The position numbers and the translations under genes were made by a program. A model generated the notes under the pieces. It was not told the origin of the DNA. It did not search any database and saw nothing but the letters and a program-made list of their open reading frames with translations. This document shows, one piece after another, positions 1-64,000 of a stretch of 64,000 nt of DNA (positions within the stretch are counted from its first letter, which is position 1; the number at the start of each line of letters is the position of its first letter). The stretch is from Patescibacteria group bacterium. Its GTDB lineage: Bacteria; Patescibacteriota; Dojkabacteria; J137. The stretch spans positions 267,288 to 331,287 of the forward strand of contig CAUJCN010000002.1 in assembly GCA_963169855.1 (NCBI GenBank), in the 5' to 3' direction.

Positions 1-678
1 TGGCAACTCCTGACTAAAGTCGTCAATATAACCTTTCCCAAAACATAGTACACCTACTGCAGTACCCTTTCTAATAATAGGTATCGATACTCCATTTCTA
101 AAACCCACTATCTTCTGCACAATGTTGCAAAATGTTACGCTTGCTGATGGGACAACAAAATCTGAAAGTCTTTCAGAATAGAATTCTTTGTTTTCTTTAA
201 TACTTCTGATACATAAGTTGGTTGTATTACAGTCCAAGGAAACATTGTATTCGCTATAAGGTTTCTCAAGAATTTTGGAGATTGCATCGAAATACCAACT
301 TTTTGTAAAAGTTTGAGCATACAATTTACCATTTTTTACTACAGCAATAAAAGCGGAAAGAAGTTTAAGTTCAAACACAATATCGTTAACAGCTTTTTGC
401 AAAATTTCATCAAAATCCGAAGAATTATAAAGTTCTTTAGAAATCTTAAGTAATTTCTCAACTTGAGGCGGTTGGATTCCAAACAAACTATTTGATTCAA
501 AATACGTCAACTCGAGTGCACTCACAATCTTCATCAACGTCTCCTTCGTCGGATTAACCTCCCCACTCTCAATTCTAGAAATACTTCCAGGAGAAGCTTC
601 GATATCCAATTCCAAATCGAACTGACTTTTGCCAGCTCGTTTTCTAAAATTTTTTATCTTTTGCCCTATTGAGTTCAT
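1..678 (-). CDS. XRE-family helix-turn-helix transcriptional regulator with C-terminal sensor (GAF-like) domain, 5' complete and 3' truncated by the window edge (paralog A)
   Basis: ATG at 676-678 (minus). Translation 'MNSIGQKIKNFRKRAGKSQFDLELDIEASPGSISRIESGEVNPTKETLMKIV...' is a canonical XRE HTH and runs open to position 1. It is about 60% identical along its whole length to the downstream ORF 675..1418. Its start ATG overlaps the stop TGA of that ORF (ATGA). The track ORF 135..332 is in another frame. Confidence 0.7.
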   Translation of the reverse strand, partial: MNSIGQKIKNFRKRAGKSQFDLELDIEASPGSISRIESGEVNPTKETLMKIVSALELTYFESNSLFGIQPPQVEKLLKISKELYNSSDFDEILQKAVNDIVFELKLLSAFIAVVKNGKLYAQTFTKSWYFDAISKILEKPYSEYNVSLDCNTTNLCIRSIKENKEFYSERLSDFVVPSASVTFCNIVQKIVGFRNGVSIPIIRKGTAVGVLCFGKGYIDDFSQELP

Positions 679-1418
679 ATTTTTAGTGTTGAATATTTAT
701 AACCTAAAACTTTAGTAAACTCTCTTAATACTTCTCTTTCAGTTTGAAAGTCATCCTTTACATTCTTTGTAAATAAAATGGTTCCTAATATTTTGTTTTG
801 ACCTGGAATCGGAAAGCAGATGTTAGCTTTATTTCCAGTGAAAGTTGCCAATGTTCTCGAAACTGAAACACTTAGTGGTGGACATGCAAAATCTTCTAGT
901 TTGTCTGACAACAATTCTTTTCCTTCGCGAATAACCTTGTACATAGAATTCTTCTTAAATTCCTCAGACTCGAACCTAAATCTAAGATTTTTGAAATCTG
1001 TCCCGATTATTCCATTAATTATGGGGGTGTACCACTGACTCGTCAAAGCTTTCGCTTTTATAAATTCTCCATCGATTAAACATACTATAATAGCGAGAAG
1101 ATTTAGTTCTTTAATAAACATAGAAGTTGCTTTATTAAGCAGGTCTTCGGAATCACCTGCGACAATAAGTTCATTGATGTTTTCTAAAACATTTACAGAA
1201 AACTTGTTTCCAATGTTGAAAAGACTCGATTGCTCAAGTTCATTTAGGTTTAAACATTCTACTATCTTCATCAGCGTCTCCTTAGTCGGATTAACCTCTC
1301 CACTCTCAATCCTAGAAATACTTCCTGGCGAAGCCTCTATATCCAATTCTAAATCAAACTGACTCTTGCCAGCTCTTTTTCTAAAATTTTTAATCTTTTG
1401 TCCTAAACTATTGTCCAT
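675..1418 (-). CDS. XRE-family HTH transcriptional regulator with C-terminal sensor domain (paralog B)
   Basis: 247 aa. The N-terminus 'KIKNFRKRAGKSQFDLELDIEASPGSISRIESGEVNPTKETLMKIVECL' is an HTH_3/XRE motif. The C-terminal ~170 aa is alpha/beta, GAF-like. DNA-level similarity to 480-678 is visible, e.g. 'ggattaacctc(c/t)ccactctcaat(t/c)ctagaaatacttcc'. Confidence 0.75.
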   Translation of the reverse strand: MDNSLGQKIKNFRKRAGKSQFDLELDIEASPGSISRIESGEVNPTKETLMKIVECLNLNELEQSSLFNIGNKFSVNVLENINELIVAGDSEDLLNKATSMFIKELNLLAIIVCLIDGEFIKAKALTSQWYTPIINGIIGTDFKNLRFRFESEEFKKNSMYKVIREGKELLSDKLEDFACPPLSVSVSRTLATFTGNKANICFPIPGQNKILGTILFTKNVKDDFQTEREVLREFTKVLGYKYSTLKI

Positions 1419-1484
1419 ATATCTCGACAGATGTGCCAGATTATAACCCGAAGTTGCTTATAATCATTGTATTGGAGTACAAAT

Positions 1485-2555
1485 TTATCTGTCACGCTCA
1501 ACTATATAGTCCGCTAAAGCTAATAGAAACTTAACCGAAGGATGATTATTATCGTAGTTATTCAAAAGTGAAGACTTTGCTTCTTCGCAGTATCTTTTTG
1601 CTAGCTGGCTTGAATACTCTCTCGATCCACAGTTATCTAGCAATACTTTTACTGTTTCCAAGTCTTGCAAAGTTACGTTTTGGTTTCCTAATAGCTTGTG
1701 AAGCACTTTTCTAGATTCCCAATCAGCGTTAGTTTCTGCATGTACCATCAAAATTGTTCTTTTTCCTTCTTTCAAGTCGGAAATCACTGGTTTACCTAAA
1801 GCTTCTTCATCTCCGTAAATTCCTAGAATGTCATCCACGATCTGATAAGTAATTCCGCATGGAATGGCGAAACCTCCTAATGATTCAATCTGGCTATCCT
1901 CCGCATCGGCAAAAATAGCTCCTAACATCATAGGATTTTCGAAAGTATAATTTCCTGTTTTATATCTATAGATTTTTAAAACGTCTTCTTCCTTCAGCTT
2001 ATCGTAAAAACCTCCCCAAATATCCAGAAATTGTCCATATCCCGTATTTATTATGTGTCTTTGTAAATGGGTTAGTGCTGATTTAATTATTTTAGGATCA
2101 AAAGAAGTTTCTAGAATGAGCTTAATTGCCATGTGAGAAACAATGTCTCCAGCGTTAACGGCTAGTGCATTTCCAAAATGAGTCCACTCTTCTCTCTTTT
2201 TTCCTGAAAGCGTTGAAGTAGTAGCGTAAATATCATTTAGAGTGTGATTATTATGTCTCGTATCAGCTTTATCCATCATGTCATCATGAATAAGCAGATA
2301 AAGGTGAACAAGTTCTATTGCAGCTGCAACTTTATAGATATCTTCGTTTTCTTCGTTAGTGAATAATTTGTATGTAGTATAGACCAGAGCACCTCTTAAG
2401 CCTTTTCCACCATGCGCTATTGTCAGTAGATGCTGGAACAAATCTTTCAATTCTGGGGATATTTTTGATGCAACAATCTGTTCTTCGCGTAAAGTTTCTA
2501 AGACAATTTCTTCCACTTTGCTTGATACAGCCTTTAATTGTTGCTTTACATCCAT
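1485..2555 (-). CDS. polyprenyl diphosphate synthase (trans-isoprenyl diphosphate synthase, FPP/GGPP synthase family)
   Basis: 356 aa. It carries both aspartate-rich motifs: 'LLIHDDMMDKAD' (FARM) and 'YQIVDDILGIYGDEEALGKP' (SARM). Confidence 0.85.
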   Translation of the reverse strand: MDVKQQLKAVSSKVEEIVLETLREEQIVASKISPELKDLFQHLLTIAHGGKGLRGALVYTTYKLFTNEENEDIYKVAAAIELVHLYLLIHDDMMDKADTRHNNHTLNDIYATTSTLSGKKREEWTHFGNALAVNAGDIVSHMAIKLILETSFDPKIIKSALTHLQRHIINTGYGQFLDIWGGFYDKLKEEDVLKIYRYKTGNYTFENPMMLGAIFADAEDSQIESLGGFAIPCGITYQIVDDILGIYGDEEALGKPVISDLKEGKRTILMVHAETNADWESRKVLHKLLGNQNVTLQDLETVKVLLDNCGSREYSSQLAKRYCEEAKSSLLNNYDNNHPSVKFLLALADYIVERDR

Positions 2556-2690
2556 GTCAGTTAGTATCAGTTGTCACAAATTACTAACAGATTATACACT
2601 AAATTCGAAGCGATTTGAAGCCTATTTACTATATATTTGATATATAGATATCTACGAAGGAAATGATTAAGCTAGGCAGATCTGACAATA

Positions 2691-3764
2691 TCAATATGGC
2701 ACATAGCCCTCTGGATCCACAGCATATCCATTCTTAAAAAGAGAAATATGTAGGTGAATTCCAGTACTGTTTCCCGAAGTCCCCATCATCATCAATGCTT
2801 GACCTTGCTGAACTCTATCCCCTGCTTTAACCCAGAACTGCCCATCCCCGTGGTAGTAGTGACTTACAATTCCTCCTCCATGATCCACTTTTACATGATA
2901 GCCTTCTCCAAAATTTCCCCATCCAGCATAGATCACGACTCCATTTGCGATAGCAGAAATTGGACACGGTGGGTATCGAGAAATATCAATCCCATTATGA
3001 TAAGAAGTATACCCTCTTTGGTACGTATAGCCTGCACAATCAGGGTGAATTAAGGGATTAGAAAATACACCTCTTGGGATATCGATGTCTCCGACATTAT
3101 CTGTTCCTCTTAAGTTTCCGTTGGGAATAAATAACTTCTGTCCAACATTCAAGTTATACGGCTCTACCAGACTGTTTAGCTCGATTACATTGAATCTATT
3201 AGCTTCGTCGTTCGCCAAACTTGTGATCGAAATAATACTGTCTAACGAATCTCCTGGCTTAACTTCGTACAGAACTCCATTAATTTCTGGTATGGTCAAA
3301 ACCATTCCTATTTCTACTTGATTTGTAAATGGACTTAAAACATCCCCGCTTGCCCAACGAATCGTATCCATCGATACGCCGTGAGTTGCAGCGATAGATT
3401 CTAGAGTGTCACCAGGCTTTACGGTGTACTTTTCTGTTGTGATATTTATTCCTCTTTCTGCGTTAAGCAGAACAGTTTCGATTGAAGCACCTTGGTAAAG
3501 AAGATCGCTCGTTGAACCTAAAGAATTCCCATATTCAGCAGAAGATCCACTGACAACATTAATTCTATAAACGAATCCATATACAGCAACAACCATTGTT
3601 GTCATTAAGATTCCTAAGTGAATAATATTTTTGTATAGATTACTTCTTCCCCAAAATAGTCTGCTCACGAATCTGGATTGAACATTGTAGACACGTCTGT
3701 TTATGTTTTCCAGATTGTCTTTCCTCAGAGCACCCGAAAAAAGACCGGGCTGACTATTTGCCAT
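2691..3764 (-). CDS. LysM-domain peptidoglycan hydrolase, M23 family metallopeptidase
   Basis: N-terminal TM segment. Two LysM motifs: 'YTVKPGDTLESIAATHGVSMDTIRWAS' and 'YEVKPGDSLDSIISI'. C-terminal M23 signature 'YHNGIDIS...HGGGIVSHYYHGDG...GTSGNSTGIHLHISL'. Ends with a TGA stop. Confidence 0.85.
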   Translation of the reverse strand: MANSQPGLFSGALRKDNLENINRRVYNVQSRFVSRLFWGRSNLYKNIIHLGILMTTMVVAVYGFVYRINVVSGSSAEYGNSLGSTSDLLYQGASIETVLLNAERGINITTEKYTVKPGDTLESIAATHGVSMDTIRWASGDVLSPFTNQVEIGMVLTIPEINGVLYEVKPGDSLDSIISITSLANDEANRFNVIELNSLVEPYNLNVGQKLFIPNGNLRGTDNVGDIDIPRGVFSNPLIHPDCAGYTYQRGYTSYHNGIDISRYPPCPISAIANGVVIYAGWGNFGEGYHVKVDHGGGIVSHYYHGDGQFWVKAGDRVQQGQALMMMGTSGNSTGIHLHISLFKNGYAVDPEGYVPY

Positions 3765-3778
3765 AGGATTACGCTAAA

Positions 3779-4357
3779 TTAGAAGCTAACTTTTACGTTT
3801 TCCCTTTCCTCAGCGTTTGTTATTTCGAAGAATTTTCTAGATTTAATTCCGAAAATTCCTGCAATAAAACTGTTTGGGAAAACCACGATCATTCTGTTCA
3901 AATCTCTTACCGCTCCGTTGTAATATCTTCTTGCTGACTCTAATTCATCTTCAATTTGTTGAAGTGAAGTTTGCAAAGCCATAAAGTTCTGATTTGATTT
4001 TAGTTCAGGATAATTTTCTGCAACTGCGAACAGAGTTTTAAGAGTTGATCTTAATTCTCCTTCCATCTTTCCAAGTTCTTCTGGATCAGCAGAATTGTTC
4101 ATCATTCCTGATCTTAATGCTGCAACTTTTTCAAAAATTTCTTTTTCTTGAGAAGCATATCCTTTAACAGTTTCTACAAGATTTGGAATAAGATCGAATC
4201 TCTTTTTTAGTTGAACATCGATTCCACTCCAAGCTTCATCTACTAATACTTCCTGAGACTTTAATTTGTTGTAAACCGATAGAACATAAAGTGCTAATCC
4301 AACTGCAATTGCACCCAAAACACATAAACAAACTAGAATGATTATTCCTGCTCCCAT
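3779..4357 (-). CDS. lemA: LemA family membrane protein
   Basis: 192 aa. N-terminal TM then 'YNKLKSQEVLVDEAWSGIDVQLKKRFDLIPNLVETVKGYASQEKEIFEKVAALRS', typical of LemA. Confidence 0.8.
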   Translation of the reverse strand: MGAGIIILVCLCVLGAIAVGLALYVLSVYNKLKSQEVLVDEAWSGIDVQLKKRFDLIPNLVETVKGYASQEKEIFEKVAALRSGMMNNSADPEELGKMEGELRSTLKTLFAVAENYPELKSNQNFMALQTSLQQIEDELESARRYYNGAVRDLNRMIVVFPNSFIAGIFGIKSRKFFEITNAEERENVKVSF

Positions 4358-4423
4358 ATTTTTGAAGTTAATATTAATTATTAAGTAAATTATATTGGAG
4401 TTGTTGTGAATAGTAAAGAGAGA

Positions 4424-5749
4424 TTATACTTCGATCAGTTCACCGCCACCTTCATCTTCGTCACCTTCGTCGTATGTGTAAAGCCAGAATGGCGAAGTGA
4501 AGTGACCTTGATCTACGAATCTAAATAATCTGAAGCATGAATATCTCATCAAACCAAGTTTTAAAAGCGAGAAATCTACTTCATCTGCATCTTCCGTCAT
4601 AAATAATAACTCATCCTGATAATCCTCGAACTTTAGTTCCCTGAGAATTTCTATAATGTCAGGGAGTTCGTATTCCAAAATACTTTCAATTCTCATCAAT
4701 CTTAAATATTTTCTAAATTCTGTTTCATCCGTCATTGTATATTTCTCCTCTGGAATCAAGTTAATTCCGTAGTATTCAAAAGTTGACATTAGCCACTGAA
4801 TTTCTTCGGAGTCTAATGTTAAGCCAATGTTCATCATATCTATGTAAGCTTCTGCTTCTGCTAAATTAATATCTAAAGCTACAGCTATAAACATCTGAAC
4901 TGAAAATTGGAAATCCGACAACGCCGCATCGATTGCCAAGCAGTCTCTTTGTTCACCAACTTCCATTGCTTCGATTTCGTTTACATTACCATCTTTATCA
5001 AAGAAACTTAGATAAATTCTTCTTTGGCTAAGAAGAGTGGAAGCTGCACTCATAAGCTGAACTTTCTTTAGCTTAGCGAAAGATGGCATAATCTTTTCCA
5101 CAGGTAATTTTAGTTGGGTTCTATTGGTCACGGTTTTAATGATACTGCCAAGAGTTCCTTCTCCCATCTTTAGAGCAAAATCTCTTGCATCGTAATGATT
5201 TATTTCAGAAACAGGAATTTCCATTTCCTCCACAACAACTACTTCATCATTGTCATTATCGATTTGATCCTCAGGATCAACTACGTCTGCATAGAGTTCT
5301 TGAAACCAATCCCTCATTTTTTGGAAATATTTTTTCTTATGCACTTCAGGTCCAATAATTCTTTCTTTTCGCGAACTATTTTTTCCAAAAATAAATCCAA
5401 GGTCTTCTACTCTTTCAAGAATTATTTCGAAATGTGCAGCAGAAACTGTTAGTTTACCTTCAAAAAGATATTTGATAACTCTAGTGATGACTTCGTTCTG
5501 ACATTCGATCAATCTTCTTGCAGTGTCTTGTATTTCGAAAGGTGGTAAACCTTCTAATTGCAATGTATTTCTGTAAAGATCAATTTCTTTGTTTTTATCT
5601 CTTAGTACCAGTCCTAAATCTACTGGCGGATTATTTAGAGTCTCGTTGTAAAGATCTTCAAAGTACGAAAAGAAAATTGCTTCGTTATTAAACTCTGAAG
5701 GGAGATTTAATTTTGAATATTCTGGCTCTCCAAAGAAATCAATATTCAT
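4424..5749 (-). CDS. hypothetical protein, highly acidic
   Basis: 441 aa ORF with D/E-rich tracts ('DQIDNDNDEVVVVEEME', C-terminal 'DEGDEDEGGGELIEV'). No recognisable motif. It overlaps the upstream ORF by 11 nt, so they are probably co-transcribed. Confidence 0.5.
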   Translation of the reverse strand: MNIDFFGEPEYSKLNLPSEFNNEAIFFSYFEDLYNETLNNPPVDLGLVLRDKNKEIDLYRNTLQLEGLPPFEIQDTARRLIECQNEVITRVIKYLFEGKLTVSAAHFEIILERVEDLGFIFGKNSSRKERIIGPEVHKKKYFQKMRDWFQELYADVVDPEDQIDNDNDEVVVVEEMEIPVSEINHYDARDFALKMGEGTLGSIIKTVTNRTQLKLPVEKIMPSFAKLKKVQLMSAASTLLSQRRIYLSFFDKDGNVNEIEAMEVGEQRDCLAIDAALSDFQFSVQMFIAVALDINLAEAEAYIDMMNIGLTLDSEEIQWLMSTFEYYGINLIPEEKYTMTDETEFRKYLRLMRIESILEYELPDIIEILRELKFEDYQDELLFMTEDADEVDFSLLKLGLMRYSCFRLFRFVDQGHFTSPFWLYTYDEGDEDEGGGELIEV

Positions 5750-6890
5750 AAAGTTGATCTTCAGAATAGGCTACTGGATAAAGATCTAATCTCATTTCTG
5801 TAGAATATAAATTAGGATCTGTAAATCCAAACTCTTCTAATCTTGATATCAAGTAATCAGGTCTAGATTCGCCGTCTTCAACAATGCATTTAGACATTAC
5901 AGCGTGTATAAAAAGATTAAAATAATTGATGTGTATAGTATTTTTTGTGAAAAGCTGTTGAAGAATTTCAAAGCAGTATTCTTCATCCAACTGAGTAAGT
6001 TCCATAATCCAATTGACTAATTGATCTCTTAATTCGCCAATAGAAACTACCAGGTCGTCATAAGTTACAATTGGATCTTCATCATCGACTGTCTCGTTGT
6101 ATTCTACAAAACTGTACATAACTCCGTCTCTAATGCTTTCGATTTCCAATAGTATATGTTGCATAGAAATAACTTGAGCCAACTCATCCACAGGGTCTGG
6201 TAAATGCCAGTTAGTGACCAAATCTGCAAGACCTGTGCTTTCCATGCCAAAGCGAGCAATCCCCGTTCCTTCTGGATCAAGTTCATTGGATGCAGTTATA
6301 TACGTATTAACAATATTTGATAAATTTGATGGAGTTGCAAAGGCCATAAGAAACTTTCCATACTCTTCAGCTTCAAAATCATGTTCGTTGTCGAAATCGT
6401 GTTCACCATCATAGTCCGGTTCTGAGTACGCTTCTAATGTAATATCTACAGTATCCATATCAAAATAATCGTCATCATCTTCTGATTCATCCCCTTCTTG
6501 AGCAACGTTATTTTTTTCTTGAATCACGATGCCAAGTGTAGATGTCAACAAAGCTATGCATGCTTCGCGATGGACCTTGAAGTCGAACTTATTTGAGTAT
6601 TTCCAAAGGTACTTTTCTAAGTGAAGAATAAATGAATAGTCTGGAAATTTATAAGATTCTCTTGCGACCAAAAAAGCTGCTGCTATCTTTAGCTTCAATC
6701 TGTCTTCTTCGCTATTCGAAAGGAAATATTTACTTTGAAGGTCTTCTATAGTTTTTTGACATTCTTGAGGATATCTTCGCCAGACTACTTCTAAAAATCT
6801 ACATATATTCTCACCAATATCACTCTCAATCCCATTAAACATAGGGTCCATATCGGTTACTGGAATATAGTATCTTCTTTCTTGTTGCAT
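5739..6890 (-). CDS. hypothetical protein, acidic
   Basis: 383 aa ORF with an acidic stretch 'EGDESEDDDDYFDMD...EPDYDGEHDFDNEHDFEAEEY'. No recognisable domain. Confidence 0.5.
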   Translation of the reverse strand: MQQERRYYIPVTDMDPMFNGIESDIGENICRFLEVVWRRYPQECQKTIEDLQSKYFLSNSEEDRLKLKIAAAFLVARESYKFPDYSFILHLEKYLWKYSNKFDFKVHREACIALLTSTLGIVIQEKNNVAQEGDESEDDDDYFDMDTVDITLEAYSEPDYDGEHDFDNEHDFEAEEYGKFLMAFATPSNLSNIVNTYITASNELDPEGTGIARFGMESTGLADLVTNWHLPDPVDELAQVISMQHILLEIESIRDGVMYSFVEYNETVDDEDPIVTYDDLVVSIGELRDQLVNWIMELTQLDEEYCFEILQQLFTKNTIHINYFNLFIHAVMSKCIVEDGESRPDYLISRLEEFGFTDPNLYSTEMRLDLYPVAYSEDQLYEY

Positions 6891-7103
6891 TTGGCACCTT
6901 AAACTAGTGACGATTATATACTACAAAACTGAAAGGTGGAAGGAAAAGAAGTAGGTTTATGGAAAGTTGATAAGTCTGGGTTCTAGCTCAAATTCTTTAC
7001 CTCCTTATCCCCCACTTAATTCTTCACCTTTTACTTAATACCTATTCCTATTTAGCGATTCACACTATATAATCTGAGTAATATTTTATTTACATTATCT
7101 AAT

Positions 7104-8513
7104 ATGGAAAGAACATTTGTGGCAGACACTCTGCAAAAAATCGGCGAAACAGTTACCTTGATGGGTTGGGTGGATAATGTAAGAGATATGGGAAAGTTCG
7201 GATTTATTGATTTGAGAGATAAAACAGGTAAAATTCAGTGTTTTGTTGGAAGCAAAGATGATATTCAAAAAGTAACAGTCGAAAGCGTTGTGGAAATTAC
7301 TGGATTAGTGAAAGCTAGACCAGAAAAAATGGTAAATGCCAAGGTTGCTACAGGAACTATCGAACTTGAAACTCAATCTTTAACTTTGTTAAACAGAGCT
7401 GAAGCTCTTCCAATCCCAGTTGCAGGAGATGGTTACGATATTAACGAAGAATCCAGACTTAAATATAGATATTTGGACTTGAGAAGAGAAAGATTATCAA
7501 AGGTTTTAAGAACAAGGTCTGCTTTGGTTAGGGAATTCAGAGAATATTTATACAAGGATGGATTCACAGAAGTGGAAACTCCAATTCTTACAGCATCTAC
7601 AAAAGAAGGATCAAGAGACTTTGTGGTGCCTTCGAGAATGAATCCAGGAAAGTTCTACGCTTTGCCACAAAGCCCTCAACAATACAAGCAGCTTTTAATG
7701 ACTGCTGGAGTTGATAGATATTTCCAAATTGCTAGATGTATTAGAGACGAAAACTTAAGAGCAGACAGAGGTTTCGAACATACACAATTAGATGTCGAAA
7801 TGAGTTTTGTAAACCAAGAAGAAATCATGACTGAGATTGAAAACTTGATTAAAACTTCAATTCAGAAAATGGGAGGTAAGCTTAAAGATCAAGTTTTCCC
7901 AAGAGTTACATACGCAGAATCAATGGAAAAGTACGGAGCAGACAAATTCGACTTAAGAACAGAAGAAGAAAAGGCAGAAGGTGTATTGGCTTTTGCTTGG
8001 GTTGTAAGTTTCCCATTCTTTAAAAAAGTGGACAAAGAAGACGCAGCTGAAGTAGCAGACGGAAAGAGCGGATGGACATTCACACATAATCCATTCAGTT
8101 CTCCAATTCCAGAACATATCGACTGGCACTTAAAAGGCGAAAACGTTGAACAAATTGTTACTGCTCAATACGACTTAGTGTGTAACGGATTCGAAGTAGG
8201 AGGAGGAAGCATTAGAGCTCACAACCCTGAAGTTTTAAGATCAACCTACAAAATCATGGGTTACACAGACGAAATGATCGAAAAAGGAATTGGCCATATG
8301 CTTGAAGCATTTAAATACGGAACTCCACCACATGGAGGAATCGGTTTAGGAATTGATAGATTAGTAATGTTACTTTGTGGAGAAGCTTCTCTAAAAGAAA
8401 CGATTGCATTCCCAATGTCTTACACAGGACGAACTGCTGTTATGAACGGACCTTCGGAACTTGATCCAAATTTCTTAAAGGAGCTAGGATTAGAAGTTAT
8501 AAAGAAGAATTAG
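7104..8513 (+). CDS. aspS: aspartate--tRNA ligase (bacterial-type class IIb, lacking the GAD insertion domain)
   Basis: 469 aa. Motif 2 'QSPQQYKQLLMTAGVDRYFQIARCIRDENLRADRGFEHTQLDVEMSF'. Motif 3 'GTPPHGGIGLGIDRLVMLL'. N-terminal OB-fold 'FIDLRDKTGKIQCF'. It is about 120 aa shorter than E. coli AspRS. Confidence 0.88.
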   Translation: MERTFVADTLQKIGETVTLMGWVDNVRDMGKFGFIDLRDKTGKIQCFVGSKDDIQKVTVESVVEITGLVKARPEKMVNAKVATGTIELETQSLTLLNRAEALPIPVAGDGYDINEESRLKYRYLDLRRERLSKVLRTRSALVREFREYLYKDGFTEVETPILTASTKEGSRDFVVPSRMNPGKFYALPQSPQQYKQLLMTAGVDRYFQIARCIRDENLRADRGFEHTQLDVEMSFVNQEEIMTEIENLIKTSIQKMGGKLKDQVFPRVTYAESMEKYGADKFDLRTEEEKAEGVLAFAWVVSFPFFKKVDKEDAAEVADGKSGWTFTHNPFSSPIPEHIDWHLKGENVEQIVTAQYDLVCNGFEVGGGSIRAHNPEVLRSTYKIMGYTDEMIEKGIGHMLEAFKYGTPPHGGIGLGIDRLVMLLCGEASLKETIAFPMSYTGRTAVMNGPSELDPNFLKELGLEVIKKN

Positions 8514-8541
8514 ATAGTATTTTCTTGTCTGATTTTTTGGG

Positions 8542-8570
8542 TACAGTCCAATCGGACTGTACTTTTTTTA
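8542..8570 (+). terminator. rho-independent terminator after aspS
   Basis: Hairpin 'tacagtcc-aatc-ggactgta' followed by 'cttttttta'. Confidence 0.7.
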
Positions 8571-8649
8571 TATAAATTGCGACTGCAAATCAATTCCTCT
8601 ACTTCAAAATCTGTTTAATTAGCTAGAAATATCTTACTGAAGCGGAACT

Positions 8650-9135
8650 CTACAACGACGAAAAGCTTTCCCACCTCCCTTTCACAATTTTCTGAAAATC
8701 TTTTACCGTCATACCTACAGATTTTGTTCTTGTTCCACAGTTGAAGGAGACGTTTTCATTCTCTAGTATAGAATTTTCGTAGAAAGTCTCGATACCTAAA
8801 AGAAATCCAAAAGGAGGAATCCCTCCAATTATTAGACCGTACTTTTCTAAAATAATTTCTGGTTTTTCGAAAGAAAAACTATCACCCAAAAGCTTCTTCA
8901 TTTTTTTTGAATCTAATTTCATATCTCCAGGCAATACAGCCATATAGTTTTTCTTCTCTTTTGAAGTTACTAGAATCAATGCTTTTGCACCTTCGTGAAT
9001 GGATGTTCCACGAACTCTTGCAGCGTCTTCGCTGGTTGGAGTTGGTTCGTGTTCGATAAAGTTGTAGAGAATAGAATTATCTTTTAAAAATTTCTGAATT
9101 GAATCAGCTATTTGATCGCCATTGTGCATATGCAA
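8650..9135 (-). CDS. YbaK/ProX-type aminoacyl-tRNA deacylase domain protein
   Basis: 161 aa. 'GAKALILVTSKEKKNYMAVLPGDMKLDSKKMKKLLG' and 'GGIPPFGF' match the YbaK/ProRS-editing (tRNA_edit) family. Confidence 0.55.
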   Translation of the reverse strand: MHMHNGDQIADSIQKFLKDNSILYNFIEHEPTPTSEDAARVRGTSIHEGAKALILVTSKEKKNYMAVLPGDMKLDSKKMKKLLGDSFSFEKPEIILEKYGLIIGGIPPFGFLLGIETFYENSILENENVSFNCGTRTKSVGMTVKDFQKIVKGRWESFSSL

Positions 9136-9239
9136 GTAAATTCTAAATACAGATTTGAAGTTTAGTCTATATCTTTCGCTAGATAATATTACTACAAAAA
9201 TCGAAGAGTTGTTTTTTAATCTTTTTATCTTTTAATTTT

Positions 9240-9779
9240 TCAATTTATCGAAGTTACCGCCACAAAAGACATAATTGCAACTCCAAATCCTACGATCAAT
9301 TGTGGAATCGTATGTTTTTCTGATTTGTATCTTGCGTATGCAATTGGGATTAATGTGAATGGGAATAGGATTGGGTGTGCGGATGTGGTTATCAGACCAA
9401 CTGTCATGTAGGCAATATGAGCACTTGCTTTGTATTTCATTGCGATTGCCATTACTAAAAGTCCAACTGTAGCTAAAAGAATTATAGATACAGCAGAAAT
9501 AGTATGTTCACTTTTTGCCGAAACTAGAAGTGCTACTAAGTATAAACTTAAAGCTGTGAGATTCAAGTATCGAATCACTCTTGATTTCGCAATATTGAAA
9601 GAAAAGTGATTTGGATCTTTGGCATATATCCATAACAGAATCGATGAACCGAGAATTAATATACCAGCAACCAGTTGCAATCTCCCTACTGTTTCTTCTC
9701 GTCTCAGAACCTCTAGCATAACTATTGCCAGAACAATTCTTGGGTTAGAAATAAAACTTACTAAGTCGAATTTTTTCAT
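9240..9779 (-). CDS. integral membrane protein (about 5 TM helices), function unknown
   Basis: 179 aa. Hydrophobic helices throughout; no catalytic motif recognised. Confidence 0.5.
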   Translation of the reverse strand: MKKFDLVSFISNPRIVLAIVMLEVLRREETVGRLQLVAGILILGSSILLWIYAKDPNHFSFNIAKSRVIRYLNLTALSLYLVALLVSAKSEHTISAVSIILLATVGLLVMAIAMKYKASAHIAYMTVGLITTSAHPILFPFTLIPIAYARYKSEKHTIPQLIVGFGVAIMSFVAVTSIN

Positions 9780-10002
9780 ATATTACTATTATGAATTCTT
9801 TGAATTGATTTTATTATGCTAAAAGGAAACTCGCATTGTAGTGCAATACAAATTTTCAGCTTTTTGGAATTTGCTTTTACAGAGTACAGCAAAAATTATT
9901 CTATGACAACAAGAAACGATGACAGATGACATTAACTGTACTGCTCAGGAAAAGCGTTTATATACAAATTGAATTGGAAAAATTTATCTGAAGCCGTCAA
10001 CA

Positions 10003-10494
10003 CTATTCGGCATAGTATTCACAGTAGCGATTAAAGTTCTTTGCAAGTTGCTCCACTTGCTTCAGCTCAAACCACAAATTGTAGTTTGATTTCAAGGCAA
10101 TAAAGAATTCGCGGAAATATTCTCTGCTAAGAAATCTCAGATCTTTAGATCTAGCAAAATTATGACAGCATTTTAATAATGAAGTTTTGACAACTATAAC
10201 AGGACTTGAACAAATATGACCAATCTCTAGATCTTGAAAGGAGGAAATTTCAACGATTTCTTTTTGATAATCATCCTGAGATTCTGATTCGTTTATAGGT
10301 AAATCCATTAGAAGGGAAAGTTCAGTTGCTAAAGAAGTCTTACCAGCGCCCATCAACCCAAGGATAAATATCTTTGTAGATTCTTTGTTTGCGAATTCTC
10401 TTAAGTTATAGCTACTAAATTTGTAGATCATATTGCATAGTCGCATGTTTTTATCTTTTAGACATTGTAATGCGACACAATTTTGTACCATCAA
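10003..10494 (-). CDS. P-loop NTPase, small kinase-like (shikimate-kinase/AAA_18-like fold)
   Basis: 163 aa. Walker A 'GLMGAGKTSLATELS'. The size is typical of small nucleotide/shikimate kinases; the substrate is unknown. Confidence 0.4.
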   Translation of the reverse strand: MMVQNCVALQCLKDKNMRLCNMIYKFSSYNLREFANKESTKIFILGLMGAGKTSLATELSLLMDLPINESESQDDYQKEIVEISSFQDLEIGHICSSPVIVVKTSLLKCCHNFARSKDLRFLSREYFREFFIALKSNYNLWFELKQVEQLAKNFNRYCEYYAE

Positions 10495-10572
10495 TTTATA
10501 TCGCTTTGTGTTTTATGTCAATTGTAGTCACTCACGCATGCTGATATAATTTTTTTTAATTACTATACAACT

Positions 10573-11994
10573 ATGACCTATCAGGAATTTACTCTAAAAC
10601 TTAAATCGCGAAAGAAACTTATTATTATTTCGTCTTTTATTGTCATACTGATAGTTCTTATAACTATTCTGATCGTACTTTCAAATAGACCAAATACTGC
10701 AATTATAGAAGATCCAGCTTATACATTAAAAGTAGAAGGTCTAGGTGCAGACATAACTGTAAAAAACTCTGAGAACGAAATTACAACAGATTCAGAATTT
10801 GAAGTCCAAACTGAAAATACTGTTGAGACAACCACCGAAGGTTTTGCAAAAATCAGTCTATCAGAGAATTCTTATGTAATTTTGGATGTAGATTCTAAAA
10901 TAGAAACTGAATTTACTCAAAATGGTTCAGGAGATACATTTGTGGCATTAAAGCTAATCAAAGGAAGAGTCTTCGGAAACTTGGATGATGACTATCTAGA
11001 AATCAATACTGCTAACACTTCTACAGAAGCTAGAAGTTCTGCATTCGACTGCAAAATTCTACTGACTAATTCAACCATTTGTAACAATTATGACGGTGCA
11101 ATTTTCGTCACAGTTGGTAAAAGCACTCAAAGTATTCAGCTACAAAAAGAAAAGACGATTACTGTAATCGGAAGTGAAGAAGAGATTAAAGATTTAGATG
11201 ATTCTACAACAAACTATTGGACCACATTAATTAGCTGCTTAGCTAGTTTTCCTAGTGAATCTGTTCAAAATACTTGCATCACAACTGCATTAAATGATGT
11301 GAATGACGTTGCAGAAGAGCCAGAAGAAACTGAGGAAGAAGAGGAGGAACCAACACCGGAACCAGTAGTAACTTTTGATTCGACAATAACTTCCGAAATT
11401 GAGACTAAACACGAAATAACTGTTCTGCTAACTTGTAGATTTAATGCTGTAAACGGCGAAGATCCAATGGACTTCAAAGTTGGAATATCCAATACAACCA
11501 ATTCCTCGAGTGTTACAAACTGGACAGAATTCATGGGAAACAAAACTCAGTTTATTATTACTGACAGACCTAGTCCAGAGACTCTTTACTGCCATCTTAA
11601 TAAGACTGGAACTAATGCTTACAAAGTTTCAAATTCATCTTTATATGAAAGAAAGGTAACTCTTACTCTAAATACTTCAAGTGGGGGCACATTTTCTGGA
11701 AACTTCAGTGGTGAAATAAAGTCGGAAATGTATCCTTACACTTATTTAAGAGTAAAATATTCGATCCAAAGACAGTCTGATAATATGTATCTTTCTTCTA
11801 ATGGAGTAGATTGGATTCCAACAGAGTACGTCTTCGTATTAGATCCAGATGATTCAGCTACAGGAATTGGTTCGTTTATTACCCCATCCTATACTATTGA
11901 TTCTGGAACAACTCTAACAATCAAAGCTACTGTTGGTACAAATAGTACCGATATATTCGACACGAAAATAGTTTCTGGGGTAACAGTCCCTTAG
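10573..11994 (+). CDS. membrane-anchored extracellular protein with FecR-like domain and acidic linker
   Basis: 473 aa. N-terminal TM 'LIIISSFIVILIVLITILIVL'. 'ISLSENSYVILDVDSKIETEF...ALKLIKGRVFGNL' resembles a FecR domain. Acidic linker 'EEPEETEEEEEEPTPEP'. The C-terminal half is Ser/Thr/Asn-rich. Confidence 0.5.
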   Translation: MTYQEFTLKLKSRKKLIIISSFIVILIVLITILIVLSNRPNTAIIEDPAYTLKVEGLGADITVKNSENEITTDSEFEVQTENTVETTTEGFAKISLSENSYVILDVDSKIETEFTQNGSGDTFVALKLIKGRVFGNLDDDYLEINTANTSTEARSSAFDCKILLTNSTICNNYDGAIFVTVGKSTQSIQLQKEKTITVIGSEEEIKDLDDSTTNYWTTLISCLASFPSESVQNTCITTALNDVNDVAEEPEETEEEEEEPTPEPVVTFDSTITSEIETKHEITVLLTCRFNAVNGEDPMDFKVGISNTTNSSSVTNWTEFMGNKTQFIITDRPSPETLYCHLNKTGTNAYKVSNSSLYERKVTLTLNTSSGGTFSGNFSGEIKSEMYPYTYLRVKYSIQRQSDNMYLSSNGVDWIPTEYVFVLDPDDSATGIGSFITPSYTIDSGTTLTIKATVGTNSTDIFDTKIVSGVTVP

Positions 11995-11997
11995 CTA

Positions 11998-12459
11998 CTA
12001 AAGAACTGATTCTAGAGTGGTTAGGAGCGGTTTTAAACCATGCTTCTGGTAAAAGTTCATGGCTGATTTGTTGTCGGTGTAGGTTTGAACTCTAAGAACT
12101 TTCGCTGATCTCTCTTTACATTCAGATTTAACTTTTTCTATTAGTAGATTTCCAACTCCATTACCTCTGAATCCTTCTTTGACATAAGTATTCTCGATAA
12201 CACAAATCGGATTAACAGTTCTAACGGCATGATTATCTACGTAAGCTAAGATATAGCCGATAATTTTTTCATCTCTTTCTGCAATGTAGAAAATACTGTT
12301 TTCATGAGTTAATCTTTTAGTAAAATAATCCTGGCCAGGCTGGGAGAATGGCCAGTTCTCGTCATAAGCGTAAGAAAAAGCTTTCTCAAAAATAAAAAGG
12401 TCTTTGTTCATTTGGAGTATCTCCTGGAAATCTTGAAGTTGGGCCTTTCTGATAATCAT
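11998..12459 (-). CDS. GNAT family N-acetyltransferase
   Basis: Acetyl-CoA-binding motif 'VKEGFRGNGVGNLLIEKVKSECKERSAKVLRVQTYTDNKSAMNFYQKHGLK'. The track ORF starts with TTG at 12486. The first ATG (MIIRKAQLQ...) is at 12459. Confidence 0.75.
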   Translation of the reverse strand: MIIRKAQLQDFQEILQMNKDLFIFEKAFSYAYDENWPFSQPGQDYFTKRLTHENSIFYIAERDEKIIGYILAYVDNHAVRTVNPICVIENTYVKEGFRGNGVGNLLIEKVKSECKERSAKVLRVQTYTDNKSAMNFYQKHGLKPLLTTLESVL

Positions 12460-12483
12460 AAAGATTGAATTTAAGCCTAATAA

Positions 12484-12503
12484 CAAATACTGCGGGAGGG
12501 AGT
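12484..12503 (-). repeat. 19-nt direct duplicate of the 3' end of the adjacent tRNA-Leu(UAA)
   Basis: 'aaatactgcgggagggagt' at 12485-12503 equals 12591-12609, which is the acceptor 3' strand plus T-stem of the tRNA. It lies 90 bp beyond the tRNA 3' end. Confidence 0.6.
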
Positions 12504-12593
12504 TCCCCCTTCGCTCCGCTTCGGAGGACAGGCTTCTCCTCCATTAATATTATGCAATTATTCTTTAGGAAGTTTCAAGTTCTGAAGATAAAA

Positions 12594-12677
12594 TACTGCG
12601 GGAGGGAGTCGAACCCTCACGACCTTGACGGCCAGCGGATTTTAAGTCCGCCGTGTATACCATTCCACCACCGCAGC
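12594..12677 (-). tRNA. tRNA-Leu (anticodon UAA), type II with long variable arm
   Basis: Reverse complement reads GCTGCGG-TG-GTGGAATGGTATACAC-G-GCGGA-CTTAAAA-TCCGC-long variable arm-GAGGGTTCGACTCCCTC-CCGCAGT-A. Seven-bp acceptor stem, U33, anticodon TAA. No CCA is encoded. Confidence 0.8.
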
Positions 12678-12733
12678 ATTTTGAACGAAAGTAAATTTCG
12701 TAAGGAGATTATATCGCAAATTTAGGAATTGGA

Positions 12734-13786
12734 CTACTTTTCTCTGAATTTATATCCAGTCGGATTACTCTCTCCTACTTGAATTTTATAGGTGTGGAAT
12801 CGCATTGTTTTGTGAGAAATCTTAACTTCATAATCACCAAAGGGAATTGGTTTATCAAACACAAATTTGCCATCAACAGAAGTCTCAACTCTTACCGCTA
12901 CACGACCATCGACAAGGAAATCAACAATCGCACCTTCCACAGGTTGATTTTTTTTAGTTACAACTATTCCTGCCAAAAGCTTTCCTGCAGCGTTAGACTT
13001 CATGTGCTGTAACTGATTATTTACAGTAGCAGTTGTTTGATATTTTGTATCGTTCACAATGAGTTTAACTTCCATGAATAGTTCGTTAATCTGATCTGTT
13101 ATTTCTTTTTCTTTCTGAGGATCTTTTCCAGAATACTTAGAAAGTTCGAATTTAAGTCTCTGCATTTCTCTTTTATAGTCCTCTATTGAGTTATACCTAG
13201 GTTTATCTAAAGATTTAACCTGCTGTTGAACAACCCTTGACTGAGTTTTTGGAGATTCATATTCTTCGACCTTTCTTTCTGTGTTAATTACTTCCTTTCC
13301 AAAGACATCTTCGTAAACTGCATTAACATTTTCTCTGGTTTGGTCTAAAGAGTCTTTTTCCTCTACTTCCTGCTGAGCCATAGCTGACCCAAAAAGCTTT
13401 TCAAGAGGTAATTTATCCAGGTCAATCATCTTCTTATCTAAAGCTGCGTCTATATTTTTATCATCCTTTAGATTCTTAGTTTTCGGTGTGTAAAGAACTT
13501 CTGGAGTAACTTTTTGTTTTTTCCAAACATATCTCGGTGAAATGAAGATAGCCCGAATGTATCCCATCACCTGCTTTTCGAAGCCCGGAACAAACGCCGC
13601 AAATACTCCTAATGCAAGTGCAGCCAATACCAGTGGTAGTTTGACCAAAAAGTTAATATTGATAAAGAAAATACCAACAGCTAGAAGTCCTCCAAGAAGG
13701 ATTCTAATGAATTGTTTTAGAGTAAAAGCTCCAAAAAGCTTAAACTCCGTACTTAAGAAATTTTGTGGTACTGGATGCGGTTCCAT
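12734..13786 (-). CDS. membrane protein with PrgI-like N-terminal region and C-terminal carboxypeptidase-regulatory-like beta-sandwich domain
   Basis: 350 aa. 'PQNFLSTEFKLFGAFTLKQFIRILLGG' followed by two TM helices resembles PrgI-family proteins. The C-terminus 'GIVVTKKNQPVEGAIVDFLVDGRVAVRVETSVDGKFVFDKPIPFGDYEVKI' is CarboxypepD_reg-like. The middle is a coiled-coil. Confidence 0.4.
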   Translation of the reverse strand: MEPHPVPQNFLSTEFKLFGAFTLKQFIRILLGGLLAVGIFFININFLVKLPLVLAALALGVFAAFVPGFEKQVMGYIRAIFISPRYVWKKQKVTPEVLYTPKTKNLKDDKNIDAALDKKMIDLDKLPLEKLFGSAMAQQEVEEKDSLDQTRENVNAVYEDVFGKEVINTERKVEEYESPKTQSRVVQQQVKSLDKPRYNSIEDYKREMQRLKFELSKYSGKDPQKEKEITDQINELFMEVKLIVNDTKYQTTATVNNQLQHMKSNAAGKLLAGIVVTKKNQPVEGAIVDFLVDGRVAVRVETSVDGKFVFDKPIPFGDYEVKISHKTMRFHTYKIQVGESNPTGYKFREK

Positions 13787-13817
13787 TCATATATCTTACA
13801 ACCTATGGAGTTTAGTC

Positions 13818-14066
13818 TCAAGGGATAAGATAAGGCTGAATTCTAGAAACATCAGTTCCGTGCTGATCTCTATAGGTTTGAGACATATCTGTTCCGCATT
13901 CGTAAACATTTCCACCAGAATGAGTTGTCTGAAGGGAAGTTACATCATACCGATTACCAAATATAGTGATTATGCATTGTTCAGAATTCTGATTGGAATT
14001 CAACGCTAGGATTGCTATCACACCTATTATTACGATTACGGGAAGTGTTACCAAAATTTTGTTCAT
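13818..14066 (-). CDS. small secreted/membrane-anchored protein
   Basis: 82 aa. N-terminal signal/TM 'ILVTLPVIVIIGVIAILAL'. Confidence 0.4.
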   Translation of the reverse strand: MNKILVTLPVIVIIGVIAILALNSNQNSEQCIITIFGNRYDVTSLQTTHSGGNVYECGTDMSQTYRDQHGTDVSRIQPYLIP

Positions 14067-14157
14067 ACATTAAACTAAAAGTTTATTCTAATTATACGTA
14101 CAAATGCAAAAAAAATTACCCGCCTGAGCGGGTAATTAATCCAAAGTTTCTATTTTA

Positions 14158-14508
14158 CTATTCTGCTTTTGCCTTTGTTACTTTCTTAGCTACTTGTTTT
14201 GCTTTAACAGGCTTCTTTTCTGCTACTTCAGCTGTAACTTCTGATTGCTTTTCTAAAACATCAACATATTTCTGTGTTCTCTTGTATCCTGTCATTCTTC
14301 TGAATGAAACAAAACCTGGAACTTTAGCAAAAATTGTGAAGTCCTTTCCCATTGCTGTGTTTGTACCAACGTGGAACTGAGAACCCCTCTGTCTTAAGAT
14401 AATTTCTCCTGATTTAACATACTCGCCACCGTATTTCTTGATGCCAAGTCTTTTACCAGCTACATTTACATTTCTTTTAACGGAACCAACGGACGCGGAA
14501 TGTGCCAT
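14158..14508 (-). CDS. rpmA: 50S ribosomal protein L27
   Basis: 'MAHSASVGSVKRNVNVAGKRLGIKKYGGEYVKSGEIILRQRGSQFHVGTNTAMGKDFTIFAKVPGFV' matches the L27 consensus (AHKKG...RLGVK..GG..V..G.I..RQRGT.FH.G.N...G.D.TLFA). It carries a lysine-rich C-terminal extension. Confidence 0.9.
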   Translation of the reverse strand: MAHSASVGSVKRNVNVAGKRLGIKKYGGEYVKSGEIILRQRGSQFHVGTNTAMGKDFTIFAKVPGFVSFRRMTGYKRTQKYVDVLEKQSEVTAEVAEKKPVKAKQVAKKVTKAKAE

Positions 14509-14525
14509 ATTCTAAAAAATTATAT

Positions 14526-14843
14526 TTATTTAATACTTACTACTTTAATTAAAGTAACGTTATTTCTTTTTCCTCTTGTTCTTCTGTATCTTGATTTTGC
14601 CTTATATACTCTACTTACTACTTTCTTTCCTAATTCCTGTGCTAGTACTTCAACTTCTACAGTTGCTTTATCAAGATAAGGCTTTCCAAATTCTACTTTG
14701 TCTCCTTCAGAAACAGATAAAACCTTGTCTAGCTTCATTTTTCCAACTTCTGCGATAAATTTCGGAAGTCTGTATGATTGACCTTCTACTAAAGAGAATT
14801 GTCTACCATTTAATTCGATTACTGCTGTTTTGCTCATAAACAT
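14526..14843 (-). CDS. rplU: 50S ribosomal protein L21
   Basis: 'AVIELNGRQFSLVEGQSYRLPK...GDKVEFGKPYLDKATVEVEVLAQELGKKVVSRVYKAKSRYRRTRGKRNNVTLIKV' follows the L21 pattern. It is immediately upstream of rpmA. Confidence 0.88.
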   Translation of the reverse strand: MFMSKTAVIELNGRQFSLVEGQSYRLPKFIAEVGKMKLDKVLSVSEGDKVEFGKPYLDKATVEVEVLAQELGKKVVSRVYKAKSRYRRTRGKRNNVTLIKVVSIK

Positions 14844-14925
14844 TGTCTAAAATTGCTTTTGAATAATACTATAAACTCGCCTTTGTGGCAAGTCCTAACT
14901 GGCCTTTTAGGACTTATTGAGAGAT

Positions 14926-16680
14926 TTAAAGTTCTAAAGATTTGCTAGAAATTTTCTCTTTAACATAAGCCACAAACTCATCAGGAGACATATTAATGTT
15001 ATCTCCAGTTCGCTTTCTGATTGCTAGGTTGCCAGATTCGATTTCTTTATCTCCAAGCACGATCATGTAAGGAGTTCGATCCCCTTGAGCTTTTCTGATC
15101 TTGTTTCCAAGAGTTTCAGCTTCTATGTTTAGATTTACTCTAATACCAGCTTCTCTGAACTTTTTCTGAAGTTCTTTTGCGTAGTCTCCGTGTTTATCTG
15201 GAGAAATCGCTAGAATTGCCACTTGAGAAGGATGCATCCAAACTGGAAAGTTTCCACCAAAGTGTTCAATTAGGAATCCGATGAATCTTTCGTGTGTTCC
15301 TAGTGGTGCTCTATGAAGAACTACAGGAGTTTTTTCCTGACCGTCTTTATCGATATACTTTAGATCGAATTTCTTTGGCATGTATAAGTCCAACTGATTT
15401 GTTGAAGCTGTAAACATTCTTCCAATTGATGATTTGATTTGAAAGTCCATTTTTGGTCCGTAGAATGCTGCTCCATCATGAACAATTTTGAAAGGAACAC
15501 CTGATTTTTCCATAGCTTCGATTGTCATTTTTTCTGCTAATTCCCAATCTGATTCTTCTCCATGATATTTATCCATTTTTTCTGGATTTCTTAGGGCTAA
15601 TTCCATTTCATACTCAGTAATTCCTAGCATCTTGTAGTAATACTCGTGAAGTTTAATTACATTAATAAATTCTTCCACCGCCTGATCCATTGCACAATAA
15701 ATATGTGCATCGTTCATGTCCATACCTCGAACTCTCATTAATCCGAAAAGACTTCCTGAATCTTCGTATCTATGACACAATCCGTATTCACAAACTCTTA
15801 GTGGAAGTTCTTTGTAACTTCTTGGACTGGAAGAGAAAACTTTATGATGAAAAGGACAGTTCATCGGTTTTAGATAGTAGTTCTCTTCTTCGATTACGAT
15901 TGGAGCGTACATGCTGTCCTTGTACAAAGGTAAATGACCAGATGTGAAAAACAAATTCTCTTTTGTGATTACAGGTGTTGTAACTCTTTGATAATCCCAT
16001 TCCGCTTCAGTTTTCTTTGCCCAACCTTCAAGCTCTTCCTTAATGATATTTCCGTTTGGAAGCCAGATTGGTAATCCTTGTCCGATTTCTTCTTCAAAAT
16101 GGAATAACTGCATTTCCTTTCCGATTTTTCTATGATCTCTTTTTTTAGCTTCTTCAAGCATATTCAAATACTCATCTAGTTCTTCCTGAGTTGGGAACGC
16201 TGTTGCGTAGATTCGAGTCAACATTTTGTTTTTCTCGCTTCCTCGCCAATATGCACCAGCTAAAGATAAGATTTTAAATGCTTTAATTTCTTTTGAAGGT
16301 TGTTCTACATGACCTCCTTCACAAAGATCTGAGTAATTACCAGATTTGTAGTAAGTTATAGTTTCTCCATTTTGAGAGAATTCGTTTATAAGTTCAGTTT
16401 TGTATTCGTTATCTTTGTAGTCTTCAAGAGCCTGTTCTTTAGAAACTTCGATTCTTTCGAATCCTTTCCAAGTCTGAACAATAGACTTCATTTTCTTCTC
16501 GATTGCTGGGAAATCTTCTTCTGAAAGTTTTACGTCTCCAAAATCAAAGTCGAAGTAGAATCCATTCTCAATTGCTGGACCGATAGTTTTCTTTGCATTA
16601 GGCCATAACTCCAATACTGCGGCTGCTAACAAATGAGCTGCGCTATGTCTCAAATGATTTAAATATTCTTCATTTTTCAT
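14926..16680 (-). CDS. thrS: threonine--tRNA ligase (lacking N-terminal TGS domain)
   Basis: 584 aa. It starts in the second additional domain ('HLRHSAAHLLAAAVLELWP', '...CEGGHV'), followed by the class II catalytic core and the C-terminal anticodon-binding domain. Confidence 0.88.
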   Translation of the reverse strand: MKNEEYLNHLRHSAAHLLAAAVLELWPNAKKTIGPAIENGFYFDFDFGDVKLSEEDFPAIEKKMKSIVQTWKGFERIEVSKEQALEDYKDNEYKTELINEFSQNGETITYYKSGNYSDLCEGGHVEQPSKEIKAFKILSLAGAYWRGSEKNKMLTRIYATAFPTQEELDEYLNMLEEAKKRDHRKIGKEMQLFHFEEEIGQGLPIWLPNGNIIKEELEGWAKKTEAEWDYQRVTTPVITKENLFFTSGHLPLYKDSMYAPIVIEEENYYLKPMNCPFHHKVFSSSPRSYKELPLRVCEYGLCHRYEDSGSLFGLMRVRGMDMNDAHIYCAMDQAVEEFINVIKLHEYYYKMLGITEYEMELALRNPEKMDKYHGEESDWELAEKMTIEAMEKSGVPFKIVHDGAAFYGPKMDFQIKSSIGRMFTASTNQLDLYMPKKFDLKYIDKDGQEKTPVVLHRAPLGTHERFIGFLIEHFGGNFPVWMHPSQVAILAISPDKHGDYAKELQKKFREAGIRVNLNIEAETLGNKIRKAQGDRTPYMIVLGDKEIESGNLAIRKRTGDNINMSPDEFVAYVKEKISSKSLEL

Positions 16681-16854
16681 ATTACTTAGGTTTAAGGTAT
16701 AAGGTTTTAATTGATTATATAATTATTTATAGGAATAGAAAATGTGTGTGCGATTAGAAACCCCTAAGGGTCGTTGCGAAGAATGTTGTGAAGCTTTTCT
16801 GGTCTTTCATTGATAGTTATTATAAACTATCAGTAATGTTTACGGAAGGATAGT

Positions 16855-17781
16855 TTGAAGTTTTCAACTATAAACTACAGTAGGTATCTCTACAATATGA
16901 ATAAGGATTTTACGTCACAACTAGATAAAATAGCGGAGCTTTTCAATTTAGGAGAGATTATCGTTGCGTCTGAACAAATTGATAGTATTACGAACATTAA
17001 CTACCTCGTTACGACTGACAAAGGTCAATTTGTTGTTAAGTTCTTAGTAAGTGAAACCGCAGCTAGTGTTATAAATTCAGTTGTGATCAGGGAAAAGCTG
17101 AAAACAGTTGAGATTCCCACGTCAGAATTCGTAAGTAGCAAATTTGATTTGTATACAGAGATTGTAGATGGTAATGAGGTTTGTGTTTCTAAGAGAATAC
17201 TGGGACAAGTTATTGAACCTACAACTCAAAGTTTTTGCCACGAATGCGGAACTTTATTAGCCAAATTTCATAATACAATTGATGTTTTGACTGAGCCTGC
17301 TGAAGGTTGGATGAATCCAATTCCTACACAAACACCAGAGCAAAATCCGGAACTGTCAGCTAAAGCTTTAGCTTTTATAGATGAAAATAGCGATATTTAT
17401 TCGGAAAATCTTCCCAAAGGAATAATACATGGGGATTTCCACGAAGGAAACATTCTTGTAGATACTAACGATAAAATCGTTGCTCTGTTGGATTTTGACG
17501 AGACTGAGGAAAATCTTTTGTTAGTTGATATTGTCCGAACAATTTTGGACCTAGCCGATCCAGACGAAAAAAGTGCTATTAATATGAAATTTGCGAAAGC
17601 GTTATTGAACGGATATCAAAAAGTTAGAAAATTAACAAAAGCTGAGAAAGATTACGCTCCGAGAGCTATGAAATACGCTGCAGGAAAATGTGCTTTGTGG
17701 ATGTTAGCAAGAAATTTTGAAGACGAAGCTTTACGTTACCTTACAATTGCAGAAAAATATTCTGGCAAACTTCCACTTTAA
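16855..17781 (+). CDS. phosphotransferase enzyme family protein (APH/homoserine-kinase-II-like)
   Basis: 308 aa. Catalytic 'GIIHGDFHEGNILVDTNDKIVALLDFDETEEN' corresponds to the HGDxxxxN...D motif of the kinase-like fold. Confidence 0.65.
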   Translation: MKFSTINYSRYLYNMNKDFTSQLDKIAELFNLGEIIVASEQIDSITNINYLVTTDKGQFVVKFLVSETAASVINSVVIREKLKTVEIPTSEFVSSKFDLYTEIVDGNEVCVSKRILGQVIEPTTQSFCHECGTLLAKFHNTIDVLTEPAEGWMNPIPTQTPEQNPELSAKALAFIDENSDIYSENLPKGIIHGDFHEGNILVDTNDKIVALLDFDETEENLLLVDIVRTILDLADPDEKSAINMKFAKALLNGYQKVRKLTKAEKDYAPRAMKYAAGKCALWMLARNFEDEALRYLTIAEKYSGKLPL

Positions 17782-17838
17782 CAACCCCTTGAATAGTTGT
17801 ACTTTCAATTAGGTCATATTAGAATCATATAAGAAGAC

Positions 17839-18618
17839 TTGCGAACTTCGAATTTATTATTTCGAACTTTATTAATTATGCACATCGAAGAAGACAATAC
17901 TAATTTAGGATTACAAACAAAAGCTAAAGAAGGACAAGAACTCTACTCAACTTTACATGGTAAAAAATACGCTAGATTCCCAGTTAAAACCCATTTGATT
18001 GTAATAGACGAAGACTTAGATGCAGTTATAGAAAAATACGCAATTCCTGAATACAAAGAAGGTGACATATTCTGCATTACTTCAAAAGTAATCAGTATTA
18101 CAAAAGGATTTTATGTAAAAGAAAGTGAGTTGAAAGTTACTTGGCTAGCAAAATTTTTAGTAAGATTCGTAAAAAAAACTCCAAATGATCCGGGATTTGC
18201 TTTACCACAAAAGATTCAAGTTGCTATGAACGAAGTTGGAATTCCAAGATTCATTTTCGCAATGATTGGCGGAGTAATAATGAAATATATTTTCAGAAAA
18301 CCTGGATATTTCTATATTCTTGCTGGACATAATATCGCAGCGATTGATGGATTCGTTCCACACATGTACCCCGAGCCGCTAAGAGGATATGGTTTCTTAG
18401 CCCCTAAAAATCCAGATGGTATCTGCGATGAACTTGAAGCAAAACACAAAATGCCTACTGCGATGTTGGATGGAAACAATGTAGAAAATATTGTTCTAGG
18501 GATGAGCAAAGGTGTTTCTGATAGATTTTCCAAAGAAGAATTACTTCAGATCCTAAAAGGAAATCCCCAAGGGCAAAGTGGAAATACACCAATTTTACTT
18601 TTGAGAGAAGTTGAATAA
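17839..18618 (+). CDS. CofE-like (F420-0:gamma-glutamyl ligase family) protein
   Basis: 'HLIVIDEDLDAVIEKYAIPEYKEGDIFCITSKVISITKG' resembles the F420_ligase family. The real start is probably the internal Met (MHIEEDN...). Confidence 0.4.
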   Translation: MRTSNLLFRTLLIMHIEEDNTNLGLQTKAKEGQELYSTLHGKKYARFPVKTHLIVIDEDLDAVIEKYAIPEYKEGDIFCITSKVISITKGFYVKESELKVTWLAKFLVRFVKKTPNDPGFALPQKIQVAMNEVGIPRFIFAMIGGVIMKYIFRKPGYFYILAGHNIAAIDGFVPHMYPEPLRGYGFLAPKNPDGICDELEAKHKMPTAMLDGNNVENIVLGMSKGVSDRFSKEELLQILKGNPQGQSGNTPILLLREVE

Positions 18619-19164
18619 TTTGATTAAATCGTTGGGTAATTCATCTCGATTTTCGATCGTGACTTCGATTAGTTTTACATCTGGATGTTGTTTGAATTCT
18701 AAACTCCATGGTTCATCATCGAAAACTATTGATGCCAGAATATCTATGTCAGAATCGAAAAGATTTCTGACCTCTTTTAGAAATTCTGAGGAAAACGACT
18801 GCATTCTTCCTATTTCATCAATTACAACAAGAGCTTTTGTTCCTTTAGCTTTTTGAAGTTCGGGAATCAAGAATTCGTTAATGGTATCAATATCAACTTT
18901 GTTTCCATTTCCCACAACAATATTTGATAAAACTTGAGTTTTGTGAGCAATTGTTTGAGATCGTCCATCAAGAGTTGTAGCTAGAAACCCTTGATTATTG
19001 CCTTGCTCATCTTTAATTCTAGTTACAACAAAACCATGCTTCTCTCCATGATAGAGTTCTAGAAACTTTTGAAGCACAGTACTTTTTCCTATTCCGGGCT
19101 TTGCAGTTAATAGAACTTTCATATTAGTTTCTTCTAGGAACTCCAAGAATATCTTTAACATCAT
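18595..19164 (-). CDS. THEP1-like nucleoside-triphosphatase (P-loop NTPase)
   Basis: Walker A 'KVLLTAKPGIGKSTVLQKF'. Walker B 'ALVVIDEIGRM'. Size and motifs fit the NTPase_1/THEP1 family. It overlaps the ftsI stop region, so it is probably the last gene of the dcw operon. Confidence 0.6.
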   Translation of the reverse strand: MMLKIFLEFLEETNMKVLLTAKPGIGKSTVLQKFLELYHGEKHGFVVTRIKDEQGNNQGFLATTLDGRSQTIAHKTQVLSNIVVGNGNKVDIDTINEFLIPELQKAKGTKALVVIDEIGRMQSFSSEFLKEVRNLFDSDIDILASIVFDDEPWSLEFKQHPDVKLIEVTIENRDELPNDLIKLFNFSQK

Positions 19165-20896
19165 TGAACATTTCTAGCCACAAAGGTCTTACGTTATAGA
19201 AGGCAAGTAAATCTCCTGCAGGAATCTGAGGTTTTTCTAACATTACTAACATGGCAAAAGTTCTTTCTTCTGATTGATCGTATCCAACGAAAGATGCATT
19301 AATGTTGTTTGAATATGCTCCATTTTCTACAACCAAAGCAGTTCCAGACTTAACTCCTAAATTGTACTGACTGATAGCAGATGTATAAGGTTCATAGCTC
19401 ACAAGACTCTTTTCGTAGTTAATTCCCATCATGTAACCCATAATGTCAGCAGTATCTTTAGAAACAACTCTCTCTACAACTACTGGTTTATATTCCTGAA
19501 CATTCCCATCTGCATCAACAATTTTATCTACAATTCTTGGTCTAACTCTAACACCTTGATTTGCTAAAGCTGCAACATACTCAACACCTTGAATAGCGTT
19601 AATTTGGTAACCGTGGCCGTATGAATATGCGGCAACATCTCCCAAGTTCCATTCTTCAGGTTTTTTTAGAATTCCGTATGAGTCCCCTGACCCTAAGTCT
19701 ATTCCACTTGCTTTACCTATTCCAAACCCAGAAAGATATTGATAAAAACTACCTTTACTCATTAACTTTGAAATATGATAGAAACAAATGTTGTCTGATT
19801 TGTTAAAGCAGTCCTTCGCCATTAATGCACCTTGAGGTTTCTTATCCCAGGTACACAAAGGAGCTAAGTCTGTAGAAATTTCTTCGCAACCATTGTGTCC
19901 TTCTGGTTGAATAATCGTTTCGGGAGTTATTAATTTTTGATCTATCGCTGCAGCTAAAGTAATAATTTTTCCAATAGAACCTGCTTCGTAAGGTCTAGTA
20001 ATGGCAGAGTTTCCAAATTCTCCTTGCCTTCTATCGTTGGGATCGTAATCTGGATAATTTGCTAAAGCTTTAATTGCTCCTGTTTTAGGATCCATAATTA
20101 CTACAATTCCAGACAAAGCTTGGTACTGCTCTACCCCAGCTTTGATTCTTGCTTCAGCTTTTTCTTGAAGTTTTTTATCAATCGTTAAGTAAATTGAGCT
20201 TCCATTTTTCGGCTCAATTGTTGGAAGAAGTGCTGCTGTAATTGTTTGCCCAATAGCATCTCTTTCACTTTGCAAGAATCCATTTTGAGGATTTAAAACT
20301 CCATTGTAATATTCTTCAACTCCACCAACGCCATACAGTTCTTCAGATTTCTTGTTTGTTAGGCCAATAACGTGTGAGGCTAATTTCCCTTCTGGATAAA
20401 ATCTTTTTGAAGTCAAAATATAGTCCCAACCTGTAAGTTTCTGATTGTTATCTGCGTTCTTTCTTAAATCCTTTAAATTTTGATAAGTTTCAAAATTAAC
20501 ATTCTTAGCAATTGGAATCCATCGTATCTTATTACCATAATATGTATCGATCTTTCCACTGATTTCGTTTTGAGGAATATTTAATGCGATTGAAAATTTT
20601 TCCAAAAGTTCAGCTCTTGTTTGATTACCCCTGGTCTCAGCAATCACAAGATCATCCATATAAATGTAGATATCAAATGAAGGTTCTGAGTAGGCTAATG
20701 TTGATCCGTCACTGGAATAAATAGTCCCTCTGTAACTTTTAAGTTCGAAGGTTGCTGCTCTTCCTTTCGCATAATCAATAAATTTGGAAGCCTCAGCAAC
20801 TTGCCATCTTAAGGAGAAAACAATACTTATAATAAACAGCACAACTAATATTGTATGGATAAACTTAATTTTCCCACTAATGTTGTCTTTGTTCAT
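19124..20896 (-). CDS. ftsI: penicillin-binding protein 2 / FtsI-type transpeptidase
   Basis: 590 aa. N-terminal TM. PBP dimerisation domain. Transpeptidase motifs 'SIGK' (SxxK), 'SDN'-like and 'KSG'. Its position after ftsL is conserved. Confidence 0.85.
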   Translation of the reverse strand: MNKDNISGKIKFIHTILVVLFIISIVFSLRWQVAEASKFIDYAKGRAATFELKSYRGTIYSSDGSTLAYSEPSFDIYIYMDDLVIAETRGNQTRAELLEKFSIALNIPQNEISGKIDTYYGNKIRWIPIAKNVNFETYQNLKDLRKNADNNQKLTGWDYILTSKRFYPEGKLASHVIGLTNKKSEELYGVGGVEEYYNGVLNPQNGFLQSERDAIGQTITAALLPTIEPKNGSSIYLTIDKKLQEKAEARIKAGVEQYQALSGIVVIMDPKTGAIKALANYPDYDPNDRRQGEFGNSAITRPYEAGSIGKIITLAAAIDQKLITPETIIQPEGHNGCEEISTDLAPLCTWDKKPQGALMAKDCFNKSDNICFYHISKLMSKGSFYQYLSGFGIGKASGIDLGSGDSYGILKKPEEWNLGDVAAYSYGHGYQINAIQGVEYVAALANQGVRVRPRIVDKIVDADGNVQEYKPVVVERVVSKDTADIMGYMMGINYEKSLVSYEPYTSAISQYNLGVKSGTALVVENGAYSNNINASFVGYDQSEERTFAMLVMLEKPQIPAGDLLAFYNVRPLWLEMFNDVKDILGVPRRN

Positions 20897-21183
20897 AGTG
20901 TTGCCACCTGCTCAGAAGAATCCAGAAGATAATTAACAGTCTTTTCTTGTAATTGATATTTTGCAGAAACGCCTAGACTTCCATTAACGGTCTTCTCCTT
21001 GTTAATTTCTGAAACTAGCATTTCGTTTTCTAATCTTAGTCTATCCTTCTGAATTCTAATACTATCTATCTCTTGTGATTTAGTTCCTAAGAATGAGGTT
21101 ACAAGAATCTGAGACAAGAAGAATCCTATTCCTAGGATTGCATTAAGAACAATTACGTTTTTATTTAGAACTTTGAAGTTCAT
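20893..21183 (-). CDS. ftsL: cell division protein FtsL-like
   Basis: 96 aa. Single TM plus coiled coil ('RIQKDRLRLENEMLVSEINKEK'). Sits between rsmH and ftsI. Confidence 0.6.
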   Translation of the reverse strand: MNFKVLNKNVIVLNAILGIGFFLSQILVTSFLGTKSQEIDSIRIQKDRLRLENEMLVSEINKEKTVNGSLGVSAKYQLQEKTVNYLLDSSEQVATL

Positions 21184-22073
21184 CCAATAAATTCATAACA
21201 AAATAGTTTAGCGCTTCTTGAACTTAGATTTTCAAGCAACTCTTCCACAGTTGGTCTTACTTCTTTTGCAATTTCTCTAAACTTTGAATTTCCATTGAAG
21301 AAACTTTTCAAAATTGCTTCCTCCCCAGAATGAAAAGTGATTATGCATACTCTTCCATTTACATTCATTACCTTCTGCAAATCCTGAAATGCTAGTTTTA
21401 AGTTGTACATTTCGTTATTAACAGCTATTCTTAGAGCTTGATAAACTTTAGAGAACATTCCCATTCTCTTTGATTTTTCTCTCGCGTTATCAAATCTAAA
21501 GGTTTTATCGATCAATTTGTTTAGATCATCAACTTTAGTAAATAGTTTTCTCTTTCTCTCGATTTTGATGCCTTCAACTAGTTTCTTTAAATTGCTTCCA
21601 CGGATATCTGCGTATTCTGTAAACAGTTTTTCTAACTCTTTCGCTCCTAGTCCATTTAACAAATCTTTAGCCATAATTCCATAAGTCATGTCTAACCTCA
21701 TGTCTAGTTCCGCATCTTTGTTTAGGTAAGATAGCCCTTCCATTCGATCAAGCTGATCCATAGACCAGCCTAAATCAAAGAGAATTCCATCTACTTTTTC
21801 AATACCTGTCTCTTCAATTACCCTCTCGAGATTAGAAAAGTTAGCATTTCGTGCATAAATACGAACGTTTTTAATCTCTTGAGTTCCTTTTGTAAAATCT
21901 TCTATGTGCTTACTATCAATATCTAATGCAAGTAGTGTTCCTTTCTTAAGTTGCTCTACTATTGCTAAAGAGTGTCCTCCCTCGCCTAATGTGCAATCAA
22001 CATAAGTTCCGCCTTCCTTTATCGCTAAAAATTCTATTGATTCTTTTTTTAAAACTGGTATATGCTTTTTCAC
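21180..22073 (-). CDS. rsmH: 16S rRNA (cytosine1402-N4)-methyltransferase RsmH/MraW
   Basis: 'HIPVLKKESIEFLAIKEGGTYVDCTLGEGGHSLAI' matches the MraW N-terminus. Confidence 0.88.
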   Translation of the reverse strand: MKKHIPVLKKESIEFLAIKEGGTYVDCTLGEGGHSLAIVEQLKKGTLLALDIDSKHIEDFTKGTQEIKNVRIYARNANFSNLERVIEETGIEKVDGILFDLGWSMDQLDRMEGLSYLNKDAELDMRLDMTYGIMAKDLLNGLGAKELEKLFTEYADIRGSNLKKLVEGIKIERKRKLFTKVDDLNKLIDKTFRFDNAREKSKRMGMFSKVYQALRIAVNNEMYNLKLAFQDLQKVMNVNGRVCIITFHSGEEAILKSFFNGNSKFREIAKEVRPTVEELLENLSSRSAKLFCYEFIG

Positions 22074-22486
22074 AATCTTTCCGCTAGATCACTAACGTTA
22101 TCTTTTAATAAATCTAATTTTTTGTTCCACTGTTCTTCAGACCAAATTTCTGCCCACTCTCCTACTCCTATAAATACTGCTGTATTTGCTATGTGAGCAA
22201 AGTTTAATAGACTATCAGGAATAACAAATCTTCCTTGAGAATCCATTTCTACTTCTACAGCTCCTCCTAACAAAAATCTTTTTGTATCTCTTACACTCAA
22301 ATTTAACAACGACTTAGAATTTACTTCTTCTATAAGCCTTGTCCATCTTAAGTCGTCTACTAGAATTAAACATCCTTCGTATCCTCGAGTAACAACAATC
22401 TTTCCAATTAGTTCTTCACGAATCTTTTTTGGAACAGCGATTCTATTTTTTTCACCTACTTGAGATGAATACTCACCTAGCAACAT
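22070..22486 (-). CDS. mraZ: transcriptional regulator MraZ
   Basis: 'MLLGEYSSQVGEKNRIAVPKKIREEL' followed by a second SpoVT-AbrB-like repeat. It is the first gene of the dcw cluster. Confidence 0.88.
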   Translation of the reverse strand: MLLGEYSSQVGEKNRIAVPKKIREELIGKIVVTRGYEGCLILVDDLRWTRLIEEVNSKSLLNLSVRDTKRFLLGGAVEVEMDSQGRFVIPDSLLNFAHIANTAVFIGVGEWAEIWSEEQWNKKLDLLKDNVSDLAERL

Positions 22487-22651
22487 TCGTGGATTAAGTT
22501 AAAACAGTTAAAAGTGCAATCTTTTGTGTTTCACCACTTTTCACCACTTATTGCCAGTTTATGTGAAAAGCGTAAACGTGTCAAGAATATTAGCACGAAA
22601 ATATGATATAAATTGAAGAATTTTGAATGAAAAGTGGGGCGTGGTTTTAGA

Positions 22652-24598
22652 CTATAAAGTCCAAGTCGAAAGATTTCTAAATCTTGACTCTAAAGAGTTA
22701 ACATCTTTTAGATCCATGTTATCGATTCTTTTATTAGCGTAGTAAATGAATTCAGGATGATACAGGAATACAACAGGTGCATCGTCTGCTAACAACGCTT
22801 GAAATTCCAAGTAGCTATCTTTTCTTCTTTCTCTATCTTCTCTAGGATCCAACTTCCTTGCAGTTTCCAATATATTATCTACTTTCGAAACTCTTATCAC
22901 TGTCCTATTTCCATTGGCGTCTTCTCCAACTTGAACAGTTTCAACGCTTCCTTTATATCCTGATAAGTTTAATCCTGGAGTTTTTTCCTGACTGCTATGG
23001 AACAGTTCGTACCTATCTGGATCGATAAAAGTGTTCATTCCGTATAGAATTACATCGAAAAGCCTTGGTGACAAATATTGGTTGTTAATCTCTTCCAATG
23101 ACCAACCTGCAGGTGCATTTGCTCCATTTTGTTGACCCGGAATCTCCCTTCTATCGATCACAACTTTTACCCCTATTTGTTCTAGATCTCTTTGAATGCT
23201 TCTTCCAACATTTACTCTATCAAAACTATCCACGAAGAAAAGATTAAACGACATTAATTCTCCCGCTGAATTTGTTCTATATTCATCTCCATTTCTAAAT
23301 TTCCAATCAGTTGCATCTAAAAGTTCCGAAGCCTTTGCTTTATTGTAAGTTGCCCAACCCGCTGCAGGATTAAAGAATTCAGACTTGGAGGAAATTGGAC
23401 CTAGAGCCTCCTCTCCTGCTCCCTGCAGAGCATTCTCTACTAATTCTTGCCTATTAATTGCGTAAGAAATCGCTTTTCTAACATTAGTATCCAGCAAGAA
23501 ACTCGGACCAATTGAAGTTCCATCCGGTTTTTTCCTCAAATTAAAATACAACCCCCAGAATTGATTTACCAAAACTGGGCTGTTAAATTGCTTAATATTG
23601 TTAAATCTATCTATATCTTGATTGTACTGAGTGGTGGACGCTGCAAATGTATGAATAGCTCCAGTTTCTAACGCGACTATAGCTTCTTCGAAAGTTTTAA
23701 ACATTCTGAATTGGATTTTTGAGAATGTCATTGTTTCTGGCTGATAGTAATTTTGATTGAAATCCAATGTAACAACGCTGCTATCAATAGATGCAAATCT
23801 ATATTTTCCTGTCCCTACTGGTTCTCTGAACAAGCTTGGCTGAGCTGTATCAATTACTGCAATTGTGATATCTCGTGCTCGGTGTTCTGGAATTATTTTG
23901 ACAGAGATCAGCTCCAAGAAGTTGGACAAAATTGGGTTGTCGCTTGTTTGATTACATGAAGTTCCATCTGCAGTTCCTCTAGTACAAATTCTAATCGTAT
24001 AATCGTCAACGATTTCCCACCTCATCTGCTTGATAGCTTTAATATATGCTTCATCTCTATTTTCAATCGAAGATAATAACTCTAAAGTTCTAGCAACATC
24101 TTTTGATGTAAAAGGAATTCCATCATGCCACCTGACGTTTTTTCTTAAATTAAACTGATAGTCAGCTCCTTCTCTAAATCTAATGACTTCTTCAGCTAGA
24201 ACATTGGTGATCTTAGGTGTCCAAGTTCCTTCCTCAGGCTGGTCGTATTCGAATCTTATTAATGGCTCGTAGACAAGTTCTGTAATATCTCTTTCTAGTT
24301 GAACTCCTGATGGAATAAGTGGATTAATTCTATTAAGTTTTTGTAGTGCTCCGTTAGAGTCAGAACCCATAATAACTCCTTCTACTAAGAATGTATTATC
24401 AGATCTAACAACAGTAAATGAGAATCCTCCAGCGATAACAACAATAAGTATTGCTGAAATCACATGAGATTTTGGAGAAAATTTTTTATAGAAGGCTTCG
24501 AATCGATTAAAATATACAACAAGGTAGTCTGGATAATTCCACACCAATTCTCTGATCGAATATAGAGTTTTTTCTATTCTTGATAGTATTTTAACCAT
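22652..24598 (-). CDS. ABC transporter substrate-binding protein, family 5 (peptide/nickel-type)
   Basis: 648 aa. N-terminal TM anchor. SBP_bac_5-like body. Confidence 0.65.
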   Translation of the reverse strand: MVKILSRIEKTLYSIRELVWNYPDYLVVYFNRFEAFYKKFSPKSHVISAILIVVIAGGFSFTVVRSDNTFLVEGVIMGSDSNGALQKLNRINPLIPSGVQLERDITELVYEPLIRFEYDQPEEGTWTPKITNVLAEEVIRFREGADYQFNLRKNVRWHDGIPFTSKDVARTLELLSSIENRDEAYIKAIKQMRWEIVDDYTIRICTRGTADGTSCNQTSDNPILSNFLELISVKIIPEHRARDITIAVIDTAQPSLFREPVGTGKYRFASIDSSVVTLDFNQNYYQPETMTFSKIQFRMFKTFEEAIVALETGAIHTFAASTTQYNQDIDRFNNIKQFNSPVLVNQFWGLYFNLRKKPDGTSIGPSFLLDTNVRKAISYAINRQELVENALQGAGEEALGPISSKSEFFNPAAGWATYNKAKASELLDATDWKFRNGDEYRTNSAGELMSFNLFFVDSFDRVNVGRSIQRDLEQIGVKVVIDRREIPGQQNGANAPAGWSLEEINNQYLSPRLFDVILYGMNTFIDPDRYELFHSSQEKTPGLNLSGYKGSVETVQVGEDANGNRTVIRVSKVDNILETARKLDPREDRERRKDSYLEFQALLADDAPVVFLYHPEFIYYANKRIDNMDLKDVNSLESRFRNLSTWTL

Positions 24599-24824
24599 TT
24601 GTTAATGCGATCGCTATTGCAAGTGCGGCAAATAGAAATCCCAAAACTAAAGTAGAATTGTAAAGTAATGCTTCTAAACCTCTTCGAGATCTGTAGGATT
24701 CTCCTCCTGAAGTTCCCCCGAAAACTGTTCCAAGCCCTCCGTTTCTATTCTGCATTAAAATGCTGATGGAAAGAAGGAAAGCAACTACTGCTTCTGCGTA
24801 TTTAAATATAGTATTAATATCCAT
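24591..24824 (-). CDS. secG: preprotein translocase subunit SecG
   Basis: 77 aa with two TM helices. 'LLSISILMQNRNGGLGTVFGGTSGGESYRSRRG' matches the SecG consensus. Confidence 0.75.
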   Translation of the reverse strand: MDINTIFKYAEAVVAFLLSISILMQNRNGGLGTVFGGTSGGESYRSRRGLEALLYNSTLVLGFLFAALAIAIALTNG

Positions 24825-24895
24825 GAATTTATTTGTAACTTCTCAGATTTTAACTGAAAAAACCTAAAATGACCACTTTATATCGGTCACCAAAT

Positions 24896-24906
24896 TTGAG
24901 TATAAA
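24896..24906 (+). promoter_or_regulatory. candidate -10 element (TG-n2-TATAAA) upstream of the giant surface protein gene
   Basis: 'ttgagTATAAAt' lies about 75 nt upstream of the TTG at 24982. Weak prediction. Confidence 0.2.
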
Positions 24907-24981
24907 TTAAATACAAAAAGTCCTTGAAATGATTTTTAAAATCTATATGATATCTATTAGGTTAATTTTTGCACTTTTAAC

Positions 24982-25377
24982 TTGGAAAAGCACTACAACG
25001 AAAAAACTAAACGTTCATGGGTTCTATGGACACTTGTAATTATAATTTTAGGCATCTTAGCTTTCTTCCTTTTACGACCAAATAACGTAATCATCAAAGG
25101 TAAAATCTTACCTAATCAGCAAGGGAATTTCACGTCTGGATATTATGATTTTAGGATTAAAGTCGAAAGCAAAGATGTAGAGAAAGAGCAAAAAACTTAT
25201 TTTGTTTCTGATCATTCAGATATTTCTGTAGACTCGCAAGGAAGGTTCGAAATTTCTCAAGAGATTCCACGAGGAATAGATAAATCTGTAGCTGCTGATC
25301 TGATTGTTTGTTACTCCTCTACAGCAACAAATAGACCAGATGGAATTACTCGTGATACCGAAAGTGTTGATACCTGA
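24982..25377 (+). CDS. signal-anchor ORF, probably the N-terminus of the giant surface protein, separated from it by one in-frame TGA
   Basis: TTG start. 'KTKRSWVLWTLVIIILGILAFFLL' is a positively charged n-region plus hydrophobic core. It ends at TGA 25375-25377, and the next codon (25378) opens the 2499-aa ORF in the same frame. Confidence 0.5.
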   Translation: MEKHYNEKTKRSWVLWTLVIIILGILAFFLLRPNNVIIKGKILPNQQGNFTSGYYDFRIKVESKDVEKEQKTYFVSDHSDISVDSQGRFEISQEIPRGIDKSVAADLIVCYSSTATNRPDGITRDTESVDT

Positions 25378-28300
25378 TTGAATTCAGAACCAGAAATTTA
25401 CGATACTAATCTTTGTGCTATTGATTTTAGTTCTACAGCTCCAAACAATCTACTTACAGAAATAATAGGTGTAAGACAAGTTTTGGTTTCTGGAGTTTGT
25501 AATGGCGTAAATCAGGATGCGCCTGCAGGACCGGATGAGGATGAACAGACTCTATCATTTAATCCATTAACAAACACTTTATCAATTTTGAATGGAAATT
25601 CTGTAGTTATTCCTTTAGGAACAGGTACCACTGTTCAAAATAATTCATACCCTACAAATATTTCAAATCCAATTTCTGGATTAACTCAAGTAAATACTGG
25701 TAACGGATTGATGGGAGGCCCAATTACTTCTTCAGGGACAATCGAAGTTGATGCGCCAACTTGTGCTGGAACAGATAAACTTCAATGGAATGGAACAGCC
25801 TTTGTATGTTCTCCTGATATTATGGGGGGTGGAGTAAACAGCGTTACTGCAAGTGGACCAATTCTATCTTCAGGAGGAACTACCCCAAATATTAGTTTAG
25901 CCGCTTGTCCTGCTGGACAGTCTTATGTACACGATGGATCGAACTGGGTTTGTCAGGCTGCACCTACTGCGATAACTGTACAAAACGGGCTAACCGATAT
26001 AGGAGGTGGAATTGTCGAACTTGGTGGTTCGAACCCACTACTACATGACACTGATATTATAAGTGATGGAAATAACTTGAACTTTACAGGAACAGGAAGA
26101 TTTGGAATTGGAACAAATACACCAGAATTTAAGCTTGATATAGATAACGATGGAGTAAATGGTGGTGGAATAATTGCCAGGGGAACTTTCGGAAGTGGAG
26201 CAACTTTAACAACAAACGGTGCTGGGGAAAGATTGATTTGGGATCCTGCAACAGGAGCATTCAGAGCAGGTGGTGTTTCGGGAAATCAATGGGATTTAGC
26301 AAACATCGGGATATACTCTTTTGCTGCAGGACAAGATAATTTAGTCTCTGGAAGTCATTCAGCTGCTTTTGGCTCTGGAAACAATGTTGCTGGGAACAAC
26401 TCTTTTGCCTCTGGAACAGCTAACTCTGTCCTTTCAAACTTTTCTAACGTATTCGGTTTAGCTAACACAGTCAATGGTGCATTTGCCACAGCTATGGGAT
26501 TATCTTCGAGTGCAACAGGAACTGCAGCCTTTGCATCTGGATCTAGTGCAGCTGCAACAGGGAATAATTCGGTCGCTATCGGAACATCTGTTAGTGCTAC
26601 TGCACAGTCCGCGATTGCAATGGGTGCTAACTCAACTGCATCAGGTCAAAGCAGTACTGCAATCGGATTCTTTAATAACGTCTCTGGTTTTAACTCAACT
26701 GCTGTAGGATTCAACAATCAATTAAACTCGGACAATGGATTTGCATTTGGATATCAAAATACTCAGGCAGCCGCTATAGGTGATGCATACCTTTTTGGTC
26801 TAGCAAACACAGCTAACTCAGGAACTGCTGTTCTTGTTGGTACTAACAACGTGGCAAACGGTGGTACGTCAGTTGTAGCAGGATTTCAGAACACTACTAA
26901 TGGTCAGTTTTCAAATATTTTTGGTAGATTATCTACAACGACTGGAGATTTTTCTAGCGCTTTCGGAACAGGATTAACTTCTCAAGGATATTCTCAAACT
27001 GTTTTAGGAAGATACAATGTAGCCTCAGGTACACAGGGTTCATTAGTCCAAACTGACGAAGGTTTAGTTTTTGGAAATGGTACTTCTCTAGGAAACGAAA
27101 GTAATGCATTCAGTATTAGCTGGCAAGGAAGAACGACAATGTATGGAACTTCCGCAATTGTTCCAGTTTCTCCTGCTGCAGCAGGATCAATCTACTTTGA
27201 TGCAAACACAAATACTTTCCAATGTTCAGAAAATGGTGGCGCATACTTTGACTGTTTTGGTGGATCTGCAGCTGGTGTTACCGATATTAACGGAGAGTCC
27301 GGTTCGATTACATTAAGTGGTGATTCTCCTATCACAGTTGGGAACGTTGGACCTGCTTTTAGTGTAGGGTTGGCTCCTTGTGCTTCTAACCAAACTTATG
27401 TATATGTAGCGGGTAATTGGCTATGTTCTGATGAAAATCTTTTGTATTATGATGAATCAAATAATGTCCCTGGTGTAGAGGCTGCGGCAACAGGAACTAA
27501 TGCAGTCGCCATTGGAGACAGTGCTACTGCAGGCGGTAACTTTTCTACTGCAATTGGTTGGGCTACATCTGCAAATGGTTTTAGATCACAGGCTTATGGA
27601 ATGGCTAATACTGCTGGAGCTACAGCTACAAACTCACAATTGTTTGGGTTTAATAACAATATCGATACCTTCGATACTGTCTCGGTTGGTTGGAGCAATA
27701 CATCTACCAATGGAGGCGAACTCAATATTTTTGGTAGAAACAATACTGTGAACGGGGCTGATTCTACTGTAGTTGGTTATAACAATACGACTACATTTGG
27801 ATTCTCTGAACAGTATTTATATGGAAGTAATCTTACTTCTTCTGCTGACAATACACATGTTTTTGGAAATGGAATAACAAATAATGTTGCTAACTCTTTG
27901 ATGGTTGGACCAAACTCTTCAAATATTCTTTCTATGCTGTCTACAGGAGAAATGGGATTTGGAAATATCGATCCTACAAGTAGAGTTGATATTTCTGGAG
28001 CTCTTACAATGAGAGGTATGCCTGCACCAGGCTTATCACCTTTAGGACAAGGTCGAATATACTTTGATTCTACAGCTAATGAATTCTTATGTTCAGAAAA
28101 TAATGGTGCATATTTTGACTGTTTTGGCGCTGCAGCTGGTGTTACTTCTGTAACTGCTGGTTTAGGAATGGTTAATTCTGGAACAGCTAGTGATCCTATA
28201 CTGGATGTTCAGGCTGTTAATGCAGTAAGAATCGATGCTACTAACGATGCAGTTATGTTTGGAGGACCCGTTAACTCTGGCTTAGCTCCTTTAATTGAAA

Positions 28301-31300
28301 ATACTCAGGTTCCCCAAGCTGGATTTAGTTTAGCGTTCTTAGGAAATACAGCTGGAGACATGTTTGGAATTGGAACTAACTCGACAGGAACGAACCTAAA
28401 TGAAAGGCTGGATGTAGTTGGTAACATAGAAAACATAGCTGATGTTTCATTAAATCCTGAGTTTATTACAACAACTGCCACAGCAAGCAGTCCAACTTCT
28501 ATTCAAGTAGTTGGGAATAGAGCTTATGTTACTAACCAATCTTCAAGTAACATTCAGGCATTTGATGTTTCTGATCCAAGTACTCCAACCTCAGAATACA
28601 TTATTGGAACAAACTCACAGTCACTCAATTTTATAGCTTCTTCTGGAAGATATATTTATGGAGCAGGCCGAACATCGGGGGTTTTCCAGGTAATTGATAC
28701 ATACAATAACGGCGTAGCCTTTAATACAGTCAAGGGAACTCTAGTATTTACAGGATTTCAAATTACAGGTATAGCTCAATCTGGAAACAATGTAATAGTG
28801 ATTTTAGACGATTTAGCTGCTGGGAATAACGACTTTTTAGCTATAGTTGATGTTTCTAACCCTTCATACCCAAGAGAGACTGGAAGAATTGCATTTGGAG
28901 TAAACACCAACCCAAATGCCGTTGATGTCCAAGGTGGAATTGCTTATGTAGCTTTGAGTAGCCCTACAAACCAAGTACGAGCTGTTGATGTAAATGTTAC
29001 AGAAGCTCCTACACTTTACCCAGTCTACAGTGCGCCTATCTGTAATGCATCGAATACAATCAAGGTTTATGGTAAATTTGCATTTGTTGGTTGCGTTGGA
29101 TCTGCGCAAATTTCAATCATTGATATTAGTAACCCTAATGTTGCAGCTCCCGCAACAGTTGCAACTATTAACGCAGGAGGACCAGTTTCTGAAGTAGAAG
29201 TTTCAGGAAGATACTTATTTGCTACTGTTGCTGGAATTGATGAGTTAAGAATGTGGGACATAAGATTACCTTCTTCTCCAACATTGATTGGAAATGTTTC
29301 AACCGGGGGAACAACACCTAGTTCACTTGATGTCTCTGGAAGGCATGTATATGTGACAAACCAAGTAACCAACACAATGGCCGTTATTGATATTCACGGT
29401 ATAGAAACAACTAGCATTCTTGCTCACAGTGTTGAAAGTGGGCAATTAAATGTGGATGGTGAAACTAATTTATTTGGGAGAGTTAACATTGCGAGCAACG
29501 CTTCAGTTGGATCAAACCTACATGTCGGTGGAGATGTTGGAGTCACAGGAAACATTTCGACACTAATAAATGGATCTATGACTCCTTCGCGTATAGGAAA
29601 TTTAGACTTAGCTCCCGGTAACAACACTGACTTTGTTTTAAATGGGAATTATGCTTACATTATAGATCAGACAGGAAGTGCTCTTCGTGTAATCAATATC
29701 AGTAATCCTGCATTGCCTGTTGCTGTTGGAGTTCCTATATCAACTGGCTTAGGTAGTTCTCCAAGAAGTATTGCAATGGCTGGAAGATATGCTTACACAG
29801 CAAACGATAACTCCTCTATTACGATATTTGACATCACTAACCCTAGTGCACCTGTTTTGATATCAACTTTTGCTATACCAACCACTACTGGACTCAGAGA
29901 GATAATTGCAACAGATAGATATCTTTACGCTACAGGATTAACCAGCAATGCTGTGTTTGCAATAGATGTTTCTAACCCACGAGCTCCTCGTATTGTTTCG
30001 ACTGTCACAGTCTGTACTGATCCTACTAACTTGGCAATGCAGGAAAAATATCTTGTAGTGGGTTGTTCTCAGGCAATTGCTGATAATGTACAAATATGGG
30101 ACTACTCCAACATATTATCGCCATCATTTGTTAGCTCAATAAGCGTTGCAGCTCCCGGTCCATTAGCTGTAGTCGATTTAGATATTCAAGGTAATTTTAT
30201 CTATACTGTAACTACAAATGGAATACAAATTCATAATATATCTACTATAACTACTCCTGTTACCGACTTTGCTTCTGGAACTTTTTTTGGTGGAGCTCCA
30301 GTTGTAATGAGCTCCGTTTTAGCAAACGGTAGATACGTTTACGCTACAATGGGAAATGGACCTGCAGGAAATGCTGTTTGGTTTGCAGTAGATATAACAA
30401 GTTCTGTACTTCCTCGAATTGTTTCAGCTACATTCTCAACTACAGCTATGCATAACAGAGCTTTGATTGTTCGAGGTAAGAACGTGTACACTGTTAATAA
30501 CAATCCACTCAGCAACTCAATTGAAATCTTTGACGTTAATGGAGTTGAGACTTCCACTCTTGTTGCACACAGTGCACAGGCTGGGCAGCTCGTTGTTCAA
30601 AATGATGCAAGCATTGTGGGAAATCTAACAGTTGCTGGTGGAACAACTTTTGCGGGAAATGTAGGAGTAAACGGGGATGCAACTATTAATGGGCAGCTAA
30701 ATGTAACAGGAAGAAATCCAGTATCAGTTGGTCTTACGAATGTCGGAATGTCTCCATCGGCCGTTACTACATCAGGAAGATATCTCTACATGGGAAGTTT
30801 CACTGGAGGAAGAATTTTTGATATAAGTGACCCTACAGCTCCAATTTTACTCAGCTCACCTGCTATGCCAACAACTTCGAGGGCAATTATTCAGGGTCAC
30901 TATATTTACACCTCATTTGGAACGACTTTTACACTATCATCAATCGCAAATCCGAATACCCCTGTAGTTCTATCGAATCTGACTTTGTCTGTCGCTAACA
31001 GGGCTTTTGATATCCAAGGTAAATATGCCTACATGATGAAGTCTAATGGTGAAATGGATATTATTGATATTTCATCAACACAAACAATGAATATAATCTC
31101 TTCTACTATGATAAGTCCTGGAACTATGAATGACATTAAAGTTAGAGGAAGATATGTATATATTACCCACCCAACTTCAACATCGCTGATTATCTATGAT
31201 ATTAGCAACCCTTTAGCCCCAGTATCTGTTGGAAGTGTAGTTCTACCAAGCGTAGGAAATAGGATTGCATTACGGGAATCATACGCATATGTAACACATA

Positions 31301-32877
31301 CTAATGGATTCTACACAGTCGACATTACTAATCCAGCAACTCCTACTTTAGTACATACTGTCGCGGGCTTAGGAGGAGCTCCAGTAACTCCAGAAATCAG
31401 TGGAAAAAACCTGTATCTATTCGGAACAACTGGTGTTGGATTAAGAGTTTACGACATATCTAGTCCTGCTGTACCACAGTTTGTCGGAACAACTTCAACA
31501 GGATTTCAAATCCCTTCAGGAAAGATTCAAGGAAGATATGCCTATGCTTCTGACACAACAAACACCGCACTTCGGGTATTAGATCTTGGTGGAGCTTACG
31601 TTCAGCAGTTAGAAGCTAGCGGAGTTGAAACCGATAGTGTTGTGGCAAGAGGAGATGTTACTGCAAATAGCGGTATATTTAAGAACGGAATTAGTGTAAG
31701 TAACTCAATGAATGTACTAGGTGATTCAAATGTTAGAGGGAAACTAACAGTTGGATTAAATAATGCTGGTCCGGCTTCCGGAGTATTCCAAGAAGGATCT
31801 GGATACGCATTCTCTGTAATGGCTGGACCAAACCCAGTATCTACAGAAAACGCGATTGCCGCGTTTACAAACCTAAACCCAGCCAACTCTTTGAACAATA
31901 CCGTAATGAGACTAAGCATGGGAGCTACTCCTACTGGAGGAAACACAAACCCAAGATTTATTAGATTCTTTGCAGGATTATCTACAGGAGACACAGGAGG
32001 AACTGCAGTTGGAAGTATTAGTTTGAATGGTGCTTCCGGAGTATCATTTAATACATCTGGAGCTGACTTTGGAGAATACTATACAATCGTTGACGATGCA
32101 CAGGTTGGGGAAATTGTAGCTGTAACAAGAGATGGAAACCGAAGAGGAGTAAAAGGAGAAAAGATCCTAGGAGTTGTTTCTGATACTGCAGGTTTCGTTG
32201 GAAACAGTATCGAATATACTTCTGAAGGAGAAATTCCAGCTGATCGAAAGATTGTAGGATTGTTAGGACAAATGAAAGTTAAAGTAAACGGCGAGTCTGG
32301 AGCAATTGAAGCAGGAGACTTTGTAGCACTATCCTCTACTGCTGGAGTTGGAATGAAAGCTACTGCAAACGGAATGGTATTAGGGAAAGCTATGGAATCA
32401 TCAACTTGCGATACAGCTGGGTGCGAAAGCACAATTATGATTGCTGTACAGCCAACTTGGTATGTTCCAGAATTAGAGGGATTATTAATGGGAGAATCGA
32501 ATGGTGACTCTGAAGAATCAGATACACCTATATCATCTATTTCTATGGAACAAATTGTAAGTTACTTAACCGAAAATACCTTAGAAATTTTAAAGACAAA
32601 CAACTTAACTGTAAACTCAAGATTCAATTTAAACGGCAGTCTTTACCTTAGTGGAAACAATACTGGAAGAACTGTAATTCCTGTTGGTCAAACATCTGTT
32701 ACAGTTAACTTTGCTTCGGTGTTCGAAGGTTTGCCAAATGTTGTATTAACTCAGAACAGCTTTATTGAGGGAAAGTACAGAGTAACTAATGTAACAAATA
32801 CTGGATTTACAATTGAACTAGAAAATATACAGGTTTCTGATGTAGAATTTACGTGGTTAGGTTATGGTACATTATGA
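25378..32877 (+). CDS. giant cell-surface protein: Hep_Hag (YadA-head-like) repeats + three LVIVD beta-propeller blocks + phage-tail-fibre-like intramolecular chaperone domain + H-type-lectin-like C-terminus
   Basis: 2499-aa uninterrupted ORF, Gly/Ser/Thr/Asn-rich.
- Hep_Hag-like 'NSVAIGTSVSATAQSAIAMGANSTASGQSSTAIGFFNNVSGFNSTAVGFNN', seen twice.
- Duplicated module '(S/R)IYFD..TN.F.CSENGGAYFDCFG' at 27185-27265 and 28056-28133.
- More than 20 LVIVD-type blades, e.g. 'GRYAYTANDNSSITIFDITNPSAPVLIST'.
- Three homologous spacer modules, e.g. 'HGIETTSILAHSVESGQLNVDG', 'NGVETSTLVAHSAQAGQLVVQ' and 'GGAYVQQLEASGVETDSVVARG'.
- C-terminal 'GADFGEYYTIVDDAQVGEIVAVTRDGNRRGVKGEKILGVVSDTAGFVGNS' is Peptidase_S74/G2-like.
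- C-terminal 'FASVFEGLPNVVLTQ...YRVTNVTNTGFTIELEN...FTWLGYG' is H_lectin-like. Confidence 0.85.
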   Translation: MNSEPEIYDTNLCAIDFSSTAPNNLLTEIIGVRQVLVSGVCNGVNQDAPAGPDEDEQTLSFNPLTNTLSILNGNSVVIPLGTGTTVQNNSYPTNISNPISGLTQVNTGNGLMGGPITSSGTIEVDAPTCAGTDKLQWNGTAFVCSPDIMGGGVNSVTASGPILSSGGTTPNISLAACPAGQSYVHDGSNWVCQAAPTAITVQNGLTDIGGGIVELGGSNPLLHDTDIISDGNNLNFTGTGRFGIGTNTPEFKLDIDNDGVNGGGIIARGTFGSGATLTTNGAGERLIWDPATGAFRAGGVSGNQWDLANIGIYSFAAGQDNLVSGSHSAAFGSGNNVAGNNSFASGTANSVLSNFSNVFGLANTVNGAFATAMGLSSSATGTAAFASGSSAAATGNNSVAIGTSVSATAQSAIAMGANSTASGQSSTAIGFFNNVSGFNSTAVGFNNQLNSDNGFAFGYQNTQAAAIGDAYLFGLANTANSGTAVLVGTNNVANGGTSVVAGFQNTTNGQFSNIFGRLSTTTGDFSSAFGTGLTSQGYSQTVLGRYNVASGTQGSLVQTDEGLVFGNGTSLGNESNAFSISWQGRTTMYGTSAIVPVSPAAAGSIYFDANTNTFQCSENGGAYFDCFGGSAAGVTDINGESGSITLSGDSPITVGNVGPAFSVGLAPCASNQTYVYVAGNWLCSDENLLYYDESNNVPGVEAAATGTNAVAIGDSATAGGNFSTAIGWATSANGFRSQAYGMANTAGATATNSQLFGFNNNIDTFDTVSVGWSNTSTNGGELNIFGRNNTVNGADSTVVGYNNTTTFGFSEQYLYGSNLTSSADNTHVFGNGITNNVANSLMVGPNSSNILSMLSTGEMGFGNIDPTSRVDISGALTMRGMPAPGLSPLGQGRIYFDSTANEFLCSENNGAYFDCFGAAAGVTSVTAGLGMVNSGTASDPILDVQAVNAVRIDATNDAVMFGGPVNSGLAPLIENTQVPQAGFSLAFLGNTAGDMFGIGTNSTGTNLNERLDVVGNIENIADVSLNPEFITTTATASSPTSIQVVGNRAYVTNQSSSNIQAFDVSDPSTPTSEYIIGTNSQSLNFIASSGRYIYGAGRTSGVFQVIDTYNNGVAFNTVKGTLVFTGFQITGIAQSGNNVIVILDDLAAGNNDFLAIVDVSNPSYPRETGRIAFGVNTNPNAVDVQGGIAYVALSSPTNQVRAVDVNVTEAPTLYPVYSAPICNASNTIKVYGKFAFVGCVGSAQISIIDISNPNVAAPATVATINAGGPVSEVEVSGRYLFATVAGIDELRMWDIRLPSSPTLIGNVSTGGTTPSSLDVSGRHVYVTNQVTNTMAVIDIHGIETTSILAHSVESGQLNVDGETNLFGRVNIASNASVGSNLHVGGDVGVTGNISTLINGSMTPSRIGNLDLAPGNNTDFVLNGNYAYIIDQTGSALRVINISNPALPVAVGVPISTGLGSSPRSIAMAGRYAYTANDNSSITIFDITNPSAPVLISTFAIPTTTGLREIIATDRYLYATGLTSNAVFAIDVSNPRAPRIVSTVTVCTDPTNLAMQEKYLVVGCSQAIADNVQIWDYSNILSPSFVSSISVAAPGPLAVVDLDIQGNFIYTVTTNGIQIHNISTITTPVTDFASGTFFGGAPVVMSSVLANGRYVYATMGNGPAGNAVWFAVDITSSVLPRIVSATFSTTAMHNRALIVRGKNVYTVNNNPLSNSIEIFDVNGVETSTLVAHSAQAGQLVVQNDASIVGNLTVAGGTTFAGNVGVNGDATINGQLNVTGRNPVSVGLTNVGMSPSAVTTSGRYLYMGSFTGGRIFDISDPTAPILLSSPAMPTTSRAIIQGHYIYTSFGTTFTLSSIANPNTPVVLSNLTLSVANRAFDIQGKYAYMMKSNGEMDIIDISSTQTMNIISSTMISPGTMNDIKVRGRYVYITHPTSTSLIIYDISNPLAPVSVGSVVLPSVGNRIALRESYAYVTHTNGFYTVDITNPATPTLVHTVAGLGGAPVTPEISGKNLYLFGTTGVGLRVYDISSPAVPQFVGTTSTGFQIPSGKIQGRYAYASDTTNTALRVLDLGGAYVQQLEASGVETDSVVARGDVTANSGIFKNGISVSNSMNVLGDSNVRGKLTVGLNNAGPASGVFQEGSGYAFSVMAGPNPVSTENAIAAFTNLNPANSLNNTVMRLSMGATPTGGNTNPRFIRFFAGLSTGDTGGTAVGSISLNGASGVSFNTSGADFGEYYTIVDDAQVGEIVAVTRDGNRRGVKGEKILGVVSDTAGFVGNSIEYTSEGEIPADRKIVGLLGQMKVKVNGESGAIEAGDFVALSSTAGVGMKATANGMVLGKAMESSTCDTAGCESTIMIAVQPTWYVPELEGLLMGESNGDSEESDTPISSISMEQIVSYLTENTLEILKTNNLTVNSRFNLNGSLYLSGNNTGRTVIPVGQTSVTVNFASVFEGLPNVVLTQNSFIEGKYRVTNVTNTGFTIELENIQVSDVEFTWLGYGTL

Positions 32878-33560
32878 ACAAAACTCCAACGCTTACATTA
32901 AACTCAAAAAAGCCTTCATCGATGCCTCCATCAAAAGGTTCAAGAAATCTTAATCAAATTAGAAACTTGTTCATTTTGGTTTTAGTTTTTATTCTTGGAG
33001 GAGCAACTATTTATTTTTACCTGAACTCAAGAAGTACAGGAAATGGAAACCTATCTGATTCTGAAATTCAGGTAATAAAAGAGAAGCTTACAAAGAATAT
33101 TATTGTCGAAGGAATTGAAAATTATGATGTTGGTTTGATTAAAGATATTGAAGCTCTCAAAGAAAGTAATCCACTGTTTTTTAAGAATGCGGAAAATGGT
33201 GATGCATTGATAGTATCTACTACACAAGCAATTATTTTTCGACCTGGTAACGAAATGATTATTAATGTTGGTCCAATTACAGATGATAGATCAAAAGTTA
33301 GAATAGAACTTAGAGCTACTTCGGATTCTGCAAACTTAGACGTAATTGAAAGAACAATTGAAGAATCAAATTCAAACTTTATAGTTGTAGGAAAATCAAC
33401 AACTACCACTACAGGAATAACCCCTGGGATTGTTCTTCAGTCTTACTTCGACGATGCTGGAATTAATCAACTTTCTTCTATATTGAATTTACAAATCAAG
33501 GATTCACTGCCTCAAGAAGAAACAAACTTCTCTAGTGCAGATATTTTGATTTATCTATAA
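32874..33560 (+). CDS. membrane-anchored protein translationally coupled to the giant surface protein gene
   Basis: ATG 32874 overlaps the TGA stop 32875-32877 (ATGA). 'MNKTPTLTLNSKKPSS...IRNLFILVLVFILGGATIYFYL' is a signal anchor followed by an extracytoplasmic domain. The track ORF starts 21 nt earlier, inside the giant ORF. Confidence 0.55.
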   Translation: MNKTPTLTLNSKKPSSMPPSKGSRNLNQIRNLFILVLVFILGGATIYFYLNSRSTGNGNLSDSEIQVIKEKLTKNIIVEGIENYDVGLIKDIEALKESNPLFFKNAENGDALIVSTTQAIIFRPGNEMIINVGPITDDRSKVRIELRATSDSANLDVIERTIEESNSNFIVVGKSTTTTTGITPGIVLQSYFDDAGINQLSSILNLQIKDSLPQEETNFSSADILIYL

Positions 33561-33561
33561 A

Positions 33562-34017
33562 CTACACTTGAATACCGTAAGCCAATTTTAATTCTACTGG
33601 TAGATTGTAATCTGCTATCCAGACTCTTCTGTCTCTTTTTTCGATTTTTACAGGTAATTTTAGAGGTTCTGGTGTACCAAATTTAAATAGTGTTGCGTAT
33701 CTTTTCCCTGACATTCTTTTAGTAACTCTTTCAACATGAGCTTCATCTACCATCCCTATTTCTTCCATAACATTCAAAAAAATATCTCTAATTTGATCAG
33801 GATGTATGATTTCAAGAAATTCTACTTCTGTGACTGGAATTCTGCCAACAACTGGACCTCCGGTTTCTTTAATGTAAATATAATCTCCAGCATTCAATTT
33901 TTTATAAGGAGCAATTCTGTTATAACTCCATTTAATATCTAAAGTTTTCTCTCCGTTCATCATAAGATCTATGTAATCTCTGCTTCGATTTCTGGAATAA
34001 ATTGCTAAATGATTCAT
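33562..34017 (-). CDS. ASCH (PUA-like) domain protein
   Basis: 151 aa. 'DLMMNGEKTLDIKWSY...LNAGDYIYIKETGGPVVGRIPVTEVE' resembles the ASCH beta-barrel (GxKxxExR-like motif). Confidence 0.45.
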   Translation of the reverse strand: MNHLAIYSRNRSRDYIDLMMNGEKTLDIKWSYNRIAPYKKLNAGDYIYIKETGGPVVGRIPVTEVEFLEIIHPDQIRDIFLNVMEEIGMVDEAHVERVTKRMSGKRYATLFKFGTPEPLKLPVKIEKRDRRVWIADYNLPVELKLAYGIQV

Positions 34018-34018
34018 A

Positions 34019-34264
34019 CTATTTGAACTTAATATTATCTTGTATTATTTTAATTCTTTCGTGCAACTCTTGCATACGAATTGAAAAATCTACTGCAGAT
34101 CTATTTTCTACGCTTATACTAGCCATTGCATTCCCTATTTGACATGACTTATGAATATCGTGACCTTCTAATAAACCTGAAACAAATCCCGATCTCCACA
34201 TATCTCCTGCTCCAGTTGGGTCCACAACTCTTGTATTGAAAGCAGAATTTCCATCGTATTAGTC
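34019..34264 (-). pseudogene. remnant of a PfkB-family carbohydrate kinase (C-terminal ~80 codons only)
   Basis: Contains PfkB signature 2, '...NSAFNTRVVDPTGAGDMWRSGFVSGLLEGHD...' (DTxGAGD). Only about 33 nt separate it from the next gene, so the N-terminal ~220 aa of a normal PfkB kinase are absent. Confidence 0.55.
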
Positions 34265-34837
34265 TTCAAAAATACGTCTGTACTCTTTTGCAACCAATCT
34301 TCTCATTAACTCGGCTTTGCTTATATCAAGTTCTTCACAAAGTTGTTCTAGTTGTTTTAGAGTTGTTGATCTTAAAATAATGTTGAATCTTTTTTTTGGA
34401 GGTTCAAGATTTTCTATGTATTTTTCCAATACGAGTGCCAAATCTTTTACTGTCTTATAGGTTTTTACTGTAATCATATCTTCACCATATGAAAGCAAGT
34501 TATCTGGGAAATTTTTATACTCTTCTTCTCTTATGACACAAATGACAGGAACTTTATTTTCCAATGCCATTATTGTTTGCAAGAAAACAGTCCTCGATTT
34601 TTCAGAGAACTCCGCTACAATAAAATCAACAGATCTTATAAGTTTATTTGTCCCATCTACAAGTGTTTTCATTTTTGCTTCGAGATCGCTTTGCTCCATT
34701 GGATAATTATCAACTAACCACGGCTGATACATTTCTAATCCCATACCTCTTAAAGTAGAAGCAATAGTTTTGTATGTATCGATATTTCTATCTAGGTTTT
34801 TAATTGTAGCTACTAAAGCAACCTTATTTGGTCTCAT
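34259..34837 (-). CDS. nucleoside 2-deoxyribosyltransferase-like domain fused to C-terminal ribbon-helix-helix (CopG/Arc-like) domain
   Basis: 192 aa. The N-terminus 'KVALVATIKN...LVDGTNKLIRSVDFIVAEFSEKSRTVFLQTIMALENKVPVICV' resembles the NDT/flavodoxin-like nucleotide-binding fold. The C-terminus 'FNIILRSTTLKQLEQLCEELDISKAELMRRLVAKEY' is an RHH motif. Confidence 0.4.
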   Translation of the reverse strand: MRPNKVALVATIKNLDRNIDTYKTIASTLRGMGLEMYQPWLVDNYPMEQSDLEAKMKTLVDGTNKLIRSVDFIVAEFSEKSRTVFLQTIMALENKVPVICVIREEEYKNFPDNLLSYGEDMITVKTYKTVKDLALVLEKYIENLEPPKKRFNIILRSTTLKQLEQLCEELDISKAELMRRLVAKEYRRIFED

Positions 34838-35645
34838 CTTTATAAAAGTAATTAAATATTAGATAGTTATAGAGTCTATGTGGAAGAAATCTTTTAGCCC
34901 ATAAGATTCTTCTGTCTCTTTTCTGAAAAAAGTAGTTATCTCTTGGATTATTCATTAACCAGATTAACTCTCTAGCAGCTTGCTCTGAAGTAACATAATC
35001 CTTAAAAAAGAATCTAAAACGTCTTTTCCAAGATTCATATAAAGTTGAGTAAGCTGTTTGTGCAATGTTACCACTTTCCTTAATATTTTTTCCAAAACTG
35101 CTATAAACACTTCCTGGCGAAAATATACTGATTTGAATTCCGAAACCTCTTACTTCATTTCTTAGTACGTTACTTATCTTATCCAAAGCACTTTTCGTTG
35201 CTGCGTAAAATCCCAGAGTTGGTGTATCGACAACTGATCCAATCGAACTCACATTAATAATATGTCCGCTATTACTTTCTCTCATTGAAGGTAGTACTTT
35301 TTGAATTAGCTGAATGGGTGCAATAACATTAACGCTTAATTGCGACTGCATTTCAGCAAGATCCATATCCTCTACAGTACTACGAAAGGCAAAACCTGCA
35401 TTGTTTATTAAAATATCTATTTTGTTATAATCTTTTAATACTTTATCTAGATTTTTAGAAGCTCCAACAATATCATTCAGGTCGATTTCAAAGAATTTAT
35501 AATTCTTTACTGAAAATTCTTTTATATTGTTCCTTCCTATTCCTAGAAATAAGTAGTCAGAAAATTGCGAACACGCAATCCTTATGAAAGATTCACCTAT
35601 TCCACTACTTACTCCTGTTATTAATACAACTTTTGAGTAACTCAT
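34824..35645 (-). CDS. short-chain dehydrogenase/reductase (SDR)
   Basis: 'VVLITGVSSGIGES' (TGxxxGIG) and 'YAATKSAL' (YxxxK). Confidence 0.8.
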   Translation of the reverse strand: MSYSKVVLITGVSSGIGESFIRIACSQFSDYLFLGIGRNNIKEFSVKNYKFFEIDLNDIVGASKNLDKVLKDYNKIDILINNAGFAFRSTVEDMDLAEMQSQLSVNVIAPIQLIQKVLPSMRESNSGHIINVSSIGSVVDTPTLGFYAATKSALDKISNVLRNEVRGFGIQISIFSPGSVYSSFGKNIKESGNIAQTAYSTLYESWKRRFRFFFKDYVTSEQAARELIWLMNNPRDNYFFQKRDRRILWAKRFLPHRLYNYLIFNYFYKDETK

Positions 35646-36574
35646 AAACTTTTAGCTAGATCGTAAAGTATTCCACTTGAAATATTATTATTACTTGGAA
35701 CAATTATTCTACAATTTAGATACTCTGAAATCTGAAATATATTCATTAAGGCTTTATCAGCCGCCCACATATAGTATGGTTCTTTTTCATACATTGGCAT
35801 TCTATCTTCGTAGGAAAGTGCGATAATCTTATCGTACAAAGGTCTTAGCTTTGCTACATCTATTGAGTAAGGATGATCTCCTTGCAATCCTTCTCTATCT
35901 TCCAAATCCACATTCATAGTTTCTAGAAATTCAATAATGTTTGTAGTTCCATAAACAATCACCTTTGGGTTTCTTTTAGATTCACCTAAACCTTTTAGTT
36001 CCGTTCTAACATAGTCAATCGCTGTTTGTAATTCTTCTGCAGCAGGATGATGACTTTCTGAAAATTCTTCCTGCATAAAATAGGTTCCGCTTTTGAATAA
36101 GTATGTTTCGTGAATCTTGGTATTTTCTCCTATTACAACTTGAACACTTCCTCCTCCAATATCTGCTACAGCTATCTCTTGATCTGGAAAGTCTTTAGAA
36201 ACAGATTCAAATAAAAGTCTTGCTTCATCTTTTTGAGATAGTACTTCTAATTTAATTCCAGTAGATTCTTCTATTCTATTTAAAACTTCTTCAGAATTAG
36301 TGGCTTTTCTAATCGCTTCAGTAGTAACTGCTAAATACTTCTCTACTTTATATTCAGTCATTTTGTCTTTGAACATGTTCAAAGCTTCTATTGTTTTAAG
36401 GATTGATTTCTCGATAATCATGTTATTCGTTTTAGGTAAATCTCTACCCATTACGGTTAATTGTTTATCTTTGTACAGCACTTTAGAATTAAAGTTTTCA
36501 TCGAATTCTCGAATTTCGAATTTCGATTTTAGAGTCCCAACATCAATGACTGCGACAATTTTTTTAGATTCCAT
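35642..36574 (-). CDS. Ppx/GppA family phosphatase (exopolyphosphatase / pppGpp phosphohydrolase-like)
   Basis: 310 aa with an actin-like ATPase fold: 'VAVIDVGTLKSKFEI' (phosphate 1) and 'IAVADIGGGSVQVV' (phosphate 2). Confidence 0.6.
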   Translation of the reverse strand: MESKKIVAVIDVGTLKSKFEIREFDENFNSKVLYKDKQLTVMGRDLPKTNNMIIEKSILKTIEALNMFKDKMTEYKVEKYLAVTTEAIRKATNSEEVLNRIEESTGIKLEVLSQKDEARLLFESVSKDFPDQEIAVADIGGGSVQVVIGENTKIHETYLFKSGTYFMQEEFSESHHPAAEELQTAIDYVRTELKGLGESKRNPKVIVYGTTNIIEFLETMNVDLEDREGLQGDHPYSIDVAKLRPLYDKIIALSYEDRMPMYEKEPYYMWAADKALMNIFQISEYLNCRIIVPSNNNISSGILYDLAKSL

Positions 36575-37865
36575 AGAGCATTCTTTTTAATAAATAAAAT
36601 CTTTTCCCTATATCCGCGTTTAGATTTGAACCATAAACAGCATTCAAAACTACATCAGGAAATAGATTGAAAGTTATTCTAAAATCTAACCCTCGGTCGA
36701 TGGTAATTACTTCAAACTTTGTATTGCTGAATTTTATTAATTTCAAAGCACTATTCAAATTTTCCAATCTATTGGGATTCTCTTTGGATTGAAGACATAA
36801 AACAACCTGATCTCCTATATAGTTCTCCCATTCCAGAACATCCTCAATAATATCTCTGACATCAAGACCAAAATATAGAGAGCTTCTTTTAAGGAATTCT
36901 TTGTCAAACTGTTCGTAATTGTCTCTATTTATATGCAGAAAAACTGATGAATTTTCCGGTATATCAGATTTTATTTCTGCCTGAATTTCTTGGAATCCAG
37001 TTAATGTAGAAGCAAAAATATGAACCTGTACGGGAATATGAGAATTGTACTCATTTAAATACTTTAGTACAGATTTCGTTGTATTTAAGTCTGTTTTTGG
37101 ACCAATTACACCTTCAGAAATATCAACATGTACAAGATCTACTCCACTTTGAAGAGCTTCATTTAAAGATTCGCGGTTTTTTTGATTAATGTCTAATGCT
37201 ACAAATCCAATTCCATTTACAACAGGTTTATCCGTATATCCTAACTTATGTACTAATTGTTTTAATTTTGTATAATTTATATTCTCAGTCTTACTTGCAT
37301 TGTCTGATTTGACAGAAGACTGAACATCAAAACCAATTACATTTAACTCTAGATAATTATCAATATTTTTAGCTCCAATTCCTCCAGCTAAAAATATTTT
37401 ATTTGAATCTATTTTTTGTAAAAGACTCATAGCATTTTCTTTACCAATTTCTAATCCTGTTCCACCCATAAATGATTTATCAAGGATTACATAATCTGCA
37501 TCATCTGATATAGTAAAACCTAATGATTGTGTAGATACGACTTGGAAAATTATTAATCCTTGCTCGAATTCTGTTCGCAGTGCCCTTATTTGTGGGTACG
37601 AATCTTCATAGTGTAGCTGTACACCATCAAACTCAAACTCCTTCACCAGTTTCTTAATTACAGAAATATCTCTTTCTTTTGTTACCAAAATAGATTTAGA
37701 TTCTTTATAGTAATTTTTAAGTTCTTTTGTGCAAGCTTTAATTTGATGCATTCTTAAAAAATCATTGTCAGAGATAAGGTGATAACCTAAAAATGGCACC
37801 TGCATTCTACCTAGCGTCCTAGTTTCATATATATTTTTAACATTACATACTTTTAATTTTTTCAT
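36564..37865 (-). CDS. two-TIM-barrel fusion protein: phosphoribosylanthranilate-isomerase-like N-half + ribulose-phosphate-3-epimerase-like C-half
   Basis: 433 aa. The N-half 'DGVQLHYED...DYVILDKSFMGGTGLEIGKE...FLAGGIGAKNIDNYL...GFDVQSSVKS' resembles TrpF. The C-half 'GVDLVHVDISEGVIGPKTDLNTTKSVLKYLNEYNSHIPVQVHIF' resembles RPE. Confidence 0.4.
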   Translation of the reverse strand: MKKLKVCNVKNIYETRTLGRMQVPFLGYHLISDNDFLRMHQIKACTKELKNYYKESKSILVTKERDISVIKKLVKEFEFDGVQLHYEDSYPQIRALRTEFEQGLIIFQVVSTQSLGFTISDDADYVILDKSFMGGTGLEIGKENAMSLLQKIDSNKIFLAGGIGAKNIDNYLELNVIGFDVQSSVKSDNASKTENINYTKLKQLVHKLGYTDKPVVNGIGFVALDINQKNRESLNEALQSGVDLVHVDISEGVIGPKTDLNTTKSVLKYLNEYNSHIPVQVHIFASTLTGFQEIQAEIKSDIPENSSVFLHINRDNYEQFDKEFLKRSSLYFGLDVRDIIEDVLEWENYIGDQVVLCLQSKENPNRLENLNSALKLIKFSNTKFEVITIDRGLDFRITFNLFPDVVLNAVYGSNLNADIGKRFYLLKRMLYGI

Positions 37866-38551
37866 TCAAAAATATTAATATTTAAGAAGTTAGCATCGTA
37901 TTTAGCTTTAAAGAAAACAGCGTTGATATTATCGGAAAACTCTCTATCAATCAGGTCATCGTCTCCTATGTAACTTACAGATTTGAATTTAGTTTTCCCA
38001 GTACTTTTTAATAACTGATCAAAAGCAAATCGATTCGGTTTATCTACCAATACTCTATTCTTATACATATCTTCTTCTCCAATAATTATTTCGAAAAAGT
38101 TAATTAATCCTGTTTTATACAAATACGCTGAAATGATTGTTTTCCTTGATGATGAAATTATTGCCAAAACATTTTCAGTATCTTCAACCAAAGTTTCTAG
38201 AAAATCAATAATTCCATTTCCCAATCTTGCAACTGCGTTTTCAGTCTTATCTTTAAGAATTGATGTGATAGTATGGCTTTCTTTTATATCCATAATTCCT
38301 TTAGCGATACTATTAATATCGGTTGTGTTAAAGTAACTTATAAGACTCTCGAAATCTTCTCTGCTTCTTGTTATTCCAGATTGGATTCTTCTATAGCTAT
38401 CGAATCTTTCTTTAAGACCTTCTTCATAAGGAAGAAATGCATTAAGTCCTCCGTGGATATTTAATTGTTTCATTGTCTTTTCCCAACCTTGTCGGTGGTA
38501 GTCAGAACTTTTTGCGATTGTTCCATCAAAATCGAATATTATTAGGTTCAT
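37862..38551 (-). CDS. HAD-superfamily hydrolase (phosphatase)
   Basis: 'MNLIIFDFDGTIAKS' is HAD motif I (DxDGT). 'SYIGDDDLID' is a motif-IV-like element. Confidence 0.75.
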   Translation of the reverse strand: MNLIIFDFDGTIAKSSDYHRQGWEKTMKQLNIHGGLNAFLPYEEGLKERFDSYRRIQSGITRSREDFESLISYFNTTDINSIAKGIMDIKESHTITSILKDKTENAVARLGNGIIDFLETLVEDTENVLAIISSSRKTIISAYLYKTGLINFFEIIIGEEDMYKNRVLVDKPNRFAFDQLLKSTGKTKFKSVSYIGDDDLIDREFSDNINAVFFKAKYDANFLNINIFE

Positions 38552-39855
38552 ATATCTAAAATAACTGAGTCTGAATAAGCATTGGTCATTAACTTCTCAA
38601 TTCTTCTTTTCATTTTGTCGAATGTTCCGTGTTTATTTGTATAACTGTCTTTAGTATATGTACTTACATAATCTGATAAATATCCGAACAAACTATTTGC
38701 TGCCACCAAAGGATTTATTCCTCCATGATCTTTCCTTGTTAGATGATGATACCTATGACTAACCTTGAAGGTGTTACATGCAAGAAAAATTTCTTCAATA
38801 TTTTTAGGTAAGAAATTTACCAGGATATCTACGGTTCTACCAGTTGATATCGAGTCGTCAAGAATCAGTACTCCAGTTGAAGATTTCAAATGTCCTCCCT
38901 GAAAAAATGGAGAAATAGAGTACTTAATACTGTCTACATATCTACTTCCTGTATTTGAGTAATTCGATAGGTTCAAAGTTATAAAGTTAAGTTGCGATTT
39001 TCCTACAAATTCACGATACGCATTTATAATAAATGGTAGTTCTATCCCTCCGTACTCTACGCCAACCATTAGTGTGTCAGGACGAATAAATTCATTAGAA
39101 ACTTTTTTCGCTAGGTGAATCATTTTTGCAAAGTTATCCGCTTCTCTGCTCTTTCTAATTAGTTTATGTTGAATCTTTTTATTTCTTTCTACAGAAGGTA
39201 GTCTTTTAGATGTATATTCATAAACCGCTTCAATAACAGAAATAAAGTTTTCAATTCCATCTGGTAAATAAATTTTTTTAGTCAAATATGTTTTTGTAAA
39301 CGAGAATTCTATAACTCCAATTAGAGACAAAAGTTTATTATATTCATTCACTGATAAAGATTCTTCATCTATATAACCCAATTCTCTTGAGATTTGGTTT
39401 AATGCATAAAGCGAAATAAACAAGTAATTTTTTAGATTGTCCAAAAATCCTAGGTACAATATAAAGTTTTCATCTATACTAACTGACTTTAAAGTGTTTA
39501 TGTAACTTTTTAATGAGTCGAATACTTTCTCAAGCTTGATTTGATTTGCTTCTTTAACCATACCAATATAGTATTCTAAGCCCCGCAATAAGTACTTTTT
39601 ACCCAATTGAATAGTTCTATTTTTATACTTCAGACCGAAGAAGAAATCTTTAAGCACTGTATCTCCTATATACTGTAACTCTCTTTCCTGAATAACAAAT
39701 GCACCGCTGTCATAAACAAAAGAAGGGGTCTTTATTGAGTCACTTGCGGATGAGATTGAGCTTTCGATTGTTGAGTAGCGCTCTTTATAACTACTCCAAC
39801 ATACTTCAACAATTTCTGAAGGTATGTTTATTTTATGTCCTCTGATGTTTTTCAT
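38548..39855 (-). CDS. protein with C-terminal type-I phosphoribosyltransferase domain and uncharacterised ~280-aa N-terminal domain
   Basis: PRTase PRPP-binding motif 'GVLILDDSISTGRTVD' preceded by 'LMVGVEYGGIELPFI'. The N-terminal domain has no recognised motif. Confidence 0.55.
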   Translation of the reverse strand: MKNIRGHKINIPSEIVEVCWSSYKERYSTIESSISSASDSIKTPSFVYDSGAFVIQERELQYIGDTVLKDFFFGLKYKNRTIQLGKKYLLRGLEYYIGMVKEANQIKLEKVFDSLKSYINTLKSVSIDENFILYLGFLDNLKNYLFISLYALNQISRELGYIDEESLSVNEYNKLLSLIGVIEFSFTKTYLTKKIYLPDGIENFISVIEAVYEYTSKRLPSVERNKKIQHKLIRKSREADNFAKMIHLAKKVSNEFIRPDTLMVGVEYGGIELPFIINAYREFVGKSQLNFITLNLSNYSNTGSRYVDSIKYSISPFFQGGHLKSSTGVLILDDSISTGRTVDILVNFLPKNIEEIFLACNTFKVSHRYHHLTRKDHGGINPLVAANSLFGYLSDYVSTYTKDSYTNKHGTFDKMKRRIEKLMTNAYSDSVILDI

Positions 39856-39974
39856 AGGAAATATACCTTCTTATACATTTTTTGTATAAAATTTTTTATG
39901 TATTATACATGCTTTAGAAATATATGCAATACGCAAATCCTTTAAATACTGCAATTTTCGTAAATTTGGAAGAT

Positions 39975-40847
39975 TTATAAGTTGTTAGTCAAAATGTGAA
40001 GATTTTGCACAGATTGAATTACTTGGTTCGAACCAATATCAAATTCTACCCAGAAGTTTAAAACCATAACTTCTTTCACTATCTGAAAAAGCACCAAAAG
40101 CTCTTCAATATGCGAAACATTAAACAAAGTTTTCAGCTGAGAAAGCAAATCAGATTCATAAATTCCTATTTGACCAAAGTTTTTAAAAAATTGAGCAAAA
40201 TCTATGACACCTATCGAATTTACAGCATTAGCCCAATCAATTATCCTAATATCATTACCGTTGAATAAAATATTCTGATTTTCAAGATCATTATGATCTA
40301 GCACTGTAGGGAAGTTTTTGGTTTTTAAAGATTCAAATTTTCTCAGAATCCACTTCTCTTTTTGAAAAAGAGATTCAAGATTTATTTCTTCTCCATAATT
40401 CTTTAGATTTTTCAGAGGATTTTGTAACATCCAAACAATGTGTTCATCAAACTTAACGGTTTTACTTTTTAAATTGTCCTTAAAGTATTTGTACTTGTTG
40501 ACAATCCAATTGAATAACAAATTCTTAGTGTGTTCTGAATAGTATTCAGGCTCCCAAAAACCCTTACAGAACTCTATTATTAACACATTCTCATCTCCAA
40601 AGATAAACGCAGGAGTATTTAAATTATTATGACTTAGATACTTTTGATAAATTTCTACTTCTCTTTTTTGCCAACCATGAAAAAACTTAGCTATGAATTC
40701 TTGTTCTGGTATTGAGACCTTAAATGTATCAGCTGTCTTGCTAGTTTCCTGTCTGGAAAGACTAGTATTTAAAGGATTAATGTTGAATGGAATTCTTCTC
40801 TCCGTAGATAACTTCGTTAAATAGGAAAGGAATTTATCTGACTCCAT
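39975..40847 (-). CDS. kinase-like fold phosphotransferase (APH/choline-kinase family)
   Basis: 'VLDHNDLENQNILFNGNDIRIIDWANA' corresponds to the HxDxxxxN...IDxE catalytic and Mg loops. Confidence 0.6.
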   Translation of the reverse strand: MESDKFLSYLTKLSTERRIPFNINPLNTSLSRQETSKTADTFKVSIPEQEFIAKFFHGWQKREVEIYQKYLSHNNLNTPAFIFGDENVLIIEFCKGFWEPEYYSEHTKNLLFNWIVNKYKYFKDNLKSKTVKFDEHIVWMLQNPLKNLKNYGEEINLESLFQKEKWILRKFESLKTKNFPTVLDHNDLENQNILFNGNDIRIIDWANAVNSIGVIDFAQFFKNFGQIGIYESDLLSQLKTLFNVSHIEELLVLFQIVKEVMVLNFWVEFDIGSNQVIQSVQNLHILTNNL

Positions 40848-41679
40848 ATTTTTTCAATATTCTCCCGATCGGAGTTTCTCCAGCTACAGATAAATTTGTG
40901 TACTTTTCAATTAATTCATCGTACCAAGTCTGCTCTTCCCACTCTTCCACACCAGTATATTTGTTTTTTAAATATTCCAGATTACTTATGATTACATCGT
41001 AACCAGCATCGTTGCAAACTCCTGCTTCTCCATATAATCTTGTGTAATTTACTAATACTAATGGAACATGAACTATTCCTTCAGGAAAATTTCGAGCAAG
41101 CTGCAAACTATAATCGTAATCTTCAAAAAGAGATAAGCCTGTATCCCATCTTGCTTTACTTTGAGCTGTCTTTTTTAGAACCATTCCGTTGGGATCTCCT
41201 TCAAATGTATGATTCCATAGATTTGAACTATTAGGATCAGCTTTATATGAAGATTCTTCTTTTAGTAATCGAGGGATTTCATTTTCTAGGATCATAATGC
41301 TAAAGTTCATATTAGGATAAGCAATTACAGCTCTAGAATCTGATCTTAGTTTGTTTACCATTATGCTTAACCAGTTAGTCAAAACTGTATTGTCACTATC
41401 TAAATAAGAAATGTATTCTCCTGTTGCATGTTCTAATCCAAATTGCCTGGCACCGGCTGCTCCCTTTGACCCCTTATTTGTAAGATATTTAATTCGAGTA
41501 TCAATAACGAATTCTCTCATTAATTTACGAGTATCGTCTGTAGAATTATCATCAACTATAAGAAGCTCCCAATTAGTATAAGTTTGTTGTTGGACACTAA
41601 GAATTGATTTCCAAATAGAAAATGCTCTATTAAATGTAGGCATTATTATCGAAACCTTTTCATCAATTGAATCTGCCAT
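40834..41679 (-). CDS. glycosyltransferase family 2
   Basis: 'VSIIMPTFNRAFSIWKSILSVQQQTYTNWELLIVDDNSTDDT' (GT-A with DxD). Also 'YLDSDN'. Confidence 0.8.
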   Translation of the reverse strand: MADSIDEKVSIIMPTFNRAFSIWKSILSVQQQTYTNWELLIVDDNSTDDTRKLMREFVIDTRIKYLTNKGSKGAAGARQFGLEHATGEYISYLDSDNTVLTNWLSIMVNKLRSDSRAVIAYPNMNFSIMILENEIPRLLKEESSYKADPNSSNLWNHTFEGDPNGMVLKKTAQSKARWDTGLSLFEDYDYSLQLARNFPEGIVHVPLVLVNYTRLYGEAGVCNDAGYDVIISNLEYLKNKYTGVEEWEEQTWYDELIEKYTNLSVAGETPIGRILKKYGVR

Positions 41680-41721
41680 TTTTAATTTTAATCACCCTAA
41701 TTATACATTAATTGTATAAAA

Positions 41722-42420
41722 TCACATTTCTAATATTTGGATATTTCTTGGATAATATAGGTCAACGTATTTTCTTATAGGAATTCCCCTATTTTCAATT
41801 TCCTCAAGATCTGAATCATTTAGTAGACCATAAAGCGCTTCTGCGATCTCAGAATCAGAATCTGCTGTATGAACTAAATTTCTAATAAGAAGAGGTACCG
41901 TATTAGAGTATTCTTCTTCTGTCATACTTTTCAATTCCTCTTTGTCATAATATGGTAAAGGATCCATAAAAGCGCCTCGCAATCCCGTAGGGACAACTCT
42001 CACATTTCCACTATTATCTTTTTGTAAAGGCAAGCCTTTTAAGCTTTTAAGCACTTCATCTAGCTCTCTTTTAGATGAATCTGATTTTATGAGAAAGAAC
42101 ATTAAAGGGCCGTTATATTCTGCCATCATTATTGGATATTGGCGTTTTCCTCGAAACTCTCTATAAAAAATGTCTAGGATACTATTTGAATTGTAAGGAG
42201 GACTCGAAATATCTCTAAAAAAACTTTTTACTATAGTTACTTTGTTTAATTTATCCTTTATTAATTTGGGAATTTCAAGGGTTTGTAATAATACAGCATT
42301 GTTTCCGCTTAATAGACTTTCTACAACAGGAACCAAACCTTGAGATAATGCGTCTGGTTTTAAGATCATCAATCCGTAACTTTCCTCTTTTTCTTGTTCT
42401 AACTTAAGGTTTTGATCCAT
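41722..42420 (-). CDS. nucleoside-diphosphate-kinase-like protein
   Basis: 'GLMILKPDALSQGLVPVVESLL' resembles the NDK N-terminus (IKPDG..RGLVGEII). 'NLVHTADSDSEIAEAL' resembles the catalytic-His region NIIHGSDSVESAEKEI. At 232 aa it is longer than a canonical NDK. Confidence 0.4.
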   Translation of the reverse strand: MDQNLKLEQEKEESYGLMILKPDALSQGLVPVVESLLSGNNAVLLQTLEIPKLIKDKLNKVTIVKSFFRDISSPPYNSNSILDIFYREFRGKRQYPIMMAEYNGPLMFFLIKSDSSKRELDEVLKSLKGLPLQKDNSGNVRVVPTGLRGAFMDPLPYYDKEELKSMTEEEYSNTVPLLIRNLVHTADSDSEIAEALYGLLNDSDLEEIENRGIPIRKYVDLYYPRNIQILEM

Positions 42421-42550
42421 TTTATTTGGTCCTAAATATTAGCATACATATTTTACATAGAGGAATTGATTTATTTATAATAACCACAAGGTTTTTTGAC
42501 GTTTTCTCGATCTGAGTTATAATTCCTATATATCTGTTATTAAATAGGAT

Positions 42551-42958
42551 ATGAAAAAAGTAGGTAAAATCACTTATATTGCAGATTCGAAGTTTGCAAT
42601 TGCAGAAACTACAGAATTTTTAATTCTTGGTTCCGAGGTATTGGTTTGCAACGAAATCAACACTGGCGGAGAAAACGCATTCAAAATTCCAAAAGGAAAG
42701 TTGAAAGTTGTAATGCTTCAAGATGAAAACAAGTATTTGTTATCAGTAGTTTCTAAAGATAAAGCTGAAGATTCATCTGATAATCAAAGTTTAGCAAGAA
42801 CACTAAGCATTTTTGCTTCTCTATTTCCAAACAATGCTGGCGAGGTAGAAATTCCAACTGGAGAACTTGCTGATTACAGTGCGCAATTAGACGCAACAGG
42901 GAGAGAAAATATTAAGATCAATCCTAAAGTTAGCGTTGGGAACGAAATCTACTTTTAA
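42551..42958 (+). CDS. hypothetical protein
   Basis: 135-aa ORF. No motif. Its stop overlaps the start of the next ORF (ATGA at 42955-42958). Confidence 0.4.
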   Translation: MKKVGKITYIADSKFAIAETTEFLILGSEVLVCNEINTGGENAFKIPKGKLKVVMLQDENKYLLSVVSKDKAEDSSDNQSLARTLSIFASLFPNNAGEVEIPTGELADYSAQLDATGRENIKINPKVSVGNEIYF

Positions 42959-43587
42959 TGGATTTAGATATAAAGTTTCTTCCACAAGTTGAGTACTTTT
43001 TCTCAGAACTAGGAGAAACGCTCATACTATCTCTGAGTTTAATCACTTACAAACACAAGGTGAATATTCTTGGTGTAACTGTTGATTTAGAGGGCGAAAA
43101 ATTCAAAATTGCCGAATCAATCAGCTACATAAGACGCTACATCGATCCAAAGACATCAGCAAATTTGAACTTTAGAATTGGGATCTCAGATAAATCTGGA
43201 ACTATAGGAAGCTTGATTCAGGAATTTAAAGCGAAAATACTTTCAGAAAGTTCAAAAATTATTCTCAACAACCAAATTTCAGACGAAATAAAATCGAATC
43301 TGTATCTTCTGAAAGACGAATACAAAGATAAAATTCTTTCTCAAACCAAATTGATATCTGACAATATCCGAGGAAGGTTTAAAATTGATTACGATCCAAT
43401 AAAAGGATTTTTCGACAAATTTAATAAGGAAAGCATCTTTATAGAAAAGTCTTTTGTGATTCCAAACCGTGATTCAGTTGAGTTGAATGTAGACAACTTT
43501 TTGATGAATATTCTTTCTGAAATAATCTTCCAGCCAGCGAAATCCGAAAGCGTGTATCAGCATCTCACAATCCAAGTAACTAAATAG
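42958..43587 (+). CDS. hypothetical protein
   Basis: 209-aa ORF coupled to the previous one. No motif recognised. Confidence 0.4.
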   Translation: MDLDIKFLPQVEYFFSELGETLILSLSLITYKHKVNILGVTVDLEGEKFKIAESISYIRRYIDPKTSANLNFRIGISDKSGTIGSLIQEFKAKILSESSKIILNNQISDEIKSNLYLLKDEYKDKILSQTKLISDNIRGRFKIDYDPIKGFFDKFNKESIFIEKSFVIPNRDSVELNVDNFLMNILSEIIFQPAKSESVYQHLTIQVTK

Positions 43588-43589
43588 TA

Positions 43590-43613
43590 AGAGGACGGTT
43601 TTACCCGTCCTCT
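43590..43613. terminator. perfect 9-bp stem hairpin between convergent genes
   Basis: 'agaggacgg-ttttac-ccgtcctct'. The flanks are not strongly T-rich. Confidence 0.4.
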
Positions 43614-43694
43614 AGAAAAGGTCTTTGATCTAAAAATTGAAAAAAGAAGAATATATTAAGTAGTAATAATGCTATTTCATTATCGTGGAGATGA

Positions 43695-44027
43695 TTAGTA
43701 ACCTGCGTTTATGTCCTCCGCAAGCACTGATGCGATTGCCACTGCAACAACCCATATCACTACAATCCCCACCGCTGCCGCAAATATTGGCAGTAGGAAA
43801 AAGTAGTAAAGAGCGATAATGTTGAGGTGCAGGACAAACTTTATGAACTGTAGCGACTCCACGGTCACGCCGAGAGCCACAGACTGCAAGACGACTAGCA
43901 AGTTGATGCCCAAGAACAAGATGAGAGGGTTCTTGATGGGTTTGGAAAAAAATCTTCCAACCCACGCAGGTATGAAACCCCACAACCATTCGAGGATATC
44001 CAGCAAAACCATCAGCTTGTCGTTCAT
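43695..44027 (-). CDS. small integral membrane protein (3 TM) encoded in a GC-rich islet
   Basis: 110 aa. Strong SD 'ggaggt' lies 6 nt upstream of ATG 44027. Local GC is about 48% against a ~34% background. The overlapping frame 43672..43989 (Cys/Arg/Gly-rich) is rejected because it lacks an SD. Confidence 0.55.
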   Translation of the reverse strand: MNDKLMVLLDILEWLWGFIPAWVGRFFSKPIKNPLILFLGINLLVVLQSVALGVTVESLQFIKFVLHLNIIALYYFFLLPIFAAAVGIVVIWVVAVAIASVLAEDINAGY

Positions 44028-44299
44028 GGTAACCTCCTATGCTTCTTCCGGATGAAGACAGCTTCTACCCTACCGTATAGAGAAAAAGCTGCCTTCATCT
44101 TTTCAATTTTAGATTGTTAAAGACCACTTAGTTTGCTAAGCGCAGATAGCTTTTGGAGCATATCTATTGGTACATCTGGTGGCTTTTCAGCACACAAAAT
44201 GTATATACTAATTATATCATATTTGTTGCCGAATTTAAGTGTCAATAGTAATTCTTTGCCTCCATTTTCTTGACCAGATAAGGCTGCACTCAATATAAT

Positions 44300-44641
44300 A
44301 TGTTACTAAATTTTAATAACAGAACTATGGAACAGTTAGCAGAAAGCATCTTAAATACAATCACAAGTAGTGGTGTTGAATTCACATCTACGATAACTAG
44401 AACTGGTGATACTTTCGAGGTAACACTTACATGCACAGATGGTTTGCATGTAATTTTCGAAGGCATGGGCGAACCTCAAAGAGAAATTACAATCTCTTTT
44501 AATGAGTTGAGAATAATAAACAACAAAGCTACTTTTGCTCTTGAACACACTTCTCCGTTTGGAAAAGTAATTACATTTGTTCAAGTTGTTGGATTAGATA
44601 CAGAAAATCCTGAAGTTGTTTTTGCTCCAACTGAAGTTTAA
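44300..44641 (+). CDS. hypothetical small protein
   Basis: 113-aa ORF. No motif. Confidence 0.35.
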   Translation: MLLNFNNRTMEQLAESILNTITSSGVEFTSTITRTGDTFEVTLTCTDGLHVIFEGMGEPQREITISFNELRIINNKATFALEHTSPFGKVITFVQVVGLDTENPEVVFAPTEV

Positions 44642-44651
44642 GAAAATTATA

Positions 44652-45125
44652 CTAGTGGAAGGAAATTTCTCTTCCTTCCGATCTTTCTATCAAAGCTTCA
44701 AGTTTTGGACCGACTTTTCTTTTGAAAGCTTCATAAGTTGGAGAAGCACCTAATGTTTGATCAAATGGAATGTTTGGGACAGACTCTGCAGAAATACTAA
44801 ACAAGAAATCCCTCATATTGGGATTGTTAGTTATCATTAGATTTGCGATCCAACCGCCTTTATAAAATTTTCCTTTATCGCCTGGGTGTCTAAGCTCTAC
44901 TCCAAAGACAGATGCAAACTCTGAAGCATCACCTTCGTAAAGTATGTGCTGGTCTAAGAAAGCAATATCAAATCCAAAAGGATCTTCAAGAAGGGAAAAT
45001 TCATGCGAGCTTCTAACTTGAGTAACATTTAAATCGCGCTGAGGAACACTAAGTAGTTCGGACAGATACCTTTGAATCAACAAAGGTTTAATCTCTCCGT
45101 CTTCAACTATTAACACTTTTATCAT
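44652..45125 (-). CDS. hypothetical protein with degenerate receiver-like N-terminus
   Basis: 157 aa. 'MIKVLIVEDGEI...FDIAFLDQHI' recalls the start of a REC domain, but the rest does not match. Confidence 0.35.
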   Translation of the reverse strand: MIKVLIVEDGEIKPLLIQRYLSELLSVPQRDLNVTQVRSSHEFSLLEDPFGFDIAFLDQHILYEGDASEFASVFGVELRHPGDKGKFYKGGWIANLMITNNPNMRDFLFSISAESVPNIPFDQTLGASPTYEAFKRKVGPKLEALIERSEGREISFH

Positions 45126-45143
45126 TGCCTATGTTTTAAATAC

Positions 45144-45201
45144 TACCGACAGGACTCGAACCTGCACAGAATTGCTCCCACTACCACCTCAATCCTTGTA
45201 A
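45144..45201 (-). pseudogene. tRNA 3'-fragment (anticodon-loop-to-3'-end homolog of tRNA-Leu), abutting the 3' end of tRNA-Leu(GAG)
   Basis: Minus strand reads 'ATTGAGGT-GGTAG-TGGGAGCAATTCTG-TGCAGGTTCGAGTCCTGT-CGGTAGTA'. Its T-arm (18 nt) is identical to that of the adjacent tRNA. It is too short (61 nt from the preceding tRNA end) to be a complete tRNA. Confidence 0.5.
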
Positions 45202-45287
45202 TGCTGCGAACAGGACTCGAACCTGCACAGGATTTAATTCCCACAACGACCTCAACGTTGCGCGTATACCAGTTCCGCCATCGCAGC
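45202..45287 (-). tRNA. tRNA-Leu (anticodon GAG), type II
   Basis: Minus strand reads GCTGCGA-TG-GCG-GAACTGGTATA-CGC-G-CAACG-TTGAGGT-CGTTG-(17-nt variable arm)-GCAGGTTCGAGTCCTGT-TCGCAGC-A. Seven-bp acceptor stem, U33, anticodon GAG. No CCA is encoded. Confidence 0.7.
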
Positions 45288-45483
45288 ATTACAAGGACAG
45301 GGTCCGCTTGTATGCCACTTCTCTACCTGTCTCTGACAGGCGCCACGGCAGCATAGATCTATAATGAATTATACTATATGCCAATACAAATCTAAGCATT
45401 TTACTTAACCCTTCTGTAAAAGGGCTTTAAAAATTCACTCAAATACTGTAAAATCCATATGCTTACTTAAGTGAAGGATTGGC

Positions 45484-45560
45484 GGAGTGGTAGCTCAACT
45501 GGTTAGAGCATTCGCCTGTCACGCGAAAGGTTGAGGGTTCGAGTCCCTTCCATTCCGCCA
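45484..45560 (+). tRNA. tRNA-Asp (anticodon GUC), CCA encoded
   Basis: GGAGTGG-TA-GCTC-AACTGGTTA-GAGC-A-TTCGC-CTGTCAC-GCGAA-AGGTT-GAGGGTTCGAGTCCCTT-CCATTCC-G-CCA. Classic D-arm, anticodon GTC. Confidence 0.8.
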
Positions 45561-45591
45561 ATTCTTTACTAGATTGTATTCTCAGAAGAAT

Positions 45592-46845
45592 TTAAATTTC
45601 AGCAGTTGCATTAATCTTGTTTACAAGCCTTATCACAGTTTCTGTTGTAAGCTGATCTATATCGTAATCATCGGCAACTCCCATAGCTTTTGGATTTAAA
45701 CTCGGACCTGAATTAGCTTCGAGGAAGTACCAAGTTCCATCTACATGTTGCATGAAATCAATTCCCAAAATTGGATACATGTATCTTAATCTATGCGCTA
45801 CTTTTTTAACCACCTCTCTTACTAGTTCTGGAACTCTAGGTTCTTTTAAATCGATGCCATGAGCAGTCAATACAGATTGATAATTAAGATTTTGAAAGTT
45901 ATCCGTCTCTTCTGGATTTATATACATGCTTTCGATGATTGTAACTTCACCGCCCTGGATTCTGTTGGACAAGAACTTCCTTCTTGGAATGTAAAGTGGA
46001 CTTCGAGGATCGTGAAGTCTTTTGGACATTTCTGCGCTATTATCTGATCCCCAACTCACAGTTTTCCATTCTGTTTCTGTATCTTCAAATTCCTGATACT
46101 TTGTTGCATGAATTTGCCCATAGTGCACATCTCCGAGAACATCAACAACAACTCTAAGAGTTGTATTAAACCGATCTGCAGGACCTTCAATATATTCTTC
46201 CACTCTTGTAACCTCCCTAATCGTTGTACTATCCAAAGCTTCTTTAGGTTTAAGTCCACCTCTTTCAACTTCATCTCGATATATTTTCATTGTTTTTTGA
46301 TTAAGCCACATATGATCTCCCATTGTTACTCCATCCCACTTGCTCATTGCAGAGATTATACTTTCTCGCTTTTTCGCCACTAACTCTAGCAATTCAGGAT
46401 GCCGAGGATCTGTATAACTTGTTAAAGTTTGGCCAAGAGAATCCCAAATTAAATATCTCATCATTTCTTCGTATGATTTCACTACTACTTTTCCATATCC
46501 ACCATTTGCATTTACATTCTTAAGAATAATTGGCTTTTGTGGAAATAGGCCGGGATTTAGAATAAGTTTCTGCAGATCATAAGTTTTTGGCATCTGGACA
46601 CCCAGCTCTTTAATAGCTATACAAAGATCTCTGTGATGTTCTCCTAGTCTTTCTGATCCGTAAGCATTAAGAACATCACTGTGAAACCCAAATTCTCCAA
46701 AAGTGGACTCTGCCTTACCATCCTGTACTCGATGTACAACATTTAAACCCATTGAAGATCTTGTTTGCGCAAAATATCTGTCTGGACTTTGCTTTAATTC
46801 ATCAGTAGGTTTTACTTTTTCAGCTTGCGCATTAAAAATAACCAT
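45592..46845 (-). CDS. ATP-grasp-like domain protein
   Basis: 417 aa. C-terminal 'YPILGIDFMQHVDGTWYFLEANSGPSLNP' resembles the ATP-grasp catalytic loop (RimK/GshB-like). The rest is uncharacterised. Confidence 0.4.
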   Translation of the reverse strand: MVIFNAQAEKVKPTDELKQSPDRYFAQTRSSMGLNVVHRVQDGKAESTFGEFGFHSDVLNAYGSERLGEHHRDLCIAIKELGVQMPKTYDLQKLILNPGLFPQKPIILKNVNANGGYGKVVVKSYEEMMRYLIWDSLGQTLTSYTDPRHPELLELVAKKRESIISAMSKWDGVTMGDHMWLNQKTMKIYRDEVERGGLKPKEALDSTTIREVTRVEEYIEGPADRFNTTLRVVVDVLGDVHYGQIHATKYQEFEDTETEWKTVSWGSDNSAEMSKRLHDPRSPLYIPRRKFLSNRIQGGEVTIIESMYINPEETDNFQNLNYQSVLTAHGIDLKEPRVPELVREVVKKVAHRLRYMYPILGIDFMQHVDGTWYFLEANSGPSLNPKAMGVADDYDIDQLTTETVIRLVNKINATAEI

Positions 46846-46970
46846 ATAGCTTTCAATATATCGTGATTATAGCATGCTCAGTAATTAGTATGATTGTTTT
46901 AGTTTCAATACTTGCTCAAACCATCTCAATCCGCTAACATCTATTTAGTAATACTTTTAAAGATTCTCAT

Positions 46971-57273: not shown

Positions 57274-58854
57274 TTAGTTTTCGAAAACGTTTTTGCTTCT
57301 AACGTCGTAATGCAATCGGATTCCTACCAAAATCATCAATCCTGCAATAAATACAACAATTACTGATGTAGGGTTATCGATTGCAGTGCCAGGTAGATCA
57401 CCTCCGACATCTCCTGTTGTAGACCCTGAAGTTTCTTCTTCATCTATTCCTCCCGTCGGATTAACAGCTGCTAGGTTTACAACAAACTCTCTTACTCCAG
57501 TGTCTGTTGCTTGTGCACCGTTATGCTTTCTGATTGTCCAACAATATTTTGTGTTGTTAGTCACATTTAAGTTAAATGTTCCTGATGGTCCTCCATCTAC
57601 TGTTCCAATTCTTGCATACGGACCAGAATTACTTGTATTTGTCGGGCAAGATTCTGTAACTCCAACAGTTGTTGATCTAACTCTAAATTGATTGTTTTGA
57701 TTTTCACAGCCTTCACCAAAAGATCCGTTTCTTTCCCAGGACAGGGTTACTGTAGCAGTATTAATTACTGCTCCGTTACCTGGTGAAATTAATTTAGCTT
57801 TTGTTGGTGCTGTAGTAGTGCAACCTGTGCTGGATTGCCCTGTAGTTGCGTTGGTTTGCCCGGTAGTATCTGTTGTCTGGCCAGCAGTTCCCGTAGCAGT
57901 TGTTCCTCCAGTTTGTGTCGCTCCTCCCGTTTGTGTTGTCCCTCCAGTCTGAGTTGTTCCACCTGTCTGTGTTGTGCTTCCCGCTTGGCAAGTTCCGGAA
58001 ACACAAGATAAATTTGAACAACAAGAATTACTTGCTCCACAAGATTGCCCTTGAGTTGCACATTGAGAGGCCGTTGTACAAGAACCACCTGGGTCTACTA
58101 CATTGCCGTTGTTACACAGGCATCTGCATAAATTTGCTCCAGACAATGTAATTTGACTACTACCAGTAGGACAGGATTGAGCGGTATCACAAACTATAGG
58201 GCTGCAGGTATTGTTGCTACAAGAAAGGTTCGCATTACAAGAATTCCCTGTACAGCATGTCTGGCCTTGAGCTCCACATTGAGTGGTTGGTGGAAAACAT
58301 ATACCACCATTTAAAGTATAGCCTTCACAACAACCCATCAGATCTGCAGGATTACCTGGATTATTGCATTTGTACAACAGTTTGGTACTTGGTCCGCAGT
58401 AATCACTACCATCTTGTATAGTTACATCCGGCACACCAGGAACTGTGCAGCGATTACTTTGGGTAGCTGCTGTCCAGTTACATACTCCTGATAATGTTCT
58501 TGCTGATGAATCGCAAGAAGACGGAACTGCCGTGTAGTCCTCACAACTAAAAGTAAAACAGTAACTAGGTGCATCGGACTTTCTAATGCATGCAAAAAAT
58601 GGAGATCCTGCACCGGTTCCAGCACAACAAGCACCAGTCGAAAATCGAAAGATTATAGGATTACACCCTGATTCAGTTAAACCCACAGAACATGTACTAG
58701 ATAGCTCGCTGTAAGTGGGATTACAAGTTCCCGCTCCTGCTAAACTATCATCTGGAGATTGGTTGTTAATAAGTTGAAAAGAAAAGTATAGAGAAAGTCC
58801 ACCAAGAACTGTAATGGCGATTAAAAGAATATATACGAGTGACTTTCTGTTCAT
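57274..58854 (-). CDS. Cys-rich cell-surface protein with FN3-like domain and C-terminal LPGTA sorting-signal-like motif (paralog 2)
   Basis: 526 aa. Same N-terminal signal anchor ('VLGGLSLYFSFQLINNQSPDDS' vs 'VLGGLALFLAVQLNNNQAPDDS'). Cys-rich. 'TQTGGT' x4 repeat. The conserved domain is about 75% identical to paralog 1. C-terminus 'LPGTAIDNPTSVIVVFIAGLMILVGIRLHYDVRSKNVFEN'. Confidence 0.75.
   Translation of the reverse strand: MNRKSLVYILLIAITVLGGLSLYFSFQLINNQSPDDSLAGAGTCNPTYSELSSTCSVGLTESGCNPIIFRFSTGACCAGTGAGSPFFACIRKSDAPSYCFTFSCEDYTAVPSSCDSSARTLSGVCNWTAATQSNRCTVPGVPDVTIQDGSDYCGPSTKLLYKCNNPGNPADLMGCCEGYTLNGGICFPPTTQCGAQGQTCCTGNSCNANLSCSNNTCSPIVCDTAQSCPTGSSQITLSGANLCRCLCNNGNVVDPGGSCTTASQCATQGQSCGASNSCCSNLSCVSGTCQAGSTTQTGGTTQTGGTTQTGGATQTGGTTATGTAGQTTDTTGQTNATTGQSSTGCTTTAPTKAKLISPGNGAVINTATVTLSWERNGSFGEGCENQNNQFRVRSTTVGVTESCPTNTSNSGPYARIGTVDGGPSGTFNLNVTNNTKYCWTIRKHNGAQATDTGVREFVVNLAAVNPTGGIDEEETSGSTTGDVGGDLPGTAIDNPTSVIVVFIAGLMILVGIRLHYDVRSKNVFEN
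57894..57965. repeat. 18-bp tandem repeat x4 within a coding region
   Basis: 'cc(a/c)gt(t/c)tg(t/a)gt(c/t)g...' units encode (GGTTQT)4 in paralog 2. Confidence 0.6.
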
Positions 58855-59616
58855 TTAAAAATTTGGCTTTAGAATATGATTTATACTCCTATCTTCCAAT
58901 AACCTTTCCAAATCTCTTATAAAGTATTCTCCAACTTGTAAAGTTCCTCCTAACTTCCTTCTTTTTATTTCTTCAATTTCCTCCTGTTTATATCCTTGCA
59001 AAGTTTGTAGCGAATATTTACCCGTGTATTCTGGAAACATAATTAGAAATGCAATCGCCTCGTGAAGCAAAGCTTTTGCCTTTTTCCCCTCTGCCTTTTT
59101 ATTAATGTAAATACAAGGTTCGCCTCTATCATTTACTAATATCGATGCTACGTTTCCCTCCCTAAGAAAATCCTCATCTGTTTTCGTTTCAACCACCGTA
59201 AAATTCTTTTCGATATAACTAACTAATTGTTCTTGCTGCTCAAGGTCGAACCCATTACCCATAATACTTACAATTGTAGCCATACATGGGTTGTTGGCAG
59301 CAAGAGCCAAGAATTCCCCTAATGCCGTAACCAAAAAATATTGATCTTTTGGGTCGTCCATATGTAAGGGCGTATCTGGTAACTTGTAGTTGACTGCATA
59401 CAAAATGGGTACTGGCTCTCCGTTGGGCCGAATCTTATTCAGTAAGTTGAACAATACATCATAAAGTTCTGCGACATTTTGAGGAATTGGGTTTAACCTG
59501 TCGCGATTCAGTAGGCTTCTGTCTTTAGTAATTATTAGGTCAAAGATTTGCTCATCATTAAATATTCTTTCTCTGTGCAGAAACTCTTGGCCTACTAGTT
59601 CGTTCCAATTTATCAT
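58855..59616 (-). CDS. hypothetical protein
   Basis: 254-266 aa. ATG at 59616 avoids overlap with fbaB; the track start is 59655. No motif. It is immediately upstream (on the same strand) of paralog 2. Confidence 0.45.
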   Translation of the reverse strand: MINWNELVGQEFLHRERIFNDEQIFDLIITKDRSLLNRDRLNPIPQNVAELYDVLFNLLNKIRPNGEPVPILYAVNYKLPDTPLHMDDPKDQYFLVTALGEFLALAANNPCMATIVSIMGNGFDLEQQEQLVSYIEKNFTVVETKTDEDFLREGNVASILVNDRGEPCIYINKKAEGKKAKALLHEAIAFLIMFPEYTGKYSLQTLQGYKQEEIEEIKRRKLGGTLQVGEYFIRDLERLLEDRSINHILKPNF

Positions 59617-59617
59617 A

Positions 59618-60649
59618 TCATTGTAAGCTCCTATCCAAATAAACGTTTTGCACATCGTGGAGAATTTTCACACCTTCGCCAAAACTTTTTTGAAATGCTT
59701 TTCTACCCATAATTAAACCTGAGCCTCCCGCTCTTTTGTTAATAATAGCTGTTTCTATAGCGCTGTTTCTATCATCTTTTTCTGAGGGACCTCCACTACT
59801 CAACATTGGAAGTTTTCCACCTAGACAATTTAGAACTTGGAATCTAACCATAGCGACAGGATTTTTTGAATAAAGCTCGCTCAAGTTTTCTGAAGAAAGT
59901 TTTCCATAAATTGTTTCATCATTTTTTAACGCTTCAAATCCACCAACCATTGTTGGAATTTTTTGTTTTATAATATCTGCTTGCAAAGTTGCACCTAAAT
60001 AATTTGCTTGTGCTGTAAAGTCTAAAGAAGTGTTCAATTTAGAATCAAACTTATCATCTAATCTTACATAGCACCAAAGAACAGTAAACATTCCTAAAGT
60101 ATGTGCAAGTTCGAATGCTTCACTGACTTCGTAAATTTCTTGTCTTGAATTTTCTGAACCAAAGTAAATAGTCGCCCCAACTCCAACTGCTCCCATATCA
60201 AAAGCATTCTTTACTGTTCCAAACATCGATTGCTTTTGCATTCCTGGAGTTAAAGATTCGTTGTGATTAATTTTTACAATAAACGGAATTCTTTCTGCGT
60301 ATTTTTTCGAAACAAGTCCTAAATTTCCAAGTGTAGAAGCAACTGCACTACAACCTCCTTCGATAGCAAGTTTTACTATATTCTCTGGATCAAAAAATAT
60401 TGGATTCTTACTGAAAGCATTTCCGGCTGAATGCTCTACTCCTTGATCTACAGGTAGAATCGAAAGATAGCCTGTATCTTTTAATCTTCCGGAAGAAAAA
60501 AGCCAATCTAAGTTTTCAATCACTTTCTGGCCACGATTGCTGTTTTTGAAAACCTCCATGAAGTATCTTTTATCCCTACGAAAAGAAACCACTCCTTCGT
60601 GGGGGAAGTCCATACTCATCAACTCTTTAAAACGGTTTTCGGATATCAT
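59618..60649 (-). CDS. fbaB: fructose-bisphosphate aldolase, class I (FbaB/DhnA, archaeal type)
   Basis: 343 aa, colinear with E. coli FbaB: 'TGYLSILPVDQGVEHSAG', 'YFDPENIVKLAIEGGCSAVAST', 'RIPFIVKINHNESL', 'AVGVGATIYFGSENSRQEI', 'INKRAGGSGLIMGRKAFQKS'. Confidence 0.88.
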   Translation of the reverse strand: MISENRFKELMSMDFPHEGVVSFRRDKRYFMEVFKNSNRGQKVIENLDWLFSSGRLKDTGYLSILPVDQGVEHSAGNAFSKNPIFFDPENIVKLAIEGGCSAVASTLGNLGLVSKKYAERIPFIVKINHNESLTPGMQKQSMFGTVKNAFDMGAVGVGATIYFGSENSRQEIYEVSEAFELAHTLGMFTVLWCYVRLDDKFDSKLNTSLDFTAQANYLGATLQADIIKQKIPTMVGGFEALKNDETIYGKLSSENLSELYSKNPVAMVRFQVLNCLGGKLPMLSSGGPSEKDDRNSAIETAIINKRAGGSGLIMGRKAFQKSFGEGVKILHDVQNVYLDRSLQ

Positions 60650-60813
60650 TAGATAATTGTATCACTTAATAAAGACTATTAAAATTTTGAAGTCTGAAGA
60701 TCGAAATTAGAAATTTGAAGACAGAAGACTAAAACGGATAACTAAGAACCGATTTACCGAATATCCAAGTTCACCCTAGAAAAGAACAAATCCAGATTTA
60801 TCGTGAGAGCTAA

Positions 60814-62343
60814 TTACTCCTGCTCTACTATCAAGCTTTCGCCTGTCATTACTTCAGGTTTATCAAGCCCCATTAAATCCAGAACTGTTGGTGCAATGTC
60901 CTGAAGACTATCTCTTCTGTGAAGTTTGCAACTCAAATCTGAAACTAGAATAAACGGAACATTTGCTGTTGTATGCTGTGTATGCGGTTGATTATTTTCG
61001 TAGTCCCACATTCTGTCTGAATTTCCATGATCTGCAGTGATAATTAAAGAAAAGTTCTCTAATTTGCTTCTTAAAGATTCGTAAATTTTTCCCAAACAAT
61101 AGTCTATGGATTCTGCGGAAATAACTGCAGCTTCGTAATTACCCGTATGACCAACCATATCTGGACTGGATAAGTTTGCAATTACAAAATCGTATTTATC
61201 ACTTTCGATTGCTTCGATAATGTGTTGAGTAATCTCGAAATTTCTCATGCTTGGTTCAAAGTTGTAGTGTGGTTTTACAAACCTGTTAGATTGAATCATC
61301 TTCCAGTCTTCTTTTGGAAACTCTGATTCTTTTTCTCCGTTCAAAAAGAAAGTCAAATGAGGATATTTTTCCGTTTCTGTAATATGTAATTGAGTTTTTC
61401 CTGATTTAGAAATAGTTTCTGCTAAAGTATGGTCAATCTTTTCTCTTGGGAATGCTACTGCGACATCTTTGAATTCCTCACTCACGGAAATAAATGTTGT
61501 TACATGTAAATTCTCGATTTTTTCGTCTATAACTCTTTTGACTATCTGATAAAGTCTGTCTGTTCGGTAGTGAAAGAAAATTACAGAATCTCCAGCTTTA
61601 ATCTTTCCTTGTGGATCTGTAACATATTGAGTAAAGAATTCATCGGTGATATTTTGATTATATTCATAGTTTAAAACCGCAACCCAATCTGTAAATGGTT
61701 TTCCATCTCCATTTATTAGTAACTGAGCAGCCAAATCTGTCTTTTCCCAATCTCTATCTCGATCCAAAAATGCTCTTCCTTGAATTGTTGCAATACTAAT
61801 GTTTAGACTTTCATGATTTGCAATATGTTCATCCAACTGCATAAAATATTTATCTGCAGATTTTGGTGGGACATCTCTTCCATCTGTAAACAAGTGCAGG
61901 AAAATATTATTTTTGAAATTTTCTCTATCAAGCATTTCTAGCAAAGCAAAAACATGATTCATTGAAGAATGAATTCCTCCATCACTTAGAATTCCAACTA
62001 AATGAATATCTCCACTAAATTGGTTTGCATGATCAACAGAACCTAAAAGTTGTCGATTTGAATAAAATGTTTCTTCTTTAATCGCTTCATTAATTTTTGG
62101 TAAATCTTGAAGAATTACTCTCCCCGCTCCTAAAGTCATATGGTTTACTTCTGAAGTTCCAAATTGACCTTCTGGAAGTCCTACTGCAAGTCCATCAGAT
62201 TTTAATCTTGTGTTTGGGAATTCTCGAACTAGCCTATCGTAGTTTGGTTTAAAAGCATTATCGATTGCATTAAATTTATCTGGTTCTGATAATCCCCATC
62301 CATCCATAACTATCAGTACAACTTTTTTATTTTTTCTTTTCAT
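60814..62343 (-). CDS. gpmI: 2,3-bisphosphoglycerate-independent phosphoglycerate mutase
   Basis: 509 aa. 'VVLIVMDGWGLSEP' is the N-terminal metal/Ser site of iPGM. The length is typical. Confidence 0.85.
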   Translation of the reverse strand: MKRKNKKVVLIVMDGWGLSEPDKFNAIDNAFKPNYDRLVREFPNTRLKSDGLAVGLPEGQFGTSEVNHMTLGAGRVILQDLPKINEAIKEETFYSNRQLLGSVDHANQFSGDIHLVGILSDGGIHSSMNHVFALLEMLDRENFKNNIFLHLFTDGRDVPPKSADKYFMQLDEHIANHESLNISIATIQGRAFLDRDRDWEKTDLAAQLLINGDGKPFTDWVAVLNYEYNQNITDEFFTQYVTDPQGKIKAGDSVIFFHYRTDRLYQIVKRVIDEKIENLHVTTFISVSEEFKDVAVAFPREKIDHTLAETISKSGKTQLHITETEKYPHLTFFLNGEKESEFPKEDWKMIQSNRFVKPHYNFEPSMRNFEITQHIIEAIESDKYDFVIANLSSPDMVGHTGNYEAAVISAESIDYCLGKIYESLRSKLENFSLIITADHGNSDRMWDYENNQPHTQHTTANVPFILVSDLSCKLHRRDSLQDIAPTVLDLMGLDKPEVMTGESLIVEQE

Positions 62344-62453
62344 ATTTATCTTGTAAGCTAATTATTATATCAGGTTTTTAAGAGCATGAGCCTGCTTTAA
62401 CCAATTGCACCATAGATCTTTTATCTTTAGTCCTTTTCTGATAATCTTTATGT

Positions 62454-63545
62454 ATGAAGAAAATTGGAATTGTAAATGGTGGTGGAGATACTCAAGCAAT
62501 GAATGCAGTAATTGCATCTATCGTTCGTACAGGTGTTAATAGAGATTACAAGTTTTTAGGATTTATCAAAGGTTGGGAAGGGCTTTTAGACAATGAGTAC
62601 ATTCCACTTGAAGTTAAAGACGTAAGAGGTATAAGTCATATTGGCGGAACAATTTTACAAACTACAAATAAAGGGAGATTTGCTGCAAAAGAAGGTGATG
62701 GACAAACACGAAAAATTCCCCAAGATTTAATTAATCTAGCAAAAAAGAATGCTGCCATGTTGGGCGTAGAAGCTTTCATTGTTATTGGTGGCGATGGAAC
62801 TTTATCAGGAGCTCAGCAACTTGTGGATCAGGGAATAAAATTAATTGGAGTTCCAAAAACTATCGATAATGATCTATCGATTGTAGATAAAACTTTCGGC
62901 TTTAGTACAGCAGTCGATATTGTTGTAGAAGCATTAGATAGAATCCATACTACTGCACTAAGTCATAACAGAGTTTTCTTTGTCGAAACTATGGGAAGAT
63001 ATGCCGGATGGATCGCACTTCATGCTGGATTAGCTGGAGCTGCTAATGCAATTTTAATTCCAGAATTACAATTTGATTATAAAAATTTAGTGAACTTTCT
63101 TTCTTGGAGAAAAAGAATAGGAAAAAACTACTCTATTGTTGTTGTGGCTGAAGGATCGAGAGCTGTTAATGAAGATTTTGTTACTAATCCAGAATTTACT
63201 GCAGCTGAAAATAGACTTGGTGGAATTTCTTACGAGATTATGAAAAGAATTGAAAGAATGTCTCCTGGTGAATTCGAAATGAGAAACGTTATTCTTGGTC
63301 ATACACAACGAGGTGGAACACCAAATGCAGAAGATAGAATTCTTGCAAAAGTGTACGGAACAAGTGCTATTGATGCACTAGACGCTGAACGATTTGGGCA
63401 CATGGTTGCGTTAGTTGATGGAGAAATGCGAACAGTTCCAATTACCGATGTCGTTTCAAGTTTAAAACTAGTTACAGATGAAGACCTAAGTTTGCAAACA
63501 GCAAGAAAACTGGGAATCTATTTTGGCGAAGAGTTTAATTCTTAA
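62454..63545 (+). CDS. pfkA: 6-phosphofructokinase (PfkA family)
   Basis: 'KIGIVNGGGDTQAMNAVI', 'GGDGTLSGA', 'GVPKTIDNDL', 'MGRYAGWIALHAG'. It has Gly in GGDG but Lys in 'PKTIDND', a mixed ATP/PPi-type signature. Confidence 0.85.
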   Translation: MKKIGIVNGGGDTQAMNAVIASIVRTGVNRDYKFLGFIKGWEGLLDNEYIPLEVKDVRGISHIGGTILQTTNKGRFAAKEGDGQTRKIPQDLINLAKKNAAMLGVEAFIVIGGDGTLSGAQQLVDQGIKLIGVPKTIDNDLSIVDKTFGFSTAVDIVVEALDRIHTTALSHNRVFFVETMGRYAGWIALHAGLAGAANAILIPELQFDYKNLVNFLSWRKRIGKNYSIVVVAEGSRAVNEDFVTNPEFTAAENRLGGISYEIMKRIERMSPGEFEMRNVILGHTQRGGTPNAEDRILAKVYGTSAIDALDAERFGHMVALVDGEMRTVPITDVVSSLKLVTDEDLSLQTARKLGIYFGEEFNS

Positions 63546-63555
63546 TAATTAATTT

Positions 63556-63834
63556 ATGGAAAATACCAACATTACTGATCAAGACAAACTATCACAAGCA
63601 AAGAAAAGAGCAAAAGATAAAGTAGATTTCATTTCTCATTTTCTTATTTTTGTTGTTATAAACGCTATTCTTATTGTAATCAACCTACTCACATCACCAA
63701 ATTCTCTTTGGTTTGTGTTCCCATTTTTTGGTTGGGGAATTGGTTTAGTAGTTCATTTTTTTGGAGTTTTTGTTTTTGATGGATTTCTTCAGAACTTAGA
63801 GAAGAAATTTGTTGAACAAGAAATGAGAAAATAA
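63556..63834 (+). CDS. 2TM domain-containing small membrane protein
   Basis: 92 aa. 'KKRAKDKVDFISHFLIFVVINAILIVINLLTSPNSLWFVFPFFGWGIGLVVHFF' is typical of the 2TM family. Confidence 0.55.
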   Translation: MENTNITDQDKLSQAKKRAKDKVDFISHFLIFVVINAILIVINLLTSPNSLWFVFPFFGWGIGLVVHFFGVFVFDGFLQNLEKKFVEQEMRK

Positions 63835-63903
63835 ATTTCATTCCTAGACACTTTCAAATAAAACTTATACAATGACTGTCGCCAGTTATTAATGCCGTTT
63901 TAT

Positions 63904-64000
63904 GGAAGAAATGCCTCAAAAATTTTATCAGATACCTGAACATCGAAAGATTGTTTTAGAATATACTGACTGGCTAATAGAAACTAAGTATCTTCGTAAC
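63904..64000 (+). CDS. hypothetical protein, 3' truncated by the window edge
   Basis: The ORF 'MEEMPQKFYQIPEHRKIVLEYTDWLIETKYLRN' runs off the end of the window. Confidence 0.3.

What the first reader, a model, noticed from the sequence alone, without database searches (positions are those of the whole stretch)
24982..25380. Single in-frame TGA separates a signal-anchor ORF from the giant ORF
The ORF 24982..25377 encodes only a signal anchor plus about 100 aa. It ends at TGA 25375-25377, and the very next codon opens the 2499-aa ORF in the same frame. The giant ORF as it stands has no signal peptide and no ATG for its first 111 codons, although its domains are extracytoplasmic. The parsimonious gene is therefore 24982..32877 with one internal TGA.

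Genome-wide UGA reassignment (code 25) is unlikely, because TGA terminates the M23 peptidase gene, the second XRE-HTH gene (675..1418), fbaB and the giant gene itself. Kilobase-long ORFs also lack in-frame TGA.

The remaining options are the following.
- A base-call error.
- A recent nonsense mutation, making a split pseudogene.
- Site-specific read-through or recoding of UGA, for example by near-cognate tRNA, which would give regulated low-level production of a very costly protein.
Basis: seen in the sequence. Interest (0 to 1): 0.7.

Follow-up and report, generated by a model that had tools for sequence, protein, structure and literature searches.

The report
Nonsense codon splits giant surface-protein gene
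A single TGA stop sits where related bacteria have a cysteine codon, cutting a 2,631-codon membrane-anchored surface-protein gene in two; it is real DNA but most likely an ordinary, recent strain-specific nonsense mutation, not a recoding signal.

Summary
ORF 24982..25377 (TTG start, membrane anchor, 131 aa) ends in TGA, and the next codon opens a 2499-codon ORF in the same frame.

A close syntenic ortholog (L024/P0055) and a distant one (P0029) each encode the whole protein as one uninterrupted ORF. Both have a Cys codon (TGC, TGT) exactly at the TGA position.

- **Base-call error is excluded.** Every contig that reaches the site has identical DNA with the TGA. These come from at least 8 sequencing runs of two accession series, and NCBI also holds both split proteins.
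- **Code 4/25 is excluded.** 16 of 56 genes end in TGA, and no other ORF pair merges when TGA is read as sense.
- **Selenocysteine or programmed read-through is not supported.** There is no hairpin after the UGA, no Rfam hit, the stop context is the genome's normal one, and the stop is not conserved in orthologs.
- **The gene shows no decay.** There is no other lesion, dN/dS is about 0.12 on both sides of the stop, and the window lineage shows no rate acceleration.

The best reading is a recent TGY-to-TGA nonsense mutation in this strain. Leaky read-through or reinitiation at the adjacent TTG may give residual product, but this is untested. Interest is low to moderate.

The parts
24591..24824 (-). 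secG, transcribed divergently from the giant gene; the synteny anchor
   Evidence: Pfam SecG on the called gene. The same divergent secG lies next to the ortholog in L024.
24924..24951 (+). Promoter-like site, TTGAAA-16 nt-TATGAT, upstream of the anchor ORF
   Evidence: 10 of 12 consensus match. Both boxes are largely conserved in L024 (TTGCAA ... TAGAAT). No plus-strand promoter-like site lies between 24982 and 25711.
24961..24981 (+). Conserved 21-nt leader (GTTAATTTTTGCACTTTTAAC) directly before the TTG start
   Evidence: 100% identical in L024, although synonymous sites of the gene are saturated.
24982..25374 (+). 5' part of the gene (codons 1-131): TTG start, membrane anchor (about residues 13-31), then a beta-rich domain
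   Evidence: The N-terminus aligns with the starts of P0029 and P0055. The AlphaFold model gives a helix at 3-31 and beta strands at 34-111, at moderate confidence.
25375..25377 (+). In-frame TGA at codon 132, at the position of a conserved Cys
   Evidence: TGC in L024 and TGT in P0029. Cys is also present, 1-2 residues offset, in P0037, P0047 and P0048. It is the missing partner of Cys145. The TGA is on every contig that reaches the site.
25378..32877 (+). 3' part of the gene (codons 133-2631 plus TGA stop): Cys-loop fibre motifs, YadA-head-like repeats, many LVIVD beta-propeller repeats, Peptidase_G2-type autoproteolytic (IMC) domain, H-type lectin domain
   Evidence: Pfam, NCBIfam. About 59% identity to P0055. 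dN/dS is about 0.12. There is no further stop or frameshift.
32874..33560 (+). Downstream 228-aa gene whose ATG overlaps the giant gene's TGA (ATGA); syntenic partner
   Evidence: Sequence, gene calls, and the same overlapping 231-aa gene in L024.

Best explanation
24982..32877 is one gene for a protein of about 2,630 aa. It has an N-terminal membrane anchor and a giant extracytoplasmic fibre/propeller domain, and is probably an adhesin-like surface protein of a small-genome, Patescibacteria-like bacterium. In this strain a single base change turned the codon of a conserved, disulfide-paired cysteine (TGT or TGC) into TGA.

TGA is a normal stop in this genome. Ribosomes starting at TTG 24982 therefore mostly release a 131-aa anchored stub.

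The remaining 2,499 codons can be translated in only two ways (inferred, not shown).
- Rare near-cognate read-through of the UGA, which would give small amounts of the anchored full-length protein.
- Termination-reinitiation at the abutting UUG, which would give an anchorless, presumably cytoplasmic and non-functional product.

The mutation is young. Nothing else in the gene has decayed.
For: Shown by tool results:
1. **One ancestral gene.** The fused translation is colinear over residues 1-2622 with P0029. It is also colinear with the syntenic single-ORF ortholog in L024, which shares the TTG start and the 21-nt leader.
2. **Sense codon in relatives.** The site is TGC in L024 and TGT in P0029. 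Cys is present in 3 further fragments. The next codon is ATA (Ile) in both full-length relatives, so TTG 25378 is not a conserved start.
3. **Cys pairing.** The gene has 19 Cys, mostly in close pairs. A Cys at 132 would pair with Cys145 and bring the total to 20.
4. **TGA is a true stop here.** 16 of 56 genes end in TGA. RsmH, M23 and IMPDH end where their Pfam models end. No other ORF pair merges under code 4/25.
5. **Not an error.** Identical DNA is found in contigs from runs ERR10655370/77/78/79/81/82/84 and SRR24928191. NCBI holds both split proteins, seen on a contig of up to 818 kb.
6. **No recoding signal.** The 101 nt around the stop fold no better than shuffles (z = +1.07). The best hairpin after the UGA is -3.6 kcal/mol, against -8.5 +/- 2.9 at random sites in the gene. 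Rfam gives nothing relevant. The TGA-T context is shared with other real stops.
7. **Recent.** There is no other lesion in 2,631 codons. dN/dS is about 0.12 overall and 0.14 in the 111 codons after the stop. The Tajima relative-rate test gives 145 versus 156 unique changes (chi-square 0.4).
Against: - A random nonsense mutation in this gene would fall on a Cys codon only 2% of the time, or 4.6% of TGA-creating changes. A hit on a conserved Cys is therefore a notable coincidence, and it is exactly what a Sec/Cys or Cys-recoding site would look like.
- The gene is otherwise perfectly intact and evolves no faster than its ortholog. That equally fits a gene that is still functional despite the TGA.
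- All available copies are clonal (0 mismatches). No intact allele of this same strain was seen, and read-level polymorphism could not be examined.
- The rest of the genome could not be searched for Sec machinery or a suppressor tRNA.
Confidence: 0.75

Rival explanations
1. The split is tolerated or used. Ribosomes terminate at UGA and reinitiate at the directly abutting UUG (UGAUUG). The cell then makes a 131-aa membrane stub plus a separate 2,499-aa protein as two functional products.
For: - The gene's own start is a TTG, conserved in the ortholog, so UUG starts work here.
- Stop/start overlaps (ATGA) are common in this genome, including at the giant gene's own end.
- The NCBI and Logan gene calls list two proteins.
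- The downstream ORF is intact and under purifying selection.
Against: - Both full-length relatives are single chains, with Ile (ATA) at that codon.
- The break removes one Cys of a conserved pair.
- The 2,499-aa product has no signal or anchor, whereas 9 of 12 related giant proteins begin with a hydrophobic signal or anchor.
- If selection had favoured reinitiation, ATA to ATG is one step. TTG needs two.
Confidence: 0.08
2. Programmed, regulated low-level read-through of this UGA by a near-cognate tRNA (Trp or Cys). It would keep a costly protein at low abundance.
For: - The gene is intact with no rate acceleration.
- Basal UGA leakiness is general in bacteria (established knowledge).
Against: - The stop is absent from the closest ortholog and from the distant one, so it is not a conserved device.
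- There is no downstream structure.
- The TGA-T context is the same as at ordinary gene ends in the window.
- No suppressor tRNA is in the window.
Confidence: 0.08
3. The UGA encodes selenocysteine, or SelB-type Cys recoding, replacing the conserved Cys: a Sec/Cys homolog pair.
For: - The TGA aligns exactly with Cys in orthologs, which is the classical selenoprotein signature.
- A random nonsense mutation would hit a Cys codon only 2% of the time.
Against: - No SECIS-like hairpin lies within 75 nt after the UGA. The region has less hairpin potential than 98% of control positions in the same gene.
- No tRNA-Sec is in the window. No SelA, SelB or SelD is among the 45 window ORFs scanned against Pfam.
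- The Cys looks like a structural disulfide partner in an extracytoplasmic fibre, not a redox centre.
- The TGA is not conserved in the closest ortholog.
Confidence: 0.04
4. Sequencing or assembly artefact: the true base makes a Cys codon.
For: The site differs by one base from the ortholog's codon.
Against: - The TGA is on every contig that reaches the site, assembled separately from at least 8 runs of two accession series, and NCBI holds both split proteins.
- The site is not in a homopolymer or repeat.
Confidence: 0.02

Closest known systems
Nonsense-interrupted (split) genes and young pseudogenes of large surface or adhesin proteins in bacteria
   Same: - A single in-frame stop lies in an otherwise intact, long gene.
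- Orthologs are uninterrupted with a sense codon at the site.
- One base change explains it.
- Annotation pipelines call two CDSs.
   Different: - No sign of relaxed selection or further decay is seen yet.
- The stop falls on a conserved Cys.
- The allele is the only one seen in all samples.
Bacterial selenoprotein genes (UGA plus downstream SECIS hairpin, read by SelB and tRNA-Sec)
   Same: An in-frame TGA aligns with Cys in homologs, and the reading frame continues.
   Different: - There is no SECIS-like hairpin.
- The TGA is not conserved in the ortholog.
- The protein is a structural extracytoplasmic one, not an oxidoreductase.
- No Sec machinery was seen (window only).
UGA reassignment in Gracilibacteria/Absconditabacteria (code 25) and Mollicutes (code 4)
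   Same: The genome is low-GC, apparently small and CPR-like. Some automatic gene calls on short contigs even read through the TGA.
   Different: TGA ends 16 of 56 genes at the expected protein ends, and occurs in frame only here.
Giant Patescibacteria 'tail fiber domain-containing' / LVIVD-repeat surface proteins
   Same: The domain set is YadA-head-like repeats, LVIVD propeller repeats and a C-terminal autoproteolytic chaperone-type domain. Named relatives come from Patescibacteria, Saccharimonadia and Magasanikbacteria MAGs. An N-terminal signal or anchor is the rule.
   Different: Here the anchor is separated from the body by the stop. The N-terminal Cys-loop domain is found in only a handful of sequences.

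Membership tests
Gene disrupted by a nonsense mutation (young pseudogene or null allele) | Orthologs encode one uninterrupted protein colinear with both fragments | tested here: met
   P0029 is colinear over residues 1-2622. The syntenic L024 ortholog is a single ORF.
Gene disrupted by a nonsense mutation (young pseudogene or null allele) | A sense codon one substitution away at the homologous position | tested here: met
   TGC in L024 and TGT in P0029, against TGA in the window.
Gene disrupted by a nonsense mutation (young pseudogene or null allele) | The stop codon is a functional terminator in this organism | tested here: met
   16 of 56 genes end in TGA. RsmH, M23 and IMPDH end where their Pfam models end. 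Only this pair merges under code 4/25.
Gene disrupted by a nonsense mutation (young pseudogene or null allele) | Relaxed constraint or further lesions downstream | tested here: not met
   There are no further stops or frameshifts. dN/dS is about 0.12. The relative-rate test gives 145 versus 156 unique changes. This fits a very recent event but does not prove loss of function.
Bacterial selenoprotein gene | In-frame UGA aligned with Cys (or Sec) in homologs | tested here: met
Bacterial selenoprotein gene | SECIS stem-loop immediately downstream of the UGA | tested here: not met
   The best hairpin is -3.6 kcal/mol, against a control mean of -8.5. The shuffle z-score is +1.07. There is no Rfam hit.
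Bacterial selenoprotein gene | selA, selB, selC and selD present in the genome | not testable with these tools
   Only 64 kb of the genome is available. The window has no tRNA-Sec, and no SelA, SelB or SelD among the 45 ORFs scanned against Pfam.
Programmed stop-codon read-through | The stop codon and its context are conserved among orthologs | tested here: not met
   The closest ortholog has TGC ATA in place of TGA TTG.
Programmed stop-codon read-through | A stimulatory 3' context or structure | tested here: not met
   TGA-T is a common terminator context in the window. No structure is present.
Genetic code 4/25 organism | TGA frequent inside conserved genes and not used as a stop | tested here: not met
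LVIVD-repeat / YadA-head-like giant surface protein with autoproteolytic C-terminal domain | Pfam LVIVD, YadA_head and Peptidase_G2 (IMC) matches above the curated cut-offs | tested here: met
   LVIVD 172 bits, YadA_head 46.6 bits, Peptidase_G2 29.7 bits.

The most novel reading that the evidence does not exclude
The UGA at codon 132 is decoded site-specifically as Cys or Sec in a small-genome, Patescibacteria-like bacterium, without a canonical SECIS hairpin. The anchored full-length surface protein would then still be made, and the 'stop' would be a new kind of recoding site at a disulfide cysteine.
Probability: 0.04. Interest if true: 0.8.

Novelty: new member of a known kind. Interest (0 to 1): 0.25.

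Why it matters
The main value is for annotation. The 131-aa and 2,499-aa CDSs held in public databases are two halves of one anchored surface-protein gene. They should be annotated as a single interrupted gene.

Biologically, this strain probably lacks, or makes very little of, a giant host- or surface-contact protein that its closest relative keeps. That could matter for attachment in an episymbiotic lifestyle.

The TGA-for-Cys coincidence leaves a small, cheaply testable chance of an unusual recoding event.

Tried and rejected
- **Junction-spanning word-index protein search.** It found only short fibre-motif hits, and not even the query's own proteins.
- **Profile search with the N-terminal alignment.** It added no new members.
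- **Genome-contig scan with the full-length alignment.** The tool chose weak patterns and returned one irrelevant motif hit in a Gracilibacteria MAG (L017). The source organism therefore could not be named.
- **Metagenome scans.** A DNA pattern allowing any third base at the stop and the conserved central peptide both found nothing. The N-terminal alignment was too divergent for pattern design.
- **Apparent read-through alleles.** Gene calls of 273 aa and 132 aa on L021 and L023 looked like read-through alleles. The DNA is identical with the TGA, so this is only the gene caller's choice of code.
- **AlphaFold model of the N-terminal 215 aa.** It is confident only for the helix and the first beta domain. 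Residues 125-138 are below pLDDT 50, so it cannot say whether the stop lies inside a fold.
- **Literature searches.** Searches for the run accessions, for selenocysteine in CPR bacteria, and for giant LVIVD proteins gave nothing usable.
- **A second in-frame stop.** One was suspected at 34259, between the 192-aa ORF and the PfkB piece. It was rejected because the upstream ORF is an unrelated RHH protein.
- **Synonymous-site conservation after the stop.** It shows no clear peak.

Full report
**Observation.** The sequence is as described.
- A TTG at 24982 opens a 131-codon ORF whose product starts MEKHYNEKTKRS, followed by a 19-residue hydrophobic segment.
- The ORF ends at TGA 25375-25377. The next codon, TTG 25378, opens a 2,499-codon ORF in the same frame, ending at TGA 32875-32877.
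- The giant ORF has no hydrophobic segment anywhere. Its first ATG is codon 112.
- Pfam finds YadA-head-like repeats, many LVIVD propeller repeats, a Peptidase_G2-type autoproteolytic domain and an H-type lectin domain in it. It finds nothing in the 131-aa ORF.

**Genetic code.** TGA is an ordinary stop in this genome.
- Of 56 confident genes, 29 end in TAA, 16 in TGA and 11 in TAG.
- RsmH, the M23 peptidase and IMPDH end in TGA where their Pfam models end.
- Reading TGA as sense merges only the pair 24961..25377 plus 25378..32877. Every other TGA-terminated gene runs on for just 1-20 codons.
- The window has three ordinary tRNA genes and no suppressor or tRNA-Sec.

**Is the TGA real?** Exact-protein look-ups found the locus in Logan assemblies of ERR10655370, 77, 78, 79, 81, 82 and 84, and in SRR24928191.
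- Every contig is 100% identical to the window, and every contig that reaches the site has the TGA.
- NCBI holds both proteins. The longest contig recorded for them is 817,811 bp.
- Two short contigs carried gene calls that ran through the stop (273 aa and 132 aa). Their DNA is identical, so this is only the gene caller's choice of code.
- A base-call error is therefore excluded. All copies are clonal, so they say nothing about other alleles.

**Relatives.** A full HMMER scan of 1.84 billion representative proteins with a junction-spanning query found a few distant homologs that cross the junction in one chain.
- P0029 is 2,910 aa and carries an N-terminal anchor. P0037, P0047 and P0048 are fragments.
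- The fused window protein is colinear with P0029 over residues 1-2622.
- A profile search then found P0055, which is 2,344 aa and about 59% identical.
- Its contig L024 is syntenic: secG is divergent, then comes the giant gene, then an overlapping 231-aa gene.
- The L024 gene starts at a TTG preceded by the same 21 nt as in the window, and runs uninterrupted. Its N-terminal region is about 70% identical to the window's across the junction.

**The codon.**

| Sequence | Residues before site | Codon at site | Residues after site |
|---|---|---|---|
| Window | ...RDTESVDT | TGA | LNSEPEIYDTNLC... |
| L024 (P0055) | ...RDTQSIDA | TGC (Cys) | INNEPEIFDTDLC... |
| P0029 | ...KDGVLG | TGT (Cys) | IDKDNDIFDQALC... 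|

- The next codon is ATA (Ile) in both relatives, so the TTG at 25378 is an ordinary Leu codon and not a conserved start.
- The window protein has 19 Cys, nearly all in pairs 5-17 residues apart. Position 132 would be the partner of Cys145 and would bring the total to 20.
- One substitution (TGY to TGA) therefore accounts for the split.

**Recoding tests.** A TGA aligned with Cys is also the hallmark of selenoproteins, so this was tested.
- The 101 nt around the stop fold no better than shuffled sequence (z = +1.07).
- The best hairpin within 75 nt after the UGA is -3.6 kcal/mol, against -8.5 +/- 2.9 at 150 random positions in the same gene. Of those controls, 98% fold at least as well.
- Rfam gives nothing relevant.
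- No SelA, SelB or SelD is among the 45 window ORFs scanned against Pfam.
- The TGA-T context is shared with several genuine gene ends.
- The stop is not conserved in the closest ortholog.
- One point favours a Cys-specific mechanism. Only 2% of possible nonsense mutations in this gene, or 4.6% of TGA-creating ones, fall on Cys codons.
- I weigh this coincidence as insufficient against the missing SECIS and the non-conservation. It is why I keep a few percent on recoding.

**Age and constraint.**
- Window versus L024 gives pN of about 0.2 with saturated synonymous sites (pS about 0.7). dN/dS is about 0.12 overall and 0.14 for the 111 codons just after the stop.
- With P0029 as outgroup, the window lineage has 145 unique amino-acid changes and L024 has 156 (chi-square 0.4).
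- There is no other stop or frameshift in 2,631 codons.
- The stop is therefore either very recent, or the gene remains under selection despite it. It is not an old pseudogene.

**Transcription and translation.**
- A promoter-like TTGAAA-16 nt-TATGAT sits at 24924..24951. It is largely conserved in L024. No plus-strand promoter-like site lies inside the junction region.
- The genome lacks Shine-Dalgarno motifs, so the absence of an RBS before 25378 is uninformative.
- ATGA stop/start overlaps are common, including at the giant gene's own end.
- Reinitiation at the abutting UUG is therefore mechanistically plausible (inference). It would give an anchorless protein, whereas 9 of 12 related giant proteins begin with a signal or anchor.

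**Verdict.**
- The most likely mechanism is a recent nonsense mutation of a conserved cysteine codon in one clonal strain. It truncates an anchored giant surface protein to a 131-aa stub (confidence about 0.75).
- Residual full-length product by basal UGA leakiness, or an anchorless product by reinitiation, is possible but untested.
- Programmed read-through, a functional split, and Sec/Cys recoding together keep about 0.2. Artefact keeps about 0.02.
- This is a new instance of a well-known kind of event. Its main practical consequence is correcting the two-CDS annotation.

**Organism.** It was not identified. It is probably Patescibacteria-like.
- Named relatives of the giant protein come from Patescibacteria, Saccharimonadia and Magasanikbacteria MAGs.
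- The longest contig on record is 818 kb.
- GC content is about 35%, and there are no Shine-Dalgarno motifs.

Noticed in passing
window 33562..42517: This segment of about 8.9 kb has lower GC (0.30-0.32 against 0.35-0.40 nearby) and only minus-strand genes: a PfkB relic, an RHH protein, SDR, Ppx/GppA, PRAI-like, HAD, PRTase-like, kinase-like and GT2. It is absent from the syntenic ortholog contig L024. There the 231-aa gene is followed directly by homologs of window 42551..43587. It is an insertion here or a deletion there.
   Followed up: partly
window 34019..34258 (-): A 79-codon open stretch matches only the last 50 positions of the PfkB kinase model (246-296 of 302). It is a C-terminal relic of a decayed kinase gene. 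The 192-aa ORF upstream in the same frame is unrelated (RHH domain).
   Followed up: yes
window 27189..28127: The giant gene carries an extra 867-nt (289-aa) YadA-head-like module compared with the ortholog. The module ends (IYFD...CSEN.GAYFDCFG) repeat at 27189 and 28056 with 78% identity.
   Followed up: partly
window 24961..24981 and L024 377..397: The 21 nt directly before the TTG start (GTTAATTTTTGCACTTTTAAC) are 100% conserved with the ortholog, although synonymous sites are saturated. This may be a translation-initiation element for a non-SD, TTG-initiated mRNA.
   Followed up: no
whole window, gene starts: There are no Shine-Dalgarno-like motifs upstream of genes. Several genes have a TATAAT box within a few bases of the ATG (e.g. 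44300, 10573, 45592 on the minus strand), which suggests leaderless or very short-leader mRNAs.
   Followed up: no
L021 (SRR24928191) 3..821 and L023 (ERR10655370) 1..396: Logan gene calls on these short contigs read straight through the TGA (273 and 132 residues). The DNA is identical to the window, so automatic code selection (4/25) on short contigs can hide this stop.
   Followed up: yes
window 12734..13786 (-): This ORF combines an N-terminal PrgI-family segment (type IV secretion) with a C-terminal CarboxypepD_reg-like domain.
   Followed up: no
window 49234..49956 (+): A DsbD/CcdA-like membrane protein gives a weak match, below the Pfam cut-off. If real, it would be relevant to disulfide handling for Cys-paired surface proteins such as the giant one.
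   Followed up: no
tool behaviour: The word-index protein search did not return the query's own 131-aa and 2,499-aa proteins. The metagenome peptide scan did not recover the JGI contig of P0029, which contains the searched peptide. Negative results from these two tools are therefore weak.
   Followed up: no

What the first reader, a model, noticed from the sequence alone, without database searches (positions are those of the whole stretch)
25378..32877. Giant (~2500 aa) surface protein with a chimeric adhesin / tail-fibre architecture
One ORF combines modules that are normally found in different kinds of surface organelles. The features seen directly in the translation are listed below.
- Two blocks of YadA-head-like Hep_Hag repeats (about aa 300-520 and 700-830).
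- A duplicated Cys-containing module 'IYFD..TN.F.CSENGGAYFDCFG' (27185-27265 and 28056-28133).
- Three blocks of LVIVD beta-propeller blades (about 28440-29400, 29600-30540 and 30720-31590), each of ~7-8 blades. They are separated by three homologous spacer modules ('...E(T/S)..L.AHS...GQL.V.....G...').
- A C-terminal segment 'GADFGEYYTIVDDAQVGEIVAVTRDGN...KILGVVSDTAGFVGNS'. This resembles the auto-cleaving intramolecular-chaperone domain of phage tail-fibre/tailspike and pre-neck-appendage proteins (Peptidase_S74/G2-like).
- An H-type-lectin-like end ('FASVFEGLPNVVLTQ...VTNVTNTGFTIELEN').

In an organism with a reduced, probably episymbiotic (CPR-like) genome, such a protein is the obvious candidate for host attachment. 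The fusion of an adhesin-type head, propellers and a phage-fibre maturation domain with a carbohydrate-binding tip has, to my knowledge, not been characterised.
Basis: partly seen in the sequence, partly recalled or inferred. Interest (0 to 1): 0.85.

Follow-up and report, generated by a model that had tools for sequence, protein, structure and literature searches.

The report
Interrupted giant fibre-adhesin gene, Saccharibacteria
A 2,631-codon gene of a Saccharibacteria-like bacterium encodes a membrane-anchored surface fibre built like a phage tail fibre (YadA-type repeats, three seven-bladed propellers, a self-cleaving chaperone domain, a lectin-like end) and is a plausible host-attachment device; in this strain an in-frame stop after codon 131 cuts it off from its only export signal, and similar architectures are common in uncultivated bacteria.

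Summary
The domain calls hold. The 2,499-aa ORF 25378-32877 scores for LVIVD (1e-51), YadA_head, Peptidase_G2 IMC and, just under threshold, H_lectin. AlphaFold gives a seven-bladed propeller and an H-lectin-like end.

The ORF is only part of the gene. The gene starts at 24982 with a 131-codon segment that carries the only membrane anchor. That segment is separated from the large ORF by an in-frame TGA at 25375-25377. Two orthologues have a Cys codon there (TGC, TGT). TGA is an ordinary stop in this window, there is no SECIS-like hairpin, and two further assemblies match the window exactly. In this strain the gene is therefore most likely a recently inactivated or weakly expressed allele. A second orthologue carries an independent frameshift.

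The chaperone domain is the phi29-gp12 (Asp/Glu, G2) type, not the Ser/Lys S74 type. Its predicted cleavage site, A2229|D2230, lies upstream of the lectin-like domain, so that domain would be cut off rather than form a permanent tip.

The C-terminal cassette has 3,173 relatives. YadA_head, then LVIVD, then IMC recurs in other giant proteins. The closest characterised analogue is the Bdellovibrio MAT fibre family. I rate this a new variant of a known kind, of moderate interest.

The parts
24924..24951 (+). Sigma-70-like promoter match (TTGAAA-16-TATGAT) upstream of the true gene start
   Evidence: 10 of 12 matches. The count does not exceed shuffled controls, so this is weak evidence. No promoter-like site precedes 25378.
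24982..32877 (+). Whole gene as defined by orthologues: 2,631 codons including one in-frame TGA
   Evidence: P0002 (L001:398-7432) aligns continuously from residue 6 across the TGA, 76% identical over the first 470 aa. pN is about 0.2 and pS about 0.7 in both parts.
24982..25377 (+). N-terminal segment (131 codons), called as a separate ORF. It holds KTKR plus a 19-residue hydrophobic helix (WVLWTLVIIILGILAFFLL), which I read as a signal anchor, followed by a juxtamembrane domain.
   Evidence: The helix occupies about 25018-25074. Pfam gives no hit.
25375..25377 (+). In-frame TGA at codon 132, where orthologues have Cys (TGC in L001, TGT in L004)
   Evidence: L002 and L003 are identical to the window. 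The 131-aa product is seen on 7 contigs. There is no stable downstream hairpin (z = 0.47) and no SECIS model match.
25378..26274 (+). Stalk region with repeated Cys-pair motifs (C..G....W/Y.G..W/F.C); no Pfam family
   Evidence: Translation. It is 73-87% identical to P0002.
26275..27177 (+). YadA-head-like 14-residue repeat block 1
   Evidence: Pfam YadA_head. NCBIfam YadA_autotrans gives a partial match at aa 347-507. Lag-14 autocorrelation is 0.30.
27189..27260 (+). Cys module copy 1 (IYFD..F.CSENGGAYFDCFG)
   Evidence: Direct repeat family D2; translation.
27262..28131 (+). 290-aa cassette (Cys-pair motif, YadA block 2, Cys module 2). It is absent from orthologue P0002/L001 and present in L004.
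   Evidence: There is a single 290-residue gap in the alignment. The blastn coordinates agree. The best Pfam YadA_head stretch is at aa 704-728.
28056..28127 (+). Cys module copy 2
   Evidence: D2: 78% DNA identity to copy 1, spacing 867 nt.
28465..29394 (+). LVIVD beta-propeller 1, 7 blades
   Evidence: Blade cores at aa 1059, about 1105, 1154, 1200, 1245, 1290 and 1334. Pfam LVIVD and SBP56 propeller hits.
29395..29586 (+). Spacer 1 (GIETTSILAHSVESGQLNV...)
   Evidence: The monomer model has low pLDDT here, which would be expected if the segment folds only in an oligomer. That reading is an inference.
29587..30534 (+). LVIVD beta-propeller 2, 7 blades
   Evidence: AlphaFold model: 28 strands, pLDDT 80-93. 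Foldseek matches 7-bladed propellers, E = 2.5e-13. The best LVIVD stretch is at aa 1463-1498.
30535..30744 (+). Spacer 2 (GVETSTLVAHSAQAGQLVV...)
30745..31593 (+). LVIVD beta-propeller 3, 7 blades
   Evidence: Blade cores at aa about 1812, about 1853, 1893, 1937, about 1980, 2022 and 2065.
31594..32064 (+). Spacer 3 and pre-chaperone stalk. This would be the distal end of the mature fibre if cleavage occurs.
   Evidence: It is conserved in the relatives found with the C-terminal cassette (query positions 1-60).
32065..32076 (+). D2230-F-G-E2233, the predicted G2-type autocleavage motif (cleavage A2229|D2230)
   Evidence: It aligns with residue 1 (DFAEYF) of the cleaved phi29 gp12 fragment 3GQH. 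D and E are invariant in alignment A2. My D-x-x-E pattern is found in most of the 150 best relatives.
32065..32562 (+). Intramolecular chaperone domain, Peptidase_G2 / phi29 gp12 type (about 165 aa)
32650..32874 (+). H-type-lectin-like beta-sandwich
32874..33560 (+). Conserved downstream partner ORF: 228 aa, one TM helix, start overlapping the giant gene's stop (ATGA)
   Evidence: It is 72% identical to the equivalent gene in L001, which has the same overlap. No family hit.

Best explanation
The locus 24982-32877 is one gene for a giant cell-surface fibre of a Saccharibacteria (CPR) bacterium. In this strain it carries a recent nonsense mutation.

In its intact form, as in orthologue P0002, the protein would be inserted in the cytoplasmic membrane by an N-terminal signal anchor and would project outward. 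From the membrane outward it would carry:
- a Cys-rich stalk;
- one or two YadA-head-like beta-roll blocks;
- three seven-bladed LVIVD propellers strung on short spacer segments;
- a final stalk;
- a phi29-gp12-type (Peptidase_G2) intramolecular chaperone;
- an H-type-lectin-like domain.

By analogy with phage tail spikes and Bdellovibrio MAT fibres, the chaperone would nucleate trimerisation from the C-terminus and then cleave itself off at A2229|D2230, using the conserved Asp/Glu pair. That would leave a trimeric fibre with up to nine propellers as ligand-binding knobs. It would also release, or retain non-covalently, a trimeric chaperone-lectin module. The likely role is binding to surface glycans or proteins of the host bacterium.

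In this window codon 132 (Cys in orthologues) is TGA. Translation from the real start should therefore end after a 131-aa membrane stub. The 2,499-aa remainder lacks any export signal. The allele is off, or at most weakly expressed by read-through or re-initiation.

Shown: gene continuity in orthologues, domain identities, propeller fold, conservation of the cleavage motif, and reproducibility of the TGA. Inferred: trimer formation, cleavage, surface display, host binding, and the functional consequence of the stop.
For: Gene structure:
- The upstream ORF ends in a TGA in frame with the large ORF.
- P0002/L001 reads straight through with TGC and L004 with TGT.
- Both parts show the same purifying-selection signature: pN about 0.2, pS about 0.7, dN/dS about 0.09-0.19.
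- TGA ends 15 of 52 ORFs in the window, so it is an ordinary stop here.
- There is no SECIS-like fold or Rfam hit.
- L002 and L003, assembled from two other sequencing runs, are 100% identical over 13.5 and 11.8 kb. The 131-aa product occurs on 7 contigs.

Domains:
- Pfam hits.
- 3 x 7 blades.
- AlphaFold propeller, pLDDT 80-93, with Foldseek matches to 7-bladed propellers.

Chaperone:
- The alignment starts at residue 1 of the cleaved gp12 fragment.
- D and E are invariant in A2 and widely conserved among relatives.

Lectin-like end.

Cellular rather than viral context:
- SecG, MraZ and an oligopeptide-binding protein are neighbours.
- SecG, the giant gene and the 228-aa gene are syntenic in L001; SecG and the giant gene also in L004, whose contig ends inside the gene.

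Analogy: Bdellovibrio MAT fibres are surface-located trimers with C-terminal autoproteolytic chaperones and variable tips that bind prey glycans (PMC10769870).

Saccharibacteria need several surface adhesins for epibiotic growth (PMC10633639).
Against: - No experimental or expression data exist for this protein or any close relative.
- Trimerisation and cleavage are inferred only. The monomer model of the chaperone is poor (pLDDT about 50 over the IMC).
- The residue before the scissile bond is Ala, whereas phi29 has Ser (PMC4690869).
- Placing a lectin-like domain after the cleavage site is awkward for a 'binding tip' model.
- Many relatives have two tandem IMC-like domains or long sequence after the IMC. 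This suggests that some of these domains may not cleave.
- The 2,499-codon frame after the TGA is intact. That fits a very recent mutation, but it would equally fit continued use.
- LVIVD propellers have no established ligand.
Confidence: 0.6

Rival explanations
1. The TGA is decoded rather than terminating, so the strain makes the full-length anchored fibre. Decoding could be selenocysteine, near-cognate Cys/Trp read-through, or another programmed recoding event. TGA aligned with Cys in orthologues is the classic selenoprotein signature.
For: TGA aligns with Cys in two orthologues. The downstream 2,499 codons are intact. The same allele recurs in several assemblies.
Against: - There is no stable hairpin after the TGA: z = 0.47, and 135 of 200 shuffles fold as well.
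- No SECIS family matches even at E <= 10.
- No tRNA-Sec is found in the window.
- TGA is a normal stop here.
- The following base is U. From memory of E. coli data, that is not a leaky context.
- From memory, Sec machinery is not known in Saccharibacteria.
- A second orthologue is disrupted by a frameshift, which recoding of TGA cannot explain.
Confidence: 0.1
2. The protein is a structural envelope or S-layer-type component, or a general environmental or biofilm adhesin, rather than a device for recognising the host bacterium.
For: From memory, LVIVD repeats are typical of archaeal and bacterial surface-layer-type proteins. The YadA_head + LVIVD + IMC architecture also occurs in non-CPR metagenomic bacteria such as Bacteroidota, Eisenbacteria and WOR-1. 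No host-specific feature was found.
Against: An essential envelope component would not be expected to carry early disruptive lesions in two of three lineages. Orthologues of the N-terminal anchor domain are very rare: three lineages across the collections searched. Such a narrow distribution fits a strain-specific interaction factor better than a core envelope component.
Confidence: 0.2
3. It is a prophage or phage-derived tail-fibre gene and belongs to a virus, not to the cell.
For: The chaperone is of phi29 gp12 type. The C-terminal fold resembles tailspike and pyocin fibre tips. NCBI names relatives 'tail fiber domain-containing protein'.
Against: The flanking genes are cellular housekeeping genes, and no phage gene lies next to it. 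The protein has an N-terminal membrane anchor. PHROGs returns only two weak families of unknown function, both matching the propeller region. Synteny with SecG is conserved in three genomes. GC skew and GC content change only modestly.
Confidence: 0.03

Closest known systems
Bdellovibrio bacteriovorus MAT (mosaic adhesive trimer) fibres, e.g. Bd3182 (PMC10769870)
   Same: Both are cell-encoded, surface-located, tail-fibre-like mosaic proteins of a bacterium that lives on other bacteria. Both have a long beta-rich fibre, swappable modules and a C-terminal autoproteolytic chaperone. In the MAT family the tips bind prey glycans.
   Different: - MAT chaperones are S74 type (SDxxxK) and terminal. 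Here the chaperone is G2 type (D-x-x-E) and is followed by a lectin-like domain.
- MATs have a cleaved signal peptide plus a conserved ~130-aa N-terminal domain. Here there is a TM signal anchor and an unrelated N-terminus; this was not compared directly.
- MATs have no LVIVD propellers.
- The organism here is a monoderm-like CPR bacterium.
Bacteriophage phi29 pre-neck appendage gp12 (MEROPS G2; PDB 3GQH, 3SUC)
   Same: The chaperone domain is homologous. The alignment begins exactly at the first residue of the released fragment (DFAEYF versus DFGEYY). Asp and Glu are conserved, and the domain length is similar (about 165 aa).
   Different: gp12 is a virion tailspike with a beta-helix enzyme body, and its chaperone is the C-terminus. 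Here the P1 residue is Ala rather than Ser, an extra domain follows, and the protein is anchored to a cell membrane.
Trimeric autotransporter adhesins (YadA family)
   Same: Both have 14-residue YadA-head (Hep_Hag) repeats in long blocks.
   Different: There is no YadA_anchor beta-barrel and no YadA_stalk, so no autotransport. The anchor is N-terminal, and trimerisation is presumably driven by the IMC instead.
'Tail fiber domain-containing proteins' of Patescibacteria and other uncultivated bacteria (e.g. P0009, P0020, P0003, P0035)
   Same: The module order is the same: YadA_head, then LVIVD propeller, then IMC. P0020 also has a G2-type motif followed by an H-lectin-like domain.
   Different: These proteins are uncharacterised. 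Outside the repeats identity is only 26-38%. Many use S74 rather than G2. None shares the N-terminal anchor domain.
H-type lectins (Helix pomatia agglutinin, discoidin I/II, SLL-2)
   Different: The sequence score is just below Pfam's threshold. Sugar-binding residues were not checked. The same fold also forms phage tailspike and R-pyocin fibre tip domains.

Membership tests
LVIVD repeat beta-propeller (PF08309) | Repeats score above the Pfam gathering threshold | tested here: met
   172.3 bits against 20.2, 9 stretches.
LVIVD repeat beta-propeller (PF08309) | Repeats fold into closed propellers | tested here: met
   The AlphaFold model of the middle block has 28 strands (7 blades) at pLDDT 80-93. 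Foldseek TM is 0.6-0.8 to 7-bladed propellers. Blocks 1 and 3 have 7 blade motifs each but were not modelled.
Peptidase_G2 / phi29 gp12-type intramolecular chaperone (PF11962) | Sequence match above threshold | tested here: met
Peptidase_G2 / phi29 gp12-type intramolecular chaperone (PF11962) | Conserved Asp at the new N-terminus and Glu three residues later (D-x-x-E) | tested here: met
   D2230-F-G-E2233 aligns with DFAE of gp12. Both residues are invariant in A2 and common among relatives. The catalytic role of these residues is taken from memory of MEROPS and Xiang et al. 2009.
Peptidase_G2 / phi29 gp12-type intramolecular chaperone (PF11962) | Trimer-dependent autocleavage and release of the chaperone | not testable with these tools
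   This needs a recombinant fragment analysed by SDS-PAGE or mass spectrometry.
Peptidase_G2 / phi29 gp12-type intramolecular chaperone (PF11962) | The chaperone is the C-terminal end of the protein | tested here: not met
   About 100 further residues follow it, including an H-lectin-like domain. The same holds in 41 of the 150 best relatives.
Peptidase_S74 (endosialidase-type IMC) | PF13884 match and the Ser-Lys motif SDxxxK | tested here: not met
   There is no PF13884 hit at E <= 1 and no SD.R.K motif.
Trimeric autotransporter adhesin (YadA family) | YadA_head repeats | tested here: met
   46.6 bits against 25. Residue period of 14.
Trimeric autotransporter adhesin (YadA family) | C-terminal YadA_anchor beta-barrel (PF03895) and stalk (PF05662) | tested here: not met
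   Neither family appears in the Pfam scan at E <= 1. NCBIfam YadA_autotrans scores 30.9 bits against a cut-off of 750.
H-type lectin (PF09458) | Sequence match above the gathering threshold | tested here: inconclusive
   23.8 bits against 24. The orthologue P0002 scores 20.7.
H-type lectin (PF09458) | H-lectin beta-sandwich fold | tested here: met
H-type lectin (PF09458) | Carbohydrate (GalNAc) binding at the trimer interface | not tested
   Binding-site residues were not compared, and no trimer model was made.
Bdellovibrio MAT fibre superfamily | Conserved ~130-aa beta-rich N-terminal domain after the signal peptide | not tested
The N-terminal region here has no Pfam hit and has almost no homologues.
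Bdellovibrio MAT fibre superfamily | Trimeric beta-helix/prism fibre with a variable C-terminal tip, with or without an autoproteolytic chaperone | tested here: inconclusive
   A chaperone domain is present, but of G2 type. The spacers are low-confidence in the monomer model, and the trimer was not modelled.
Selenoprotein gene | In-frame UGA aligned with Cys, plus a SECIS hairpin immediately downstream | tested here: not met
   The UGA/Cys alignment is met. The hairpin is not: z = 0.47, and no SECIS model matches.

The most novel reading that the evidence does not exclude
Saccharibacteria and other CPR bacteria may build host-recognition fibres by the phage tail-spike assembly route. A G2-type intramolecular chaperone would trimerise a membrane-anchored polypeptide carrying three propellers per chain, nine per fibre, and then cut itself off. 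That would liberate a soluble or loosely bound trimeric lectin as a second, diffusible host-binding factor. Expression of the fibre would be switched off in natural populations by early nonsense or frameshift lesions, and its length would be varied by recombination between the conserved Cys modules.
Probability: 0.2. Interest if true: 0.7.

Novelty: new variant of a known kind. Interest (0 to 1): 0.45.

Why it matters
How ultrasmall episymbiotic CPR bacteria recognise their host is largely unknown beyond type IV pili and a few lectin-like surface proteins (PMC10633639, PMC11623550). This locus adds a concrete, testable candidate class: membrane-anchored, tail-fibre-like mosaics with propeller knobs and a self-processing chaperone-lectin cassette. 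The cassette has thousands of uncharacterised relatives in metagenomes.

The corrected gene model also matters for annotation. The giant ORF alone would be mis-annotated as an exported adhesin, although in this strain it is cut off from its only export signal. Two independent early lesions among three lineages hint at on/off variation of a costly or counter-selected surface structure.

Tried and rejected
1. Alternative genetic code (4 or 25). Rejected: TGA ends 15 of 52 ORFs, several of them with overlapping starts.
2. Selenocysteine. No hairpin, no Rfam SECIS hit and no tRNA-Sec in the window.
3. Sequencing error at the TGA. Rejected: two other assemblies are base-identical, and the 131-aa product is on 7 contigs.
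4. Absent; the domain is G2 type.
5. The search for homologous proteins with the 330-aa C-terminal cassette and with the 403-aa N-terminus returned nothing useful. The tool appears to favour proteins of similar length. The exhaustive HMMER search replaced the first of these.
6. The metagenome-contig scan for N-terminal orthologues found none. The genome-contig scan found only L004.
7. Diversity-generating retroelement target. No template/variable repeat pair exists in the window.
8. The SBP56 and methanethiol-oxidase hits are generic propeller similarity far below the cut-off (23.4 bits against 650 for the NCBIfam model), not evidence of enzyme function.
10. Literature searches for LVIVD or tail-fibre-type adhesins in Saccharibacteria found nothing.
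Full report
**Observation**

The ORF 25378-32877 (+) exists and encodes 2,499 aa.

- LVIVD: 172.3 bits against a cut-off of 20.2, nine stretches.
- YadA_head: 46.6 bits against 25.
- Peptidase_G2 IMC: 29.7 bits against 25, aa 2212-2281.
- H_lectin: 23.8 bits against 24, aa 2441-2494, so marginally below threshold.
- The SBP56 hit, and the methanethiol-oxidase hit in NCBIfam, are generic propeller similarity.

The YadA-like blocks show the expected 14-residue period.

The two Cys modules are a true repeat, 78% identical over 72 nt at 27189-27260 and 28056-28127.

Blade motifs recur about every 45 aa, seven per block in three blocks.

An AlphaFold model of aa 1340-1795 (spacer, propeller 2, spacer) gives 28 strands at pLDDT 80-93. 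It superposes on seven-bladed propellers. The spacers are low-confidence in the monomer.

**The gene is longer than the ORF and is interrupted**

The start at 25378 is only the first TTG after a stop. The preceding 131-codon ORF (24982-25377) is in the same frame and ends in TGA at 25375-25377.

This upstream ORF carries a basic stretch followed by a 19-residue hydrophobic helix (KTKR-WVLWTLVIIILGILAFFLL). That helix is the only export or anchor signal in the locus. The 2,499-aa ORF begins with a hydrophilic sequence.

The closest homologue is P0002 (2,344 aa, ENA contig L001). It is 76% identical over the first 470 residues and reads continuously across this point, with TGC (Cys) where the window has TGA. 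A second orthologue, L004, comes from a Candidatus Saccharibacteria MAG and has TGT.

Both parts of the gene show the same purifying-selection pattern: pN about 0.2 and pS about 0.7, with synonymous sites saturated.

TGA terminates 15 of 52 ORFs in the window, so the code is standard. The RNA after the TGA does not fold better than shuffled sequence (z = 0.47). No SECIS model matches, and no tRNA-Sec is present in the window.

The stop is not an assembly accident. Contigs assembled from two other runs are base-for-base identical over 13.5 and 11.8 kb. The 131-aa product is recorded on seven contigs.

The most economical reading is a single Cys-to-opal point mutation. It separates the membrane anchor from the rest of the protein. 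It is probably recent, because the remaining 2,499 codons are intact.

L004 carries an independent 1-nt deletion near codon 466, and its downstream frame stays open for more than 550 codons to the contig end. Two of the three known lineages therefore have early lesions. This could reflect on/off variation or relaxed selection. With three lineages, and a possible assembly error in L004, it is only a lead.

**The chaperone domain**

A sequence search of the PDB aligns DFGEYY (aa 2230-2235) with residue 1 (DFAEYF) of 3GQH, the released C-terminal autochaperone of the phi29 pre-neck appendage gp12. It also gives a weaker match to another tailspike chaperone domain.

The Asp and the Glu three residues later are invariant in an alignment with four distant relatives. 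My D-x-x-E pattern recurs in most of the 150 best database relatives.

There is no S74 hit and no SDxxxK motif. From memory, that type is classed in MEROPS as a glutamic peptidase. [quoted passage not shown]

The predicted cleavage site is A2229|D2230.

**The C-terminal end**

- SLL-2.

Tip domains of phage tailspikes and R-pyocin fibres also match.

This domain lies after the predicted cleavage site. If cleavage occurs, a fragment of about 270 aa, containing the chaperone and the lectin-like domain, leaves the fibre. The mature distal end would then be the stalk and propeller 3.

**How common is this**

An exhaustive HMMER search with the last 330 aa found 3,173 cluster representatives at E <= 1e-3 and 618 at E <= 1e-10.

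Among the best 150, 41 have an H-lectin-like domain after the chaperone, many have two tandem chaperone-like domains, and many continue for hundreds of residues.

In the whole-protein search, YadA_head + LVIVD + IMC recurs in:
- P0003 (G2 motif);
- P0020 (G2 motif plus an H-lectin-like domain);
- P0009, a Patescibacteria 'tail fiber domain-containing protein' of S74 type;
- P0035.

Other hits from Bacteroidota, Micavibrio and Magasanikbacteria combine YadA_head with S74.

The architecture is therefore a recurrent, uncharacterised class. By contrast, the N-terminal anchor domain is very rare.

**Context**

The neighbours are cellular: SecG (divergent), an oligopeptide-binding protein, MraZ and a short-chain dehydrogenase. 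SecG and the giant gene are syntenic in all three genomes; the 228-aa gene is also syntenic in L001 (L004's contig ends inside the giant gene).

PHROGs gives only weak hits of unknown function. This argues against a prophage gene.

A 228-aa single-TM protein gene overlaps the stop codon (ATGA) in both the window and L001, and the two copies are 72% identical. It is likely a co-translated partner of unknown role.

**Module variation**

Relative to P0002, the window protein has one clean 290-aa insertion, ORF aa 629-918 (27262-28131). It equals one Cys-pair motif, YadA block 2 and the second Cys module.

L004 is closer to L001 in sequence but has the block. L001 therefore probably lost it by recombination between the two Cys modules. 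This is an inference.

**Mechanism (inferred)**

The intact protein would be Sec-inserted through its N-terminal anchor. It would be trimerised from the C-terminus by the G2 chaperone, as in phage spikes, and then autocleaved. The result would be a long trimeric fibre with YadA-like beta-roll segments and three tiers of propellers as binding knobs.

The closest characterised analogue is the Bdellovibrio MAT family. Those are surface fibres with S74 chaperones and variable tips that bind prey glycans (PMC10769870).

In Saccharibacteria the known attachment factors are type IV pili and several lectin-like surface proteins (PMC10633639). I found no paper describing tail-fibre-type adhesins or LVIVD proteins in this group.

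**Verdict**

- The gene model needs correction: true start at 24982, in-frame stop at codon 132.
- The chaperone type is G2, not S74.
- The lectin-like domain is probably not a permanent tip.
- The claimed uniqueness does not hold.

I rate this a new variant of a known kind of system, a cell-encoded tail-fibre-like adhesin. It is of moderate interest, mainly as a testable candidate for CPR host recognition and as an example of natural inactivation.

Noticed in passing
L004:3715-3730 (corresponds to window ~26385): The orthologue in the Candidatus Saccharibacteria MAG CAZYSE010000062.1 has a 1-nt deletion that shifts the frame near codon 466. The new frame stays open for more than 550 codons to the contig end. 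This is a second, independent early lesion in this gene family, or possibly an assembly error.
   Followed up: partly
window 27262-28131: A 290-aa cassette (YadA block 2 plus the second Cys module) is present in the window and in L004 but missing from L001/P0002. It is bounded by the two 72-nt Cys-module repeats (78% identical), which suggests length variation by recombination between them.
   Followed up: partly
window 32874-33560: A conserved 228-aa single-pass membrane protein gene has a start that overlaps the giant gene's stop (ATGA). It is 72% identical in L001, with the same overlap. It has no Pfam or NCBIfam match and may be a partner of the fibre.
   Followed up: partly
window 33562-42517: About 9 kb of minus-strand genes lie between the 228-aa gene and the 135/209-aa gene pair at 42551-43587. 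In L001 these two groups are adjacent (L001 8209-9313 aligns to window 42518-43617). This is an insertion, deletion or rearrangement between the two genomes.
   Followed up: no
window 524-668 and 1261-1405: A 145-nt direct repeat, 90% identical, with 737 nt spacing, lies around and inside the ORF 675-1418 (-).
   Followed up: no
relatives P0080, P0088, P0091, P0094, P0113, P0123 and others: Many relatives of the C-terminal cassette carry two tandem G2-type chaperone-like domains. In some, both keep the D-x-x-E motif. Others have the domain far from the C-terminus, with up to 1,800 residues following it. This is hard to reconcile with a simple 'terminal, discarded chaperone' model.
   Followed up: no
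window 24591-24824 (-): secG lies divergently next to the fibre gene in all three genomes (window, L001, L004). The 5' leader just before the TTG start (gttaatttttgcacttttaacTTGGA) is identical in the window and L001.
   Followed up: no

What the first reader, a model, noticed from the sequence alone, without database searches (positions are those of the whole stretch)
34259..42420. Nine-gene minus-strand cluster of nucleotide- and sugar-modifying enzymes of unusual composition
The genes lie contiguously on one strand, several with overlapping or abutting ends:
- NDK-like protein.
- GT2 glycosyltransferase.
- APH/ChoK-fold kinase.
- Unknown domain fused to a type-I PRTase.
- HAD phosphatase.
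- PRAI-like + RPE-like double TIM-barrel.
- Ppx/GppA phosphatase.
- SDR.
- NDT-like domain fused to RHH.

The combination of a PRPP-using enzyme, a phosphatase, an epimerase/isomerase, an oxidoreductase, a kinase and a glycosyltransferase is reminiscent of pathways that build unusual pentose or sugar donors from PRPP. The decaprenyl-phosphoarabinose logic is an example. It could equally be a nucleotide salvage route in an auxotrophic symbiont. No characterised pathway has this gene set.
Basis: inference. Interest (0 to 1): 0.6.

Follow-up and report, generated by a model that had tools for sequence, protein, structure and literature searches.

The report
Orphan PRPP-based sugar-amine operon
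This is a real, self-regulated gene cluster found only in a few tiny symbiotic (Patescibacteria) bacteria that probably attaches activated ribose to an unknown amine and reworks it into an unusual sugar-like unit; its product is unknown and no described pathway matches it.

Summary
The nine minus-strand genes are there as described. Seven domain calls are solid; the RPE-like and NDK-like calls rest on weak matches and motifs.

The cluster is larger than reported. It also holds an ASCH-domain gene (33562-34017) and the remnant of a PfkB kinase (34019-34225).

A six-gene core keeps the same order in about 15 independent Patescibacteria lineages: N-domain+type-I PRTase, HAD, TrpF-like+RPE-like double barrel, Ppx/GppA, SDR, MilB/Rcl-like+RHH. 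Three of these families exist almost only in this cluster.

A palindrome, TATACA-N5-TGTATA, lies upstream of the PRTase block and of the GT2-kinase block. It occupies the same places in other lineages and overlaps a -10 element. It is probably the operator of the RHH protein, whose sensor domain has lost the catalytic Glu.

Distant relatives fuse the PRTase to HAD or to a TrpF-like domain.

Best reading (about 0.45): PRPP-dependent N-phosphoribosylation of an unknown amine, Amadori rearrangement, C3 epimerisation, ketoreduction and dephosphorylation. The product is then passed to a kinase / nucleotidyltransferase / GT2 module.

Housekeeping salvage is unlikely. The product and the role of Ppx/GppA are unknown.

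The parts
33562..34017 (-). ASCH-domain protein (151 aa). An ASCH gene accompanies the cluster in most lineages.
   Evidence: Orthologues lie next to the PRT gene in L004, L009, L017 and L025. The family is homologous to the Pfam-recognised ASCH proteins of L005 and L007 (hhalign probability 99.7%, E 2e-26).
34019..34225 (-). Remnant (68 aa, C-terminal part) of a PfkB-family kinase; a pseudogene.
   Evidence: It is called as a 68-aa PfkB fragment. The sequence carries DPTGAGD. tblastn matches the intact 301-313 aa PfkB found at the same position in L005, L009, L017 and L020.
34259..34837 (-). Probable pathway regulator: a MilB/Rcl-like (NMP N-glycosidase fold) sensor domain fused to a CopG-type ribbon-helix-helix domain.
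34824..35645 (-). Classical short-chain dehydrogenase/reductase. Proposed to reduce the C2 ketone of the rearranged pentulose.
   Evidence: PF00106 E 1.4e-34. TGxxxGIG, NNAG and YxxxK are visible in the translation. Conserved in all complete loci.
35642..36574 (-). Short (two-domain) Ppx/GppA-family phosphohydrolase. It is the most conserved protein of the cluster. Its role is not resolved.
   Evidence: PF02541 E 5.5e-37. TIGR03706 gives 146 bits, below the cut-off of 307. Identity across lineages is 52-73%, against 30-45% for its neighbours. DVGTLKS and DIGGGS motifs are present. It is absent from the distant variant L015, which has a Ham1p-like gene two genes upstream on the opposite strand, with a Methyltransf_33 gene in between.
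36564..37865 (-). Fusion of a TrpF-like (phosphoribosylamine Amadori isomerase) barrel and an RPE-like (pentulose-5-P 3-epimerase) barrel.
   Evidence: PRAI E 1.2e-15. hhalign to T. maritima TrpF gives E 4e-6, with Cys7 and Asp129 on the catalytic Cys7/Asp126 and the GGTG motif kept; the Arg36 loop is missing. RPE: weak hits, with H246/D248/H282/D390 aligned to the RPE catalytic residues. There are 31 family members in 5.8e9 proteins.
37862..38551 (-). HAD-superfamily phosphatase of the beta-PGM / IA type. Proposed to remove the 5-phosphate.
   Evidence: HAD_2 E 9e-16 and TIGR02009 E 3e-9. DFDGT and GDDD motifs are present. It always follows the PRT gene directly. HAD is fused to the PRT in distant relatives P0107 and P0115.
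38548..39855 (-). Family-specific N-terminal domain (an alpha/beta part plus a four-helix bundle, residues 1-235) fused to a type-I phosphoribosyltransferase domain.
   Evidence: AF2 pLDDT 87.6. In the Foldseek PDB search all 50 matches shown are HGPRT, OPRT, PyrR or APRT, at weak significance (best E 3e-3, none at or below 1e-3). It has the canonical DD-S-x-T-G-x-T PRPP loop and a disordered loop at 298-305. The N-domain profile finds only 45 proteins in 1.84e9, including HAD-PRT and PRT-PRAI fusions.
39872..39888 (.). Operator 1: palindrome TATACA-N5-TGTATA, 17 nt upstream of the PRT start codon.
   Evidence: There are only two exact copies in 64 kb, against 0.05 expected; both are in the cluster. 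The same palindrome lies upstream of the PRT gene in more than 10 independent lineages.
39898..39910 (-). Palindrome ATGTATAATACAT containing TGTATAAT. It may be an extended -10 promoter element just upstream of operator 1.
   Evidence: Read directly from the sequence. Not tested further.
39975..40847 (-). APH/choline-kinase-fold kinase, translationally coupled to GT2.
   Evidence: Choline_kinase E 2e-6, APH E 4e-5, RIO1 E 2.5e-5. HNDLENQN (HxDxxxxN) and IDW motifs are present. It pairs with GT2 in WIN and nine other lineages, in either orientation relative to the core.
40834..41679 (-). Soluble family-2 glycosyltransferase.
   Evidence: PF00535 E 2e-33. The nearest curated families are TuaG, PglI and WcaA, all below cut-off.
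41702..41718 (.). Operator 2: the same palindrome, 23 nt upstream of the GT2 start. Its right half forms TGTATAAT.
41722..42420 (-). Divergent NDK-like protein (232 aa); an accessory gene.
   Evidence: There is no significant family hit. NDK hallmark motifs are present in order. The orthologue is found only in L004. Both genomes lack the PfkB + guanylate-kinase-like pair seen elsewhere.

Best explanation
This is a specialised, horizontally patchy operon of Patescibacteria. It is controlled by its own ligand-sensing repressor and probably builds an unusual pentose-derived unit from PRPP.

**Proposed route.** The gene content is shown. The order of steps and the chemistry are inferred.
1. The N-domain+type-I PRTase transfers 5-phosphoribose from PRPP to the nitrogen of an unknown amine, probably an aromatic, heterocyclic or nucleotide amine.
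2. The TrpF-like barrel carries out an Amadori rearrangement to a 1-amino-1-deoxy-ribulose-5-phosphate derivative.
3. The fused RPE-like barrel epimerises C3.
4. The SDR reduces the C2 ketone, giving an N-substituted aminopentitol phosphate.
5. The HAD phosphatase removes the 5-phosphate.
6. The APH/ChoK-like kinase, an RfaE-II-like nucleotidyltransferase (present in several lineages) and the GT2 then re-activate the unit and pass it to, or decorate, a glycoconjugate.

**Accessory functions.**
- Phosphohydrolases (Ppx/GppA, replaced elsewhere by Ham1p or NUDIX) would trim a nucleotide-like intermediate.
- NMP/NDP-kinase-like proteins (NDK-like here; Gmk-like or Adk-like elsewhere, with PfkB) would either phosphorylate a nucleotide-like intermediate or supply PRPP.

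**Regulation.** The MilB/Rcl-like+RHH protein binds the TATACA-N5-TGTATA operators. These overlap the promoters of both blocks. The protein would respond to a 5'-phosphoribosyl ligand.
For: - **Conserved order.** The six core genes keep their order, with overlapping ends, in about 15 lineages whose proteins are only 30-45% identical.
- **Cluster-restricted families.** The PRT fusion, the double barrel and the regulator are essentially confined to this cluster: 19, 31 and 35 hits in 5.8e9 proteins.
- **TrpF-like domain.** It keeps the catalytic Cys and Asp and the phosphate-binding GGTG, but lacks the anthranilate-binding loop.
- **RPE-like domain.** It keeps the four metal/catalytic residues. 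It is fused directly after the domain whose product would be a ribulose-5-P analogue.
- **PRT domain.** It has a canonical PRPP loop and a type-I fold.
- **Rosetta-stone fusions in distant relatives.** HAD + N-domain + PRT occurs in P0107 and P0115. N-domain + PRT + PRAI (with KICG and GGTG) occurs in P0111, followed by a 2-hydroxyacid-type reductase.
- **Cousin cluster.** L032 pairs HAD-PRT with PfkB and a GlmS-C/NagB-II-like SIS isomerase, a family that does amine-sugar isomerisation.
- **Shared regulation.** The operator lies upstream of both the PRT block and the GT2-kinase block in the window. It lies upstream of every separate transcription unit in other lineages.
- **Operator and regulator co-occur.** The one variant without the regulator (L015) also lacks the operator.
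- **Sensor domain.** It has the MilB/Rcl fold, with the nucleophile Glu replaced by Gln and the phosphate-binding Ser kept.
- **Intact enzymes.** All enzymes show intact catalytic motifs.
Against: - No step has been tested biochemically, and the amine acceptor is unknown.
- The RPE-like assignment rests on weak scores (E 0.003-0.04).
- The role of the most conserved protein, Ppx/GppA, is not explained by the linear scheme.
- The nucleotidyltransferase is missing in the window and in many lineages. No transferase for a CDP- or ADP-activated alditol is present.
- GT2 and the kinase are absent within 10 kb in four lineages (L011, L012/13, L028, L014).
- A TrpF-like barrel might instead isomerise ribose-5-P, ribose-1,5-bisphosphate or PRPP itself. 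The PRT+HAD pair also fits O-ribofuranosylation of a glycan.
Confidence: 0.45

Rival explanations
1. Cell-envelope polymer pathway of the ribofuranose / pentitol-phosphate type, as in the Haemophilus influenzae b capsule. PRT+HAD would add ribofuranose from PRPP to an O-acceptor and then remove the 5-phosphate. The double barrel would convert ribose-5-P to ribulose-5-P and xylulose-5-P. The SDR would reduce this to ribitol- or arabinitol-5-P. The nucleotidyltransferase would make the CDP/ADP-alditol, and GT2 would extend the glycan.
For: - PRT-like domain plus helical bundles next to a HAD phosphatase is the CriT/CrpP arrangement (PMC10299916).
- HAD-PRT fusions exist in relatives.
- GT2 resembles the polymer glycosyltransferases TuaG, PglI and WcaA.
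- An RfaE-II/TagD-like nucleotidyltransferase is present in five lineages.
- The cluster lies in variable islands, as surface-glycan loci often do.
Against: - There is no TagF/LicD-type alditol-phosphate transferase, flippase or polymerase in any locus.
- The PRT keeps the vicinal DD motif of N-PRTases, not the split D/E of CriT. Its structural neighbours are HGPRT, OPRT and PyrR, and Bcs3 is not among the top hits.
- The TrpF catalytic pair and the PRT-PRAI fusion point to an N-glycoside.
- The nucleotidyltransferase is not part of the core.
Confidence: 0.2
2. Biosynthesis of a modified nucleotide or a nucleoside-analogue small molecule (signal, antimetabolite or cofactor-like compound), using histidine/coformycin/riboflavin-like logic. 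A base or nucleotide amine is N-phosphoribosylated, its triphosphate is trimmed, the ribosyl is rearranged and reduced to a ribityl-like chain, and the 5-phosphate is removed.
For: Many nucleotide-handling parts recur, often by non-orthologous replacement.
- NDK-like, Gmk-like or Adk-like kinases.
- Ppx/GppA, Ham1p or NUDIX phosphohydrolases.
- A PfkB ribokinase/nucleoside-kinase-like protein.
- ASCH, a family that includes N4-acylcytidine amidohydrolases (my own knowledge).
- A MilB/Rcl-like sensor.
- An MFS transporter beside the cluster in L011.
- An N-domain-PRT relative next to PurA in L034.
Against: - GT2 and the sugar-type kinase/nucleotidyltransferase triad are not explained.
- There is no cyclohydrolase, synthase or tailoring enzyme typical of known nucleoside antibiotics or flavin/pterin routes.
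- This largely overlaps the best explanation and differs mainly in the fate of the product.
Confidence: 0.2
3. Ordinary nucleotide salvage and phosphate housekeeping genes that happen to be clustered in a reduced genome.
For: - PRTase, kinases, Ppx/GppA, HAD and an IMPDH gene 8 kb away could all serve salvage.
- Ppx/GppA is far more conserved than its neighbours.
Against: - The core families are found in only 8 of 185,579 species genomes and in a few dozen proteins among billions.
- All curated equivalog cut-offs are missed.
- There is a dedicated repressor and operator.
- The cluster lies beside restriction-modification and transposase genes.
- TrpF/RPE, SDR and GT2 have no salvage role.
Confidence: 0.07
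4. Anti-phage defence or counter-defence system that depletes or modifies nucleotides.
For: - Several loci lie in defence islands.
Against: - There were no significant PADLOC matches.
- The NDT-like domain lacks the catalytic Glu and is fused to a DNA-binding RHH.
- Six to twelve metabolic enzymes with intact active sites are not typical of defence systems.
Confidence: 0.04

Closest known systems
TrpD/TrpF steps of tryptophan biosynthesis and HisG/HisE/HisA steps of histidine biosynthesis
   Same: - PRPP-dependent N-phosphoribosylation is followed by an Amadori rearrangement in a (beta-alpha)8 barrel.
- The TrpF catalytic Cys/Asp pair and the GGTG phosphate site are conserved.
- A phosphohydrolase in the cluster could parallel HisE.
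   Different: - The PRTase is type I with a new N-terminal domain, not a TrpD or HisG fold.
- The anthranilate-binding loop is missing.
- There are no other trp or his genes.
- The isomerase is fused to an RPE-like barrel and followed by a reductase and a phosphatase.
Riboflavin pathway steps: ribosylamino-pyrimidine reduction (RibD) and HAD dephosphorylation (own knowledge)
   Same: The logic is the same: an N-(5-phosphoribosyl)amine is converted to an N-pentityl amine and then dephosphorylated by a HAD enzyme.
   Different: - Here the ribosylamine would come from PRPP, not from GTP.
- Rearrangement and reduction are split between a TrpF-like domain and an SDR.
- There are no lumazine or riboflavin synthase genes.
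Glycan phosphoribosyltransferase + phosphoribosyl phosphatase pairs (CriT/CrpP of Hib Bcs3; PMC10299916)
   Same: A PRT-like catalytic domain with helical-bundle domains works with an adjacent or fused HAD phosphatase. PRPP is the pentose donor.
   Different: - The canonical vicinal DD motif is kept.
- The closest structures are nucleobase PRTases.
- The cluster has a TrpF-like isomerase and no TagF-like polymerase.
Decaprenyl-phospho-arabinose pathway
   Same: PRPP donor, then dephosphorylation, then redox chemistry at C2 involving an SDR.
   Different: - There is no UbiA-type membrane PRTase, no PAP2 phosphatase and no FAD oxidase.
- The proteins are soluble.
- Isomerase/epimerase barrels are used instead of oxidation-reduction.
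ADP-heptose pathway (GmhA, HldE, GmhB, HldD)
   Same: The fuller versions of the cluster hold the same enzyme classes: an isomerase, a PfkB kinase, a HAD phosphatase, an RfaE-domain-II-like nucleotidyltransferase, an SDR and a glycosyltransferase.
   Different: - The chemistry is pentose/PRPP-based.
- The isomerase is TrpF/RPE-like, not SIS.
- PfkB is a pseudogene and the nucleotidyltransferase is absent in this window.
MilB/BlsM CMP hydrolases and Rcl/DNPH1
   Different: The nucleophile Glu is Gln. The domain is fused to an RHH DNA-binding domain, so it is probably a sensor rather than an enzyme.

Membership tests
TrpF / PRAI (PF00697) | Score above the family threshold | tested here: met
   58.1 bits against a cut-off of 22.7, E 1.2e-15. 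PDB TrpF hits down to 6.6e-7.
TrpF / PRAI (PF00697) | Catalytic general base Cys7 and general acid Asp126 (T. maritima numbering), plus the GGxG phosphate site | tested here: met
   Cys7 (nearly invariant), Asp129 (invariant) and GGTG align to them.
TrpF / PRAI (PF00697) | Anthranilate-carboxylate-binding Arg36 loop, and association with trp genes | tested here: not met
   The loop falls in a 7-residue gap of the family. No trp genes occur in any locus.
Ribulose-phosphate 3-epimerase (PF00834) | Score above the family threshold | tested here: not met
   16.1 bits against a cut-off of 21.1. TIGR01163 E 0.003. PDB 2fli E 0.044.
Ribulose-phosphate 3-epimerase (PF00834) | His, Asp, His, Asp metal/catalytic tetrad | tested here: inconclusive
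   The invariant H246, D248, H282 and D390 align to the tetrad over 169 columns, but hhalign gives only E 0.019.
Type I phosphoribosyltransferase | PRPP-binding loop (hydrophobic-DD-hydrophobic-S/T-G-x-T) and the five-stranded PRT fold with a flexible loop | tested here: met
   The motif is VLILDDSISTGRT with invariant D333/D334/T338. In the Foldseek PDB search all 50 matches shown are type-I PRTases, at weak significance (best E 3e-3). The disordered loop is at 298-305. The Pfam score is below the cut-off (17.8 against 26.3).
Glycan phosphoribosyltransferase (CriT/gPRT type) | Split acidic pair (D680/E818) giving an open active site | tested here: not met
   The vicinal DD is retained. The definition comes from PMC10299916.
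Glycan phosphoribosyltransferase (CriT/gPRT type) | Helical-bundle domains and a partner HAD phosphatase | tested here: met
   There is a four-helix bundle at 104-223. The HAD gene follows directly everywhere and is fused in P0107 and P0115.
Ppx/GppA (PF02541) | Family score and ASKHA phosphate motifs | tested here: met
   128 bits against a cut-off of 27. DxGTxxS and DIGGGS are seen in the translation. The exopolyphosphatase model TIGR03706 (NCBIfam type 'exception') is not reached: 146 bits against a cut-off of 307.
MilB / Rcl / nucleoside 2-deoxyribosyltransferase superfamily | Fold | tested here: met
MilB / Rcl / nucleoside 2-deoxyribosyltransferase superfamily | Catalytic nucleophile Glu | tested here: not met
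   It aligns to Gln87, which is nearly invariant.
CopG/Arc/MetJ ribbon-helix-helix | RHH_1 profile match, and binding to a palindromic operator | tested here: inconclusive
   20.7 bits against a cut-off of 20.5. CopG in the PDB at E 0.03. A conserved palindrome co-occurs with the gene, but binding has not been tested.
Nucleoside diphosphate kinase | Family profile match and the catalytic His in NxxHxSDS | tested here: inconclusive
   There is no Pfam or NCBIfam hit. There are only local matches at KPD (E 0.005) and at the His motif (E 0.03). The motifs KPD, LRGAF and RNLVHTADS are in order.
Known anti-phage defence systems (PADLOC-DB 2.0) | Match of any cluster protein to a defence model | tested here: not met
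   Only a stray DpdC hit at E 0.004 for the HAD protein.
Decaprenyl-phospho-arabinose pathway | UbiA-type membrane PRTase and DprE1-type FAD oxidase | tested here: not met
   No such domains occur among the cluster proteins or in any related locus.

The most novel reading that the evidence does not exclude
The operon encodes a previously undescribed PRPP-dependent route. A new class of type-I PRTase N-ribosylates a heteroaromatic or nucleotide amine. A unique TrpF-RPE fusion and an SDR convert the ribosyl group into a non-ribo aminopentitol (a 'ribityl-like' side chain). The product is then nucleotide-activated and attached to the cell surface, or used as a new cofactor or signal. Control is by a new type of repressor, built from a catalytically dead NMP-glycosidase domain that senses the pathway's own phosphoribosyl intermediate.
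Probability: 0.3. Interest if true: 0.75.

Novelty: new variant of a known kind. Interest (0 to 1): 0.6.

Why it matters
- Patescibacteria have very reduced metabolism. A 9-12 gene, self-regulated specialised pathway is therefore a notable investment and probably bears on how these episymbionts present themselves to, or act on, their hosts and phages.
- The cluster offers three protein families with no characterised member: the N-domain-PRTase, the TrpF-RPE fusion and the MilB-like-RHH regulator.
- It also offers a ready regulator-operator pair and clear in-vitro experiments.
- If the proposed chemistry holds, it would be a third independent use of the 'PRPP + amine, then Amadori rearrangement' logic known from tryptophan and histidine biosynthesis.

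Tried and rejected
- **PADLOC scan** of ten proteins: nothing significant.
- **Profile-versus-PDB searches.** For the PRT fusion, the regulator and the NDK-like protein they gave only marginal hits. For the ASCH-like family they gave spurious talin hits.
- **NDK homology.** Tests against E. coli Ndk and human NME2 gave only short local matches, so the NDK label stays unproven.
- **Literature.** Four searches found no description of this cluster. A fifth was rejected for syntax.
- **L015.** Its 193-aa protein was tested as a possible regulator homologue and is not one.
- **Source organism.** It could not be named.
- **Short contigs.** Those around P0115, P0116 and P0123 gave little context.
- **Direct repeats** other than the operator look like chance matches in AT-rich coding DNA.
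- **Terminators.** None was detected at the 3' end of the cluster.

Full report
**Observation**

ORF listing confirms nine contiguous minus-strand genes between 34259 and 42420. Six of them (39855 down to 34259) overlap by 4-14 nt. GT2 and the kinase overlap by 14 nt.

The window is a bacterial chromosome. It carries ThrRS, a class II aaRS, PBP2, MraW, iPGM, IMPDH and three tRNAs. The cluster has slightly lower G+C (30.5-32%) than most of the window, which is mostly 34-38%.

**Domain checks**

Pfam and NCBIfam give strong matches for these:
- SDR
- Ppx/GppA
- GT2
- HAD
- the PRAI half of the 433-aa protein

They give weak matches for the PRTase, the APH/ChoK-like kinase, the RPE-like half and the RHH. 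They give none for the 232-aa 'NDK-like' protein.

An AlphaFold model of the 435-aa protein (pLDDT 87.6) shows three parts:
- an N-terminal alpha/beta part
- a four-helix bundle
- a C-terminal domain for which all 50 Foldseek PDB matches shown are type-I PRTases, at weak significance (best E 3e-3)

The PRPP loop VLILDDSISTGRT is invariant in its key residues.

The NDK label rests only on three hallmark motifs in the right order.

**Is it a unit?**

The double-barrel protein has only 31 relatives among 5.8 billion proteins. The PRT fusion has 19 and the regulator 35.

Context was taken from look-ups, a scan of 185,579 species genomes (8 loci, all Patescibacteria: MAGs labelled Saccharibacteria or Woesebacteria, and one labelled only 'Patescibacteria group'; a WWE3 member came from the protein search and contig look-ups) and a metagenome scan (12 loci).

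The order PRT-HAD-double barrel-Ppx/GppA-SDR-regulator holds in every complete locus. In one clade, SDR-regulator is inverted as a separate unit. Protein identities are 30-45%, except for Ppx/GppA at 52-73%.

Accessory genes recur:
- The GT2 + kinase pair occurs in WIN and nine other lineages, in either orientation.
- An ASCH-domain protein occurs in most lineages. The window copy is 33562-34017. Its homology to Pfam-recognised ASCH proteins has hhalign probability 99.7%.
- An RfaE-domain-II/TagD-like nucleotidyltransferase occurs in five lineages.
- A translationally coupled PfkB + guanylate-kinase-like pair occurs in four lineages.

In the window the PfkB gene survives only as a 68-aa C-terminal remnant with the DPTGAGD motif (34019-34225).

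The NDK-like gene occurs only in the window and in L004. These are the two genomes that lack PfkB/Gmk. Two further lineages carry an archaeal-adenylate-kinase-like gene instead.

Several loci lie beside restriction-modification, Fic, RhuM, transposase or KilA-N genes.

**A conserved operator**

The repeat search flagged a shared 27-nt element in the two intergenic gaps of the cluster. Its core is the palindrome TATACA-N5-TGTATA.

It occurs exactly twice in the 64-kb window, against 0.05 expected. One copy is 17 nt upstream of the PRT start and the other 23 nt upstream of the GT2 start.

The same palindrome, exact or with one mismatch, lies 11-90 nt upstream of the PRT gene (203 nt in L011) in these loci:
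- L004
- the L005 group
- L007
- L009
- L011
- L017
- L018 (two copies)
- L020
- L025
- L028

In L014, which lacks the PRT gene, an exact copy lies 270 nt upstream of the HAD gene.

It also lies upstream of the split SDR-regulator unit in L011, L012/13 and L028. L012/13 carry the symmetric variant TATACC-N5-GGTATA.

In many loci the right half reads TGTATAAT (an extended -10). A TTGAyT box sits just upstream. The site therefore overlaps the promoter.

L015 is the one distant variant without the regulator gene, and it has no operator.

This ties the GT2-kinase block to the core. It also supports repression by the RHH protein, although binding itself is inferred.

In the regulator, the Rcl nucleophile Glu aligns to the conserved Gln87. 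The phosphate-binding Ser aligns to Ser81 in the invariant K-S-R. A non-catalytic sensor of a 5'-phosphoribosyl ligand is therefore the likely role.

**Chemistry**

The N-terminal barrel aligns over its whole length to T. maritima TrpF (E 4e-6). Cys7 and Asp129 fall on the catalytic pair, and GGTG is kept. The loop carrying the anthranilate-binding Arg36 is absent.

The C-terminal barrel aligns weakly to RPE. Its invariant H246, D248, H282 and D390 fall on the four RPE metal/catalytic residues.

The TrpF product is a ribulose-5-phosphate analogue, which is the kind of substrate an RPE-like site would take. The fusion therefore makes chemical sense (inference).

A profile of the PRT N-domain was searched against 1.84 billion representatives and found 45 proteins. 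The distant ones are informative fusions:
- HAD + N-domain + PRT (P0107, P0115)
- N-domain + PRT + a PRAI domain with KICG and GGTG motifs (P0111)

P0111 is followed by a 2-hydroxyacid-type reductase.

P0107 is followed by PfkB and by a SIS protein closest to the GlmS isomerase domain and NagB-II. That family does amine-sugar isomerisation.

Together these support the sequence PRPP + amine -> ribosylamine-5-P -> ketosamine -> epimer -> aminopentitol-P -> dephosphorylated product. The kinase, nucleotidyltransferase and GT2 then act as a re-activation and transfer module.

Three things are not resolved:
- the identity of the amine
- the role of Ppx/GppA; L015 lacks Ppx/GppA and has a Ham1p-like gene two genes upstream on the opposite strand, and NUDIX genes sit near the cluster in L028 (which also has Ppx/GppA) and L032
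- the role of the NMP/NDP-kinase-like proteins

Two readings remain open. One is trimming and phosphorylation of a nucleotide-like intermediate, as with HisE. The other is PRPP supply from ribose phosphates, since the PfkB resembles ribokinase and ribose-1-phosphate kinase and the Gmk-like protein weakly resembles PhnN.

**Comparison with known systems**

The closest logic is TrpD/TrpF and HisG/HisE/HisA. The ribosylamino-to-ribitylamino steps of riboflavin synthesis are also similar (my own knowledge).

The PRT + HAD pairing also resembles the glycan phosphoribosyltransferase/phosphatase pairs of capsule synthesis (PMC10299916). However, the vicinal DD motif, the nucleobase-PRT-like structure and the TrpF link argue against simple membership.

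The decaprenyl-phosphoarabinose analogy is loose. No defence-system model matches. No paper describing this cluster was found.

**Verdict**

This is a real, conserved, co-regulated and very rare operon of Patescibacteria with an unknown product. It is built from known superfamilies in a new combination, and it includes three families without characterised members.

Housekeeping salvage is unlikely. The detailed route is a reasoned proposal (confidence about 0.45) that can be tested directly in vitro.

Noticed in passing
window 34019-34225 (-): A 68-aa C-terminal remnant of a PfkB-family kinase (VDPTGAGD...). The intact gene, followed by a guanylate-kinase-like gene, occupies this position in L005, L009, L017 and L020. 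This points to recent gene loss in this genome.
   Followed up: yes
window 25378-32877 (+): A 2499-aa repeat-rich giant protein with faint YadA_head, LVIVD and Peptidase_G2 hits. It is probably a surface protein and is not conserved next to the cluster in other genomes.
   Followed up: no
window 39898-39910 (-): A perfect palindrome, ATGTATAATACAT, containing an extended -10 (TGTATAAT), lies 10 nt upstream of operator 1. It may be the promoter, or a second regulatory site.
   Followed up: partly
L017 775-1833 and 15577-15957; L018 11079-19403; L005 1-4930: The cluster lies between fragments of a type I restriction R subunit in L017. It lies next to a complete type I R-M with RhuM and an AAA_15 ATPase in L018, and next to MTase/Fic/ResIII in L005. 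It appears to travel in variable or defence islands.
   Followed up: partly
L012 7991-8007 and 13612-13628; L013 7991-8007 and 13608-13624: The operator variant TATACC-N5-GGTATA carries symmetric changes in both half-sites. In the same clade, the RHH beta-strand residue equivalent to position 156 is Thr instead of Lys/Arg. This may be protein-DNA covariation.
   Followed up: no
L011 9277-9873 and 10018-11559; L028 13648-14253: An archaeal-adenylate-kinase-like P-loop gene is transcribed divergently from the SDR-regulator unit, across an operator. In L011 it is followed by an MFS transporter.
   Followed up: partly
L032 4937-9358: A cousin cluster holds NUDIX, a HAD + N-domain + PRT fusion, PfkB, and a GlmS-C/NagB-II-like SIS isomerase. 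This is reminiscent of the fructosamine kinase/deglycase pair (FrlD/FrlB).
   Followed up: partly
window 45201-45560 and 45592-46845: There is a divergent tRNA-Leu(GAG)/tRNA-Asp pair, then a 417-aa protein with only weak ATP-grasp matches. Several small ORFs without any family match lie between it and the cluster (42551-45125).
   Followed up: no

What the first reader, a model, noticed from the sequence alone, without database searches (positions are those of the whole stretch)
34259..34837. NDT/flavodoxin-like nucleotide-binding domain fused to a ribbon-helix-helix DNA-binding domain
The N-terminal ~140 aa have the pattern of the nucleoside 2-deoxyribosyltransferase-like Rossmannoid fold ('...VDFIVAEFSEKSRTVFLQTIMALENKVPVICV'). 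The last 40 aa form a CopG/Arc-type RHH ('FNIILRSTTLKQLEQLCEELDISKAELMRRLVAKEY'). This architecture suggests a nucleoside- or nucleotide-sensing transcriptional regulator for the adjacent enzyme cluster. NDT-like sensor domains are also found in conflict or defence systems.
Basis: partly seen in the sequence, partly recalled or inferred. Interest (0 to 1): 0.5.

Follow-up and report, generated by a model that had tools for sequence, protein, structure and literature searches.

The report
Dead-enzyme nucleotide sensor fused to repressor
This gene encodes a small regulator made of a catalytically disabled copy of the nucleotide-cleaving enzyme DNPH1 joined to a ribbon-helix-helix DNA-binding domain, and a perfectly conserved 19-bp palindrome in front of the neighbouring enzyme genes is very probably its binding site, giving a testable regulator, DNA site and gene set in the poorly understood Saccharibacteria.

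The parts
34259..34837 (-). Regulator gene, 192 aa. Its ATG overlaps the 3' end of the SDR gene by 14 nt. It is the last intact conserved gene of the core operon.
34403..34837 (-). Residues 1-145: DNPH1/RCL-like NDT-superfamily domain. The phosphate Ser (S81) and base-stacking residues (I12, L59) are kept. Catalytic positions are replaced (A7, Q38, T63, Q87).
   Evidence: residue roles from PMC10603095
34262..34396 (-). Residues 148-192: ribbon-helix-helix domain. Strand K-K-R-F-N-I-I-L-R, helix A 157-170, turn D-I-S-K, helix B 174-190.
39871..39889 (.). Candidate operator 1: perfect palindrome TTATACA-N5-TGTATAA, 15 nt upstream of the ATG of the PRT-like gene.
41701..41719 (.). Candidate operator 2: perfect palindrome TTATACA-N5-TGTATAA, 21 nt upstream of the ATG of the GT2 gene.
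39903..39909 (.). Extra single half-site (reads TGTATAA on the operon strand) inside a TATAAT-like -10 box, 13 nt upstream of operator 1.
38548..39855 (-). First gene of the core operon: 435-aa protein with an N-terminal helical domain and a C-terminal type I phosphoribosyltransferase fold.
37862..38551 (-). HAD-family phosphatase.
36564..37865 (-). 433-aa protein with a PRAI-like TIM barrel and a second, ribulose-phosphate-epimerase-like barrel.
35642..36574 (-). Ppx/GppA-family (ASKHA) protein. Best conserved enzyme of the cluster (59-73% identity).
34824..35645 (-). Short-chain dehydrogenase/reductase. It is immediately upstream of the regulator and overlaps it in every genome, including the rearranged L031.
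39975..41679 (-). Second regulated unit: GT2 glycosyltransferase (40834-41679) and a choline-kinase/APH-like kinase (39975-40847).
34019..34258 (-). Remnant of the PfkB kinase gene that follows the regulator in other genomes. Only residues 243-310 of 313 are left, in frame directly after the regulator's TAA.

Best explanation
The protein is a one-component transcription factor. Its C-terminal RHH domains pair into dimers, and two dimers occupy the two arms of the 19-bp palindrome TTATACA-N5-TGTATAA. The arms are 12 bp apart centre to centre, about one helical turn. The palindrome overlaps or directly follows the -10 box of the promoters in front of the PRT-like operon (which ends with the regulator gene, so the regulator controls itself) and of the GT2-kinase unit. 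Occupancy therefore most likely represses both. The N-terminal domain descends from a DNPH1-type nucleoside-5'-monophosphate N-glycosidase. It has lost its nucleophile, general acid, catalytic Tyr and water-activating Glu but has kept the phosphate and base-stacking contacts. It is therefore proposed to bind, without cleaving, a nucleoside-5'-phosphate-like metabolite. A plausible candidate is the product or a downstream intermediate of the operon's phosphoribosyltransferase-like first enzyme. Binding would change DNA affinity or dimer-dimer cooperativity. Shown here: the domain identities, the loss of catalytic residues, the conserved operon, and the conserved cluster-specific palindrome that follows the transcription units through rearrangements. 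Inferred: that this protein binds the palindrome, that binding represses, that a ligand exists, its chemical class, and whether it induces or co-represses.
Against: There is no direct evidence of DNA binding. The RHH ribbon is poorly modelled in the monomer (pLDDT below 50 at 148-156), and no dimer or tetramer model could be made. The right arm is itself a -10-like sequence, so part of its conservation could reflect promoter function. The ligand is unknown, and the partner-subunit phosphate contact of DNPH1 (S128') has no counterpart, so the pocket differs from DNPH1. 23 of 159 family members keep Glu at the nucleophile position, so some relatives may still be enzymes. Only about 10 kb either side of the cluster, plus one 64-kb window, could be scanned, so sites elsewhere in these genomes are not excluded. 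In L029 the regulator persists although the 5' half of the operon and the palindrome are gone.
Confidence: 0.7

Rival explanations
1. It is a working pathway enzyme: a MilB/BlsM/DNPH1-type nucleotide N-glycosidase that releases a free base or ribose-5-phosphate for the phosphoribosyltransferase-like enzyme. The C-terminal helices would serve only for oligomerisation.
Against: The nucleophile Glu is Gln in 19 of 19 subfamily members. The general acid Asp is Thr in 18 of 19, and the catalytic Tyr is Gly or Ala. E104Q inactivates human DNPH1. The C-terminal domain is the best conserved part and matches DNA-binding RHH proteins, including the ribbon residues. A cluster-specific palindrome would be left without a binding protein.
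Confidence: 0.07
2. The protein is an RHH regulator, but the palindrome is not its operator. The palindrome would instead be a bidirectional or extended -10 promoter element, or the site of another factor encoded elsewhere. The regulator would act on different, unidentified sites.
For: The right arm plus the next base reads TGTATAAT in 8 of 11 sites, which is a good -10 box. In divergent arrangements both arms could act as back-to-back -10 boxes. No binding data exist.
Against: Perfect two-fold symmetry and a fixed 5-bp spacer are kept in genomes where nothing is transcribed divergently (window, L006, L014, L016, L025). No other copy occurs at <=1 mismatch among the many other promoters in the 64-kb window. 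The site tracks every unit of this cluster, including the regulator's own unit in L031. No other DNA-binding protein is conserved with it.
Confidence: 0.12
3. The palindrome acts as an RNA hairpin in the 5' leader (attenuator or RBS-proximal structure), not as a DNA site.
For: It lies 15-24 nt upstream of the start codon in several genomes, next to the Shine-Dalgarno sequence. It folds as a 7-9 bp hairpin, and three of five tested contexts fold better than shuffled sequence.
Against: The stem is weak (-3.8 to -5.7 kcal/mol), and two of five contexts are no better than shuffles. The arms are invariant and show no compensatory changes. The single variants (L009, L031) break pairing instead of compensating. 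In L006, L014, L017 and L025 the palindrome lies 75-110 nt from the start codon. In four genomes it sits between -35 and -10 boxes and so would be partly untranscribed. No Rfam family matches.
Confidence: 0.05
4. It is part of a conflict, defence or toxin-antitoxin system, with an NDT/TIR-like nucleotide-processing effector or sensor and an RHH antitoxin-like module.
Against: The best PADLOC hit has E=0.018, which is not significant. There are no relatives in 50,697 phage or 72,556 plasmid records. The gene sits in a conserved syntenic metabolic operon across genomes whose proteins are only 35-60% identical. There is no adjacent toxin-like partner. Catalytic residues are absent.
Confidence: 0.02

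Closest known systems
DNPH1 / RCL (2'-deoxynucleoside 5'-phosphate N-hydrolase 1; PDB 4fyh, 2khz, 8qhq)
   Different: The nucleophile Glu is Gln, the same change as the engineered inactive E104Q mutant. The general acid Asp, catalytic Tyr and Glu55 are also replaced. The partner-subunit phosphate Ser is missing. An RHH domain is fused at the C-terminus. The predicted role is regulation, not nucleotide-pool sanitation.
MilB / BlsM CMP N-glycosidases of nucleoside-antibiotic clusters (PDB 4ohr, 4jen, 5vto)
   Different: Those are active hydrolases with the catalytic Glu and have no DNA-binding domain. Sequence similarity is weak (E=0.03-0.13 with the family profile).
CopG / Arc / Mnt ribbon-helix-helix repressors
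   Same: The C-terminal domain matches CopG residue by residue through the ribbon, helix A and the G/D-x-S-K turn (E=2.4e-5). The candidate operator is a short palindrome overlapping the promoter, with half-sites about one helical turn apart, as for Arc and Mnt tetramers (the geometry comparison is from my own knowledge).
   Different: Those are 45-80-aa stand-alone proteins with no sensor domain. Here the RHH is C-terminal to a 145-aa ligand-binding-type domain.
NikR (nickel-responsive RHH regulator; PDB 2ca9 and others)
   Same: Works similarly: an RHH DNA-binding domain fused to a small-molecule-binding oligomerisation domain, binding a palindromic operator and regulating a local operon. 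It appears among the profile hits (E=0.03).
   Different: The domain order is reversed (RHH is N-terminal in NikR). NikR's sensor is an ACT-like metal-binding domain. Its operator half-sites are much further apart (about 16 bp, from my own knowledge). This protein is not a member of that family.

Membership tests
NDT superfamily, DNPH1/RCL branch (Pfam PF05014) | Rossmannoid/flavodoxin-like alpha/beta domain with a five-stranded parallel sheet, superimposable on NDT or DNPH1 structures | tested here: met
NDT superfamily, DNPH1/RCL branch (Pfam PF05014) | Significant sequence-profile similarity | tested here: met
   The family profile matches DNPH1 at E=3.9e-19, and 30 of 58 relatives hit PF05014. 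The window protein on its own does not reach any Pfam NDT model.
NDT superfamily, DNPH1/RCL branch (Pfam PF05014) | Catalytic Glu nucleophile (E104 in human DNPH1) | tested here: not met
   Q87 in 19 of 19 subfamily members. In the wider family 100 of 159 have Q and 23 have E.
NDT superfamily, DNPH1/RCL branch (Pfam PF05014) | General acid Asp (D80), catalytic Tyr (Y24) and Glu55 | tested here: not met
   T63, A7 (G in most of the subfamily) and Q38. Residue roles are taken from PMC10603095.
NDT superfamily, DNPH1/RCL branch (Pfam PF05014) | 5'-phosphate binding Ser (S98) that distinguishes nucleotide-specific DNPH1 from nucleoside NDTs | tested here: met
   S81 is invariant in the subfamily and present in 130 of 159 of the wide family. 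The second Ser (S128', from the partner subunit) aligns to a gap.
NDT superfamily, DNPH1/RCL branch (Pfam PF05014) | N-glycosidase or transferase activity; homodimer with shared active sites | not testable with these tools
   Needs an enzyme assay and a multimer structure.
Ribbon-helix-helix superfamily (Pfam PF01402 RHH_1, CopG/Arc/MetJ) | Significant match to RHH profiles or solved RHH proteins | tested here: met
   RHH_1 scores 20.7 bits against a cut-off of 20.5. The domain-only profile hits CopG at E=2.4e-5, followed by five further RHH proteins.
Ribbon-helix-helix superfamily (Pfam PF01402 RHH_1, CopG/Arc/MetJ) | Strand-helix-helix topology with alternating polar and hydrophobic residues in the strand and a G/x-x-S/T-K turn before helix B | tested here: met
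   K-K-R-F-N-I-I-L-R strand pattern, helices 157-170 and 174-190, D-I-S-K turn. The strand itself is modelled with low confidence.
Ribbon-helix-helix superfamily (Pfam PF01402 RHH_1, CopG/Arc/MetJ) | Obligate dimer forming an antiparallel two-stranded ribbon that enters the major groove | not testable with these tools
   Only monomer prediction was available. The low pLDDT at 148-156 is compatible with this feature but proves nothing.
Ribbon-helix-helix superfamily (Pfam PF01402 RHH_1, CopG/Arc/MetJ) | Repeated or palindromic operator at regulated promoters | tested here: met
   TTATACA-N5-TGTATAA at every unit of the cluster in 11 genomes. Binding by this protein is inferred, not shown.
Anti-phage defence systems with NDT, TIR or SLOG domains (e.g. 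Thoeris) | Match to a defence-system model and a defence-island or mobile-element context | tested here: not met
   Best PADLOC E=0.018. No phage or plasmid relatives. Conserved metabolic operon context.
NikR-type ligand-responsive RHH regulators | N-terminal RHH plus a C-terminal ACT-like metal-binding tetramerisation domain | tested here: not met
   The domain order is reversed and the sensor has a different fold. This is a functional analogy only.

The most novel reading that the evidence does not exclude
The DNPH1-like/RHH proteins are a large, so far unrecognised class of one-component regulators in Patescibacteria, built on a pseudoenzyme that reads nucleotide-type metabolites. The Saccharibacteria member would sense a nucleotide-like intermediate made by its own operon, which combines a PRT-like enzyme, a double TIM barrel, a phosphatase, a reductase, kinases and a glycosyltransferase. 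That pathway has not been described and may build a cell-envelope component relevant to the epibiotic lifestyle.
Probability: 0.3. Interest if true: 0.75.

Novelty: new variant of a known kind. Interest (0 to 1): 0.6.

Why it matters
As far as I know, few transcription factors of Saccharibacteria and other Patescibacteria have a defined binding site or regulon, and much of their small genomes is unannotated. This analysis delivers a complete, testable unit: a regulator, a 19-bp operator with invariant arms, two regulated transcription units, and a rationale for the ligand class. It also gives a natural example of an enzyme (DNPH1 type) converted into a sensor by the same Glu-to-Gln change that structural biologists engineered to trap substrate. 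The family is large (379 clusters at 50% identity) and carries no functional name, so the annotation would transfer to many proteins. Finding the ligand would also help reveal what the conserved but unexplained ten-gene cluster makes.

Tried and rejected
- Single-sequence searches of the target against Pfam, NCBIfam, PADLOC and PDB sequences gave nothing for the N-domain. Only profiles built from distant relatives worked.
- The second word-indexed homolog search, with the diverse alignment, added almost nothing.
- Relaxing the palindrome to 3 mismatches gave no enrichment over chance (8 found, 9.1 expected), so only the two perfect sites count in the window.
- Inverted repeats upstream of four distant family members (L010-L013) could not be interpreted without orthologous comparisons.
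- The contexts of those distant members are varied and mostly housekeeping, so the operon link applies to the subfamily only.
- L029 was examined as a possible natural control. It proved to be a truncated cluster and is not informative.
- PDB sequence searches for the 435-aa, 232-aa and 151-aa neighbours gave nothing.
- The AFDB Foldseek library was unavailable.
- Literature searches found no description of an NDT/DNPH1-RHH fusion. The most relevant survey I know of (Burroughs et al. 2015, NAR) is not held, so prior mention there cannot be excluded.

Full report
**1. The observation**

Window 34259-34837 carries, on the minus strand, an ATG-to-TAA ORF of 192 aa. The start codon overlaps the end of the upstream short-chain dehydrogenase gene by 14 nt, so the gene is co-transcribed and probably translationally coupled with enzymes.

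A word-indexed search of 5.8 billion proteins found only 19 relatives (46-100% identical over the alignment). All but one (a 179-aa entry from a 656-bp contig) are 190-195 aa, and none has a functional name. An exhaustive HMM search of 1.84 billion cluster representatives found 379 proteins at E<=1e-3. Nearly all of the 150 best listed are 185-205 aa and align over both halves of the query. The two-domain architecture is therefore a real and widespread family. The only names public sources give are 'hypothetical protein [Candidatus Saccharimonas sp.]' and, once, 'nucleoside 2-deoxyribosyltransferase'.

**2. N-terminal domain**

Alone, the sequence reaches no Pfam, NCBIfam or PADLOC model in residues 1-145. 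Three further results settle its identity:
- In an alignment of 58 diverse family members (A2), 30 members hit PF05014 Nuc_deoxyrib_tr, best E=1.4e-8.
- The profile of that alignment matches solved DNPH1/RCL structures at E=3.9e-19 over positions 3-140. True NDTs follow at E=6e-4 to 0.03, MilB at 0.03 and BlsM at 0.13.

It can be sharpened to the DNPH1/RCL branch, meaning the nucleoside-5'-monophosphate N-glycosidases.

**3. An enzyme turned into a binding domain**

PMC10603095 defines the key features of human DNPH1:
- The catalytic triad is Y24, D80 and E104, and E55 activates water.
- H56 contacts the base, and I29 and I76 sandwich it.
- S98 and S128' (from the partner subunit) hold the phosphate.
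- The E104Q mutant is inactive but binds intact substrate.

I added the rat RCL sequence, as printed, to alignment A2. The binding-type positions are kept:

| Human DNPH1 | Target | Conservation |
|---|---|---|
| S98 | S81 | 19 of 19 in the subfamily; 130 of 159 in the wide family |
| I29 | I12 | |
| I76 | L59 | |
| S28 | T11 | S or T throughout the subfamily |
| R30 | K13 | |

The catalytic positions are all replaced:

| Human DNPH1 | Target | Conservation |
|---|---|---|
| Y24 | A7 | G in 14 of 19 |
| E55 | Q38 | K, N or Q in the subfamily |
| D80 | T63 | 18 of 19 |
| E104 | Q87 | 19 of 19; in the wide family 100 Q against 23 E of 159 |

S128' falls in a gap. The PDB entry 8qhq, the engineered Glu-to-Gln mutant, reads GVGYQLGRA, which is the family consensus. 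The subfamily has in addition an invariant K80-S81-R82, which places two extra basic residues around the phosphate Ser.

My inference is that the domain binds a phosphorylated ribosyl or nucleotide-like ligand and does not cleave it. The binding itself is untested.

**4. C-terminal domain**

Pfam RHH_1 matches residues 152-188 at 20.7 bits, just over the 20.5 cut-off. 8 of 19 close and 10 of 58 diverse members also hit RHH_1, and others hit RHH_3 or RepB-RCR_reg. I cut the C-terminal ~49 residues from 54 diverse members (A4). That profile alone hits CopG at E=2.4e-5, followed by AvtR, TTHA0139, HP0222, ORF56, a CopG-family regulator and NikR.

The CopG alignment runs from the first ribbon residue. 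R150-F151-N152-I-I-L aligns with CopG R4-L5-T6-I7-T8-L9, and the D-I-S-K turn aligns with CopG's G-L-S-K. Across 159 members this domain is the best conserved part of the protein: R/K150 in 153, F151 in 137, N152 in 130, S/T173 in 124, K174 in 131 and R179 in 140.

The model has both helices (157-170 and 174-190). The ribbon segment 148-156 has pLDDT below 50, which is expected for a strand that forms only in the dimer. No multimer prediction was possible, so the dimer fold is not shown.

**5. Genomic context**

The relatives come from Saccharibacteria and other Patescibacteria MAGs. Every locus long enough shows the same gene order:
1. a 420-440-aa PRT-like protein
2. a HAD phosphatase
3. a 433-aa protein with a PRAI-like and a ribulose-phosphate-epimerase-like TIM barrel
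4. a Ppx/GppA-family protein
5. an SDR
6. the regulator

A full-length PfkB kinase follows in L006, L008, L016, L025, L026 and L029. A GT2 glycosyltransferase with a choline-kinase/APH-like kinase lies next to this core, either divergent or in tandem. Many genomes add a cytidylyltransferase-like gene (PF01467), and one adds a guanylate-kinase-like gene and a DegT aminotransferase. The window has none of these three.

Distant family members (L010-L013) sit in unrelated, mostly housekeeping neighbourhoods. The link to this operon is therefore specific to the subfamily.

**6. The candidate operator**

I compared the regions upstream of the PRT-like gene and found the palindrome TTATACA-N5-TGTATAA in the window and in L005, L006, L008 and L009.

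- **In the window.** The pattern, at up to 1 mismatch, occurs exactly twice in 64 kb against 0.01 expected, with 0 of 100 shuffles reaching two. One copy is at 39871-39889, 15 nt before the PRT-like ATG. The other is at 41701-41719, 21 nt before the GT2 ATG. At 3 mismatches there is no enrichment.
- **Across genomes.** In ten loci totalling 171.5 kb there are 10 perfect copies against 0.008 expected. Information content is 1.97 bits per position in the arms, 0.81 in the spacer and 0.46 in the flanks, and the spacer is always 5 bp.
- **Independent genomes.** Adding the metagenome loci and L031, the palindrome precedes the PRT-like gene in 11 of 11 independent genomes whose upstream region is on the contig. 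Nine copies are perfect and two have one mismatch.
- **It follows the transcription units.** Where GT2 and PRT are divergent (L008, L009), one copy lies between them. Where they are in tandem (the window), each has its own copy.
- **A natural rearrangement.** In L031 the regulator is only 35% identical and the operon is split into SDR-regulator and a convergent PRT-HAD-TIM-Ppx unit. A perfect copy lies 19 nt before SDR-regulator and a one-mismatch copy lies 12 nt before PRT. These are the only two copies at <=1 mismatch in 18.4 kb. The regulator's own unit therefore carries the site, which implies autoregulation.
- **Position in the promoter.** In L008, L009, L016 and L026 a TTGACT hexamer abuts the left arm, and the right arm contains TATAA(T). 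In the window and L031 a separate TATAAT box, itself a third half-site, lies 13 and 4 nt upstream respectively. Either way the site overlaps or directly follows the -10 region, which is the geometry of a repressor.

**7. Who binds it?**

The regulator is the only protein with a recognisable DNA-binding domain that co-occurs with the palindrome in all genomes. The 151-aa protein that often flanks the site is missing from L008, L009, L016, L026 and L031.

As an RNA hairpin the element is weak: -3.8 to -5.7 kcal/mol, and two of five contexts fold no better than shuffled sequence. It shows no compensatory variation, and no Rfam family matches in the cluster.

A 19-bp palindrome with half-sites 12 bp apart fits two RHH dimers on one face of the DNA, as in Arc and Mnt (my own knowledge, not tested here). 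DNPH1 is a homodimer whose active sites are completed across the interface. A ligand bound at an N-domain interface could therefore plausibly alter how two RHH dimers are held together. This step is speculation.

**8. Defence reading**

PADLOC gives only non-significant hits, best E=0.018. tblastn finds no relatives in the phage or plasmid collections. The context is a vertically conserved metabolic operon. Nothing supports a conflict-system role.

**9. Verdict**

The protein is a DNPH1-derived pseudoenzyme sensor fused to an RHH domain. It most likely acts as an autoregulated repressor of two adjacent transcription units through a defined 19-bp operator.

My confidence for each claim:

| Claim | Confidence |
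|---|---|
| Domain identities | about 0.95 |
| The protein binds this palindrome and regulates the cluster | about 0.7 |
| The N-domain is a non-catalytic ligand sensor | about 0.65 |
| The ligand is a nucleoside-5'-phosphate-like pathway metabolite | about 0.4 |

The folds and the principle (an RHH joined to a ligand-binding domain, as in NikR) are known. The sensor type, the domain order and the family are, as far as my searches reach, undescribed. I could not check one relevant survey. I rate it a new variant of a known kind.

Noticed in passing
window 34019-34258 (minus strand): A remnant of a PfkB-family kinase gene. Only the part matching residues 243-310 of the 313-aa enzymes that follow the regulator in L008, L016 and L026 is left. 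It lies in the same reading frame directly after the regulator's TAA stop. Gene callers annotate it as a 68-aa protein. In this genome the kinase has evidently been lost by deletion.
   Followed up: yes
window 33562-41679 (minus strand), and loci L005-L009, L014, L016, L017, L025, L026, L031: A conserved Saccharibacteria cluster of unknown pathway. It contains a PRT-like protein with an unmatched helical N-domain, a HAD phosphatase, a double TIM barrel (PRAI-like plus RPE-like), Ppx/GppA, an SDR, GT2 and a choline-kinase-like kinase. Variable additions are PfkB, a cytidylyltransferase, a guanylate-kinase-like protein and DegT. It looks like synthesis and transfer of a phosphoribosyl or nucleotide-derived compound, but no known pathway was matched.
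   Followed up: partly
window 43650-44150: A GC-rich island (45-50% GC against a 33-36% background) with no Rfam match even at E<=0.1. The minus strand folds well (z=-4.85) and has a strong hairpin of about 16 bp. It also holds a 110-aa ORF (43695-44027) that looks like a membrane protein and has a GGAGG ribosome-binding site. The gene call in the matching public contig is instead a Cys/Gly/His-rich 105-aa ORF in another frame (43672-43989). Which reading is right, and why the composition differs, is unresolved.
   Followed up: partly
window 33562-34017 (minus strand): A 151-aa protein with no Pfam or PDB sequence match. Homologs (50-58% identical) sit directly upstream of the operator and PRT-like gene in L005, L006, L014, L017 and L025, and L017 has a one-mismatch palindrome in front of its copy. 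It is probably an optional member of the regulon. Its motif pattern is reminiscent of ASCH/PUA-like domains (my impression only).
   Followed up: partly
locus L029 6400-9232: One metagenome contig keeps Ppx-SDR-regulator-PfkB but only the last third of the TIM-barrel gene. It has no PRT-like gene, no HAD gene and no palindrome. This is either a decaying cluster or an assembly chimera.
   Followed up: partly
window 25378-32877 (plus strand): A 2499-aa protein with weak or faint LVIVD, YadA-head-like and Peptidase_G2 matches. It is presumably a giant surface protein and is adjacent to the cluster but transcribed convergently.
   Followed up: no
window 41722-42420 (minus strand): A 232-aa protein upstream of operator 2 with no family match and no homolog in any of the syntenic loci.
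   Followed up: partly
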